From contig NC_135659.1 of NCBI RefSeq assembly GCF_964188315.1, positions 50,282,001 to 50,346,000 of the forward strand: a stretch of 64,000 nt of DNA, in the 5' to 3' direction. This DNA comes from Podarcis muralis (taxonomy: Eukaryota). Both the position numbers and the translations under genes were made by a program. Below are positions 1 through 64,000 of this stretch, one piece after another (position 1 is the stretch's first letter; the number at the start of each line of letters is the position of its first letter). The notes under the pieces are model-generated. The model did no database searches, was not told where the DNA came from, and saw only the letters and a program-made list of their open reading frames with translations.

Positions 1-929
1 TGTAGGATGGCTATATAGGTTCACATGTACTTAAACATTTATCAACTCCTTTCAAATTAATTTCAACTAGGTTGCAAGCATTGCATAGTAAAATCTGGAA
101 CCTTCCTAGAGCTGTATTGATATGACATGACTAGACTCTCAGCTGGGGATATGACTATGCTTGGTAAGACAGGTGATATCTGTGAAGAATCTGGCTCATG
201 TCAGTTTTGATGCACAGTGGAGGATTATAATGGGGTATCGGGTTTTTTCCTAACCAAATCCTGGTCTCCTATTTGGGATTTTGTAGATTTTCTGCATCAG
301 CAAAGAGTTGAACTTCAAGGTCCGATCCAACTCTGATTCTATGCTGAAATACTGGCTTTCCTGCATTGACACCTTAAAGTCTAAAGCAGATTTATTGTGG
401 TACATGCTTTCATAAACTAGAGCCCATTTGTTAGATGTATAAAGCATTGTCTTCAATGTGTGTGTGAATGTATATATGGAGTGCAGTGGGTTTTTGACAT
501 ACCTATGCAAAGCCCAAATTTATAGAAGATACCCTTATCATAAGAGTTGTAACTGATGTTTCCTTCGTATCTAATTTAGCACCTGTCGTGGGGGATAATG
601 TGACTGGAGTAAGATTTGTTAAGAAATCCTAGTTTTTAATTCAAGTATTATTCTTTTTGAGAACAGCACTAGCCTATTCCAAATGTTCTGGTTTCCATCT
701 TTCTCAGACAGTTACAACCCTTCACTGTATGCCATTGTCGCCAATGTCATATGTGAAGGACAGGCGTAGTTGGTACCACCTAAATTTTGTGTTAATCTGC
801 CTTTCCGTTTCGTTGCGTGCGTATTTTTTAAAACTACCGGATACAATTATTTTACAAGAGCTGTGTACCTTTTTAACGGTCATGCAGGAGAGGGAACATT
901 AGCAGGCTTAGCTTACCTGTCATGGCTGC

Positions 930-1318
930 AGAACTGCGGGAAACGTGCGAGAAGCTCCCTTTTCTACAGCTACTGCAAGTAGAGAAACCTTCCTACGCGA
1001 TTGCATGGGCCGAGTAACAGACCTGCGCAGAGTAGCCAAGCACTGAAGCACTAATGCGGCGTGGAGCGGTCATCCATGGCTGGGTACAAATAGCTCGCTC
1101 CCTTCCGCGCACACCTGCCATCGGACACACTTCTGTTCTTGTCTTTGCCGCGGTCGCATTCCTTCGCCGACCGCGCAGGCGCGTCTCACTTCGATGACGT
1201 TCAGACGCACAGAGGACGCGCTGAGATCACGCAGAAGCCATCGCGAGATTTGACGGGCAACAAACCGCCCCGTGGTGCTTTGCGGCCTTCTCTTTGCAGT
1301 CGGCGCCTCCGGAGAAGG

Positions 1319-1322
<4 letters not shown>
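930..1322 (+). promoter_or_regulatory. RPS8 CpG-island promoter with TCT/5'TOP start
   Basis: CpG-rich; pyrimidine tract CCTTCTCTTT at 1286-1295 just before the short leader; CATCGCGAGA (near match to the TMTCGCGAGA motif common in ribosomal-protein promoters) at 1239-1248. Confidence 0.8.
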
Positions 1323-5948
<4,626 letters not shown>

Positions 5949-5972
5949 ACAGTCATTGTATCTAATGTGCTG

Positions 5973-5978
5973 AATAAA
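5973..5978 (+). terminator. RPS8 polyadenylation signal
   Basis: AATAAA 25 nt after the stop codon, with GT/T-rich sequence downstream. Confidence 0.85.
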
Positions 5979-8466
5979 TACCTACAGAGTCTTGTATAAA
6001 TGATTGATGTGTTTATTTATGGATAGTGAGGCAAAGACTTGAGTATGGTTTACTGCGACCATGTGAACGTGTTGGTTGCTAGCGAGGAGCTCACACCTAC
6101 TTTGCTTTCCCCCAGGATTTTTAAGTGCTATGGGATGAAAGCTAATGCAAGGTCTGTCTTAATATGTCTTCTGAACCTGGGGTCCTAGTTAGGGTTTCTC
6201 CTTAACCATGATCTGTAGCTAAGGTTTGTCCTGTGGTTAAGGAGGAGAGACTTTAACCAGGATTCTGGGTTTGGACAAAATACTAAGCCAGACATTTGCT
6301 TAGCTGCTGTTCTACATTGATATTTAAAGCCCAGGGAGCAGTTGCAACCTCCTGTTTGGGAGCTAGTGCATTCACACTTAAGTATGTTTGTATGGAAGTT
6401 TTTTTAAAAAAATGAGTGAAAGTTGTTTGACTTGGAAGCGTTATCCGTGTTAAAAAGCACATGCTGTTTTAATGGTAGGGTCAGGCTTTTCCTTCCCACT
6501 ATACTAAAATGCCACCCTTGGAGCTGTGATTTTGGCAGGCAGGATTGCTGAATGAGATTCTTCACGGTGTAGAATTGGTGGTTTCCATCTGCCATCAGGC
6601 ATGCCTACTAATACTACTCCCTCCAACATGCATTAAGGGGGTGTGGGTTCACCTTTGTTTAGAATAGTAAATAAGTAACTAAGGACTTAATGACCATCAA
6701 CCTGCCATGGCTGTTTCATTTGTTGAGTATTCTGTAGTATAACAGCAGCAATGTCAGCAAAGTTTTGCTTTGCATTTACTTCTTTGCTAAATTGCCCAGT
6801 TCTTAAAGCTAATAACTGTCAAGTTTCCCTGAATAGGGTTGGAGCTCTATACTTAGTTATAATGAACTCTCATTATACAGTATGGCGCTATAAATGTCAG
6901 CAGCACAGGTGTGTTGTCTTCTATTTGTTCTCCCAGTTCCCTTGCAACATGAGCTTTGTAGTGTACACTTCAAAATATCCTGCTTTTGGTGGCCCCATGG
7001 AGAACAGATTTTCAGAGTCTTCATCCTCTTCCAATGCATAGCATATATTTCTAATGATTAGGTATGTGCACAGGGTATTAATGAATGGAAGCTGAGAAAA
7101 TTATTAATGCGTTTGTTGTTGGCAGTTGAACTGCCAAAATTGGAAGCTGTTAGTTGAATTTTTTACATTATTATTACTACATTTAGCGACAAAACAACTG
7201 GTGCACTGCTAAGTGTCTAGATTGTCTTCTTCGTGACATTCTGGTCTCATTCCAGTGCAAGATTAACTCCCTTCTAGCAGAAGGGCCAGGCCTCTTTCCA
7301 AAAGTCTGGTCCTTTCGAAGGCTGGGAACAATACTATCTTCTAACAAGATACATTTTCATCAGTTTGAGAGGGTAAGGACAAGTTCTATGAATGGGAGCA
7401 TGGATCTCTTTAGAACATACCAGACAAATAAATGGTTTGCTTATATGGGTTTGGACAGATAGCAAATCTCCAGACTTCCACATAACTTTACAGAAAGCAT
7501 ATGCAGCTAGATACAGTGCTCATCCCACTACTAAAATTTTACAGTAATAGTCTAAAATCAAAGTTGGAGTTAACTTTTATTCAGGAGATTATCCTAAGGA
7601 AGTTATTTTGTGTGTATAGCTCTAGGAATGCTCATGGTCAGATTGCAATGCTTTCATTCATAGCCCCTTCTCAGGCTGCACTTTCAAATATGCTTACTAA
7701 GAAGTAAGCCCCATTGACCTATTTACTAATAAATATGCATATTTATACTAATATGAGGAGGGGGAGAGTAATCCTGTACATGCTTACTCAGAAGTAAATT
7801 ATTTTGAGTTCATTAACTCAGGTAAATAAGTATAGGATTGCAGCCTTACAATAAACATTTTGAAAGTAAGCTTTGAATTTGTTTCATTGTGCTTCCCTAG
7901 AATTTCCTCCAATATTTCAGCTTAACCACACACATTTCTCTATTGAAAAAACCTTTCAGCTATTTATACAGCATGTAAAATTAACATTTCTTAGATTTGT
8001 TCGATAAATATAAATAAAATAAACTAAAATCTTCAACTGAGTGCTGATTCCAAAAAGCTGCATCACTGCAAGTACCTGTTTATTCAAGCTTTTTTTTACC
8101 TGGTTCAAGGACAACCCTGCTAGATAAAAGGATGATGTTTGTATGTGTGTGCATATGTCTACTTTCTTCCTATTTCAGGGCCCACAAGGTAATTTCAGTG
8201 TGGAAACACTGCTTCGCAGCATGTGTTTGGGCTAAACAAATATTTCAAATCCATAGATTGTTCCTACCCATAGGCGGTTGTCTTGGAGATATTTCTCGAG
8301 TGTGTGACTTTCAATATGAGAATGGGCAGCTGCAAATCTTTGGCATTAGTGTTTTTATCCCTTAATGTATGCATGGTCAGATAGGGCAAGTTTCTCTTGT
8401 ATGTACTGGACCCATGTGGCTTGAGTGGGACATTAGTCCTAAATTCTGCCTTAAAAGGATTGGGCC

Positions 8467-8887
8467 TTAGTTAGATGGTTGGTCACTGATACTGATCTCA
8501 TCTGGGGGCTCCACCACGGTAATGCTGGGCAGCTCTTTTCTCAAATTCTCAGCGTTTGTGTTCTTATGGGGGACTTTGAGGTGGGAGCCAGGGGAGGAGG
8601 TTTCACTAAGCCTGGTCTCTCCATCCTCCATGTCTTCTTCATCGATGCGACCAACTGCTTCAGGATCTTCCCTGCGATAGAAGCTGGGGCTGGAAGAGGG
8701 GAAGGTGCCCTCAGTCCTTAGGCGCAGTAGCTGGGGATGCTGAATCCGACTGCCCTTGCCAAAATTTTTGAGGCTGACTGCAGGAGAGGCAGCTGCAGTG
8801 AGGAAGCGGTTGAGCAGGGGAGTCTGAATGCGGCTCATGCTGGGTGATGCTTCCACCTGCTGACTCTGTTCTGGGTCATCGCTCATC
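8467..8887 (-). CDS. BEST4: BEST4 last coding exon
   Basis: ttctgcag|GATGAGC; [15 protein letters not shown]...DQPSN*. Confidence 0.95.
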
Positions 8888-11800
8888 CTGCAGAAGGGGA
8901 AGAAACTGGGTGAAGTAAACACACACCTGATTGAAGCGCTGAAATTGGTCCATACCATCAGAATGGTCAGATTTCCTACTATGAAATTCAAAGGAAAATG
9001 ATGCGACAGTGGGGTGGATGCATTCATTCAATCTTACCAAATGATCTGATATTGTTGTAGGTTCTTGTATCTCTAAAAAGTGGTTGGGCCCGTTATCTAA
9101 CCAGGATTTGGATTAGGCCACTTTGCCATTTTTGGATGTGGCCCTGTGTTGCTCACAGTATGCATCCTGTATTCACTATGCATTATGCAACTATTCCCTC
9201 TTAACACTGGATTCAGGGCTACTTGTAAAAGCTCTATAAGTAAAGGCTGAGATGGTAAAATGCATTCCAGGAAATTGGTCCCCTCCCTTATAGCTGATGG
9301 AAAAGATTGTATCTGGCAAAGTTGCCAGGCTCAGGTTGTCAGCCTTTTGCCATGGCAACATAGCTGAACTTACCGCATGTCAAAGGTAGAACCCATGAAG
9401 GAAGGTTTCAAGGTCTCTGCCACTGTGGCCATTGTGTACGGGGGCTGAGCTGTAGATTCATTCCAGTATTTGTCTTTTACAGTTGGTGGTAAGTTCTGAT
9501 ACATGTCATCCACTGAAAGCAAAGACACCTGAGCAGACAAAGGAATATTTCTCATCAAAGGAGACCTGCATAAGACTTGTAATTGCTTTAATTACAATTG
9601 TGCTTTAACACAAGGTTCTCAATAGGAAAAAGTATCAAAAGAACACCAGCAATATAAGAGGCAGCTAAAAAAAAAATGCTTCTGTCTCAGATTGACAGTT
9701 GCACCCTTTATATTACTAAGATTGATTACATTTATTCATTGCTTTGTACAAAAAGTCTCAAAGTGACTTGCAAATCTGTAAAACAAAAATCAGTTAATAA
9801 CCAGGGAAAAAGAAGATCCAATTAACAAGATCTTAGAGTGCTCCTTATGATACTACAAAAAGGACAAATTGCCTCACTCTTAAGTCTACATGTTCTGTGT
9901 GTTACTAGAGATTTGAATTAAGCAATTGGTTGTCCCAATAAAAGGTGAACTGGGTTATGTCCAAGCCTACAAGGGGATCTTGTGTACTATGAAAGAAAGT
10001 ATCCTGTCAAAAGTGTGGGAAGGGGAGCATTAATAGACAAACTGAATATTCAGGGCACTATATTCAGCATGTGGGTAAAGACAATTGATTCTTTGATATA
10101 TGGTCTATTCTGCATCCATTGCTTTGCATAAAAAGTTTAGAGAAAGATAAAGGTTCAGACTGTGGATAGCAGAAATGGGAAAGAAGATCTACACAGAGGT
10201 AGAACAGTATAGATGACAAATAGCTTACCAGATTTTTCAGGCCAGCATGGCAGTCATTAAGCATTATATTAAAAAATACCCAAACACCCAGGAGGCCAAG
10301 TTGTATGCTGGATATACCTGTGTGAAGTGTGACTAGGCCTTTGTTTTAAGACTCACTTGAAGGTTCCTGTCTATCAATTTGTTAGTTTCAAAGTCATCGT
10401 CATCCTCTCCGAAGGGATTAATTATCTGCTCTGCCACCTATAGGAAAAGAAAGGTGTAGCATATGAATATTCCATATTTGAATGTGGGAGGCAACTTGAG
10501 TGGCATTAGAGCTATCCTTTTTTGTAAATTTTAGCAGGCAGCCCTTCTAAACACAGTCTCATCTAGCTTGTCTTCACTGCCAATGGCATTCTCTGGAAAA
10601 CTGAGACAAACATTGCAAAGCATTCTGCTTTGATGTGATTAAAAAGTATTAGGTAGCTGAGCTGCTGTGTTCTTTGGGTGCTGGTTCCTTGCTAGTTCTT
10701 TGGGTGCTGGTTCCTATCCAAAATGACAGTGTGCACACATACACAAAACAGTGCTTGCAATCCAGAACACTGAAGCTGCTGTATTTTAGCCATGTTCATG
10801 CCTGAACACACCAGTGTTCAAACTGTGAATGGGGTGGGTGGCATGTTGCACATGCAACCCTTTAGCATCCCCATGTGCACAAAACCTCCCCCATTGCGAT
10901 TTACTGGGTTCCTTGATCTTATGGAGGATTCTAGTCCAGTGGGCACAAGAAGTCCTCTGCAGACCTTCCGCACTCAACAGAAAGGCTGGGGACTGAGCAT
11001 CCACAATCAGAACAGTTTACTTCTTCAGGTGAGCATCTGATTTGCACTTTCTGTTGCAAGTCTTTGCTCCCTTTATTTCCAGCATTTAGGCTGTGAGTGT
11101 TGTTTATGTAGGCAAATCATTACCACCCTGCTACAAGGAGAGGTAACAGCAGGCTGGGGGAACCTTACAGTGTGCAAAGGTTTAAAAGACCTTCAGGGTA
11201 GGGACCATAAGGGGAGGAACCACAATAAACCAGCCCAACGAGGATTGCACATGCTCAGTCAGGATGCTGACTCAACGGCAGGGAGAGTGGAATTGAGACT
11301 GGAATGGAAGAACACCCACAGCCCACTTCTCTTTACAGTACTGTAAAATCCAGAAGGGACAGAATCTGCAGATGGGGACAGCCTCCTGAGCTCCTGAATC
11401 TTCCCATCTGTTTCAAACAATGCATGGGACTCGGTGCTCACACCAACTCTTGTCTCAGCACCCCATATCTTACAGTGGTACCTCGGGTTACATACGATTC
11501 AGGTTACAGACTCCGCTAACCCAGAAATAGTACCTCGGGTTAAGAACTTTGCTTCAGGATGAGAACAGAAATCGTGCTCCGGCGGTGCAGCGGCAGCAGG
11601 AGGCCCCATTAGCTAAAGTGGTGCTTCAGGTTAAGAACAGTTTCAGGTTAAGAACGGACCTCCGGAACGAATTAAGTGCCGTACTTAACCCGAGGTACTA
11701 CTGTAATCTGAAGACTGAAGATCAAGTCAAATGAAGCCATCTGCATGGAAAATGGGAGCCAACATCCTCACCTTCAGCCAACCAGCATAGAAGAAGAACT

Positions 11801-14800
11801 GTAGAAGAGTGGGTAAGGGAACATACAGATCTAGGTCCTCATCTTTTTTTGTCATTGTTTTGTTTTGACTTGGGTCCACAGGTTGTAGGAACTGACGCCC
11901 AATCACACACAAAGCAAAGAAGGAATAGACAGCGATGGTGACCACCTGTGGAGAAGCGGCTGTTAAACATTTGCCAGGGTTTCAAGAGAGCATCATGGAA
12001 CTATGTTTTTCATTGCAGAAACCAAAACATTCTCCTACAGTACAGGAGGTCTGCACATTATGCGCTAGCATGTCCTGCGCACCCTACCAATTCAAAAACA
12101 ATTAAACTGGCACTTTCACAAGCTGATCTATTTCCTAGCTTGTTAGTCAGCTGTTTCCCAACGAACATCAAATATTTTGGAGCTGGAAACTTGTTCCTTT
12201 CTTGTGCAATAAAAAAATGAGATGTTAAGTAAAACTAAGTAGAGTTGTGCTGTGGAGATGCACCAAGAGAGATTGAGAAAGTGTACGGGAAAAGTAACCT
12301 TTAGTCTACTTGTAGGAACAAAACTGCTACTGAGAGATGAGCATTGAGATGTGCAAGAGTATCCAGAGGGTGTGGAGTGCTCCTTGCTCACCTGTGTGTA
12401 CACCAAGGGGATGCTTATCCAGTCATAGTGGAAAAGCATGCTGCATTTGGAGCGGTAGAGGTTCAGTTCCTGGACAGAGAAAGACAGGTGGTTATTTCAC
12501 GTTTGCATAGCTGGTCAAGCAATTCCACTGCAATACTTACATCTATGAGCAATCTGAGCGCCACGTCATCCCGGATCCTTCCTTCCCGCCTGGCTTGGGC
12601 TGCTAGATTAGTGAACCACACACAAGGGATCCAATACTTGTTGAAGTCTGAGTGGTGACTCTCATACTTCTTGCGCTCATCTTGTGTCATGAAACCTGCA
12701 AGAGAGCAAGGGGAAGTTGGAGCACTGCCTCTCCATCTGCTCCTTGATACTGGGAAGAGCTTCAGGGGCCACCAGTCAGTGACACTGGGTCCTAATATGT
12801 TCTGGTGGAATAATCTCTTGATCCCTGTGGCACCTTAGGAAGACTAATAAAAGTAGACTCCCAGACCATCCTGTTCATTTCCCCAAGATAAACTCACCAG
12901 CTTCAACTAAGTGGTCCATAGTGGGGAATCTCTTAAGGACTCTAGCGCTGACCGAGCGCAGGATGAGCACAGAGGAGAGGTTGGCGTAACGGATGAGAGT
13001 GCGGCGCAAGATGCGGCCCTTGTCATCCTTCCCATGCACATTGCTGGAAATGACGCACATGAGCTGGTCTGGCAGAGGAATGCTGGTATACTGCGCCCAC
13101 CAGCGGTTCACGATCAGTGTGACATAGAAACCTGCCAGGAGAGAGAGGTGGAAGAGGGATGAGGGATGAGGACTTGGAAACAGTGAGAGAGCATGAGGTA
13201 AGGTCATCAGGCATAATGAACTGCTGCCATTTTAGCACGTTGGCACTGAGAGCAGAAAAATTCTACCCATTTGAGCTCTAGGAGTTGGTTAACTTGTCAA
13301 ATAATTTTGTTAAGGAATTGTTAAAGAAGTTATCTGTATGACACAAGACAAAATTTCACTCCCCTTTTTGTTGGTTGGTCATCTTTACAAAAGAAGCAAA
13401 AACATTTATGAAAGCTACAAAACTAAAGATTTATGAAGTTGTCAAATTATTTTTTACATTTAGAATTTGGTAATGAAAAGTTTCAGTATACTGTGTACCT
13501 CAGAGCTTGCTATTTCTTGTTAGGCAAATAAAATTCTTTAATACTTAGTGCAGAAGTCTGCAATCACAATTTAGAGGCAGTTTGTTTACAAAAATTCTTC
13601 AAAGAGTCCACACATGTTAATGGTGGGAACCATTTCTCTAGGAAATTGCTTAGGATTTGTCATAATCTTCAACTGAGTACCAATCTTATCTGCTGAAATT
13701 TCACTCTTTTTAAAAGAGTTAACACTCTTGGAAAGAAATAAGAGCATTTTTCAGTCTGTGGCTGAGTCAAAAACCAAACAGCAGCCACACAAAAGAGGAA
13801 AGTGCAAAGAGTTATATTTATCAATATTCAGGGATTCTGGCAGGCATGGAGGCAAACCAACCCTTGCTCTTATCTATATTTGCACATATTAACAAAAGAT
13901 CAACACATTCAAAACCACTGGGCTTCCCCCCTGCCCTCCCATTTTCCCTTCTTGAAGCTTTCCTATGCGGGGGAAAAATGGTATGTTTCCCATCCAGGCA
14001 AAGAACAAGAGGGTTCCTCTTCCCACCCCACCTGCATATTGCATGTACGGAAACAGAGTCGACAACAGTACTGATGTGGCAGTAACCTCAGCCATGCCTG
14101 AAGGCTAGCTTAGGAAGTGCAGGGCAGGCCCCATGGTACACACAGATCTCTGCCTTCCAACACCTCAACTCTGGTCCTTAGTCCTCAGCATCTTCTGCCT
14201 GAGGCAGTTGCCCCATCTGCCTAATAGAAGGGTTGTGTGAAGCTGAGGCTCCAGTACTTTGGCCACCTCATGAGAAGAGAAGACTCCCTGGAGAAGACAC
14301 TGATGCTGGGAAAGATGGAGGGCACAAGGAGAAGGGGGCGACAGAGGACGAGATGGTTGGATAGTGTTTTCGAGGTTACCAGCATGAGTCTGACCAAACT
14401 GCGGGAAGTAGTGGAGGACAGAGGTGCCTGGCGTGCTCTGGTCCATGGGGTCACGAAGAGTCGGACACGACTAAACGACTAAACAATACCCTTCCCTTCC
14501 AATGCTTGCTATGGCATGACATAGGCTTCTTGGAAGCTCAAAAGAACACCTGGCCTGTGTGGAGAATCATTGTTTACTCCTTCCAGTGCCTTCCTTCTAG
14601 GAATAGCAAGTCCACACCTAATAATTCAGGCTAGGGAGAACTGCAGTTTTACTTCAGTTGACCTTTTTACAGTAAAGTTTTGCAAAGGCAATGAAAATTC
14701 ACAAGGGAATCATTTTTAAGCAGATCAATTTAGGCTTGCATTTCTGATATAGACTCTTCTAATGCAAAAACTAGGTCTGTTTACTCAGGAGAGTCAGGCA

Positions 14801-14986
14801 TGTTCATTGTGCTTTTTTGCAGCCCTAGCTGTACATCATTTAGACATAAACTCTCTCACCTGTCAAGCTGTCACTTTCTTTTCCATTTTAATTATCCATC
14901 TCCTACTTTTTCACTTCCCTTTTTTCATTTTGTGACACCACTCACAATTCTTTTTTCGTGATGTTGTGTTTGCTGCATTAATCTCA

Positions 14987-15040
<54 letters not shown>

Positions 15041-16926
15041 TCAGGGTCAGCCTCCGCAGTAATTCAGAGCAAGACTTTTAGAGTGGTCTATGGCAAGAGT
15101 CCTTCAGATCATCTGACCCCTCATTCACTCCTGGATGCATACCATGAGCTCTGCCACTGATTTGTGGTACCTCCCAATGGGAAATAATTTGGGATTCTGT
15201 GCAATCGGAAGATGAAAGGGGCTTTTACCAAATGCATGCATCTGGCCTTAATTAAAGCAAGCAATCAAGAAACCATAGCAACAAGGCCTCCTATCAAGAG
15301 CAGGTACATAATCATACCTAGGACAAAGGACAGAGGGATGAGGTCAGTTGAGCGGTTGCAGTATTCAGCCACCTTTGCAAAGAGACGTTTCTGATCCACA
15401 TTCAGAAGGTGCCTACAGGAGATGGGGAAGAAGAGGCTTGAACTCTCTCATGGTATAAACATTCTTCTTCAATCAAACAGGAGCCAGGGCTCTTCTCTGT
15501 CCCTGCCAAAGCAATCCCTCTGCTTGGTTAAGTACCAAAATAACTGTCACTATGGCAAACAATAGGATTCTTTCAAGGATACAAGGAATATTAAAACAAC
15601 AACTGCAACACTAATACCACCGCCAACAGATTTCACCAGCAGGTCCCAGGGCTTGTTACAACTATTTAAAATTCTGTATTAAAAACAGCTAAAACAAATT
15701 GCAGTCACAGGAATAAGGTAGGTCCCAAAAATACACAGCACTGGTATCAAGGCCAGGTACAGAGGTGTATCTTCAGCATTTGCTAAGAGCTATATAAAGA
15801 ACGTGCCAGACACACCCCTGTGTGGTGGGACCTCCACAACTTAGGGGCTGCTACAGATAATGCCTTATTGGGAAGGTGGTACCCCTCAAACCCTCAAAGC
15901 TCTACCAAGAGGACTCTGCTGATTTAAACACTCCATCAAGTCTGTAGGGACAGTGGTGATCTTTCAGATATTTGGGGCTTAAGTCATTTATGGGTTCCAG
16001 GGCATGAGACTCTAGGCATAAATGTGGCAGTCTCTGTAGTCTAAGCTCTACCCTTCTCATCAGAATCCAACAATACCCCACTCACCCATCCTGGCCAGCT
16101 AATAATGTTCAGGGGAAACAGATTATTCTGAATGTTAGAACAATTTGATTTATTTACTAGAATGATTACTATTATTTTATTTATATGTCTCTCATCTGAC
16201 TGGGTTGGCCCAGTCTGGGTGGCTTCCATCAAAATATTAAAAACACAATATTTAAATCACATGAGGGCAACCCATAGGCCTTTGCAGGCTATCTGTGCAG
16301 CCCACTGCAGGTATTCAGTCTGCCTCCCACAGCCAAATGTGCCCCTTGCGCACTGCCAAATTTTGCTCCAGGGCTGGCGAGGGGGTGGGGAGCACCATGT
16401 ATTTGGTCTCCTTCCAGCCCATTTGGTGGTCTGGAAAGAGCATGATTGTGATGGGAAGAAAGCCTGGAGAGCCATCCCCATGTAAATGACCTGGTGGGCT
16501 GCATGGAATGCAATTGTAATGGAGAGAAAGGCCCAGCAAGAAAGTCACCCCTGGGAGCCGCCTTCCCCACTAAACAGTCTTAATTCTGAGGTTGGTTTGA
16601 AGGGGGCAAGCAGATTGGTAATGAAGCTCTGAAAGTTGAGAGCAAAAGTACCACAACATTGAATGCTCCTGAAAAAAAGAACAGCAATTTTACGTTCTTC
16701 AACCATTTCAGACGTCTTTAACAATGTCCCCCTGGAGAGGTTTCATTCCATTAAACAGGATATTGCCAACTTACCGGTAGATGACACTTAGTGTTCCATA
16801 AAGCAAGACGAAGACAATGAACTCCTTGTAGAGCAGCTTGTAGATGCTCCCTTTCCAACGAAAAAGTAGCTTGGAGAAGCCCCCAAAGCGAGCATTGGCC
16901 ACTTTCAAGGTGTAGGAGACTGTCAT
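8467..16926 (-). CDS. BEST4: bestrophin-4 Ca2+-activated anion channel, complete, 9 coding exons, 514 aa
   Basis: complement join(16775-16926,15318-15412,12898-13131,12541-12695,12392-12469,11772-11945,10357-10437,9374-9528,8467-8887)=1545 nt, all GT-AG; [17 protein letters not shown]..., RFP motif, Ca2+ clasp [14 protein letters not shown]4-type tail [14 protein letters not shown]; synteny with RPS8 and PLK3. Confidence 0.97.
9374..9528 (-). CDS. BEST4: BEST4 coding exon 8
   Basis: [15 protein letters not shown]...SFMGSTFDM(R), 155 nt. Confidence 0.97.
10357..10437 (-). CDS. BEST4: BEST4 coding exon 7
   Basis: [27 protein letters not shown], 81 nt. Confidence 0.97.
11473..11703 (+). mobile_element. 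Tc1/mariner (Tigger-like) MITE, family A copy 1
   Basis: TIRs CAGTGGTACCTCGGGTTA / TAACCCGAGGTACTACTG, TA on both sides. Confidence 0.9.
11772..11945 (-). CDS. BEST4: BEST4 coding exon 6
   Basis: [10 protein letters not shown]...FFYAGWLK, 174 nt. Confidence 0.97.
12392..12469 (-). CDS. BEST4: BEST4 coding exon 5
   Basis: [26 protein letters not shown], 78 nt. Confidence 0.97.
12541..12695 (-). CDS. BEST4: BEST4 coding exon 4
   Basis: [12 protein letters not shown]...DVALRLLID, 155 nt. Confidence 0.97.
12898..13131 (-). CDS. BEST4: BEST4 coding exon 3
   Basis: [11 protein letters not shown]...[12 protein letters not shown](G), 234 nt. Confidence 0.97.
14237..14486 (+). mobile_element. BovB (RTE) LINE 3' fragment
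   Basis: encodes [25 protein letters not shown]...[12 protein letters not shown], then CTAAACAA tail. Confidence 0.92.
14991..15036. repeat. (CA)23 microsatellite
   Basis: direct reading. Confidence 0.95.
15318..15412 (-). CDS. BEST4: BEST4 coding exon 2
   Basis: [31 protein letters not shown](G), 95 nt. Confidence 0.96.
16775..16926 (-). CDS. BEST4: BEST4 coding exon 1 (acceptor at 16960, 33 nt of 5'UTR)
   Basis: [50 protein letters not shown](R). Confidence 0.96.
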
Positions 16927-18137
16927 GGCTGCCTTGTCTGTGCCTCATGCAGGCATCAGCTGAGACACAGAGAGAAATAACACCCAGGGAGGAAAATATC
17001 ACTTCTCTTTTCTCTCCTGCCACCTTGATTATGGGAAGCTAAGTGCAGGGCTGGACCTACCAGGAGCTGCATTGAGCCACAGGGCTCAGGCAACAAATTG
17101 GGAGAGGCGGTGAATCGTGGGCCAAATCTCCCGCCCATAGAGCTGCCTGCGAATGATTGGTCAGCCAGCGGGTCACTGAAGCTACTGTACGATCTGTTCA
17201 CCACTCTTCTTCCCTTCCACCTTCACCTGCTCAACTGCTCAATTGATCACCCACCTGCTGCTAACAAAGTAACTGTAAGAGCACTCCAGGCATTATTCTG
17301 AGGGAAGGGTTCTCGCTCACCCATTCATCATTGACAAAGTGGTGGCAGTGTGAGCAGCCTGGACCTCAGTCTGAGGAAGGGGTCTTCCCTCAGAGTGTGG
17401 CATTGTGGGACAGGCCATCCAGGTGCGTCCTAGTGCTGCTGTCACTTTTATACAGCAGTGGCAAGTGAAGTTAGCATTTTACATCACTTGAATACATCTA
17501 AGGTTTTGGGTGATTTCACACAGTAGTTTGCCAAGCTGGCCCTGCTTAAAAGTTGGTAGCAGGCACAAAGAATCAATCACGTATCAGAAAGGTCATTTAC
17601 TTCACCATGGTTTTGCACAGTGCTATTTTTCTAGAAAAAGAGGTGGCTGGAACTCACCACGCCTGCCTCCTTTGTTTTCTGGCACCCACCTGACAGGTGC
17701 AGAAACAGAGTTCCAGCAAGTTCCGGCTGAAAAAAGCCCTGACTGTGCACAAGCTGTTTTGATAGTGTGTGCTTGCCTTATTCAAGGGACTTATTCAAGG
17801 GCCACCAACTGCACCCATTTCTTACATCCAAATAATCTGACCTTTTTCTAGCCACAGTTCTTTCCATTTTCACAATTACCCATCAGCTTGAGGGGCAACA
17901 GTTCTTTTCTGGTGATCCAAATAAATGGCAGTTCTCCATGGCCTAGCAGCAGAATTATACAGGAAAAGGAGTCCCACCGCACATGTTTTGCAATCTTTCC
18001 AGAGAGTGTTGGCATGTGTGCAACATGTAAGTGGCCCCTTCCTAGAGGAAATTTCCTTTTTTCTTTTTTCTTTCCCATAATAGCTTATGTTTTATGCCAT
18101 GTACTTTGATATTTTTTGTAGTCTTTTTTAGCTTTTC

Positions 18138-18176
<39 letters not shown>
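18138..18176. repeat. (TTA)13 microsatellite
   Basis: direct reading. Confidence 0.95.
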
Positions 18177-18179
<3 letters not shown>

Positions 18180-18309
18180 ATTTTTCTTTTTGTTGTTTAT
18201 ATTTATCTGTATTTGTTTAAAGCGCAATAAAAGTATATATAAAAAGAATAGAATAGACATAATAGGCATAAGAACTAAACAAGATCAAGGACCTGTATTT
18301 TTACTGTGA

Positions 18310-18465
18310 TAGGAACATAATCAGAGTCCTGCAGGATCAGGCAAATGGCCCATCTAGTCCACTATTCCGTTTCCCAAACATGCTCATGGGAGGCCCAGAA
18401 GCAAGACATGAGAGCAACAGTCCTCTCTCAGGGTTGTTCCCCAGCAACTGGTATGCATAGGCAAG
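18310..18465 (-). mobile_element. CR1-type 3'UTR fragment
   Basis: GGATCAGGCAAATGGCCCATCTAGTCCA...CCCCAGCAACTGGTAT resembles the reverse of squamate CR1 3'UTRs. Confidence 0.55.
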
Positions 18466-19028
18466 GGGTGTGTGTGTCAGATCCTGGAGGTGACATGTAC
18501 CCAATAAAAAAGTATACAGCCAATAAAGGTGTCAATAAAACACTACCGAACTGAGTGCTTCCCATGTGAGGCTAGATTTCACTACAATTAAAAGAAATGA
18601 GGAGAAGAAAGCAGTAATTAGAGCCTCCTGCATGAGACAAGGCTTTTCAGTGGTGGATATATATGCAATTTATCACTAATTCCCCGACTCCTGTTCATTG
18701 GAAAGCAATAAAACAGGAAGGGTTTAATTAAAGGCACAAGAACAGTTAAAAGCCTCAGTCCTGCCTTGCCTGTCCACACAGGTCAAGCTGGTGCTGCCTT
18801 TGAATTTTATTACCAAAAGAAAATTGCAAGAAAACTGGGTGTGGAAGAAACCGTAGAGGACTAGACAGAAAACACTAGAACACAATGAGCTGAGATCATC
18901 ATCATCATATGGGTGTTCTATAAAAAGTGAGTGAACAGGTAATGGCAATCTCAAGGGGGCAGGAACTGCTAAATGTGGTAGCAAAGCAAGCCTCAGCTTT
19001 TACACCGTTGCCAGGGATTACAGCTAAT

Positions 19029-20243
19029 TTGTTGTTGTTTAGTCATTTAGTCATGTCCGACTCTTCGTGACCCCATGGACCAGAGCACGCCAGGCACTCC
19101 TGTCTTCCACTGCCTCCCACAGTTTGGTCAGACTCATGTTGGTAGCTTCGAGAACATTGTCCAACCATCTCATCCTCTGTCGCCCCCTTCTCTTTGTGCC
19201 CTCCATCTTTCCCAACATCAGGGTCTTTTCAAGGGAGTCTTCTCTTCTCATGAGGTGGCCAAAGTATTGGAGCCTCAGCTTCACGATCTGTCCTTCCAGT
19301 GAGCACTCAGGGCTGATTTCCTTAAGAATGGATAGGTTTGATCCCCTTGCAGTCCATGGGACTCTCAAGAGTCTCCTCCAGCACCATAATTCAAAAGCAT
19401 CAATTCTTCGGCGATCAGCCTCCTTTATGGTCCAGCTCTCACTTCCATACAACACTACTGGGAAAACCATGGCTTTAACTATACAGACCTTTGTTGGCAA
19501 GGTGATGTCTCTGCTTTTTAAGATGCTGTCTAGGTTTGCCATCGCCTTTCTCCCAGGGAGCAGGCTTCTTTTAATTTCGTGACTGCTGTCACCATCTGCA
19601 GTGATCATGGAGCCCAAGAAAGTAAAATCTCTCACTGCCTCCATTTCTTCCCCTTCTATTTGCCAGGAGGTGATGGGACCAGTGGCCATGATCTTCGTTT
19701 TTTTGATGTTGAGCTTCAGACCATATTTTGCGCTCTCCTCTTTCACCCTCATTAAAAGGTTCTTTAATTCCTCCACACTTTCTGCCATCAAGGTTGTGTC
19801 ATCTGCATATCTGAGGTTGTTGATATTTCTTCTAGCAATCTTAATTCTGGCTAGCAATTCATCCAGCCCAGCCTTTCACGTGATGAATTCTGCATATAAG
19901 TTAAATAGGCAGGGGGACAATATACAGCCTTGCCATACTCCTTTCCCAATTTTTAACCAATCAGTTGTTCCATATCCAGTTCTAACTGTAGCTTCTTGTC
20001 CTACATAGAGATTTCTCAGTGGACAGATGAGGTGATCAGGCACTCCCATTTCTTTAAGAACTTGCCATAGTTTGCTGTGGTCGACACAGTCAAAGGCTTT
20101 TGCATAGTCAATGAAGCAGAAGTAGATGTCTTTCTGGAACTCTCTAGCTTCCTCCATAATCCAGCGCATGTTTGCAATTTGGTCCCTGGTTCCTCTGCCT
20201 CTTCTAAATCCAGCTTGCACTTCTGGGAATTCTCGGTCCAAAT
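19029..20243 (-). mobile_element. 5'-truncated BovB LINE (about 1.2 kb) with 12-bp TSD
   Basis: RT C-terminal ORFs (19876-20241; 19051-19857 with YADD), (CAA)n tail, TSD ATTACAGCTAAT at 19017-19028 and 20244-20255. Confidence 0.95.
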
Positions 20244-20254
20244 ATTACAGCTAA

Positions 20255-20481
20255 TAGGGTTGCCATATTTCAAAAAGTGAAAACCGGACACACAAAACTG
20301 TTGAACCAAATCTCCCAAAAACATTTAAAGCTATTTTGGGGGAAATTCACAAAAAATCAACACTTCTGATACGGGCTGCTATTGGACATTTTGACCAATT
20401 TTCAAACTTTGCGCCCAGACACTATTTTTGACAGCCAAATCCCAGATATTTCCAGGAAATTCCAGACATATGGCAGCTCTA
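20255..20481. mobile_element. non-autonomous DNA element with TAGGGTTGCCATA-type TIRs
   Basis: TAGGGTTGCCATAT ... ATATGGCAGCTCTA imperfect inverted termini; no clear TSD. Confidence 0.6.
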
Positions 20482-20491
20482 ATACTACTAC

Positions 20492-20581
20492 CATAGCTGT
20501 CAACTTTTCCCTTTTCTTGCGAGGAATCCTACTTGGAATAAGGGGATTTCCCTTTTAAAAAAGGAAAAGTTGACAGCTATG
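20492..20581. mobile_element. 90-bp MITE with 19-bp perfect TIRs
   Basis: CATAGCTGTCAACTTTTCC / GGAAAAGTTGACAGCTATG, flanked by TACTACTAC on both sides. Confidence 0.85.
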
Positions 20582-21584
20582 TACTACTACTCATGTCTGG
20601 AAGCCAAGGAACAGTGAGCTCTGTCTGGAGAGATACTGAAGCTTTCCTCACCTCCTGAGAAACAACAGTGGAGGTGAACCAGGGGGTGACCTAAGAAGGT
20701 AAATAGGAGGAGACGAGAGAGTAACTCAGATTTTAAGGTCCACAAAAACATAGCAGGCAGCATAAGATGACTTTCCATAGGCCGCAATCCTAGGCACACT
20801 TACAATGGAGTAAGTCCCATTGAAACCAAAGGGCCTTATTTTGGTGTAAACATGCTTAGACTTGCACTGTGAGTCTCAGAATTACATGCAATCTTGAGCA
20901 AGACAGCTGCTGAGACACATGGAGAAATGAAAGGCTGCTTGCATGGCTAGCCCAGCGCTGGAGCTGCTGCATGTGAGAGAGAGCTCCTCTGCCTTTGGCT
21001 TACTAAGTGGATATTCAGCAGGCGTGAGCAGCTTTAGATAAAACTATTGCTGTCACTGTTAGGTTTCTACTGCCATTCGGTCAATAAAGGCACAGGAGCT
21101 TTGCTTAGGGCAGAGTGGAAGAGTGGAGTGGCAACCGCAAAGTGACAATACCTCCCTGATGAAGAGAAGCTAGAACTTCTTACCTGTCCTGGGAGTTCAG
21201 TTGAGGCTGGTTATAACTGTCTCACTAATGCAGAGAAAGAAGAAAAGCTGTTACCCACTTCCTTTAAATATCTTACTCATGGTAAATAAACTAGACTGCT
21301 CAGAATGATCGATGGTGGGGCTGTTAGTAGCCCAAGAACAGGGAACTGTGTAAATGCCTATGTGATGTTCATGGTTATAATTTACTTTTGTGAAAATTAA
21401 GCCATAGATGGAAATTCCATTCTAATTTATTTATTACATTTACACCTCACCTTTTTTTCTAAAGAGCTTAAGGAAGTGTTCTCTTCTCCCTTCCCCCACT
21501 TTTACAGCAGGCCTGCCTCTAAATGGGACCAAGTTCAATGTGTTACTATTAGAACTTAGCAAGTTGGGACTAGTTTACTTGTGG

Positions 21585-21800
21585 GATCGCCTTACCCTAT
21601 ACAGTATATGCCCACTTGAGTGCTTTGCTCTGCAGAACTGGCACTGCTACATCTGCCATACAGTACTCATTCTCTAAGAAACCGATCTTTTAGTGTGGCA
21701 CTTTGGAATTCCCTGACAATTGACACCAGGCAGGGACTTTCACTGTCCTCTTTCCAATGCCTGCTTAAAACATTTTAGGCAAGCTTATGCAGACGTGTAG
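21585..21800 (+). mobile_element. decayed L2 LINE 3' fragment
   Basis: TCTTTTAGTGTGGCACTTTGGAATTCCCT...TGCTTAAAACATTTT resembles L2 ORF2 and 3' end. Confidence 0.5.
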
Positions 21801-22847
21801 AAGTTACACGTGTTTTCATTGTTGTTTAGTTTTTGCTGCTTTAAAGTAGTTTTTGAACATTTTTAAAGACCAGCTTTTAACTTCAATTTTTAATTATTTT
21901 TTTGTAAACTCACTTGATGTTTTATGACAATCAAGCAGTATATGAATTATGTTAAATAAATAAGTAAACAAACGAAAACCTTAAAGACTACTGATGCTTC
22001 AAGACACCAGGTATGTCTGTAATGTATATCACATCAATACTACTCCAAGCCATGTGTGCTCTTGTCTGTACAGATCATGCAATCATGTGCTGTGTTCATT
22101 CTGGTAAGGTTTCCACAATTCCAAACTAACGCAACCGTCATTGTGAGAAGCTGATCTCCGGGTGCAGCCTTAGGCACTCATCACACTTTACAGGATGAGC
22201 ATGTGTCTATGTGTATAAAGAACATAGCCACATAAATAGGTGTGCATTGCCAGTGCATTGCTGTGACCTTAGCTTTTCTGGATCTCCATTAATGAGTGAC
22301 CAGGGTTTCAGCCAAAGAATGTTAATATTCCTTAATGTGTTCCTTATGGTTTCAGCACTAAAGGCATTTTTGTTTTGATGAAAAGATGGGGGGAGGAACC
22401 ATAATAAAATAATAGCAGAAAGGGAAGACACAGCGGATCTGATCACAGTTCTTCCCTCATCCTCAGCTCACTCACTGGACATCTACAAAAGGGCTGTGGA
22501 TTAACCTGCATCAGACAGCCTGGTGCCAGAAACAGAGAACAGGAGTGAGCAAGGAGCATTAGCTCAGAAACACCTGCCTGCAGGAGACCTACATCATCGT
22601 TCATTGATTCTCATTTCACACCCTGTCATAGTAACTTGTTGCTAACAGTTGTCTCTGAAGAATGGATGAAATATATCCTCTGTGAAAATTCCCCTGGGAA
22701 ACATAGCTGGACTTTACACAGATAATGAATTTACAGCTCCGCGGTGTCATAAAGAAGTAATTTATCCCACGGGGATGTAGGCTTGGGTGGCAATGGTTAT
22801 TGCTGCTTGTAAATCCATCCTTCAAGAGAGATTTCTCATTTGCTTTA

Positions 22848-23025
22848 GGGAAGGGTCGTGGTTCAGTAGCAGAGTTGAGGCAGAAGGTCCCAAGGTTCAA
22901 TCCACAGCATCTCCAGGTAGGGCTGCAATTGTTCCTTTCCTGAAACCATGGAAAGCCACTGCCAGCCAGCATGGACAGTACTGAGCTAGATAGACAAATG
23001 GCCTGACTCTGTACAAGGCAGTATT
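22848..23025 (+). mobile_element. tRNA-derived squamate SINE with CR1-like tail
   Basis: degenerate A box (GGTTCAGTAG) and B box (GGTTCAATCC), then GCATCTCCAGGTAGGGCTG...TACTGAGCTAGATAGACAAATGGCCTGACTC. Confidence 0.65.
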
Positions 23026-23509
23026 TGTCATAAGCAGAATGTTGCTGATCTAAATCTAATTTTTCAGTTCTTCTTCAAGATTAAAGCAAACTCACCTGTT
23101 TCCCACCTGTCCCTCTTGTTGTGACACAATTGTGGTTTGGATTGCATTAGGCTAAGTTGTGGTGGGTGGGTGGTATTGCCTGGTAGGACAGAGCATATTC
23201 CATAGTTGTAGATCTTTGATGAGAAGAGCATATTTTGCAGATATAGTAAGTCATTAATGTTGCGCCTGCTGAATGTCTGTCTCAATAGGCAAATCCCACC
23301 CAGTTGTTCCACAATGCCTCATTCTGAGTAAGGGTGCAGAAAAAGGAGGAGGTGGAGTGGCAGGGGCATCATTTGCTGGTCCTCCTCAGGTGGCAAAATG
23401 TCTTGGGCCATCTCCGTTCATATAACAGCAATACGAAAGCAAGAAAAAGACACGCTTTTGCATCTTTGTCAAACTCTTACAAAAGGTAGAACATAGCCAT
23501 TTATTCCAT

Positions 23510-23712
23510 AAAAAAATTCCTTCCAGTAGCACCTTAAAGACCAACTAAGTTAGTTCTTGGTATGAGCTTTCGTGTGCATGCACACTTCTTCAGATACACA
23601 CATGCACACGAAAGCTCATACCAAGAACTAACTTAGTTGGTCTTTAAGGTGCTACTGGAAGGAATTTTTTTTGTTTTGACTATGGCAGACCAACACGGCT
23701 ACCCATCTGTAA
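23510..23712. mobile_element. Penelope-like element terminal remnant (inverted pseudo-LTR pair) with 12-bp TSD
   Basis: about 70-bp perfect inverted arms (23510-23583 / 23601-23671) plus tail ...CCAACACGGCTACCCATCTGTAA; TSD CATTTATTCCAT at 23498-23509 and 23713-23724. Confidence 0.85.
23560..23597 (-). ncRNA. minimal type-I hammerhead ribozyme motif
   Basis: minus strand GTAT-CTGAAGA-A-GTGTGCATGCACAC-GAAA-GCTC/ATAC: stem I GTAT/ATAC, core CUGANGA and GAAA, palindromic stem II, palindromic AGCU stem III. Confidence 0.75.
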
Positions 23713-24148
23713 CATTTATTCCATGTTATTTACATTCCCCCCCGCCATACACTAGTATTCTTTTCTTCTCTTTTTGAAAGGGATGCAGTCCAGAAAGATC
23801 ATAGATTGAATAGTTTACTGCAAAAGTTAGATCAGGACAAAAATATATGTTAAGTCTTTTACATTCAGTGTATTGTGGTTTATAACGATGGGGAGTTAAG
23901 ATGCCAGTGTCTCTTTGGGAAGCAGGGCTGTCATGTGGAATACATTTATACAGCTATACATCTTGCTCTTGAGAAAACCGGGAAGCATTGCAACACGGTA
24001 GAAAGAGCTTTACAAGATCACAATTCAAGGACACAGTCTAACCAGGGGAAAGCACTTGAGGTGCCAGAGAGGTGCCAGGGGGCCAGAGAGAGAGATACGC
24101 ATTAGACACCCTGCAGGCCTGAGGTGCCTCATCCTCAGCCTAGAAGAG

Positions 24149-24265
24149 GGTTTCCCAAACTTGGGTCTCCAGCTGTTTTTGGACTACAATTCCCATCATC
24201 CCTGACCACTGTTCCTGCTAGCTAGGGATGATGGGAGCTGTAGTCCAACAACAGCTGGAGACCCT
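24149..24265. mobile_element. hAT-derived palindromic MITE (GGACTACAATTCCCATC family)
   Basis: GGGTCTCCAGCTGTT...AACAGCTGGAGACCC inverted arms around an internal CCCATCATCCCT/AGGGATGATGGG hairpin. Confidence 0.75.
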
Positions 24266-24439
24266 GGCCTAGACCCTGACAAAACCTGCTGAGGACATTT
24301 TATGCCTTGAGGTACAGTACGTTCTCTCTCTCAATTCCACATACACAATTAGATTGCTGGCAACTGAATTTTATCTTCACATTGGTGGCATCTCAGTCTC
24401 CTCTACAGCAGCTGATGGGGCAACACCCCTATGGGGAAA

Positions 24440-25260
24440 GGCTGCAGCATTTGAGACGTTTTAGGTGACATGGCAGAAGTTTATGAAATTATACATCATG
24501 TGAAGAAAGCGGATAGGAAAATGTTCTTTCTCTGTCGTAACATTAGAACTCGTGGACATCCAATGAGGCTGAATGTTGGAGGGCAGATAAAAGTGCTTCT
24601 TCATACAGTGCACAGTTAAGCTATGGAATTAGCTACCAAGAGGAGGCAGTGATGGTCACGAACTTAGGTGGCTTCAAGAAAGCATTAGACAAATATATGG
24701 AGGACAAGGCTATTGATGGCTAGTAGGCATGATGGTCCGTATAGTAAAAGGTATGGTTTCCCCAGTAGTGATGTATGGAAGTGAGAGCTGGACCATAAAG
24801 AAGGCTGATTGCCGAAGAATTGATGCTTTTGAATTATGGTGCTGGAGGAGACTCTTGAGAGTTCCATGGACTGCAAGAAGATCAAATGCATCCATTCTTA
24901 AGGAAATCAGCCCTGAGTGCTCACTGGAAGGACAGATCCTGAAGCTGAGGCTCTAATACTTTGGCCACCTCATGAGAAGAGAAGACTCCCTGGAAAAGAC
25001 CCTGATGTTGGGAAAGATGGAGGGCACAAGGAGAAGGGGGCGACAGAGGACGAGATGGTTGGACAGTGTTCTTGGAGCTACCAGCATGAGTTTGACCAAA
25101 CTGCAGGAGGCAGTGGAAAACAGGAGTGCCTGGCGTGCTCTGGTCCATGGGGTCACGTGGAGTCGGACACAACTAAACGACTAAACAACAACAACAAGCC
25201 ATGATGTGGTGCCTTTATAGTGCTGCCTTTATAGTCAGAGGCAGTAATGCTTATGAGAGC
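24440..25260 (+). mobile_element. CR1 3' end interrupted by a BovB insertion
   Basis: CR1 ORF2/3'UTR text 24440-24734 resumes at 25197 (GTCAGAGGCAGTAATGCTT). Confidence 0.7.
24735..25196 (+). mobile_element. BovB 3' fragment with TSD
   Basis: VRIVKGMVSPVVMYGSESW...; (CAA)n tail; TSD AGGCATGATG 24725-24734 / AGCCATGATG 25197-25206. Confidence 0.92.
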
Positions 25261-26543
25261 AGAAGCCCAGCTTAGGAAGCTTGGCACACACCACGTTGTC
25301 TACCAACTTCTTGCTACTGATCTGCACCCCCAGCATCTGCTACCTGAGGTACTTGCCTCTGTCTGGCAAATGGAAGGGCCGGTGCTGAGAAGGGGAATTC
25401 TGCCAGTTGTGGCTTCTCCTGCCAATGGCAGTCCTAAGGGGAAAACATGAAACAAGCACTCTCTCTGTGTGTGAGTTTCATATGTTGATTTCTACTAACC
25501 AGCCACTCTAGTTTCATTAACCTCTGTGCCACATAAATTTCTATGATGCTCAGCTGCTGAATCATAAAAGCAGAAGAGACCAAAACACCATCTTTAAAAC
25601 AAGAGGCAGGACCACCCACCCACCTACCTGTCACCCCAGATCAGGCTACATGTATAGCAAGTTCCATGAGAATAAACAGAAGGAAACGAATGCACTTAAC
25701 TTAGATCAGAGAAATGTTAATTGGATGTAGTGAAAATATGCTGAAAAAGTTTTTCAATGTTTTAGAAGGACGGCAGAAAGAAAGGTGGCTATGTGCAGAC
25801 CTCTCCACTAGATGTCACTCTCCTCCTTGCAGAGGAAACCTGAGCCTTTAAATAACTGGAGGAGATTCCTGGAATGCAGAGCCCATCTATGACTGGTGTT
25901 TGACAGGGAAAGAAACTGCAGAGACCAGCTCACACAGCAGAAAAGGAGGTCAGTGAAGAGGGTTTGGGGATTTAGGTGGGAGCTTCAGGCAAAGCCAGGC
26001 AGGGATATGTAATACCCCCCCCAAAAATCTAAAAATGCCAAAAAATTCTCTAAATAAAATGGAAGATTAAAAAATAATGGGCACAGCTGTTATCCTGTCC
26101 CAGTTTGCAACCTTCATCCCTGCTCATATGGGCTCCCCGCTGCCCCCAAGTCTTGTGTTCTGCATCTTATTTCCTGGAAGGAGGCTAGATCATGAGAAAT
26201 CTTCACCTCTACTGGAAACTGCAATGCAATTTTTTAAAAAATTAATTCTATCAAAGGGCTAGAAACCGCAGCTCATACTGTCCCTCCCTCACACCCCCCC
26301 AAACTGGAACAGACCCTAATACAAATGTTCTTCTAGGCATATTAATAACAACACCTGTGTCATTCCAAAGGCTCAGAAGAAAGAAGAACAAATCCTGGAA
26401 CACAAAATCATTTACAAGAGAACTCTCATTATTTGTGAAGTTTGCATAATGTTGGGAGCTGGTGGTCCTGCGGCCCCTTTCATAAACTGGATAAGAATTA
26501 GCCTATTTTGTGTTCTTATCATACTATGGATCAACAAGCAGCC

Positions 26544-27784
26544 TCAGCAAAGGTCAATATTCTCATATTCCATGTGGTCCGAGTCCTCCAGTTCAATGCC
26601 TGGAACCAGGTTGTAATAATCTACCGACTGGTTCATATAGAGCTTTTCACGGTCTGCAGAATCCTTCAGAACGTCTGTCACACTCACTGTCTCGGCTTCA
26701 GACTCCCCACCTGTGTAACCCTCCTCTGCAACGGTCGTTTTTTTGGATCCCGACTTATCTTGTTCAAGGCTTTCCCCATTGGCCTTCACCAAGGAATCAT
26801 CAGAAGCTCCCAGTTTGATCTCCACCTCTTCATAGAGGTCCCTGCTGCTCCCTAGTAGTGCAGCTGAAGGCTTAAGCAAGACCTGGTTCCTCAACAAGAT
26901 GTTCTTCTCGCTCTCTGCAGCTGATGCCATAGGCAGCTCACATGGCATGTAGCAGTGATGGTCCCCAGGCTCTTTGGAACCATTCCTCTCCACTGTAGCC
27001 AGCCGGCATTCCTTCCCAGCATGAGGATGGTAGCTGGTTTTCTTCTGCCGCTTGCAAAAGCACCAGGTGACCAGAACCAGAATAGCCACCACAGGCAGGC
27101 AAACAAAGAGAGCCGTTAGGCTATGGTTCCGGCACACCTCCTGCTTAGGGATATCTCTGAGATTCATGCCATGGTAACGTTCTGGGGTGCTACAAGCCAC
27201 CTCAACGTTCAATGGTGCAGGTAGGCATTTTTCCAGATCTTCAAGCAAGCTGCAAGTACAGTGCCAGCTGTTGTTGGAGAGACCTAGCGTGAGGAGGGAG
27301 GGTTTGAAAATCCCCGAGGGAAGGGAAGACAAGTTATTGAAGGCAAGGTGGATCTCCTGGATTTGGTCAGATGCTTTCAGGAATGACTCAGGCAGCTTCT
27401 GGAGTTGGTTGCTCTCCAAATGAATGACACGCAAGCTGGGTGCATTTCCTAGGAAACCATCTGGGAGCAAACTTAGCTGGTTATGGTCTAAGTGTAGAAT
27501 CTCCAATGTAGAAGAGCCATTCTCTGTGTTGATAATGTCTGATATGCCACAGTTTGATAGGTAGAGCTCCCTCAAACCCGCAGTTCCGGCGAAGATGCTC
27601 CAGTCCAAGGAGTTGATTTTAGTCCTGGTGAGATTCAAGCAACACATCTCAGGAGCCAATTTGGTCTGCAGTCCCTGGAAATCAACTTCTGCGCTGCAGT
27701 TGCACGTCTCTTCCAGAGCTCCTAACACGAGTTCTCTTGATAAGAGGACCACGCCAAAGAGTATGAGTGTCCACCTCTTCTGAC
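26544..27784 (-). CDS. LRR receptor main coding exon
   Basis: acceptor catctttttgctatag|GTCAGAAG at 27785/27784; open through the stop at 26544-26546 (ORF track 402 aa). Confidence 0.92.
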
Positions 27785-27969
27785 CTATAGCAAAAAGATG
27801 ACAAGCGTCAGTGATTTCTCACAGGTTACAGGCGGGAACTAGATGGCAACATTGTTCTTCCTGGTTCACTCACAGACATAACAGACAATAATCTGTGAAG
27901 TGCCATTGCCTCTAAATTGGATTCCAGTAGTTGTTCACTAAATTCACAAATAATGCATAGATATTTTTA

Positions 27970-28008
<39 letters not shown>

Positions 28009-31000
28009 ATTAATGTGTCTGAGCTAAATTATAATGTGAATTAGGTTTTAAAGAACCAGGAATGCCATTTTATTTAATGCATTAGCACCCCCTAGTGGCA
28101 ATGTATGCTTAAACACAGTATAGGTTCAATTAAATTCTTAAAAGTTTTAACTGGGCTGGATTTGGGTTCATATACCCTCTTGGGCCATAAAGAAGGCTGA
28201 TCGCCGAAGAATTGATGCTTTTGAACTATGGTGCTGGAGGAGACTCTTGAGAGTCCCATGGACTGCAAGAAGATCCAACCTATCCATTCTGAAGGAAATC
28301 AGCCCTGAGTGCTCACTGGAAGGACAGATCGTGAAGCTGAGACTCCAATACTTTGGCCACCTCATGAGAAGAGAAGACTCCCTGGAAAAGACCCTGATGT
28401 TGGGAAAGATTGAGGGCACAAGGAGAAGGGGATGACAGAGGACCTATAGTGAGTACAGTGGTACCTCAGGTTACATACGCTTCAGGTTACATACGCTTCA
28501 GGTTACAGACTCCGCTAACCCAGAAATAGTGCTTCTGGTTAAGAACTTTGCTTCAGGATGAGAACAGAAATCGTGCTCCGGCGGCGTGGCAGCAGCAGGA
28601 GGCCCCATTAGCTAAAGTGGTGCTTCAGGTTAAGAACAGTTTCAGGTTAAGAACGGACCTCCAGAACGAATTAAGTACTTAACCCGACGTACCACTCTAT
28701 CAGCTTTAGCTCACTGCGAAAGGAGCTTAGAGTGGTACATATTTGACTATTCCATTCTTGCAATTATAACTTATGAAGCAACAACTCCATTACTTCCTAG
28801 CGTATCAATGGGAACACACACCTGGAGGCTTCTGGTGGCTGCGTGGGCTGATGACATCACTAGTTTGTGCCCCAGCTGGTCGCTGGAGCTTATTACCATA
28901 CAGGTGTAGCATCACAGAACAATATTCTTCCTTGAATAGCGATAAGGATCAGGACCCAGAGGCCAAAGGGTTGAGTGCTCTCCTCCTCTTATCAGCAACC
29001 AAGGGCTCTGAGGAAGACTGTGCTATACCACTGCACCTGTATGCTCACCAACCATCACCACCCACCAAAATAGCCTGGTGACCTTAATCACACCACACTT
29101 GTCACTGGGGGCACTGTGGAGTCACAGTGAACAGCATGACTCTCCTCCAAGTGCTAAGTTGCTGGTATGAGAAAGGGCAGCTACTACTGACCAGATTCAG
29201 GCAGCAGGATGTCCAAATCTGGGCCCGGATATATATATATAGCCTGTTGGTTGAGGCTGATAGGAGTACATTTAAACTTCATAATTTACAGCTTTATAAC
29301 TTGGTTGTTGTTTAGTCGTTTAGTCGTGTCTGACTCTTTGTGACCCCACGGAACAGAGCACGCCAGGCACTCCTGTCTTCCACTGCCTCCCGCAGCTTGG
29401 TCAAACTCATGTTCGTAGCTTCTATAACACTGTCCAACCATCTCGTCCTCTGTTGTCCCCTTCTCCTTGTGCCCTCCATCTTTCCCAACATCAGGGGCTT
29501 TTCCAGGGAGTCTTCTCTTCTCATGAGGTGGCCAAAGTATTAGAGCCTCAGCTTCACGATCTGTCCTTCCAGTGAGCACTCAGGGCTGATTTCCTTCAGA
29601 ATGGATAGGTTTAATCTTCTTGCAGTCCATGGGACTCTCAAGAGTCTCTTCCAGTACCATAATTCAAAAGCATCAATTCTTTGGTGATCAGCTTTCTTTA
29701 TGGTCCAGCTCTCACTTCCATACATCACTACTGGGAAAACCATAGCTTTAACAATACGGACCTTTGTTGGCAAGGTGATGTCTCTGCTTTTTAAGATGCT
29801 GTCTAGGTTTGTCATTGCTTTTCTCCCTGCAGTGATCATGGAGCCCAAGAAAGTAAAATCTCTCACTGCCTTCATTTCTTCCCCTTCTATTTACCAGGAG
29901 GTGATGGGACCAATGGCCATGATCTTAGTTTTTTTGATGTTGAGCTTCAGACCATATTTTGTGCTCTCCTCTTTCACCCTCATTAAAAGGTTCTTTAATT
30001 CCTCCTCACTTTCTGCCATCAAGGTTGTGTCATCTGCATATCTGAGGTTGTTGATATTTCTTCCAGTAATCTTAATTCCGATTTGGGATTCATCCAGCCC
30101 AGCCTTTCGCATGATGAATTCTGCATACAGTGGTACCTCAGGTTAAGAACTTAATTCATTCTGGAGGTCCGTTCTTAACCTGAAACTGTTCTTAACCTGA
30201 GGTACCACTTTAGCTAATGGGGCCTCCCGCTGCTGCCACACTGCCGCCACACGATTTCTGTTCTCATCCTGAAGCAAAGTTCTTAACCCGAGGTACTATT
30301 TCTGGGTTAGTGGAGTCTGTAACCTGAAGCATCTGTAGCCTGAAGCGTCTGTAACCTGAGGTACCACTGTATATAATTCCGATTTGCAGGAAGTCACTCC
30401 TTTAGCATTGCAACACCTGTCCTCTGGAACTACTGACACTAGGCAGGCACCCCTTCACTATACTGTTTTAGATGCTTGCTAAATAGGTACTCATCTGTTC
30501 CAGCAAACCTATCCAGACACATAATTTAGTGCTTGCATTGGCCATCAATCACTGAATCGAACACCTAGCCCAAGAAAGAGACATTTGCATCTGTTTAGTA
30601 TTATAATCCTCTGAATCGAAGGAGACTTTCTTCAGGAGTGGTCTTGCATATTCTTCCTTCCTGGCAGCTGGAACCATTCCCTGTGCGAGGAAGGCATTTA
30701 TAATCTCCTGAACCTAGTCCCTTTCCAGTAGCTGCAAAAAGCCATGAAACGCAAAGGTTGAACACATAAGTTCAGGCTGGGTCTACTGTACCTAAGACTA
30801 GCATTGACTACCACCCTAAATGTTGTTGCTCTCCATCTCCCTTCAGCCGCCGCCAGCATGGCCAATGGTCAGGGATGGTGGCAGCTGTAGTCCATCAATA
30901 TCTGGAGTGCCACACATTCTCCTCTCCTTCTGTAAGGAAGTCAGGAAGAAGGACCTAAGTAATTGTGTTCCCTCTAAGATTGTCCCACTGATCTTTAGTG

Positions 31001-34000
31001 CAGAGCCAACCACTCCCTGCCACTTGTATTGAGGTGTCTCCCTCAGCCCTTCCTGCTTTGGTTACCTAGGCACTCTCATATGTTGATAGGGTTTCTGAAG
31101 CAACCAGACCAAATGCAAACAAAGAATTGCCTCCAAATCCCTTGCAAACAGTGATTAGCTCCATCTTTGCTGTTAACACAGCTCAGAGAAGTAATCACAC
31201 TCTTGCTAAGGTGGCCTTTAGACATTATATCAGCACCACGGGAGGCATTTTTCAAGGAGTGAGTGAGCCCGTAGTACAGATATTACTCACCACAGCCTGG
31301 GCAGGGCTGAGCATGAAGACCTTTCCTTGGAATTGTTACCTGTCCTCCCAGAAGGGGTTTTGAGTCTGTGATGTGGGGAAACCCGCAAACTGATCCCATC
31401 CATGTGGTCTTGGGGTTCAAATGGTACTGCCCCACTGTGGGATGAACCCATTGGAAAAAACAGCTCCCAAACCAGTGTTAGAAACTGAGATATGAAAGCT
31501 AGGAGCTAAATGGCACCTCAAACCTAGGTTATAGGCGCAACAACGGAATGTCTAGGCACACTTTTTTATAACAAGAATACAAAGCTGAAAATGAATGAAC
31601 TGCAGCTAAAATCTTGTGTTCATTTTTCACATGGTCTAGTCCTCATCTGAAGACTGCAAAAAACAAAGCCATGCTTCCCTGGCCACCCCACTAATATTCT
31701 TAAGAGGGTCCCTTCTGCAGTCTTCAGAGAGTGGCTGGAAGTAGGGAGGCAGAAAAAGGTCCTCTTTTCCTTCCACTCTGCAGACAAGCCCTGGATTCTC
31801 CTTTACCCTCTTTGCTTCATATAAATATATCTTTTTGGCACCACAATTAACACATATTAAAGGCCTATACAACTGATGGCAGAGACACCCACCTTGAGCG
31901 TCCGGTTTGCAAACCTTAGGTTTAAGGGTCCTTCAATGATCCTACTCCAAAATTTGATTTTAAACATCACTGTGAGAGTCTGAGGTAGATAACACTTTAA
32001 CATGCACTACTTAAACCATGGACACGACTAAACAACAACAACTTAAACCATCGTAACTAACTGGCTGGTATATTTCAAATTAAAAGCACATCATACATTA
32101 AAAGTACATTAAACAAGGCAACTAAAACCTAAACAAAACATGCTGGGTTTAAAAGAAAAGAAAAAAGTTTTCAGGTCCCCATTCCATGCACGTTTTACTT
32201 GGGAGGAAGCCCCATTGAACTCTGTTGGGACTTACTTCTGAGTAACAGTGGCAAGTTTAATCTGAAATCTTAGATGCAGTACTGCACCTAAGAGCTCAGA
32301 AACTGTTTGTGTTCATTAAATTCCCTGTCGCAAAACGTGCCTAGAACAATGCGAGTTTCGAACGCTGTCCCAAACAGCTGTGAGAACATTTCTCTCTGTC
32401 TAGCCTACCTCACAGGGTTGTTCTGAGGATAAAATTGGGAGTGGAAGAACCATCTATACCACCTTGTGCTCCTGAAGTAGCTCAAAATGTAATAAATAAA
32501 TAAAATTAATGAAAAGTTTCTCTGGGATGCAATATGGAACACCTTAAAAGGTTAGTGCATAGGCAAGTAATATAATAGGCAGGCTGAGTTTCATGGGACC
32601 AGAAGGATCCACTGAAAGGATCCACTCTACTAGGCAAAGGTTAGGCAGACAGCACATAGTTCAGGGGAAGTGAACCCAATGTGATCTCACTGAGTGCTTG
32701 AAGCATTTTAAGTGCATCTGAAGCTGCTTCTAATAAACATTTCACAAGGGGAGAGGAAAGTTGGTTGCAGAGAAACCCTTCTGCATCAGGGTAGGGCTTT
32801 GGGGCTGATGCCGGGGCTCCACTCCGCAGAAGGAGCAAGAGGTTCCCCCAAACACAGAAGGGCTGTCTTGTTACATTTTGAAGTGAGCAAAGTCATAATT
32901 ATCTAAAAAGGGCATTCCCAGAAGTCCAGAGTCTAAAACAAATCGCTAGAGTGCACTACTTCCTCTCTGTCAGTCATGTACAGTGGTGCCCCGCAAGACG
33001 AATGCCTCGCAAGACGAAAAACCCGCTAGACGAAAGGGTTTTCCGTGTTCGATGCGCTTCGCAAGACGATTTTCCCTATGGGCTTGCTTCGCAAGATGGA
33101 AACGTCTTGCGAGTCTTGCGATTTTTTTCGCCCCCCCCCCTTTTCCTAAGCCGCTAAGCCGCTAATAGCCTTTTAGCCGCTAAGCCGCTAAGCCTTTAAT
33201 AGCTGCTAAGCCGCTAATAGCGCTAAGCCGCTAATAGGGTTGCTTCGCAAGACGAAAAAACCGCTAGACGAAGAGACTCGCAGAACGGATTATTTTCGTC
33301 TTGCGAGGCACCACTGTAGTGACCTTCTGACGGTATGGAAAAAAGGAAACGAGAAGGATTGGAACTGTGTTTCTGAAGCTTTTGTAACCTGTAATAGGGC
33401 ATGTGGGTTTTTTTATGGATTAGAACAGAAAGCACAATTTACCCTTGCACTCAGGAGAGATGCTCTGATGGTAGCCAAGAAGCGGATATTGATGAACTGG
33501 AAGAGTAAAGATTGGATTGATATGATAACACTTGCAACCTACGAACCGACTGCTTACAGACATAGACTCTGCTTGGATAAGTATGACAATATTTGGAACA
33601 AATTTATACAAAATGTAGTAGACTATTAATATTTCTATTAGGATAATATCAAATTTATAAAAGAATGTATGGGTTAGGGTATTTTTTGTACTGTATATAT
33701 TCATATAATGTTTTTTTCCCCTTTACACAGTTCTGTGTTTTGTTCCTTTCCCCTTTTCTTCTTTTTGTATCACTTTACTGCTTTATATTTGATTTTTTTC
33801 CAACGAAATATGAATTAATTAGAGAGAGAGAGAGAGAGAGACATATATATTTTCTTGGTCTGCTCCCAGAACGATGGGCAGGCATCCTTGCAACTAATAT
33901 TGCCCGCAGCTCTGTCCACTCTTCCCCTTTACTCAAGGGTTCAGGATGAGGCCAGGCTTCCTGGGCAATGGGGATGTTTCTGGAATTCTCTCATGCCTGT

Positions 34001-37000
34001 CAGGGAGACTCATTCCCTTGGAAAGATGCCACTGCCCATGTATGGGCAGAAAGAGGGAGGATCAATGCTGCTTGGGGCCTCTGTGTTTCAACAGGCAGAG
34101 AGTGGTGGATGAATCCAAAACACTGGCTTAACTTTTTTAAGGCATGTCTTGGCACACAGTTTGGAAATCCCTGGACTAGAATGTACCATGTAGAAACCCT
34201 TGCTAGTAGATTCCAGGGGCAGAGAGGCACAACCTCAAACTGGTGCTCATATATATATCATGTATTTACAACATTTATCTGCTGTAACTGGATGCCATTT
34301 CACTTATATAAATAAATGACTTCAGCCCCAAATATCTGAAAGACAGTCTCCTTCCGTGCAGCCCCTCTTGGGAGTTAAGGTCCTCCACCCTCAGATGCTC
34401 AGGCATGGGGTTGACCCATGACAGAGGGTTCTCTGTGGCTGCCCCTACATTGTGGAGTTCAGTCCCCACAGAGGTGTGTCTACACTTTCATTGTACAGCT
34501 TTCATCCTATGCTGAAGATACACACCTCTTAACTCTTGCCTTTGACACTTGAGAGATATAAATAAATTTAGGACCCACTCTAGTTGCAATTGTAATTTGT
34601 TTTAAGGTGTTTTTAAAGTTGTATTTTACATTGTTCTGATCTGGGACAGCTTAATTCTGAGCTTTTAACACCTCAGACCTAGATTTCTAAAAGCTAAATT
34701 GCTTCTTATTTGTCTCTCTTGACAAGCTCCCATCTTATAGCCAAGCCAGCCGCTACTTGTGTTTCTATAATGTTATGCTTCTGCCATTGTGTGTAATCGG
34801 AAGTTGTGGTGCTTTGGAACCCGTTCAGGAGACATTGATTTTATCTAGGCAGTGCTGGAACAATTAAAATACCTTGGGCCGGAATAGGGTCCCTCCCTGG
34901 ACTCTTCCTGAGCAACGATGTCAGCTTTTCCTCCCCAGGCTATTGTCCTTAAAGGTCCAGTGACCACTCCCAACTTGTAAAGCAGCTTATTAAAATTAGT
35001 GCCCGATTCCCTGAGAAATGTAAAAGCGGCAAAGAGCAGCAGCCGTACCTCTGTTGGTGTGAACAGAAACCAGCACTATTTTGGCCAGGAGCAAAATTGT
35101 TTTTTCCAGAAGGGTCATGATTAAACTGTAGATTTGTATTTGTCATGGAATCATAGGATGTAAATTAGTACAGTACTAATGGGTTTCCCAAAAAATTGAG
35201 ACAAATTGATGGTAGCCAGGCCAAAACAATATCTGTTAAGGTACAATTTTGTGGGAGGGACGCAGACCCGAAATTTTCTAGCTGCTAAAATCATATGCTT
35301 GACAATAGATGGCTTGCTTCACAAATGTGCTTTTGTTGTACCATTTCCTTTGAAGCATCTGACTCAGGCTGCTGTTAGGCACAGGATATTAGATTAGATC
35401 CATAGCATTCACAAGGCAGTCTGTGATCCCTTTGTTTACAGCCTCTGGGCCGGCCCTAACATTATGCCGATTGAGGCGGTTGCCTCAAGCAGTGGATACT
35501 GGATGGTGGCGGCAGCAACCATCCTCCTTGAGCTGGCAGAAGTAAGATCCCAGTAGTGGGAATGCTTGCTGTGTCGCCTAGGCTCCTTCTCCCAATGTGT
35601 CACAGACAGCACAACTGTGAGCAGGCAATGAGGCACCATGCAGCCCAGGCCATGAACTCCTACAGGCATCACACACTCCAATCATGTGATATGTATTGGT
35701 GCAGCAGCTGCAACACAGCATTACTTTCTGCAGGTAGCATATAGGTGTCAAGCAGAGTGGGAGTAAGGTGCTGGAGGACAGAGCTGTGTGTGTGTCATGC
35801 AACCTGGCCTGCACCCCATTAGCACATAAGAAAAGCCCTGCTGGATCAAACCAAAGCCCCATCTAGTCCAGCATTCTGTTCTCAACATGGTCAACATGTT
35901 GATGTCCACAGGAAGTCCACAGGCAATATGTGAGCATGACAACACTCGCCCTACCCACTAAGCTAGCCTGCTGTGCTTGGGTGAAGTGAGAGATGCTGCC
36001 CCATCAAAAGCACTGAAGTAGGATTAAGTTACTAGTCTAGTCCGCGCCTGTGTGTGCAATTGAGGAGGAGGGAATATTGTCCTTTGCCCCAGGCAGCAAA
36101 ATTATTGGGTCAGCTATGAGTTTTATTCTTCTTACCCCATTTCCCATACCTGGTCCAGGTAGCTCTCTCAGGTGATGAGTGCACATCTCTCCCCCGCCTC
36201 CTTTTCTAGCATAACATGCACATGGAAAGCTGAATCATATATCCCTGGTAGGGAAGTTAACGAGCTTCAAAGTAAGGCAGAATGCATTGACTCTGTCCCT
36301 GCTAGGGGAGGTCATGAGTTCTCCGTTTCCATGTTATTCTGAAAGCACAAAATCCAGGTATGCAGCTGACTCACAGGCACACTCTCACCATTTCCTGCAT
36401 TGTGAAATGCTGCCCTAAGGTGGCCACTTCCCATCGCTAGACCTCTGTTTACAGCCTTGTTACCAGGGTTAAATAGCTCTCTTGCGGGCAGAAACAAATG
36501 GCCAGAATGCTCACGGGTGCTAGGCATTGCACCGTTTCACAGTGCAGGTGAAAGACTGCCTATTTTAATACTCCCCATGTACACTAGACCACAGTTGTCT
36601 GCCTGCAAGGAGTGGGATGTAGCATCTCATTTGCCTCTGAACAGTGATTCAGAATTTACCGTCACCACATACTTCTTGCTCAGACATCCTAGCAATGGCT
36701 CTAAAGTTTTTTTCTGCCTAACCCGTTAGGCAAGCTACCCTGCTTGCCCTACCCTGCTCCACACCTTACACCCAGGTCTGCATTGTGATATCTTGCAGTA
36801 GGATGCCTATATCCAACACTGTAACCCTGTGAGCGACACTGCTCTTTTCACCTTCTCATAGGCAGCCCCTCCACAGTCTCACATGCTACATTGGGCCAGG
36901 ACAGACAAATGATGTGTTGCGGTCCATGCTGTGCGACTTGCACAAGTGACGCGAGGACATCGCACAACGTGCATGCACGGCATGTGCACGGTTGCCATGG

Positions 37001-38683
37001 AATTTTGAGGTGGCTCAGCCTCTACTTGAAAATCTGGGGGGCCCTCGGCCTCCGCCGCCCTCAGATGGCGCCCCTGCCCCCTGCACACCACATTTCCATG
37101 TACAGAAGTTGATGGGACAGGTTCTTGAATCTTACTTCAACATTTGCGACAGGGCAGCATCCTCCACCACACGAGGGCAGGCACCTGTAGCACACACAGC
37201 TCCGCCCTCCAATACCTGCTTGCCGCCCCTGAGCATTTGCCACCTGAGGCAGCTGCTTCACTTTGCCTAATGTTAGGACTGGCTCTGGGACCAGCTCTGG
37301 CTATTCCTTCCCCAGCTCTTCTTCAAAGGAGGAGTAGAACTTGGGGGTGCTGACACACAAGCGCGTGGTGCCGCCACTGTACGCTGAACGTTCCCCCAGT
37401 AACCAATTCTGTGCCAGGGGAAGTATGTAACCCTGGAGCGAAAGCAGCTGCCTCAGGGGAATTGCCTGGTGTGTAACAATTATACCAGCGCAGGTAGTGC
37501 ACCCTTGGTGACCTTTCCTGAAGTTTACTATTTGCTTGGTTACAAAAATATAGCAAACAAGCGATCAAGCCTTTCCAGAGCCACCCATTCCTCTCCCAGG
37601 GACTGCTGCCCCCTAGAGCCCTGGGGGTGCAAGTGACTCGGGAGAAGGGCAATTGAGGAACTGTGGGAAACCCGGCCGAAAAGATGGAAAGCGATACCCT
37701 CCCTTGGACCTGCTTCGCGCCGCCAGCCAGTGGCGATGAGAGAAACGTTTCATTTCTCCCCCAGAAGAGCTAAATGCTGCCCTGATGCTCACGCACTTTC
37801 ACCCACGAGAATACGGTCCAGCACGAGGTATCTTTTTACCTTCTTTTGTTACGTCCAGCGGCACACAAAATACTCTGAGGAGCAGTCCTATCCCCCCACC
37901 CCACCTGTTTGCGTTTTTGAAAAGGGTGAAGTCTCTCCCCCCCCCCTCCCCTTCATGTTTGGCTGAAAAAAGGAGAAATGGATACTCAGGGCCCTTTGAC
38001 TGCGGGGCAAACCAGGGAGGCAAGAAAGCGGATTTTTCTCCTCAGTGGCCGCCTCCCCCCCCCCCCCCGCCTGGATCAGACTTGGAACAATGAGGCCCCT
38101 GTTTCTTTAAGACTCGCCGGCCGAAACTCCGCGTTCTTCTCCCTCAAAATAACTTGACCAGAGGGGAGCCTGGTCTCCCGGGATACAAGGTCAGAAACAG
38201 AGGGCATCTTCTCTCTGCTTCATGGCAAACCACCTCGGGCCGAGCCAAGAAATGGCAAGGAGACCCTCGTCGCCGTCCCAGATTGCTTTCCCCCTTGACA
38301 GATCAGCCAGCGCTCCTGGGAACAACGCAGCTCGCTTTTCCCACACAGGCGAGCAGGGCAGCTGCGCGCGATCCCCACCCCCCAAACTCTTAGGGTGTAG
38401 TGGGGATTAGACGAGGGCTCCCCCTATAGATGGGTGGAGATACAACCTGACCCCCCCCCCCCCGCCTCGCCCCAAAGTCTCATTGACCCACTGATTCATT
38501 GATCCAATATCTCGGCTGCGCTGGACGGACGCTCGTAAGGGAGCAAGAAACGCAAGAGGGCGCTCTCGGGCGGGAGGGGTAAGGGGAACCCTAGGCGAAC
38601 CCCACCCGCCTCGCCCAGGGCGGTGAGGGTGGCGCGCCCAGCCCTGCAGATGTCCAGGACTCACCTGCCCCGTCCCGTCCCAT
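26544..38683 (-). CDS. single-pass leucine-rich-repeat receptor, LRRC25-like, predicted 419 aa
   Basis: complement join(38665-38683,26544-27784)=1260 nt in frame; signal peptide MGRDGAGQKRWTLILFGVVLLSRELVLG, 5-6 LRRs (LRELYLSNCGI, LEILHLDHNQL, LRVIHLESNQL, IQEIHLAFNNL, LLTLGLSNN), LRRCT (NSWHCTC...CSTP...C), TM LTALFVCLPVVAILVLVTWCFC, about 170-aa tail. Confidence 0.85.
27972..28004. repeat. (AC)n microsatellite
   Basis: direct reading. Confidence 0.95.
28181..28443 (+). mobile_element. BovB internal fragment
   Basis: [49 protein letters not shown]; lacks the 3' tail. Confidence 0.9.
28456..28697 (+). mobile_element. Tc1/mariner MITE family A copy 2
   Basis: TA-CAGTGGTACCTC...GACGTACCACTC-TA. 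Confidence 0.9.
29301..30127 (-). mobile_element. 5'-truncated BovB LINE
   Basis: ORFs with YADD and SESWTIKKAD; (CAA)-type tail at 29301; small internal deletion relative to the 19029 copy. Confidence 0.93.
30128..30369 (-). mobile_element. Tc1/mariner MITE family A copy 3 (inverted)
   Basis: TA-CAGTGGTACCTCAGG...CCTGAGGTACCACTG-TA. Confidence 0.9.
32981..33316. mobile_element. Tc1/mariner MITE family B with internal TAAGCCGC repeats
   Basis: TA-CAGTGGTGCCCCGCAAGACGAA ... TTCGTCTTGCGAGGCACCACTG-TA. Confidence 0.9.
33319..33820 (+). mobile_element. L1/Tx1-type LINE ORF2 C-terminus and 3'UTR
   Basis: ...ALMVAKKRILMNWKSKDWIDMITLATYEPTAYRHRLCLDKYDNIWNKF* resembles the ORF2 end of non-mammalian L1; followed by a T-rich 3'UTR and (AG)10. 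Confidence 0.65.
34330..34640 (+). mobile_element. decayed L2 LINE 3' fragment
   Basis: GGGTTCTCTGTGGCTGCCCCTACATTGTGGAGT...CTGAAGATACACACCTC resembles the L2 end. Confidence 0.5.
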
Positions 38684-39010
38684 TCTCTGGGCGCGTTGCG
38701 GGGAGCCTCTCTCAAGGCTCTTCCATACCTCGGGCGCTCCGGGCTGCCTGGCGGTGCGCGATCTCTGCCGCCGGGCAATACTTGGCTCTGCCTTCTTCCC
38801 CGGGGCGTGGCCCCCGCGGAACTGTTGCAAACGGCGCCTCGCCTGGGCTAGTAGCAAGCCGGCAGGCGCCTCAACGCTACGATCCGCTCACCCAGCACAC
38901 TGGAATTTCAGGGCAGCTGCGCGCATCTAAAAGCCAGGACAAACCTCTTTCCCGCACCTTGCATTTGGGCTCTGCTGAGAGAAATGTTGCGTGGTTCTCT
39001 TGGCGTCCTG
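37650..39010 (-). promoter_or_regulatory. CpG island / promoter of the LRR receptor gene
   Basis: high CpG/GC content; GC box GGGGCGTGGC 38802-38811; contains the predicted first exon and its donor. Confidence 0.7.
38665..38683 (-). CDS. predicted first coding exon of the LRR receptor (MGRDGA-G)
   Basis: ATGGGACGGGACGGGGCAG|gtgagt inside a CpG island; phase 1 matches the 27784 acceptor and completes a signal peptide. Confidence 0.65.
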
Positions 39011-39667
39011 GCCGCCTGGCCTCTGTTCTTTACCCAGGCTGCGAAATCCACCTTGTGATCACCTGCTGAAGAGTTCTGTGCAACTGGGAAGTTTGCACCA
39101 AGAGAAATTGATCCAATAGAACCTTCATCTTTTTTATATATATTTTAGATTCATGTTAGATATTCAAACGAATATGAATGTGTGTATGTATCATGTTTAC
39201 AGCTTCAGCTTTCAGGGTGTGGGTTTTGTATTACTATCATCATCAGTAATAATATTTGCATTCCTATTGTCTGCTTGACAACTTGGTATGTTCACCAGGA
39301 TACCTCAAGCCACTTATCTGGTCAAAATGATATATACAGTTGCCTATAAAGGCTTATCTCATTATGAAACCAGAGCAGTACCCACCAGAGAATTTACTGA
39401 GCTAGCCTCACGGGAATAAATGGAAGCAGTACAGCCAAAGCATTCATTTCAGAACTTGCTTGTGGGGACTAGATCCTTTGCCTCTAAGGGAATGCGCCTT
39501 TGGGAACCAGGACATTGAACTGGAGATTTAGAACAAGGCTGGAGAAATTATGGTCCTCAAGGTGTTGTTGGACTCCTAACACTGGAGAGCTATTGATACT
39601 CAGTGTGGTCTGTACAAGGCTAGAGAGATTGTTTTTAACCCTTTGGCATTCTAGTTACATTCTAGTT

Positions 39668-39734
39668 AAGCTCATACCAAGAACTAACTTAGTTGGTCTT
39701 TAAGGTGCTACTGGAAGGAATTTTTTTTGTTTTG
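39668..39734. mobile_element. Penelope-like terminal fragment with TSD
   Basis: AAGCTCATACCAAGAACTAACTTAGTTGG...GGAATTTTTTTTTGTTTTG matches the 23601 arm; CCTTTGGCATTCT at 39640-39652 and 39735-39747. Confidence 0.8.
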
Positions 39735-40612
39735 CCTTTGGCATTCTGTTATACATCTGACTTACATGGGAGGAAGGTGCATGAAAATAAATTATACTTC
39801 CAGGTGAGCAGAGGGGCAGGTGTGTCTGCGAGGGTGGGGGCCTGTCTGAGTCAGTGATTTCAGAGGCCATTTGTCTGCCCTGATGCCAGGATGTTTGTCC
39901 AGCCAGCGCAGCAGGAACATAGACACCCCATGGCTTATGGCCTCGAAAGCATGCACAATTCAAGTCCCTTTCCAATGATCCACCACCTAGCCTGGTTTTA
40001 CTGATTTATTAATTCTGAATCCCACACTGCAACATTAACCAGGGAGAAGCAATTCTGTTACAGTTTAACTCTGGGTGCTTTGCTTTACCCCCACCCCCTG
40101 TTAATCACCTTTTGCACACAGCTCCTTTTCTCTGCTAGCCCTTTTCCTTTACACAGGAATACTCTTTTCTCTCTGCACTCAGAGCCAAATGCACTCTTTC
40201 CCCTCTTTGCACAAGATCTGCATCCTTCCCTCACTTGTGCTACTATTATTCTCTTTCCCCATCTGCAGTTCTCATGACTTCCCCATTCACAGAACTTGCT
40301 GCTTTCCCAGACACGTCAAATATACATCCTCTTTCCTCCCGCCACTGCAAATAAATCACACCCTCTGCTCCTCATTGCACCTCATAGTACTACAGCAAAT
40401 ATCCCACCTCTATGTCACCCAACTTTTCTCTTTCTCCAGCCCCCAGGCCTCTCTCTACACCCTTATCTCTAAGCTTCTGTATTTGGTTTCTCTCTCTGCC
40501 CTACCAAGTTCAGTGGCAGTAGCCCACAGGGCTTTTGCTCTTCCAGCAACCCACGTGTTAAGGGAGATGCAAGATGGCCATGTCATGTGGCTGGCTCCTG
40601 TAACAGACTGGC

Positions 40613-40958
40613 AAGGTAAAGTTAAAGGGACCCCTGACCATTAGGTCCAGTCATGACCGACTCTGGGGTTGCAGCGCTCATCTCACTTTACTGGCTGAGG
40701 GAGCCGGCATACAGCTTCCGGGTCATGTGGCTAGCACGACTAAGCTGCTTCTGGTGAACCAGAGCAGTGCACGGAAATGCTGTTTACCTTCCCGCTGGAG
40801 TGGTACCTATTTATCTAATTGCACTTTGATGTGCTTTCAAACTGCTAGGTTGGCAGGAGCAGGGACCAAGCAAAGGGAGCTCACCCCATCGCAGGAACTG
40901 CCGACCTTCTGATCGACAAGTCCTAGGCTCTGTGGTTTAACTCACAGCGCCACCTGCT
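40613..40958 (-). mobile_element. Sauria SINE
   Basis: AAGGTAAAG...GGGACCCCTGACCATTAGGTCCAGTC...GGTTTAACTCACAGCGCCACC, reverse of the Sauria SINE as recalled. Confidence 0.85.
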
Positions 40959-42185
40959 GCACCTGCCTGAATCCCTTCTGGAAGCAGGTATATCAGCATT
41001 TGCCAATGTAGCAGGGGTGGGTGGGGTGTTCCAAAACTTTGCTTTCCATGCAGTTGCTGGAAATCTGGCTTTTGTCACTCCCTTCATGACAATACTCCTC
41101 CCTGCTGTCTCTGCAATGCATCTTCCTGCTCATCAATGGTCCTTCATCAAACTGGAGGAAGGATTTGAGTGGGTCAGTTTTGTTAGCTCAACCTCATAGT
41201 AAACAATACTCGGCTTTAGAATTACAAGCGTAAAGCGGATTATTAATATAAGCAAATTAACATTGGGGTTTCCCTCTTGCCCAGCCAAAAGAGGTAGAAA
41301 CAATCCTCCTTATATGCACTGATGTACTGATTAATTGGCCCCTTGGGCCTGGGTAGTAACTCTTACTACCCAGGGAGAAACCTAGGCTAGTGGTTTAACT
41401 GCGAAACATGCAGGCACCTGGGGGAGCATGAACTGACTGGCTGATTAATTGGCCACTAGGGCCTCTCAGCAGCTCTAGCAATGCATATCTGCTCTGGAAA
41501 AGTCTATTTGGATATGCTTACCCAGTTCCATTTTAGTTTTGTGCCTCGAGATTTGGGTCATCTGTCAGAAGAAAAAGGTGACACAAATCCAAAAGCGCAA
41601 AATTTGGAGCAAACCTACACAATTTGTGTAAAGAATGATTGATTGAAACATTTGACTCCAATGTTGACTCCAACATTTCTCCAATGAAAATAGGGACATT
41701 CTAAGGAAAAGTGGAACATTTTGGGATCAAATCAGAAACTGGGACAGCTTCTCTAAATCAGGGACATCCCTGGAAAATAGGGACACTTGGAGGGTCTGAA
41801 CCTGCATCGCTTGGCATCTTTTAGCTTTAATTCCAAGACTGAGTAAGAGTTATGTGTAATCCAAAAGCTTGCTTCCATCATGTTTTCACAACCGGTTGTT
41901 TTAAAACTATATAATTGCATTTTGTGTGTGAGTGCTATGTGGGGTTGATCCAGCTACCAAACACTCTGATCCTCTCAATCCTCAGTTACAGCCTTGGGTT
42001 TATGAGACTGCTGAGAGATCACTGGTGCTTCACAATTTTTATGTTCGGTATATGTCAAATGAAGGTTGGCAGTTCAAAATCTTAAGCCATCTTCCTGATC
42101 TTGCCATGATCAGTTGCAAAATTTGCATTGAACATAACAGGGTCAAGACAACTCCCTAGAAACCTTTCCTCCTAGTGATAGCAGA

Positions 42186-42332
42186 GCTTTGGAAAGGTGG
42201 CATGAGGCTCTGGGAGGGTCCTAGAGTCCTCCCAGCTCCTTCCTAAAGCTGGGAAAGCACTAACTAGGTTTTGGGAAGGAGAAGGGGGGACTCTAGGACC
42301 CTGCCAGAGCCCCCACACCTCCTTTCCAAAGC
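42186..42332. mobile_element. decayed foldback element / MITE
   Basis: imperfect inverted arms GCTTTGGAAAGG...GGTCCTAGAGTCC vs GGACTCTAGGACC...CCTTTCCAAAGC. Confidence 0.65.
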
Positions 42333-43728
42333 CCAGTGCCTCACTTACCTGGCTTTGGGAAGGCAGCATAGTGGCTGCTTTGTGTTGGCCCCTCCTGGCC
42401 TAGAGAGTGCAATCCTGCATTTGGCCTGTAGGCCAGAGCATCTCTACCCCTGAGGCAGGGCTTCCCAATCCCAACATGACTGAGTTGGTTGCCAGGGCAG
42501 AGCTTTCACACAACAGTGGGGGGAAATTATGCTTCATTGTAGGAATCGGCCTAGAGGAGGGCCAAAGTAGAATCAGGAAGTTTTTTTGGCTCTGTTTGGA
42601 ATAACTTTGCTTGGGTTCTTGGTGACAACTTCTCTTCTACAATATCAGTTTTATCCCACAATCAGAAGTCTTTTATCTACTGAATGAATTATGATGGGAC
42701 CATCCAGCAAAGGAATATTAAGTACTCTATGTAGATCAGCCAGCAGAAGAGACTGACTGTATCTAAACAGATTCAGAAACAAAGAGAAGTCTATGTACAT
42801 CAAGAGAACATCGGAGAGCTCTGCAAAGACTAGTTTAGCATAGGTACACCAGCACCCTGTGAACAATACAAGTCTCATAGCAACAGGCACAACAGGGACT
42901 TTTCAGGGGGAAAACCAAAAAAGTGGTGTGCAGAAAAAGGGGAAACAAGCCCAGAGGAACTTCCCCTTTCAGGATGTGACCGAGGAAATAGCTGTTAGGT
43001 AGTGACAGACAATTCCTGGATGGGAACTTATGAAACATTCTGAGATGGAAGCACTTGCTGCAAGTGGCATTGGAATCTTTCCTGGAGGAATTACTGAACG
43101 GGTGAAGTGGGAACCTGGAATATGATGAGGCTGAGAGTTGTGAGTCTGTCCCACAGGTGTGTCAGTGACCTAGAGATACAGAACTGTTTGCAAGTCATCC
43201 CAACAGTGCAAATGACTGAGGCAGCAACACACAATGTACCTTTAAAGAAGCAAGCACCACATCTTCATACCTAATGCCCAATGAAGTCTTAGGATGCTTT
43301 CCTGGCCTCTGCATCACTGCATTTCCAAAGGGGCCAATCTGCTCACCCAAATTATGTGTTCTTTATCCTTCTAGCATGAATCAAGAGGAGCAAGAGGGTC
43401 TGAATTTTTATCTTGGAAGTTGGTAGCTCTGTAGATTATAATTTCTTCTGTCCTAGTTGAGATAATCCACTCCTGGAGCACTGCACCTTCCATTTCTCTA
43501 TTCTTCATCTCAACACCACCGGCTTCTTGTCTCAGTGTTTTAGGCCCAGCATATGGGTAGAGGTGGTGGCATAATTATTTATATGCAGGGTCTGATGTTG
43601 AGAGGGTCTCAACTCTGCCTGTTACTCACAACACAACTGATGTGCTGTCATTTGTATCTGAGACTATTGGTTACAGCTAGGTAACTTTAAACTCTGTACC
43701 TAGTGACTTGTATCCAATGCAGCACTAA

Positions 43729-44637
43729 GTCTTCTTCTTTGAGTAAGATTGTCTTCCATGAACATGGTCTTAACAGTGAGTCCATAAGTGACTGTAGAGG
43801 CCAATTCTGGATCCACACGTCCTTCCAGAGTGGGGACATAGGTTTCCGGGTGGGAGTTGATCACGGTGAGTTTTCCATATGTGCCTTCTTCTTAGCATGT
43901 TTCTCCCTTTTGTCCTGAGTTTGAGTGTCTTCAAAGTTCATGACACCTTTGGTAAAGGCTGTTCTCCAATTGGAGCGCTCACAGGCCAGTGTTTCCCAGT
44001 TGTCTGTGTTTATACTACATTTTAAAAGATTTGTCCTGAGAGTCTTTAAACCTCTTTTGTTTGACCACCAGCATTACGCTTCCCATTTTTAACTTTGGAA
44101 TAGAGTAGCTGCTTTGAAAGACGATAATCAGGCATCCGAATAACGTGACCAGTCCAACAAAGTTGATGTTGAAGAATCATTGCTTCGACACTGGTGATCT
44201 TTGCTTCTTCCAGTACGCTTGTCTTCCCAAGTGATATGTAAATTTTTTTCGGAGACACTGTTGATGGAATCTTTCAAGGAGCTGGAGATGGCATTTATAA
44301 GTGGTCCATGTTACACAAGCATACAGTAAGGTTGGTAGTACAATAGCTTTGTAAACAAGCATTTTGGTTCCCCTGCGAATGTCCCACTCCTCAAACACTC
44401 TGTACTTCATTCAAGAGAAAGAAACCTTGTGGAAAGGTAACTGCCCAGGTAGGAGAAGTGACCAACATTTCCCAATATTTCACCATTGAGTTGGATTTGT
44501 GGCACTACAGAGGGGTTGTTTTGTGCTTGTTGGTGCAGCACTTTGGTTTTTTGGGGATGTTGAGCGGTAGGTCAAGCTTTTCATAGGCTTCTGTGAAGAT
44601 ATTTAGGATGGCTTGGAGGTCATCCTCTCAGTGTGCA
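43729..44637 (-). mobile_element. RTE-clade LINE 3' portion (not BovB)
   Basis: frameshifted RT tail (KMLVYKAIVLPTLLYAC; QLCWTGHVIRMPDYRL), C-terminal zinc-knuckle relic LCPHSGRTCGSRIGLYSHL, (GAA)n tail. Confidence 0.88.
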
Positions 44638-45154
44638 TTGGTGTTATGCTCCTCTCACTCTGCAGAGGAGTCCCCTGGGCTTCTGCCCCAAAGTCACGGC
44701 CCAAGACTGCAGCTTTGGTGAGGACTCTTGTGTTTGCTTGGCTAGGGTAGGGAGGTGACATTTCGAAACAAGCCTAAGATAAGGAGATGACATTTCCAAA
44801 CACAGGTGAAGCAAGAGCATGGGCAGTTTTTGCTAAACAGGTCCTTCCAGACGTGCAGGGGTAAGGTCCAATGTCTGGCCATGACCTCTCCCCCATGAAG
44901 AAGCTGCCTGCACATTATTGTTGTGTCACTCACAATTGTTAGGGGATCACATAACCTCCTGCTGCTTTGTTGTTTCAATCAGTTATAGCTTCAGGTCTCC
45001 TGAGCTGAACATGGTAATGTTATGCCGATTTGGATATAAGATACCTTTAAAATAATATCTAGGTTGCATGGTGAAAACTTCAATGAAGTGCTTTCTTTAT
45101 GTACAGGTGAGGCCTATGGTCCTGCAGTTCTGTTATGCCAGGGCTATTGCCAAC

Positions 45155-45350
45155 ATTTATTATTTAATTTATATACCACCATTTCCTCCAAGGAGCTCAA
45201 GTGGTGTACATGAATTTCTGTTCACTGTTTTATTCTCGCAACAACCTTCTGAGGTAGGTTAGCCTGAGAGACAGCGACTGGCCTAAGGTTACCCAGTGCG
45301 CTTCATGGCTGAGTAAGGATTCGAGCGCTGGTCTTCCAGGTCACAGTTCA
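45155..45350 (-). mobile_element. squamate SINE fragment
   Basis: ACAACCTTCTGAGGTAGGTTAG...GGCCTAAGGTTACCCAG...GGATTCGAGCGCTGG (reverse B box). Confidence 0.6.
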
Positions 45351-45374
45351 AAATAATAACAATAATTTTAATTA

Positions 45375-45690
45375 TAAATTTCTTATACCCCACCCATCTG
45401 ACTGGGGGGGGGGAGGGCAAAACAACAACATTAAAACATTAAAAGCTTCCTGAAACAGGGATACTTTCAGATGTCTTCTAAAAGTCAAATAGTTGTTTAT
45501 CTATTTGACCTCTGATGGGAGGGTGTTCCACAGAGAAAGTCCTGTGCCTGGTTCCCTGTAGCTTAACATCTCACAGTGAGGGAACCGCAAGAAGGCCCTC
45601 GGAGCTGGACCTCAGTGTCCAGGCTGAATGATGGGGGTGGAGATGCTCCTTCAGGTATACTGGGCCAAAGCCGTGTAGGGCTTTAACATT
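45375..45690 (-). mobile_element. L2 LINE 3' fragment
   Basis: GATGGGAGGGTGTTCCACAG...TCCTTCAGGTATACTGGGCCAAAGCCGTGTAGGGCTTTAA typical of a reverse L2 end. Confidence 0.7.
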
Positions 45691-46477
45691 ACACCACACC
45701 GGTCTCACATAACATAGCTTGAAAGCTTATCCCTAGGCACTAAAACTTATCCCTAGGCACTACCTTATATTGGCAGTGTCCTGCGAGCAGTAGGGTTCCA
45801 CTGGCAATAGGATACCACAGATATAAGGATGTCACTGTGTGTATTCACTGGTACAATTTCTGACTTTCCTAGCACACACGCACACCAGTAGTAATCCTCT
45901 CCTCATTTAGTGAGCATTACTTGAGATAGAATTGTCTTGTGAGATGCTTTACTTAAGAACATTCCGCCTTTCTTCGTTTGTAATATATATATAGGTATAT
46001 TATGTTAGACTATCGTTCCTATTCGTAAGTGAAATATTGTTTCTCATTCATCAGCCTCCGTTTTGTCTGCCCTTCTGAGCAATAGGTCCCTAAGAAATGA
46101 TTCCCACCCCCAAAACATGTCATAGCAAATCCTTCAGCCAAAGACACTTTTAAAATGCGATTGTTTCCAAGTTGTAAATAATAATTTAAAATCTGAATTT
46201 TGAGGAGGAAATAACAATTTCACCGTTTCTATCAGCTGATCTGCATAACACTGCCTCGTTTTCCCCCTACTGGTGAGAATGATACAGTACAATCTGATTT
46301 TGTGCCTACACATTAGGTATGTGTAGATAGATATACAACTGGTTCATAATACTGACCCATGTAATTTACCTTGCAGGTGTGTATGGTCAGAGGCATGGTT
46401 GTACTGAACTGCACTATATCAGGAATAGTAATGCTATTGATTCCTCCTGTGCTATAAATAAAATTTGAGCCCACTCT

Positions 46478-46608
46478 CATGGGTGTAGCCAATGGGGGCA
46501 GGAGAAGCACCTGCTCCCCTAAATTAATACAAATCAATACAAATATGAGGTTCTTTCTCCCCCTAACAGAAGCCTGCCCCCCAAACAAAAATCCTGACTA
46601 CGCCCATG
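46478..46608. mobile_element. hAT-type MITE
   Basis: TIRs CATGGGTGTAGCCA / TGACTACGCCCATG; 8-bp TSD CCCACTCT/CCCACTTT. Confidence 0.8.
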
Positions 46609-48210
46609 CCCACTTTGGTAGTTTTAAAAATCCCTGTAAAAATATTTGGAGATCCGAATTAACCTTGGGGGTTGAAGAAAGGGCTTGTCCACACCAGAGT
46701 ACAATGTGGACCCCATCCCAGTGTTATATCACTCCCAAGGGCATACTTGGGGTTTGGCCAGGTTGGCTACTGCCAAGCATGCAGGCCCGGGGGGGGGGGG
46801 GTTGTGCCTCTCCCCTCTGACTTGGAGCCCGCCTGCCCTCCTGCACACTCCCCTTGAAAAAGCCCTTTTAAATGCAGGCTTTTCAATTCTGGCTATTTCA
46901 GACTTTACAGGTTGAAGCCATTACCCACAATTTTTTCCCCTCTATACCCATGTGTATACATATATACGTGTCTACTTAGGATTTCACTTTATGCATTTAA
47001 TATTGTGGAATCTAGTCCATGAACGTTTATGCCCTAATAAATTTGTTAGATTTTTAAGGCACCACAAGACTCCTCATTGCTTTCACAATGTGTTATCATC
47101 TTCTATTGTCCGCACATGAAGCCGGTCTTAAAAGGAAAGCTACAGGGACCTGATGAGAAGCTGGCAACCCTAGCAAAAAATCTCATGTTTGTCAAAGACG
47201 TTGTCACCCTCACCCCAGGATTTGTTTGCCTTGGAAACAAAGATTGCAGGAACGCATCCATTCCCACAACAGATATCAAAAGACAGGAAACCGCTAAGCT
47301 CCATTTGCCTTCCACATCCTAAACCCGTCCCATGCTGTAATTTATCTGGGTGTTTGCAATTAATTAGCTACACCACACAGAAGTGTGACTTTTGCTAGAC
47401 TTGCTCAAAATGAATCTCATCTGGGAAGAAAGGAGCAAGCAAAGTTCTGTACAATCCTTTGATTGGTCAGCAGAGGGCAGTGCCTTCCTGTCATTAATAT
47501 TGCTCATTCATTGCTGGGTGGAAACTTGGTACAGTATTTGCTTCCTGTGCTTTGGGACTGGGTCAGCAGCAACCCCTGGTGGAAATATATTGCAAAAAGT
47601 TTTCAGGTGGAAATATTTTAGAAATATTTTTTCTCCATCATCAGAAACAGATAATAAAACACAATTACACCTTTAACCCAACCCAGTACAGTAACAGCTT
47701 ATTCCTTTCAAGCAAGCCTCAGTCTGTCAGAATCTCTAAAGGCCTTCTTGATCTTTGGTGCACAATTGTAGTCAGTTCTGTATCCAAATAGCTTACCTGG
47801 TCCCCACACTTGCATGCCTAATATGATGGGTTTCAGACATATTTAAGCCAGGATTACAAACCTCAGTACCAGAGCTACATTACCCAAAGGCCTTGTTCAT
47901 TCTTTCCTTTGTGCCACTGCAGCACAAGCAGCTTTCAAAGACACAGAGACCGTTCAAAATAATTCCTACACATCACCACAAACATGCAAAAAGCACAAAT
48001 TAGCAGCATTTCAAAAACCATTGCCAAAACTTGCAGGAAGGATCCCTGCAGCAAATCAGTACCCAGAATCAGAAACCTCCACCTGCATGGCTCTTTGTCT
48101 TGGGATTTCACAGAGTTCTCAGTAGACCAACAGCTACTTCAGGGCTCAAATCACAGGGCACATCACAGCTATCTCTGCCCTCAAAACTTAGGCTTTATCC
48201 TTCTAACTAT

Positions 48211-48848
48211 TTACAGGTAGGTAGCCGTGTTGGTCTGGTGTAGTCGAAACAAAATAAAAAAATTCCTTCCAGTAGCACCTTTTGTTGTTGTTTAGTCGTT
48301 TAGTCGTGTCCGACTCTTCGTGACCCCATGGACCAGAGCACGCGAGGCACTCCTGTCTTCCACTGCCTCCCGCAGTTTGGTCAGACTCATGTTTGTAGCT
48401 TCGAGAACACTGTCCAACCATCTCGTCCTCTGTCGTCCCCTTCTCCTTGTGCCCTCCATCTTTCCCAACATCAGGGTCTTTTCCAGGGAGTCTTCTCTTC
48501 TCATGAGGTGGCCAAAGTATTGAAGCCTCAGCTTCACGATCTGTCCTTCCAGTGAGCACTCAGGGCTGATTTCCTTAAGAATGGATACGTTTGATCTTCT
48601 TGCAGTCCATGGGACTCTCAAGAGCACCATAATTCAAAAGCATCAATTCTTCAGCGATCAGCCTTCTTTATGGTCCAGCTCTCGCTTCCATACATCACTA
48701 CTGGGAAAACCATGGCTTTTACAATACGGACCTTAGTAGCACCTTAGAGACCAACTAAGTTTGTCATTGGTGTGAGCTTTCGTGTGCATGCACACTTCTG
48801 AAGAAGTTGGTCTCTAAGATGCTACTGGAAGGAATTTTTAAATTTTGT
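48211..48848. mobile_element. Penelope-like terminal remnant split by BovB, 13-bp TSD
   Basis: PLE text 48211-48281 and 48735-48848; TSD TCCTTCTAACTAT 48198-48210 and 48849-48861. Confidence 0.85.
48282..48734 (-). mobile_element. BovB 3' fragment with 11-bp TSD
   Basis: TSD AGTAGCACCTT 48271-48281 and 48735-48745; (CAA)n tail. Confidence 0.93.
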
Positions 48849-51800
48849 TCCTTCTAACTATATTAGAGCTGGAGAAAAGGCCCCACTCATTTGCCAATCT
48901 GGCACAGAGCCCCCCTCTTCTTTGCTCTCTTAATTACCCTTTCCTTTTCCTTTTCCTTTTCCCTTTCCTTTCCCTTTCCTTTATGGCTCATCACCCAGGC
49001 AATTACCTGAAGCTAGCCTGGCTTCATTTTAACACTTGTTGGTTCCAGGGGTTGGAAGGGGTCTCATCTCGTAACATTATGAACCTGCTTCTTCAGGCAG
49101 TGTGAGAAAAATTGCATTCAGAAAAGGTATCTCCTCAAGTGTTTCACTGAGTGGCCATTATTTTGTGTTATTATTACATATTTAAATGGCTGAGCTACCT
49201 TCCATTTCCCTCCATACAGGTCTGTAGATTGCATGCTGTAATAAACACACTTCACCTAGCATCCTCCAGATATTTTGGACTATGACTCCCATCAGTCCCA
49301 GTCAGCACCTGCTGGCTGCAGTTGATGGAGGGTGTGGTCTATTGGAGGGTGCCAGGATGGCAAAGGCTGCTATAATTGCATGAGTTTTCCCACTAAGTTA
49401 GCTGAATAGAAGAGTGAGGTGTCCAGAAAAGGGAAAATAGCCGTATTCACACTGCTTTCTGACCCAGGTGTGGAGAACTGAGATAGAGCAATAGTTTGGA
49501 AATTGGGATCACTTCCAGACAGCTTGATTACAGAGCATTCATTCTTGTTTGTTTGTATACAGGTTAGATGGTTCAATCAAGTGTTAGCCAGTACATTTCT
49601 CCCATCACTTTCCCTATAGCAAAAAGTCTGATTTCCTGAGGAAGTGTGATTGTTGCACAAGAGTTCCAAATCAACTGCAATTGGCTAGCCTGAATTTAGC
49701 AGTAAGTGGTTGAATCCCCCTGGAAAATAGCTGTCTAGAAGCACCCAGACTCCATGCAGGTGGGAGGTTCTCTGAGAACTGAACAAACTTCAGACAACAA
49801 AAGTTAAGGTCAAGTGGCTCTCTACAGATAATTTTCCTTCTGCTTACACTAAACACAGTGGCAAGGGTGATAGACACAGGGACTTTTAAATAGTTCTATC
49901 ATTTCCAATGACTGTGTCGTTGCAACAAAACCAGCACAGGTTTAGACTATTCTCTTAAAGGATATTTGCATGGTCAGGGCAAAGGAGGACAGGGCCTCTG
50001 TGGTGCAGAAGCAGGGATGTTGGCCAATGCAACTGGTAAGGCACTTGACAATGTGCTTTTCCTTTGCCTCTAGGTGGCATAAAGTATTGTACAGTTGCAT
50101 CTGGCACTTTTAGGCCAGTGTTTCTACGTATAACTGGAAAAGCAGGAACATTCCCTAGAACATGTGCATACTTTTGCTTCTGGGGTGTTCTGAAGTACTG
50201 ATACTGGAAAGCTGTCTCTGCGAACGCCACAACCCCCACTTGCCTTGTGCGGTCACTTGAAAGCCATGCAGATGGGTAGGGACCCAACACACGCTAAAGA
50301 TCACAGCACAAATGGATTGTAGAAATTGGATGTACTGCATCGACAGACACATAAAACCACCACTCCCATTGGCACCATGAAGAAGTTGGTTTGGTATTAC
50401 AACATGTCTGCAGGGACAAACAATGCTGTCATCCTCCTCCTCCCCCGCCACCATGTGAAAGCAGACAGTGATGAAAGAGAAGCCATAACTGGTCCTTCAC
50501 CCGTGGTATGAATAGCTTCGCAGTAGACACGATAAACATCCATACCAGCAAGCTGGTTCAACCACTAGACTTGCCTTACTTAGGATTCAGGTAGATTGCC
50601 TGCTTTGTTCTACAAAACTTTCTCTTTCTTTCTTTCTTCATGTTATATTAAACAGCTAAAAAAATGCTCTGGCGACTGGGGAGGGTGGTGTATTGATGAT
50701 GTTATAAAAACTAGCCAACTGGTGCTTCCCCCACCCCCACCTGGCTTTTCCCCACTTCTGTACTCTCTCCCTTCTGACCCAGTCTGCACAAATTGCTCAG
50801 AGGGGAGAGCGCAAGAGAAGTGGAGGAGGCTGCTCTGTGTCCTCTTTCTTGCATTGCTCAGAGAGGGTAGGTGAACCGACAGCGACACTGCAGAGGAGGG
50901 CCATGAGGCCTGGAGTGTGGCAGTGGGCTTGCAGCAGGGATGTGGGCCTTGTCAGGTGCCCAGTAACTCCTGTCTCTGATGCAAGTCCAGATTCTGTAGG
51001 AGATAAGTTATCAGTGGGGTGCCCACGGGTACCTGTGTGCCCACCAGCAAAGGCCATGATACCCACAAAAGGTCTTAGTAAATATCCCCTCAAAAATCTA
51101 CAGTGCAGAAGAAGTTGCTATTCCTGCTTAGTTTCTGTTTGCCTTGGCTCAGCCTCTCTTACATTGAATATGTCATTGGATGCTAAAGCTGGATACCCCT
51201 CCCTCCTAGTCTCAGGTGCAAAGAGTTTCCTTCTGGATTCACAGAATAGTGGCTGGTGTAGGTGCCTTCCGGCCCACTGCCACCACAACTGATGGGAACA
51301 TGCAATCTTGTGGCAGCATCTTTTTCTGCATTTTTAGATGTGGCAGTCGTATATTTTTTTATGCCACAGCCTCATGGCAGCCATTCTGTGACTGGTGTCC
51401 ACAACACTTTCTCAAAGCTCCAAATGTGTCCATTGCCCCCCCCCCCAAAGATTGTCAATCTCTGCTATAGTATATTAGATGACAAGGTGCATTGATTCCC
51501 CATATCTTCAGACATGAGCATCATGGGGGAAAGTCACAAAGGAAAACAGGTGTGCCCAATTTTTTGTGTGACTTTATATGCCCAGGATCTGGTTTGAGAG
51601 GCAAAACTGCACATGGAAGAAACATATCCTGAAGGATGCTAAGCAAGATGCTGGGCAGAATCTAAATATCAGCATATAAACTGGAAGCAGGGTAGCTCCA
51701 GTAATTTCTTATCTCTCATTTGTTTTATTCTTTGAACAGTAAATAACAATGCTCTTTTCTACACAATTTTATTTTGCACATATATTTTTTTAGTTTTTGG

Positions 51801-51944
51801 GGTTGTTTTAACCAGCAAACAAATAAAGGAAATGGACTCTCATCTGCAGACATCAAGTGTATTTTGAAATGAGTTCCACTTACATAGAAAAGTATAGCTA
51901 TTCTCCTCCGCACTCTCACACATGATATTTGCCTTCAATGTATA

Positions 51945-52186
51945 CAGTGGTACCTCGGGTTACATACGCTTCAGGTTACATACGTTTCAGGTTACAGACT
52001 CCGCTAACCCAGAAATAGTGCTTCAGGTTAAGAACTTTGCTTCAGGATGAGAACAGAAATCGTGCTCTGGCAGCGCAGCAGCAGCAGGAGGCCCCATTAG
52101 CTAAGGTGGTGCTTCAGGTTAAGAACAGTTTCAGGTTAAGAACAGACCTCCGGAACGAATTAAGTACTTAACCCGAAGTACCACTG
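51945..52186 (+). mobile_element. Tc1/mariner MITE family A copy 4
   Basis: TA-CAGTGGTACCTCGGGT...CCCGAAGTACCACTG-TA. Confidence 0.9.
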
Positions 52187-53261
52187 TACATACATTTTTG
52201 TATCTACTGGGCATGCCCAATAGGCAATTCTGAGATTCTACACAGCAGAGAAAAAGAAGCCACATACACAATGTAATTCGTACACTTTGGCTACATATAT
52301 ATCATGTCTGGAGTATGGAGGAGCTAATTCGCATATATATGCCATGCAGGATTCTACCCACAAGTTTCAAAGTGTTAACCCAACTTACCGTATTTTTGGG
52401 TGCTTTCGTGTTTAAAATTGTTTCCTTACAAAGAGGAACCTCCTCCAGATGGCCCCATAGTACTGTTGCCATGGCAGTTTGTGTTGTTGCTTCAGTGTAC
52501 TTTTTAAGGGACAAAATAACTATTTCCAGTCGCCAGAACAAACAAAAGGACAGAAAAAACTGGGTAGGAAAATGGTGTGATACCTAGTAACTCACCCACT
52601 ATTCCAAACCCACCTGAATTCCTCGGGGTGGGGGTGGGGCAAAAATAGCCATAGGACAATTAAAACAGAGGAAGAGAAGTGCTGGCTACATTTTCCATTC
52701 TAATATGAAAACAAATGCAAACATCTGGAAAATAAATTCAGGGGAGATGGTAAGTTGCGTGGGGAAGACTTTAAAGAGCTTCTTTTAAATTTGTCTACCT
52801 GTTTAACTAATAAGTTATTTAAAACAGAGTTTCCAACTGACACCCCTCCCAAGTACCTGATCTATTATTGTGTGGCAGGAGTAACTTGATCTGTGAATAA
52901 ATAAGCATGTGAAGCTTTAAGGTGTGGAGATGAACATCATCACCAGCTAATATTTCCACACCAAACTGCTCTTAAAGGCACTGTTACAAAGGTGTTTGGA
53001 AAAGTTGGAAGCCCTGCTGAAAAGAGCAGATAATTTAGTTTTGTTTTAAAGCTGCATTGGCAATTGCAATAAGTTTGCATTCAATATCTTGAAGCAAGAG
53101 AGTTTTTATTAAATAGAAGTTAAAACAACTAGTTTTCCGCCTTCAGCTGGTCAGGCTCCACCCACTCATAGATTCTCCAGGGATCATCTTCCAACTCCCA
53201 CCCCAGTGTTTCTTATACGGAAAAGTCTCTCAATTACTACAATCACCACAGTCATCATATG

Positions 53262-53420
53262 CAGTGGCGTAGCGTGGGGGGTGCAGGGGGGGCCGGCCGC
53301 ACCGGGCGCAACATCTGGGGGTTAGGGCAAATCCACGGGTTAGGGGGCGCAAATCCACGGGTCAGGGGGCGCAAATTACTTGCCTTGCCCCGGGTGCTGA
53401 CAACCCACGCTACGCCACTG
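53262..53420. mobile_element. hAT-type MITE with perfect TIR and TSD
   Basis: 17-bp TIR CAGTGGCGTAGCGTGGG; 8-bp TSD ATCATATG 53254-53261 and 53421-53428. Confidence 0.9.
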
Positions 53421-54792
53421 ATCATATGCAATCCTAGTTCACAGGATGGATAAATTTTGGGAGTACACAGGTACTCCACTTGTGATATGGGGAATCAAGC
53501 ATCCTGTCAGGTCACAATCCCACAAATTTAGATTCATAATAAGAGTTACTTTCAGCTGTGCAGCTTTTCCTTTAATGCTTGCCTGATGTGTAGACTTTAG
53601 CAGATTATAATGCTTCTCTCCATGATGTAACTATAGCTGGGCCACATCATGGGAAAGTGCTGCCCTCCCACCCTCCTTTGATTACTGGGGTGACATGGCT
53701 GCAGCTTCTGGGTTCTGGTGAGAGCTTGTGAGAGGTCTGTGAGATCTCACCAGAACCGGGAAACCAAAGCTGCTTCTCCTCACTTCTCTGGCATTGGTGG
53801 CAGAGGTGGGCACAGTACCTGTGAAGGCACAGTACCCCTTGGGATTCTGCTATCCGAGGCGGCTGTCTCAGACCTCTTTATGGGCAGGGCGGCCCTGGAA
53901 CAGAGGGAATTGCCTTATACCAGGTCAAACTTCTAAAATAAAGGAGGACTGCAAATTCTAACATAATGAGGAACCTGTGGGACTGCCAACCATCACCTTT
54001 GAGCATGCTGGGTGGGTCTGATGAAAGTTGGAGTCCAAAATGTCATCCAGGTGTACTACAACTCCCACCAGACCCAGCAAGCATAACTGATGCTCAACAG
54101 CGGGTGGAGGCCACCAGGTTGACGAAGACTCCTCTAGCCAGTTCAGCACGGTTCAGTTGGAGAAGGCTGAAAATTAGTTTTAAAACCAGATGGTGCTCTC
54201 AACATAAACTATAGGACAATGTCCCAAGTGGTCGCTCTCACTCCCTTTCCCTTCCCGAGCCCTACTAAACAACCCTACTAAGCCACATGAGGAACTGCTG
54301 AGGATCTTCCCCACAGCATAAACTAGCTCATGGGGTTGGAAAGAAACAAAGCAGAGTTCACTGTCCTAGGAAAACCGAGCTCAAGCCGACTTTGGATTTG
54401 ATTCATTGGTCTGCCTGCCTCTCCCACTGTTAATACTCCAAGGCCTCGGTCGGGGGGAAGGGAGTGAGCGAAGAAAAGCTATTTTTATCTCTCTCGTTCC
54501 CTTTCATGCATTCCTCCGAATTTCCCCTTGGCCTTGCAGAAAAAGAAAGTCATCACGCAACTCCCAGCGGGCAGCGGCTGCTTTAAAAAACTAACCCCGC
54601 CCCCTGGCTGGAGGGAGGGTTCCCTAGCCGGTGACGTCTGCCGCGCTCATTGATAAAAGCCGCGGGATTCCCTGGCCGCGGGTAGAGGCAGCGTGCGCGC
54701 GCGAAACTGCCGGGGCGCCACGTGATTTTTGTGCGGGGAGAGAGTACCGGGGAGAGGGCCGGCCCGCTCGCAGTAAGTGGGCCCCGTTAGCC

Positions 54793-62646
<7,854 letters not shown>

Positions 62647-62782
62647 TAAGTCCAAAGCACGTTTTCCCCCTGCTGAAGGCTTCTTGCAGGCCTGTTTCAG
62701 TGCTGCAACTTCTTGGCTTTTTAGTTCTTTTTGTATAGCTAAATGGGAGGAAGCAGGATTCTTTGGCCAGCATGTTCTAGCA

Positions 62783-62921
62783 CAGTGGTTCTCAACCTGT
62801 GGGTCCCCAGATGTTGTTGGACTACAACTCCCATCACCCCTAAGCTCTGGCCTTGCTAGCTAGGGGTGATGGGAGTTGTAGTCCAACAACATCTGGGGAA
62901 CGCGCAGGTTGAGAAAGGCTG
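62783..62921. mobile_element. hAT-derived palindromic MITE
   Basis: CAGTGGTTCTCAACCT...AGGTTGAGAAAGGCTG with internal GGACTACAACTCCCATCA inverted arms; CTAGCA on both flanks. Confidence 0.8.
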
Positions 62922-64000
62922 CCTAGCACAACTTAAAGCTTGTTGAAGATTAAGTACAAAAAATAATAGGCTACAAGCAAAAGCTTGGAGTGGGCGGCAA
63001 ATGCAAGAACCCTAAAGAGAAGCTGCGATGAAATTAAATGCATGAAGCCAAGTCTGCATGCAGCCAAGCAGCCTAAATTCCAGCTGTTGACACCTTGCTT
63101 CAAACAAAGGATTCCTCTTCTCAAAAAATGTTTAGCATCTTGATGGCTTTGTGGGGGAAATTGTTAGTTAGCCACAGAGCACCACTGCATATCCCTCTGT
63201 CTGGGGCTCTAAACAGAGAGGTGGTAATTGAAGTCGGGGTTATTGGAGATTGGTGGAATGAGGAATCAGTTTGCTCAAGTATATTGGGATCAAATCGCAA
63301 ACAGCTTTGTAGGGCTCCTTGCTAAGTGCTTATTGCCTCCCTATTGCTTCTTACAAATGCTGAAGCGCTTGTGTCAGCTTGACAGCGTAGTGCACCATGT
63401 TCTGCACTAGATGAAGCTCACAAACACTGAGGGCATCTTAAGAGGGAAAGTAGCAGTTGAAGCTTTTCAGTGGTTGATAAAGCTGAGGGCTTTGCCAATT
63501 TAATTTAAGTGCTCTTGGCTATGATAGTAGTGTGGAATTCAGGCTACCTGTTGGGTCCCCTGAGCAATGGAAGTATCGGTCTGAGTATTACATAAATGCT
63601 TGTATGCTGAGCATATGTTGCTAGCATAGCTTGACTGCAACTAGACCCATAAAGCTTTGCCCAAAATGACTGCTTATATGTATTTCTGGGCCATATATAA
63701 GATGGTCTATTTTAAGGACAAATCTGTTTATTTAATGAAACTCAAAACACCACAAAGCTGCTGCTAATCTTTTACAATCTTATTGACAATTTCATTAGAA
63801 CAAATGGAAAAAGTGGCTGGCCTGTGGTTCACAGCTGGCTATTTGGCTCAGGTGCTATTCGGCTGCTTTCCGGAGTGTCGTCTTAAAAAATAGTTTGTGC
63901 CTTCAGTTGTCTTTGCCCTGGTTAGCCACAGCTTCCTGTTAAGTTTTCACAGCGCAGTAAATGGAAATTTTTATCTTGAGTGCTGGGGGGTGAGGGAAGA

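What the first reader, a model, noticed from the sequence alone, without database searches (positions are those of the whole stretch)
23498..23724. Penelope-like remnant carrying an intact minimal hammerhead ribozyme inside a long inverted repeat
Seen: TSD-bounded element with about 70-bp perfect inverted arms. The minus strand at 23560-23597 has all hammerhead core elements (CUGAAGA, stem II, GAAA, palindromic AGCU helix III, CUC cleavage triplet, 4-bp stem I), with predicted cleavage between 23564 and 23563. One extra A follows the CUGANGA box. Established: Penelope-like elements encode minimal type-I hammerheads whose palindromic helix III favours dimeric folding. Inference: the ribozyme is on the same strand as the LRR gene and BEST4. 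The truncated inverted arm would pair with its 3' half, so this could be a self-masked ribozyme or a dsRNA hairpin substrate.
Basis: partly seen in the sequence, partly recalled or inferred. Interest (0 to 1): 0.7.

Follow-up and report, generated by a model that had tools for sequence, protein, structure and literature searches.

The report
Truncated Penelope-type insertion with hammerhead motif
This is a short, young, dead-on-arrival copy of a lizard Penelope-type jumping gene whose small self-cutting RNA motif and hairpin shape are both standard, already published features of such insertions, so it is a clean specimen and not a new phenomenon.

Summary
A 203-bp insertion (23510-23712) lies between perfect 12-bp target-site duplications. 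It has 71-nt perfect inverted arms and a 20-nt spacer. The minus strand (23597-23560) holds a complete minimal type-I hammerhead motif; a descriptor finds it once in the window and never in 300 shuffles.

None of this is unusual. The "extra A" after CUGAAGA, the G10.1-C11.1 pair, the palindromic AGCU helix III, the long helix II and the 4-bp helix I are the published hallmarks of Penelope-like-element (PLE) minimal hammerheads. The inverted 5'-truncated copy plus a one-sided 41-nt "tail" is the published PLE insertion layout. Two more copies of the family lie in this window, one with the same inverted-arm layout. Earlier scan notes (unchecked) report the layout many times elsewhere in this genome.

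The hairpin is predicted at -138.8 kcal/mol and buries the 3' half of the ribozyme. Forcing helices I and II costs about 35 kcal/mol, and no partner motif for dimer formation is nearby, so cleavage in cis is unlikely.

The motif shares a strand with the upstream LRR gene and downstream BEST4, but lies between them. Verdict: ordinary PLE remnant, low interest.

The parts
23498..23509 (.). Left target-site duplication, CATTTATTCCAT. On the minus strand it contains AATAAA.
   Evidence: family D2, 12/12 identical
23510..23600 (-). Secondary, inverted 5'-truncated copy of the element (sense on the minus strand). It runs from 3 nt upstream of hammerhead helix I to the T-run and lacks the tail. It comprises inverted-repeat arm 23510-23580 plus the 20-nt spacer 23581-23600.
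23560..23597 (-). Complete minimal type-I hammerhead motif: helix I 4 bp, CUGAAGA, bulged A, helix II 5 bp, GAAA, palindromic AGCU, C17. Predicted cleavage is between 23564 and 23563.
   Evidence: features compared with PMC4209133
23601..23671 (+). Main copy (sense on the + strand), 5'-truncated inside hammerhead helix II. It keeps only the 3' half of the motif and forms the second inverted-repeat arm.
23672..23712 (+). One-sided 41-nt 3' 'tail' extension, present on this arm only. The same tail is found at the constant end of copy 2 (48211-48255, minus sense).
   Evidence: tail concept from PMC8557442
23713..23724 (.). Right target-site duplication, CATTTATTCCAT.
39668..39735 (+). Third copy of the family. 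It starts inside the hammerhead (at AGCUC), is identical to copy 1 over about 66 nt, and has no inverted arm and no long tail. It is flanked by a 13-bp direct repeat, CCTTTGGCATTCT.
48211..48848 (-). Second, older copy with TSD TCCTTCTAACTAT at 48198-48210 and 48849-48861. It has the same tail at the constant end, a short inverted arm (48798-48848) at the variable end, a nested BovB-like insertion at about 48282-48735, and no complete hammerhead on either strand.

Best explanation
A young, non-coding, 5'-truncated insertion of a Penelope-like-element (PLE) type retroposon. Inferred mechanism: the element's endonuclease made a staggered break, which gave the 12-bp TSD. Reverse transcription was then primed on both DNA ends. 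On the minus strand it started from the RNA's true 3' end, producing the 41-nt tail and then the main copy. On the plus strand it started from an internal U-run of the same or a second RNA, producing the tail-less inverted copy, which ran 20 nt further towards the RNA's 5' end. Joining the two cDNAs left a 71-bp perfect inverted repeat with a 20-nt spacer. The hammerhead motif is a passenger from the element's terminal-repeat region. In a live PLE it is thought to process tandem-unit transcripts as a dimer. Here it is single, has no partner, and in any transcript crossing the locus its helix II 3' strand, GAAA box, helix III, cleavage site and helix I 3' strand are locked in the hairpin. It is therefore most likely catalytically silent, and the locus has no host function. 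Shown: the anatomy, the match to the motif, the recurrence in the window and the predicted energetics. Inferred: the two-primer mechanism, inactivity and neutrality.
For: The descriptor hit is unique in the window, with 0 of 300 shuffles matching. [quoted passage not shown] Craig et al. 2021 describe PLE insertions as highly 5'-truncated, often with an inverted 5'-truncated copy adjacent and a 30-40-bp tail at one end only; here the tail is 41 nt. The three family copies in the window share one constant end (the tail) and have variable other ends, with TSDs of 12-13 bp. Two of the three have an inverted arm ending in the same U/T-rich tract. The hairpin MFE is -138.8 kcal/mol, z = -20.7. The pair probability of hammerhead helices I and II in the 227-nt transcript is 0, and enforcing them costs 35.3 kcal/mol. 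Even the isolated 46-mer prefers a misfold: -9.0 against -1.1 kcal/mol for the hammerhead-like fold. No second hammerhead lies in the 64 kb. The literature reports no detectable cleavage by single PLE minimal hammerheads and low activity even as dimers.
Against: No reverse transcriptase or GIY-YIG ORF is linked to this copy or to any copy in the window. The only RT in the window is an RVT_1 fragment that looks BovB/RTE-like by eye. PLE membership therefore rests on the motif and the insertion layout, not on a tested link to an autonomous element. No Dfam or RepeatMasker tool was available. The Rfam hammerhead models do not match. Co-transcriptional folding and protein chaperones are not modelled, and activity was not measured. 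The two-primer model is not distinguished from other ways of making the junction.
Confidence: 0.88

Rival explanations
1. The hairpin is a functional RNA or DNA element co-opted by the host. Read-through or 3'-UTR transcripts of the LRR receptor gene would carry a 71-bp perfect dsRNA that is diced, edited or sensed. Alternatively, the insertion altered 3'-end formation by duplicating the gene's poly(A) signal.
For: The motif is on the same strand as the LRR gene, 2.8 kb downstream of its stop codon. The only AATAAA or ATTAAA hexamers on the minus strand between 27971 and 23300 are the two inside the TSD copies. The hairpin is very stable.
Against: A PAS-free stretch of this length is only weakly unusual (P about 0.07), and several variant hexamers are present. 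If the first AATAAA is used, cleavage would fall in the element's tail and the hairpin would be excluded from the mature mRNA. No expression, small-RNA or editing data could be obtained. The arms are perfect because the insertion is young, not because they are conserved. The same layout arises at other insertions.
Confidence: 0.05
2. The hammerhead is catalytically active in vivo at this locus and cuts minus-strand transcripts at 23564/23563. This could happen in trans as a dimer with transcripts of other family copies, or during a co-transcriptional window.
For: All core nucleotides and family hallmarks are intact. PLE minimal hammerheads do cleave weakly as dimers in vitro.
Against: The masking arm is transcribed before the ribozyme on the minus strand, so the hairpin can zip up as the ribozyme emerges. 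Opening it for helices I and II costs 35 kcal/mol. The isolated motif misfolds, and the computed MFE dimer pairs through the palindromic helix II instead of through AGCU. Single motifs showed no activity in the literature. There is no partner in the window.
Confidence: 0.03
3. It is a MITE or foldback-type DNA transposon with terminal inverted repeats, not a retroposon.
For: It is short, non-coding, TSD-flanked and has long inverted repeats.
Against: The inverted repeat is not terminal on the right side, where 41 unpaired nt lie inside the TSD. TSD length varies between copies (12 and 13 bp). Copy 3 has no inverted arm. The copies share one constant end and have variably truncated other ends, which is the signature of target-primed reverse transcription.
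Confidence: 0.02
4. The palindrome is an assembly artefact.
For: PLE tandem and inverted structures are known to trouble assemblies. Raw reads could not be inspected.
Against: The whole structure is only 203 bp. It sits between perfect TSDs in unique flanks. A diverged copy with the same layout exists at 48.2-48.8 kb.
Confidence: 0.02

Closest known systems
Minimal hammerhead ribozymes (min-HHR) of metazoan Penelope-like elements (Cervera & de la Pena 2014, PMC4209133)
   Same: Type-I topology. CUGANGA and GAAA boxes. An unpaired nucleotide between A9 and G10.1. A G10.1-C11.1 pair. Helix III reduced to a palindromic AGCU that can only pair between two molecules. Helix II longer and helix I shorter than in canonical hammerheads. 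Mostly dispersed as single motifs in truncated copies, sometimes as pairs on opposite strands 100-700 bp apart.
   Different: Nothing in the motif itself differs. Here the second, opposite-strand copy is truncated inside helix II, so only one strand carries a complete motif. Self-cleavage was not tested.
PLE insertion architecture: pLTR, inverted 5'-truncated copy and one-sided tail (Evgen'ev & Arkhipova 2005 and Arkhipova 2006, as summarised in Craig et al. 2021, PMC8557442)
   Same: Strong 5' truncation. TSD of variable length. An inverted 5'-truncated copy abutting the 5' end. A 30-40-bp extension at one end only (41 nt here).
   Different: This copy is extremely short (132 nt of unique element sequence). 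It has no ORF, no direct pseudo-LTR and no tandem unit.
L1 5'-inversion by twin priming (from my own knowledge, not tested here)
   Same: Two cDNAs primed from the two ends of one staggered break, giving an inverted 5' segment within one TSD pair.
   Different: L1 inversions normally show little or no overlap between the two segments. Here the segments overlap by 71 nt and so form a hairpin. A GIY-YIG endonuclease is presumed to act in place of an AP-type one.
Animal non-LTR retrozymes (Cervera & de la Pena 2020, PMC7229834; Li et al. 2026 preprint, 10.64898/2026.07.22.740005)
   Same: Non-coding hammerhead-bearing retroposon sequence related to PLE terminal repeats.
   Different: Retrozymes are tandem repeats with canonical type-I hammerheads that have loop-loop contacts, and they give circRNAs. 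Here there is a single minimal motif, no tandem unit and no evidence of circles.

Membership tests
PLE minimal hammerhead (min-HHR) | Conserved core: CUGANGA, GAAA, U16.1 and H17 in type-I order | tested here: met
   CUGAAGA ... GAAA-GC-U-C on the minus strand, 23593-23564
PLE minimal hammerhead (min-HHR) | [quoted passage not shown] | tested here: met
   A at 23586 (bulge = 1); named as a hallmark in PMC4209133
PLE minimal hammerhead (min-HHR) | G10.1-C11.1 closing pair, helix II longer than canonical, helix I 4-5 bp | tested here: met
   G23585-C23572 plus four more pairs; helix I is 4 bp (23597-23594 with 23563-23560)
PLE minimal hammerhead (min-HHR) | Palindromic 15.2-16.2 with no loop 3, so that helix III forms only in a dimer | tested here: met
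   AGCU at 23568-23565
PLE minimal hammerhead (min-HHR) | Self-cleavage (weak, as a dimer) | not testable with these tools
   Only thermodynamic prediction was possible, and it disfavours the active fold here
Penelope-like element insertion | TSD of variable length, 5' truncation and one constant 3' end | tested here: met
   TSDs of 12 and 13 bp; the shared tail end at 23712 and 48211; variable other ends
Penelope-like element insertion | Adjacent inverted 5'-truncated copy and a one-sided 30-40-bp tail | tested here: met
   against the description in PMC8557442; the tail is 41 nt
Penelope-like element insertion | Derivation from an element encoding a TERT-like RT plus a GIY-YIG endonuclease | not testable with these tools
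   There is no such ORF in the window, and no repeat library or whole-genome access was available. Earlier scan notes report intact PLEs in this genome, but I did not check them.
Canonical type-I hammerhead (Rfam hammerhead families) | Match to the Rfam covariance models, which expect a stem III | tested here: not met
   No hammerhead hit at E <= 10 in 401 nt or in the isolated 53 nt. This is the expected outcome for minimal variants, which needed a dedicated descriptor in PMC4209133.
Non-LTR retrozyme | Tandem units delimited by hammerheads | tested here: not met
   One motif only in 64 kb; no direct repeat of the unit
MITE / foldback DNA transposon | Inverted repeats reaching both termini and a fixed TSD length | tested here: not met
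   A 41-nt unpaired tail lies inside the TSD; TSDs are 12 and 13 bp; copy 3 has no inverted arm
microRNA precursor families (mir-559, MIR8562, mir-3688 and others) | Score at or above the Rfam gathering threshold | tested here: not met
   Best scores were 63 bits against a threshold of 211, and 62 against 95. The matches reflect only the long perfect hairpin.

The most novel reading that the evidence does not exclude
The insertion landed in, and duplicated, the only canonical poly(A) signal downstream of the LRR receptor gene. Read-through transcripts would then carry a 71-bp perfect hairpin made of PLE sequence. That hairpin could alter the gene's 3'-end choice or stability, or it could serve as a dsRNA trigger for silencing the still-young PLE family, in the way a Mu-killer-type inverted copy does. 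Because the PLE insertion mechanism makes such hairpins routinely, the family might systematically seed its own RNAi triggers.
Probability: 0.04. Interest if true: 0.45.

Novelty: already known. Interest (0 to 1): 0.12.

Why it matters
It matters little on its own. It is a tidy small example of two published PLE features in one 203-bp insertion: the minimal dimer-dependent hammerhead and the inverted-copy-plus-tail insertion layout. It shows concretely that this layout buries the ribozyme in a hairpin. The junction falls inside the palindromic helix II, and both inverted arms in the window end in the same U-rich tract. These are small data points for whoever works out the still undefined PLE integration mechanism. 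For genome annotation, it warns that hammerhead hits in squamate introns and intergenic DNA are mostly such passengers. The scan has flagged this layout many times before on other DNA of the same genome.

Tried and rejected
- Rfam at gathering thresholds over the whole window found only the RPS8-intron snoRNAs.
- Rfam at E <= 10 over 401 nt gave only sub-threshold miRNA-hairpin look-alikes. Over the isolated 53 nt it gave nothing.
There is therefore no evidence on transcription, RNA ends, editing, small RNAs, read support for the palindrome or insertion polymorphism.
- Two exact-pattern scans of metagenome contigs for conserved parts of the element found nothing.
- A full-text search for four 17-20-nt words of the element found no paper.
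- The Lunse, Weinberg & Breaker paper on PLE hammerhead dimers is not held. No supplements of PMC4209133 are held. A direct sequence comparison with published reptile min-HHRs was therefore not possible.
- The search of earlier findings by sequence was blank.
- The MITE, miRNA-precursor, retrozyme and chance-motif readings were considered and rejected. See the rivals and the membership table.
- The ATG in the helix II loop opens only a 9-codon frame before a stop, read by eye, so no ORF starts in this hammerhead copy.

Full report
**Observation**

A 12-nt direct repeat (CATTTATTCCAT) lies at 23498-23509 and 23713-23724. Inside it are two 71-nt arms (23510-23580 and 23601-23671) that are 100% complementary, with 20 nt between them. 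The right arm is followed by 41 nt (23672-23712) that have no inverted partner.

On the minus strand the stretch 23597-23560 reads, in order:
- a 4-nt helix I strand;
- CUGAAGA;
- one A;
- a 14-nt palindrome that forms a 5-bp helix II with a 4-nt loop;
- GAAA;
- GC, U and C;
- the complementary 4-nt helix I strand.

Cleavage would fall 3' of C 23564.

I wrote a descriptor with these requirements: core boxes, an optional bulge, helix II of at least 4 bp, complementary positions 15.2/16.2, UH, and helix I of at least 4 bp. It matched once on both strands of the 64-kb window and never in 300 dinucleotide shuffles. The motif is therefore not a chance match.

**What it is**

Cervera & de la Pena (PMC4209133) defined the minimal hammerheads of metazoan Penelope-like elements. 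They list features that emerged beyond their search descriptor:
- a G10.1-C11.1 pair;
- palindromic 15.2-16.2, with loop 3 absent or palindromic;
- a helix II longer, and a helix I shorter (4-5 bp), than in canonical hammerheads.

All of these are present here. The same paper notes that most such motifs are dispersed as single copies in truncated elements. It also notes that pairs on opposite strands 100-700 bp apart occur, and that similar motifs occur in reptiles.

Craig et al. (PMC8557442) summarise PLE insertion structure as follows. There is heavy 5' truncation and variable TSD length. Often an inverted 5'-truncated copy abuts the 5' end. A 30-40-bp "tail" is often present at one end only. 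The insertion here has each of these, with a 41-nt tail.

**Other copies in the window**

The window itself gives independent support.

Copy 2, at 48211-48848, lies in the opposite orientation.
- It has its own 13-bp TSD (TCCTTCTAACTAT).
- It carries the same tail at its constant end.
- It has a short inverted arm at the other end, which stops in the same T-rich tract as the arm of copy 1.
- It is older, at 86-94% identity to copy 1.
- It carries a nested BovB-like insertion.
- It has no complete hammerhead on either strand.

Copy 3, at 39668-39735, is identical to copy 1 over about 66 nt. It starts inside the hammerhead and has no inverted arm.

One constant end, variably truncated other ends and TSDs of 12-13 bp are the signature of target-primed reverse transcription. 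They argue against a MITE or foldback DNA transposon.

**Which arm is which**

The copy that carries the tail is sense on the + strand (23601-23712). It is truncated inside helix II, so it keeps only the 3' half of the hammerhead. The complete motif belongs to the tail-less inverted copy, which is sense on the minus strand (23600 down to 23510). That copy begins 3 nt upstream of helix I and ends in the T-run.

The simplest mechanism is inferred, not shown. Both 3'-OH ends of one staggered break primed reverse transcription, one at the RNA's 3' end and one at the internal U-run. The two cDNAs were then joined. This resembles L1 twin priming except for the 71-nt overlap.

**How it would behave**

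As RNA, the 227-nt minus-strand stretch folds into the 71-bp hairpin at -138.8 kcal/mol (z = -20.7). In that ensemble the pair probabilities of hammerhead helices I and II are zero, and enforcing them costs 35.3 kcal/mol. The hairpin leaves helix I's 5' strand, the CUGAAGA box and helix II's 5' strand in the loop. It buries everything from helix II's 3' strand through the cleavage site.

On the minus strand the masking arm is transcribed first. Even as an isolated 46-mer the motif prefers a misfold, in which the upstream GUGUGUA pairs with helix II's 3' strand. That misfold scores -9.0 kcal/mol, against -1.1 for the hammerhead-like fold. The computed dimer pairs through the helix II palindrome and not through AGCU. 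There is no second hammerhead in the window to act as a dimer partner.

Published single PLE minimal hammerheads showed no detectable cleavage, and dimers cleaved only weakly. I therefore rate cleavage at this locus as unlikely.

**Context**

The window is the RPS8 - BEST4 - LRR gene - (PLK3) neighbourhood. Three lines of evidence place the insertion:
- RPS8-intron snoRNAs lie at 2.6-7.3 kb on the + strand.
- Bestrophin exons are on the minus strand, with the first coding exon near 16.9 kb.
- The LRR gene's last exon is at 26544-27752 on the minus strand.

The insertion is therefore intergenic. It lies 2.8 kb downstream of the LRR stop codon and about 6.6 kb upstream of BEST4's first coding exon, on the same strand as both genes.

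The only AATAAA or ATTAAA hexamers on the minus strand between 27971 and 23300 are the two in the TSD copies. This fits a sibling note that the target site may have been the LRR gene's poly(A) signal. However, such a gap is only weakly unusual (P about 0.07), and variant hexamers exist upstream. If the first copy is used, cleavage would fall in the element's tail and leave the hairpin out of the mRNA.

**Age**

There are zero differences in 71 arm positions and 12 TSD positions. At 0.7-2 x 10^-9 substitutions per site per year, this bounds the insertion at roughly less than 9-26 million years at 95%. The bound is weak. The identity with copy 3 suggests a recently active family.

**Comparison and novelty**

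The motif, its dimer logic, its weak activity, its location in PLE terminal repeats and the inverted-copy-plus-tail layout are all published. Rfam's hammerhead models miss it, as expected for minimal variants.

PLE membership is supported by the motif and the layout. It was not confirmed by a link to an RT/GIY-YIG element, which these tools could not test. No such ORF is in the window.

Earlier notes of this scan are unchecked by me. They call the genome a wall lizard and report this same self-complementary, "self-masking" hammerhead layout many times elsewhere in it, together with intact PLEs. The scan has thus found this before on other DNA.

**Verdict**

Noticed in passing
window 23300-27971, minus strand: This is a 4.25-kb stretch with no AATAAA or ATTAAA, running from inside the LRR gene's last exon region down to the TSD. 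The two TSD copies (hexamers starting at 23720 and 23505) are the first canonical poly(A) hexamers downstream of the LRR stop codon. It is the second-longest such gap in the window, and the probability of no hexamer in the 2.8 kb after the stop codon is about 0.07. The element's tail just downstream of the first copy is GU-rich, like a downstream element.
   Followed up: partly
window 48282-48735: A BovB-like 3' fragment is nested inside the older PLE-type copy, flanked by its own short duplication of the host element's AGTAGCACCTT. It shows the order of events: the PLE copy came first and the BovB fragment later.
   Followed up: no
window 19051-20241 (minus) and 24685-25204 (+): Both are fragments that look BovB/RTE-like by eye. 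The first carries RVT_1 (Pfam E = 1e-16 and 8e-10). The second, which I did not scan, lies in the LRR-BEST4 intergenic region.
   Followed up: partly
window 39640-39670: Copy 3 of the element is preceded by 16 nt (AGTTACATTCTAGTTA) between its left 13-bp direct repeat and the element's start. These may be untemplated, or a scrap of the antisense tail (GTTACA...). The right direct repeat resembles the element's own sequence at that point (GCCTTTGGCA against GACTATGGCA). This may mean microhomology-guided internal priming.
   Followed up: no
window 48795-48810: In copy 2 the junction between the main and inverted arms falls inside the CUGAAGAAG box. The inverted arm also lacks 39 nt relative to copy 1. 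This could be a template jump at insertion or a later asymmetric deletion in an unstable palindrome.
   Followed up: no
window 2640-7333, + strand: SNORD46, two SNORD38 copies and SNORA35 all score above their Rfam gathering thresholds, marking the RPS8 host gene.
   Followed up: no

What the first reader, a model, noticed from the sequence alone, without database searches (positions are those of the whole stretch)
26544..38683. Unnamed LRRC25-like receptor between BEST4 and PLK3: candidate ohnologue lost in mammals
Seen: an intact 419-aa type-I membrane protein (signal peptide, 5-6 LRRs, LRRCT, TM, long Tyr-rich tail). Recalled knowledge: no protein-coding gene lies between human BEST4 and PLK3. 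The human LRRC25 N-terminus (WTLLLPLLLRE...SADVD...CLN) resembles WTLILFGVVLLSRE...SAEVD...CLN here, and LRRC25 also ends in several YxN motifs. LRRC25 is on 19p13, which is paralogous to 1p (BEST2/BEST4, PLK5/PLK3). Inference: this is a whole-genome-duplication sister of LRRC25 kept in reptiles, possibly an uncharacterised innate-immune regulator (LRRC25 is reported to dampen NF-kB and RIG-I signalling). It has more LRRs than I recall for LRRC25.
Basis: partly seen in the sequence, partly recalled or inferred. Interest (0 to 1): 0.8.

Follow-up and report, generated by a model that had tools for sequence, protein, structure and literature searches.

The report
Unnamed LRR receptor lost in mammals
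Between the lizard's PLK3 and BEST4 genes lies an intact gene for a small leucine-rich-repeat surface receptor with an almost unchanging tyrosine-rich tail; sharks, fishes, frogs, turtles and birds all keep it, no mammal in the searched databases has it, and the proposed kinship to LRRC25 could not be shown.

Summary
A 19-nt first coding exon (38683-38665, minus strand) splices in phase 1 to one large exon (27784-26544). Together they encode a 419-aa type-I membrane protein with a signal peptide, a four-Cys cap, six LRR strands, an LRRCT, a transmembrane helix and a 169-aa tail.

It is the lizard orthologue of an unnamed gnathostome gene (zebrafish si:ch211-106k21.5). All 120 listed hits were orthologues, from chimaera to birds, and none was a mammal. 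An exhaustive profile search with the tail found only 20 cluster representatives. The ten whose names I checked are bony fishes, a bird and a gharial.

The gene is under purifying selection (dN/dS 0.24 overall, 0.025 in the C-terminal boxes). It keeps PLK3/BEST4/RPS8 neighbours in a finch and a teleost, and the same splice appears in another squamate's intronless transcript-like contig.

The LRRC25-ohnologue idea is neither shown nor excluded. No LRRC25 sequence could be fetched, and no search by tail, ectodomain or fold recovered LRRC25. Only a whole-protein embedding ranked it first among foreign clusters. Chicken has a separate LRRC25 on chromosome 28, so this gene is not a relocated LRRC25.

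Most likely function (inferred): a possibly palmitoylated receptor whose invariant YEEV, YYxLVP and YExV tyrosines dock SH2 proteins. No paper on the gene was found.

The parts
38500..38999 (.). CpG-island-like stretch around exon 1; likely promoter
   Evidence: GC 0.65 and CpG observed/expected 0.83 in 38500-38999, against 0.11-0.29 further upstream of the gene at 39000-40499
38665..38683 (-). Coding part of exon 1: ATG plus 16 nt (M G R D G A and the first base of Gly7), followed by the donor CAG|gtgagt
   Evidence: Sequence read. The Lacerta agilis orthologue starts with the same residues. The finch has a 19-nt first coding exon and Xenopus a 7-nt one, both phase 1
27785..38664 (-). Intron 1 (10.9 kb, phase 1), carrying LINE reverse-transcriptase remnants
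   Evidence: An intronless contig from another squamate aligns to the window only from 27786 onwards
26544..27784 (-). Exon 2 coding part, including the stop codon at 26544-26546
27720..27784 (-). Remainder of the signal peptide (residues 7-28, hydrophobic core WTLILFGVVLL)
   Evidence: Read from the sequence; modelled as an N-terminal helix. The cleavage site was not predicted with a dedicated tool
27123..27719 (-). Ectodomain, residues 29-227: CxC...CC cap, six LRR strands, and an LRRCT with four invariant cysteines
   Evidence: Pfam LRR_8 E 7.7e-18. Invariant columns. Ectodomain model has pLDDT 88 and pTM 0.85
27054..27122 (-). Transmembrane segment, residues 228-250, with near-invariant L229, T230 and P237 and the juxtamembrane Cys250 before KRQKK
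   Evidence: Translation; conservation; helix
26547..27053 (-). Cytoplasmic tail, residues 251-419; acidic and predicted disordered
   Evidence: pLDDT below 50; no Pfam family matches; dN/dS 0.17 for TM plus tail
26808..26888 (-). Tail box 1, with Tyr324 in DLYEEVE
   Evidence: Translation. Y, E and E are 100% and V is 99% conserved in 102 orthologues
26547..26705 (-). Tail boxes 2 and 3, with Tyr389, Tyr396, Tyr397 and Tyr413 (KLYMNQ, YYNLVP, EYENIDL)
   Evidence: Translation. The tyrosines are 97-100% conserved. dN/dS is 0.025 against another squamate
23500..23720 (-). First two AATAAA signals downstream of the stop on the gene's strand (23505-23500 and 23720-23715); they imply a 3'UTR of about 2.8-3.0 kb
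   Evidence: No AATAAA or ATTAAA lies nearer the stop. No RNA evidence for this species
9373..16926 (-). Downstream neighbour: bestrophin (BEST4) exons, on the same strand
   Evidence: tblastn with a teleost bestrophin gene, 67-83% identity. NCBI models in Anolis and Rhineura file the LRR protein as a 'bestrophin-4 isoform'
54847..62653 (+). Upstream neighbour: polo-like kinase (PLK3) exons, transcribed divergently
   Evidence: tblastn with the finch polo-box kinase gene that lies next to the finch orthologue
1752..5947 (+). RPS8 exons
   Evidence: tblastn with finch RPS8, up to 95% identity

Best explanation
This is the lizard copy of an old, unnamed vertebrate gene (zebrafish si:ch211-106k21.5; 'LOC' genes elsewhere). 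It encodes a small cell-surface receptor. A glycosylated ectodomain of six leucine-rich repeats lies between cysteine caps. A single membrane helix follows, then a juxtamembrane cysteine and basic residues (a likely palmitoylation site), then a 169-residue disordered acidic tail. The ectodomain varies moderately between lineages. Three short boxes in the tail have barely changed since sharks and bony vertebrates diverged. They hold five invariant tyrosines: YEEV (the textbook optimal ligand for Src-family SH2 domains), Y[ML]xQ, YY[NS]LVP and YE[NS][VI]DL. The last two are YxN, a Grb2-type site, in sharks and most amniotes. Inferred mechanism: ligand binding clusters the receptor, Src-family kinases phosphorylate the tail, and SH2 proteins dock on it. 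The protein would then act as a receptor with a built-in LAT/NTAL/PAG-style adaptor. The gene has kept its place next to BEST4 and PLK3 and appears to have been lost on the mammalian stem. Shown here: gene model, orthology, constraint, synteny, and absence from the mammalian proteins held in the searched collections. Inferred only: palmitoylation, phosphorylation, binding partners, ligand and tissue.
For: Gene model. Orthologues: 120 of 120 listed hits share the tail boxes, and identity to the window ranges from 94% (Lacerta) to 43-47% in cartilaginous fishes. The gene tree recovers chondrichthyans, ray-finned fishes, frogs, squamates and turtle plus archosaurs as starred clades, with one sampled sequence per species. 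Constraint: dN/dS against a second squamate is 0.24 overall, 0.30 in the ectodomain, 0.17 in TM plus tail and 0.025 in boxes 2-3. Tail conservation across 102 orthologues. Expression in relatives: a 1637-nt Logan contig (SRR12656982) and an 1812-nt one (SRR13269323) carry the whole CDS without the intron. The squamate contig joins its first exon at the same phase-1 junction. Synteny: in the finch, PLK lies on one side (divergent), the LRR gene in the middle and RPS8 on the other. In the remora, the LRR gene is followed by bestrophin on the same strand. The window shows the same order. Family limits: the tail profile against 1.84 billion representatives gave 20 hits. The ten I named are bony fishes, a bird and a gharial, and seven others were already known as non-mammals. 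No Pfam family matches the tail. The tiny phase-1 first coding exon is also present in finch and Xenopus.
Against: No RNA data for this species were available, so expression here rests on relatives. The function rests on motif reading alone. The +2 Asn of the YxN sites is only 56-67% conserved (Ser in frogs and teleosts), so Grb2-type docking cannot be the universally conserved role. The same YxxV/L and EKNxLL motifs could serve as sorting signals. 'Absent from mammals' means absent from predicted proteins. A 50%-identity cluster could hide a mammalian member under a non-mammalian representative, three representatives were not named, and unannotated or pseudogenised copies were not looked for.
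Confidence: 0.6

Rival explanations
1. One reading: the gene is the whole-genome-duplication sister (ohnologue) of LRRC25, kept outside mammals. This concerns origin and is compatible with the mechanism given above.
For: Same overall build: signal peptide, short LRR ectodomain, LRRCT, transmembrane helix, tyrosine-motif tail. In the whole-protein Atlas search the LRRC25 cluster is the first foreign cluster (rank 7, score 0.96, 186 of 256 features). Human LRRC25 is described with a YENM motif and an ITAM-like pair (PMC6107485). A chicken LRRC25 primer encodes PDYENV, and this family ends in EYEN[VI]DL. From recalled knowledge, not tested: 1p31-34 and 19p13.11 belong to one 2R paralogon (PIK3R3/PIK3R2, MAST2/MAST3, RAB3B/RAB3A, PDE4B/PDE4C, JAK1/JAK3), and LRRC25 lies close to PIK3R2. 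The family is found only in jawed vertebrates in these searches, which suits a 2R origin.
Against: The exhaustive tail-profile search found no LRRC25 at E<=0.001. The ectodomain profile, length-filtered so that 300-aa proteins were eligible, listed no LRRC25 (limited by the word index). LRRC25 is not in the top 30 Foldseek matches to Swiss-Prot for either the whole model or the ectodomain model, nor in the Atlas shape search. The Atlas similarity vanishes for the tail alone (best score 0.59). For ectodomain plus TM alone the nearest foreign clusters are LRRC38, LRRC26 and LRRC3. LRRC25 is described with fewer repeats, 2 to 4, against six here. By the same recalled paralogon logic, LRRC19 (next to TEK on 9p21, with TIE1 on 1p34) is an equally good candidate.
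Confidence: 0.35
2. The tail motifs are mainly sorting signals. On this view the protein is an endocytic or lysosome-directed LRR receptor that uses YxxV/L motifs and an acidic dileucine (EKNxLL) to bind AP adaptors, rather than a phosphotyrosine scaffold.
For: YNLV, YEEV and YENI all fit the YxxO pattern, where O is a bulky hydrophobic residue. EKNILL fits [DE]xxxL[LI] and is moderately conserved. The acidic clusters around the C-terminal tyrosines resemble sorting and CK2 sites.
Against: Sorting motifs tolerate much variation. Here whole 17-25-residue boxes are nearly invariant over the whole of jawed-vertebrate evolution (dN/dS 0.025), including positions that sorting signals do not use. 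YEEV matches the best Src-family SH2 ligand exactly. The dileucine is only about 50-60% conserved.
Confidence: 0.15
3. It is an auxiliary subunit of an ion channel, like the LRRC26/38/52/55 gamma subunits of BK channels. The partner could be the bestrophin gene next door.
For: Ectodomain plus TM is nearest to LRRC38 and LRRC26 clusters in the Atlas. LRRC26 gives TM-score 0.77 by query in Foldseek. The membrane helix has near-invariant Leu, Thr and Pro, which hints at a partner within the membrane. The gene has stayed directly upstream of bestrophin on the same strand from teleost to lizard, and annotators merge the two genes.
Against: The long conserved tyrosine tail has no counterpart in BK gamma subunits. 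The house finch keeps the LRR gene although no bestrophin-like sequence is left within 10 kb of it. Fold similarity to six-repeat LRR modules is generic: Slit, SLITRK and TRIL score equally well.
Confidence: 0.07
4. It is the true LRRC25 orthologue, moved to this locus.
For: Only the architectural resemblance and the Atlas lead.
Against: Chicken LRRC25 is annotated on chromosome 28 among KXD1, TMEM59L, KLHL26 and DDX49, the neighbours of human LRRC25 (PMC7379350). Birds also carry this gene beside PLK3 and RPS8. The position next to bestrophin is already present in a teleost.
Confidence: 0.03

Closest known systems
si:ch211-106k21.5 (zebrafish) and the 'uncharacterized LOC' genes of sharks, fishes, amphibians and sauropsids
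   Same: Orthologues: same length, cap, six LRRs, LRRCT, transmembrane helix and three tail boxes. Identity is 38-94% over the full length, and the neighbours are the same where they could be read.
   Different: None in kind. The automatic names given to them (SLITRK1/3/5/6, TLR3, TLR8, FLRT3, chondroadherin-like, bestrophin-4 isoform, alcohol dehydrogenase) are wrong or accidental. No paper in the library holds the zebrafish name or six of the LOC numbers.
LRRC25 (MAPA), human 19p13.11
   Same: Type-I membrane protein with a short LRR ectodomain, an LRRCT and a tail with tyrosine motifs, including a YEN-type motif. First foreign cluster in the whole-protein embedding search.
   Different: 305 aa with 2-4 LRRs, against 419 aa with six. 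Different locus. No detectable similarity in the tail-profile, ectodomain-profile or fold searches. Coexists with this gene in birds.
Transmembrane adaptor proteins LAT, NTAL/LAB, PAG/Cbp, LIME, SCIMP
   Same: Juxtamembrane cysteine motif after the helix, and a long disordered acidic tail studded with conserved tyrosines of YxN and YEEV type. SCIMP appeared as a weak embedding neighbour of the tail (score 0.56). This is what the tail probably works like.
   Different: Those proteins have almost no ectodomain; this one has a 200-residue LRR domain. There is no sequence homology, since no Pfam adaptor family matches any of 30 tails.
LRRC26/38/52/55 (BK channel gamma subunits), LRTM1/2, TRIL, and single Slit or SLITRK LRR modules
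   Same: The same cap, six-LRR and LRRCT module. Foldseek TM-score is 0.73-0.79 by query, and they are Atlas neighbours for ectodomain plus TM. The best solved relatives by sequence are an LRRTM construct (5a5c) and chondroadherin.
   Different: The N-cap has the pattern CxC...CC rather than the usual LRRNT spacing. The tail is unrelated. The similarity is no greater than that among LRR modules in general.

Membership tests
Extracellular LRR type-I membrane proteins (eLRR superfamily) | Tandem leucine-rich repeats detectable by profile | tested here: met
   Pfam LRR_8 E 7.7e-18, LRR_4 8e-9, LRR_1 6e-6; six parallel strands in the models
Extracellular LRR type-I membrane proteins (eLRR superfamily) | Cysteine caps (N-cap and LRRCT), signal peptide and a single transmembrane helix | tested here: met
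   Invariant C34, C36, C54, C55 and four LRRCT cysteines across 21-29 orthologues. Pfam LRRCT match is weak (E 0.026). Helices at the N-terminus and at 228-250. The signal-peptide cleavage site was not predicted.
The si:ch211-106k21.5 orthologue group | Full-length similarity including the three tail boxes | tested here: met
   E down to 8e-261; all 120 listed hits carry the tail. The tail profile finds only this group.
The si:ch211-106k21.5 orthologue group | Position beside BEST4, PLK3 and RPS8, and a tiny phase-1 first coding exon | tested here: met
   Window, finch, remora, Xenopus exon structure, squamate transcript-like contig. Shark and frog flanks were too short to show neighbours.
LRRC25 | Sequence similarity above that to other LRR families (reciprocal best hit or sister position in a tree) | tested here: inconclusive
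   No LRRC25 among the hits. No LRRC25 sequence could be obtained, so no direct alignment, hhalign comparison or tree was made.
LRRC25 | Locus among SSBP4, ISYNA1, KXD1 and TMEM59L-type neighbours (human 19p13.11, chicken chromosome 28) | tested here: not met
   The gene lies between PLK3 and BEST4/RPS8. Chicken LRRC25 is on chromosome 28.
LRRC25 | About 300 aa with 2-4 LRRs | tested here: not met
   419 aa with six LRR strands, against 305 aa with 4 LRRs or 297 aa with 2 LRRs.
LRRC25 | Tail with YENM and an ITIM-within-ITAM | tested here: inconclusive
   YEN[VI] is present at the C-terminus. The YxxL/V and YxxI/V pair is 12-13 residues apart, longer than a canonical ITAM. These motifs are short and could be convergent.
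Raft-type transmembrane adaptors (LAT, NTAL, PAG, LIME) | Very short ectodomain | tested here: not met
   A 199-residue folded LRR ectodomain
Raft-type transmembrane adaptors (LAT, NTAL, PAG, LIME) | Juxtamembrane cysteine (palmitoylation) motif and multiple SH2-docking tyrosines | not testable with these tools
   At motif level these are present: Cys250 is at least 95% conserved and followed by basic residues, and five tyrosines are invariant. Acylation and phosphorylation need experiments.
Raft-type transmembrane adaptors (LAT, NTAL, PAG, LIME) | Sequence homology to the family profiles | tested here: not met
   No adaptor Pfam family matches any of 30 tails at E<=10
SLITRK (the commonest automatic name) | Two six-LRR modules in a protein of 700-1000 aa | tested here: not met
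   One module, 419 aa. Foldseek aligns it to a single SLITRK module.
BK gamma subunits LRRC26/38/52/55 | Six-LRR ectodomain, transmembrane helix and a short polybasic tail; channel modulation | tested here: inconclusive
   The ectodomain fold matches (TM-score 0.77; Atlas), but the tail is long and unrelated. No sequence-level grouping was tested, and function cannot be tested here.

The most novel reading that the evidence does not exclude
A receptor and adaptor in a single chain. An LRR ectodomain is fused to a LAT/PAG-like, possibly palmitoylated phosphotyrosine scaffold that has been almost frozen since the origin of jawed vertebrates. It is encoded next to BEST4 and was lost on the mammalian stem. 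LRRC25 would be its shortened, fast-evolving 2R sister that remains in mammals. If so, non-mammalian vertebrates have a signalling input that mouse and human biology cannot reveal, and LRRC25's disputed function could be re-read from its better-preserved sister.
Probability: 0.3. Interest if true: 0.65.

Novelty: new member of a known kind. Interest (0 to 1): 0.45.

Why it matters
The gene is predicted in many genome annotations, but it has no name, carries misleading automatic labels, and I found no paper on it. Its tail is among the most conserved disordered segments one is likely to meet: dN/dS is 0.025 and five tyrosines are invariant from chimaera to lizard. That points to fixed binding partners and a function important enough to be kept in every non-mammalian jawed-vertebrate class sampled. 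Mammals nevertheless appear to lack it. It is a clean candidate for functional work in zebrafish, Xenopus or chicken, and a useful outgroup for understanding small LRR receptors such as LRRC25 and LRRC19. It is not a new kind of system, because short LRR receptors with tyrosine-motif tails are known.

Tried and rejected
**Fetching LRRC25 for a direct comparison.**
- The full-length search listed only orthologues.
- An ectodomain profile, with the length filter arranged to exclude full-length family members, gave fragments of the family and then chondroadherin, VLRs and generic LRR proteins.
- Scanning metagenome contigs for a published chicken LRRC25 primer found nothing.

**Structure searches.** Foldseek against Swiss-Prot with the whole model and with the ectodomain model, and the Atlas shape search, all gave generic six-LRR modules and no LRRC25.

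**Tail searches.** Pfam on 30 tails gave only transmembrane-driven noise. The Atlas on the tail alone gave no hit above 0.59.

**Literature.** No paper holds the zebrafish name or six LOC identifiers. One search with loose term logic was wasted.

**Microsynteny.** For the shark no DNA was returned, and for Xenopus no neighbour lay within 10 kb.

**Readings rejected.** A pseudogene or chance ORF is excluded by constraint and orthology. A SLITRK, TLR or FLRT identity is excluded because those are only automatic names. A relocated LRRC25 is excluded because birds have both genes.


Full report
**Observation.** The minus strand carries a 402-codon ORF at 26544-27752. Its frame stays open upstream to an acceptor, ctttttgctatag|GT, at 27784. 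At 38683 an ATG starts 19 coding nucleotides that end in a consensus donor, CAG|gtgagt, at 38665. Exon 1 sits in a CpG-rich stretch (GC 0.65, CpG observed/expected 0.83). The first AATAAA signals on the gene's strand lie 2.8 and 3.0 kb beyond the stop. tblastn with genes taken from a finch and a teleost locus confirms the neighbours: RPS8 at 1.75-5.95 kb (+), bestrophin at 9.37-16.93 kb (-) and a polo-like kinase at 54.85-62.65 kb (+).

**Anatomy of the protein.**
- Pfam finds LRR_8 (E 7.7e-18), LRR_4, LRR_1 and a weak LRRCT match.
- The ectodomain model is confident (pLDDT 88, pTM 0.85). It shows a cap, six parallel strands and an LRRCT.
- The full-length model adds an N-terminal helix, a transmembrane helix and a disordered tail.
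- Across orthologues the four cap cysteines (CxC...CC) and four LRRCT cysteines are invariant.
- In the membrane helix, Leu229, Thr230, Pro237 and the juxtamembrane Cys250 are at least 95% conserved.

**Identity of the gene.**
- A search of 5.8 billion protein clusters listed 120 hits, and every one carries the same tail.
- The hits come from sharks, rays, a chimaera, bichir, sturgeon, paddlefish, gar, bowfin, teleosts, coelacanth, lungfish, caecilians, salamanders, frogs, turtles, crocodilians, birds and squamates. Identity runs from 94% (Lacerta agilis) down to 38-47%.
- None is a mammal.
- Their database names are accidental (SLITRK, TLR3, FLRT3, chondroadherin-like, even alcohol dehydrogenase). 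The only stable label is zebrafish si:ch211-106k21.5.
- A tree of 26 sequences recovers chondrichthyans, ray-finned fishes, frogs, squamates and turtle plus archosaurs with strong support, as expected for vertical descent. I sampled one sequence per species, so copy number was not tested.
- No paper in the library holds the zebrafish name or six of the LOC identifiers.

**Evidence that the gene is real and used.**
- Against the coding sequence of another squamate, dN/dS is 0.24 overall, 0.30 in the ectodomain, 0.17 in TM plus tail and 0.025 in the last 53 codons.
- That squamate sequence is a 1637-nt contig assembled from one sequencing run. It holds the whole CDS with no intron.
- It aligns to the window only from 27786 onwards, and its own short first exon joins at the same phase-1 position.
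- An elasmobranch contig of 1812 nt is likewise intronless.
- The finch has the same 19-nt first coding exon, and Xenopus has a 7-nt one, both in phase 1.
- I had no RNA data for this species.

**Synteny.**
- In the house finch the gene lies between a divergently transcribed polo-box kinase and RPS8.
- In a remora it is followed by bestrophin on the same strand, as in the window.
- NCBI models in Anolis and Rhineura file the protein as a 'bestrophin-4 isoform', and a goose model fuses the two genes. This fits transcription running on into BEST4.
- Shark and frog flanks of 10 kb showed no neighbours.

**Absence from mammals.**
- Besides, I built a profile of TM plus tail from 30 orthologues and had HMMER read all 1.84 billion representatives of about 15 billion proteins.
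- Only 20 passed E 0.001. The ten I named are teleosts, a pigeon and a gharial. Seven others were already known as non-mammals, and three went unnamed.
- No mammal, cyclostome or invertebrate appeared.
- This shows absence from predicted proteins, not from genomes.

**The LRRC25 question.**
- I could not obtain an LRRC25 sequence, so the direct test was not possible.
- The indirect tests give no specific support:
  - The tail profile does not reach LRRC25.
  - After family fragments, the ectodomain profile hits chondroadherin, lamprey VLRs and generic LRR proteins.
  - Foldseek on the whole model and on the ectodomain returns TRIL, SLITRK, Slit, LRRC26, LRTM1 and ISLR.
  - The Atlas shape search returns CPN2, TRIL, SLITRK and LRRC24.
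- The only positive sign is the whole-protein embedding search, where an LRRC25 cluster is the first foreign one (score 0.96).
- With the tail alone nothing scores above 0.59. With ectodomain plus TM alone the neighbours are LRRC38, LRRC26 and LRRC3. The signal therefore reflects overall architecture.
- Papers describe human LRRC25 as 305 aa with four LRRs, a YENM motif and an ITIM-within-ITAM (PMC6107485). A published chicken LRRC25 primer encodes PDYENV.
- The family here ends in EYEN[VI]DL and has a YxxL/V to YxxI/V pair 12-13 residues apart. These are short motifs, suggestive but not probative.
- From memory, 1p31-34 and 19p13.11 form a well-known 2R paralogon, and LRRC25 lies near PIK3R2. 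That fits the idea, but LRRC19 beside TEK (TIE1 is on 1p34) fits equally well.
- Chicken LRRC25 is on chromosome 28 among the usual LRRC25 neighbours (PMC7379350), and birds also have this gene. The 'relocated orthologue' reading is therefore excluded.

**Likely mechanism.**
- The tail has three boxes that have hardly changed since cartilaginous and bony vertebrates split.
- In 102 orthologues Tyr324 sits in DLYEEVE, with Y, E and E at 100% and V at 99%. Tyr389, Tyr396 and Tyr397 are 100% conserved and Tyr413 is 97% conserved.
- YEEV is, by established specificity data, the preferred Src-family SH2 ligand.
- YYNL and YENV are YxN sites in sharks and most amniotes, but the Asn is Ser in frogs and many teleosts.
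- A juxtamembrane cysteine followed by basic residues is the usual palmitoylation context of the adaptors LAT, NTAL, PAG and LIME.
- I therefore read the protein as an LRR receptor with a built-in phosphotyrosine adaptor tail. This is inference from motifs.
- No adaptor Pfam family matches the tail, so the resemblance is in how it would work, not in membership.
- The rivals are a sorting-signal reading of the same motifs and a channel-subunit reading prompted by the LRRC26-like ectodomain, the conserved helix and the bestrophin neighbour.

**Verdict.** The 'kept outside mammals' part is supported and extends well beyond reptiles. The LRRC25 sisterhood remains an open and testable idea. The finding is an uncharacterised member of a known kind of protein, and its interest is moderate.

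Noticed in passing
window 28168-30146; also 14165-14482, 19051-20324, 24729-25204, 48203-48630: Repeated ORF fragments of one LINE family: reverse-transcriptase pieces and a shared C-terminal stretch beginning [23 protein letters not shown]. One 268-aa ORF lies at 19051-19857. One copy sits inside intron 1 of the LRR gene.
   Followed up: no
L001:10001-20386 (house finch): The finch keeps PLK, the LRR gene and RPS8 in order, but no bestrophin-like sequence is found anywhere in the 21.5-kb locus. Only 4.2 kb separates the LRR gene from RPS8. BEST4 may be lost or moved in this bird.
   Followed up: partly
P0017 and P0019 (snakes); P0113 and P0132 (crocodilians): Snakes have Asn in place of the last conserved tyrosine (ENENVNL). 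The alligator protein sits on a long branch (1.01) with a shortened tail, and the gharial model lacks the membrane helix. This may reflect relaxed constraint or poor gene models in these lineages.
   Followed up: no
P0002, P0009, P0064: Annotation pipelines treat the LRR gene and BEST4 as one locus ('bestrophin-4 isoform X2/X4', and a goose LRR-bestrophin fusion). This hints at read-through transcripts between the two tandem genes.
   Followed up: no
L002:10001-11212 (remora): In this teleost the annotated CDS is a single exon starting at an ATG inside the equivalent of exon 2. The tiny first coding exon may be tetrapod- or annotation-specific.
   Followed up: no
window 54000-56000: A second GC-rich block (GC 0.54 over 2 kb) lies at the first PLK3 coding exon (about 54847-55021). 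It is probably the PLK3 promoter island. No ORF with recognisable homology was seen in the 16 kb between it and exon 1 of the LRR gene.
   Followed up: no
window 27054-27122: The membrane helix has near-invariant Leu229, Thr230 and Pro237 across 102 orthologues. That is unusual for a simple anchor and is unexplained. It may mark a partner within the membrane.
   Followed up: no
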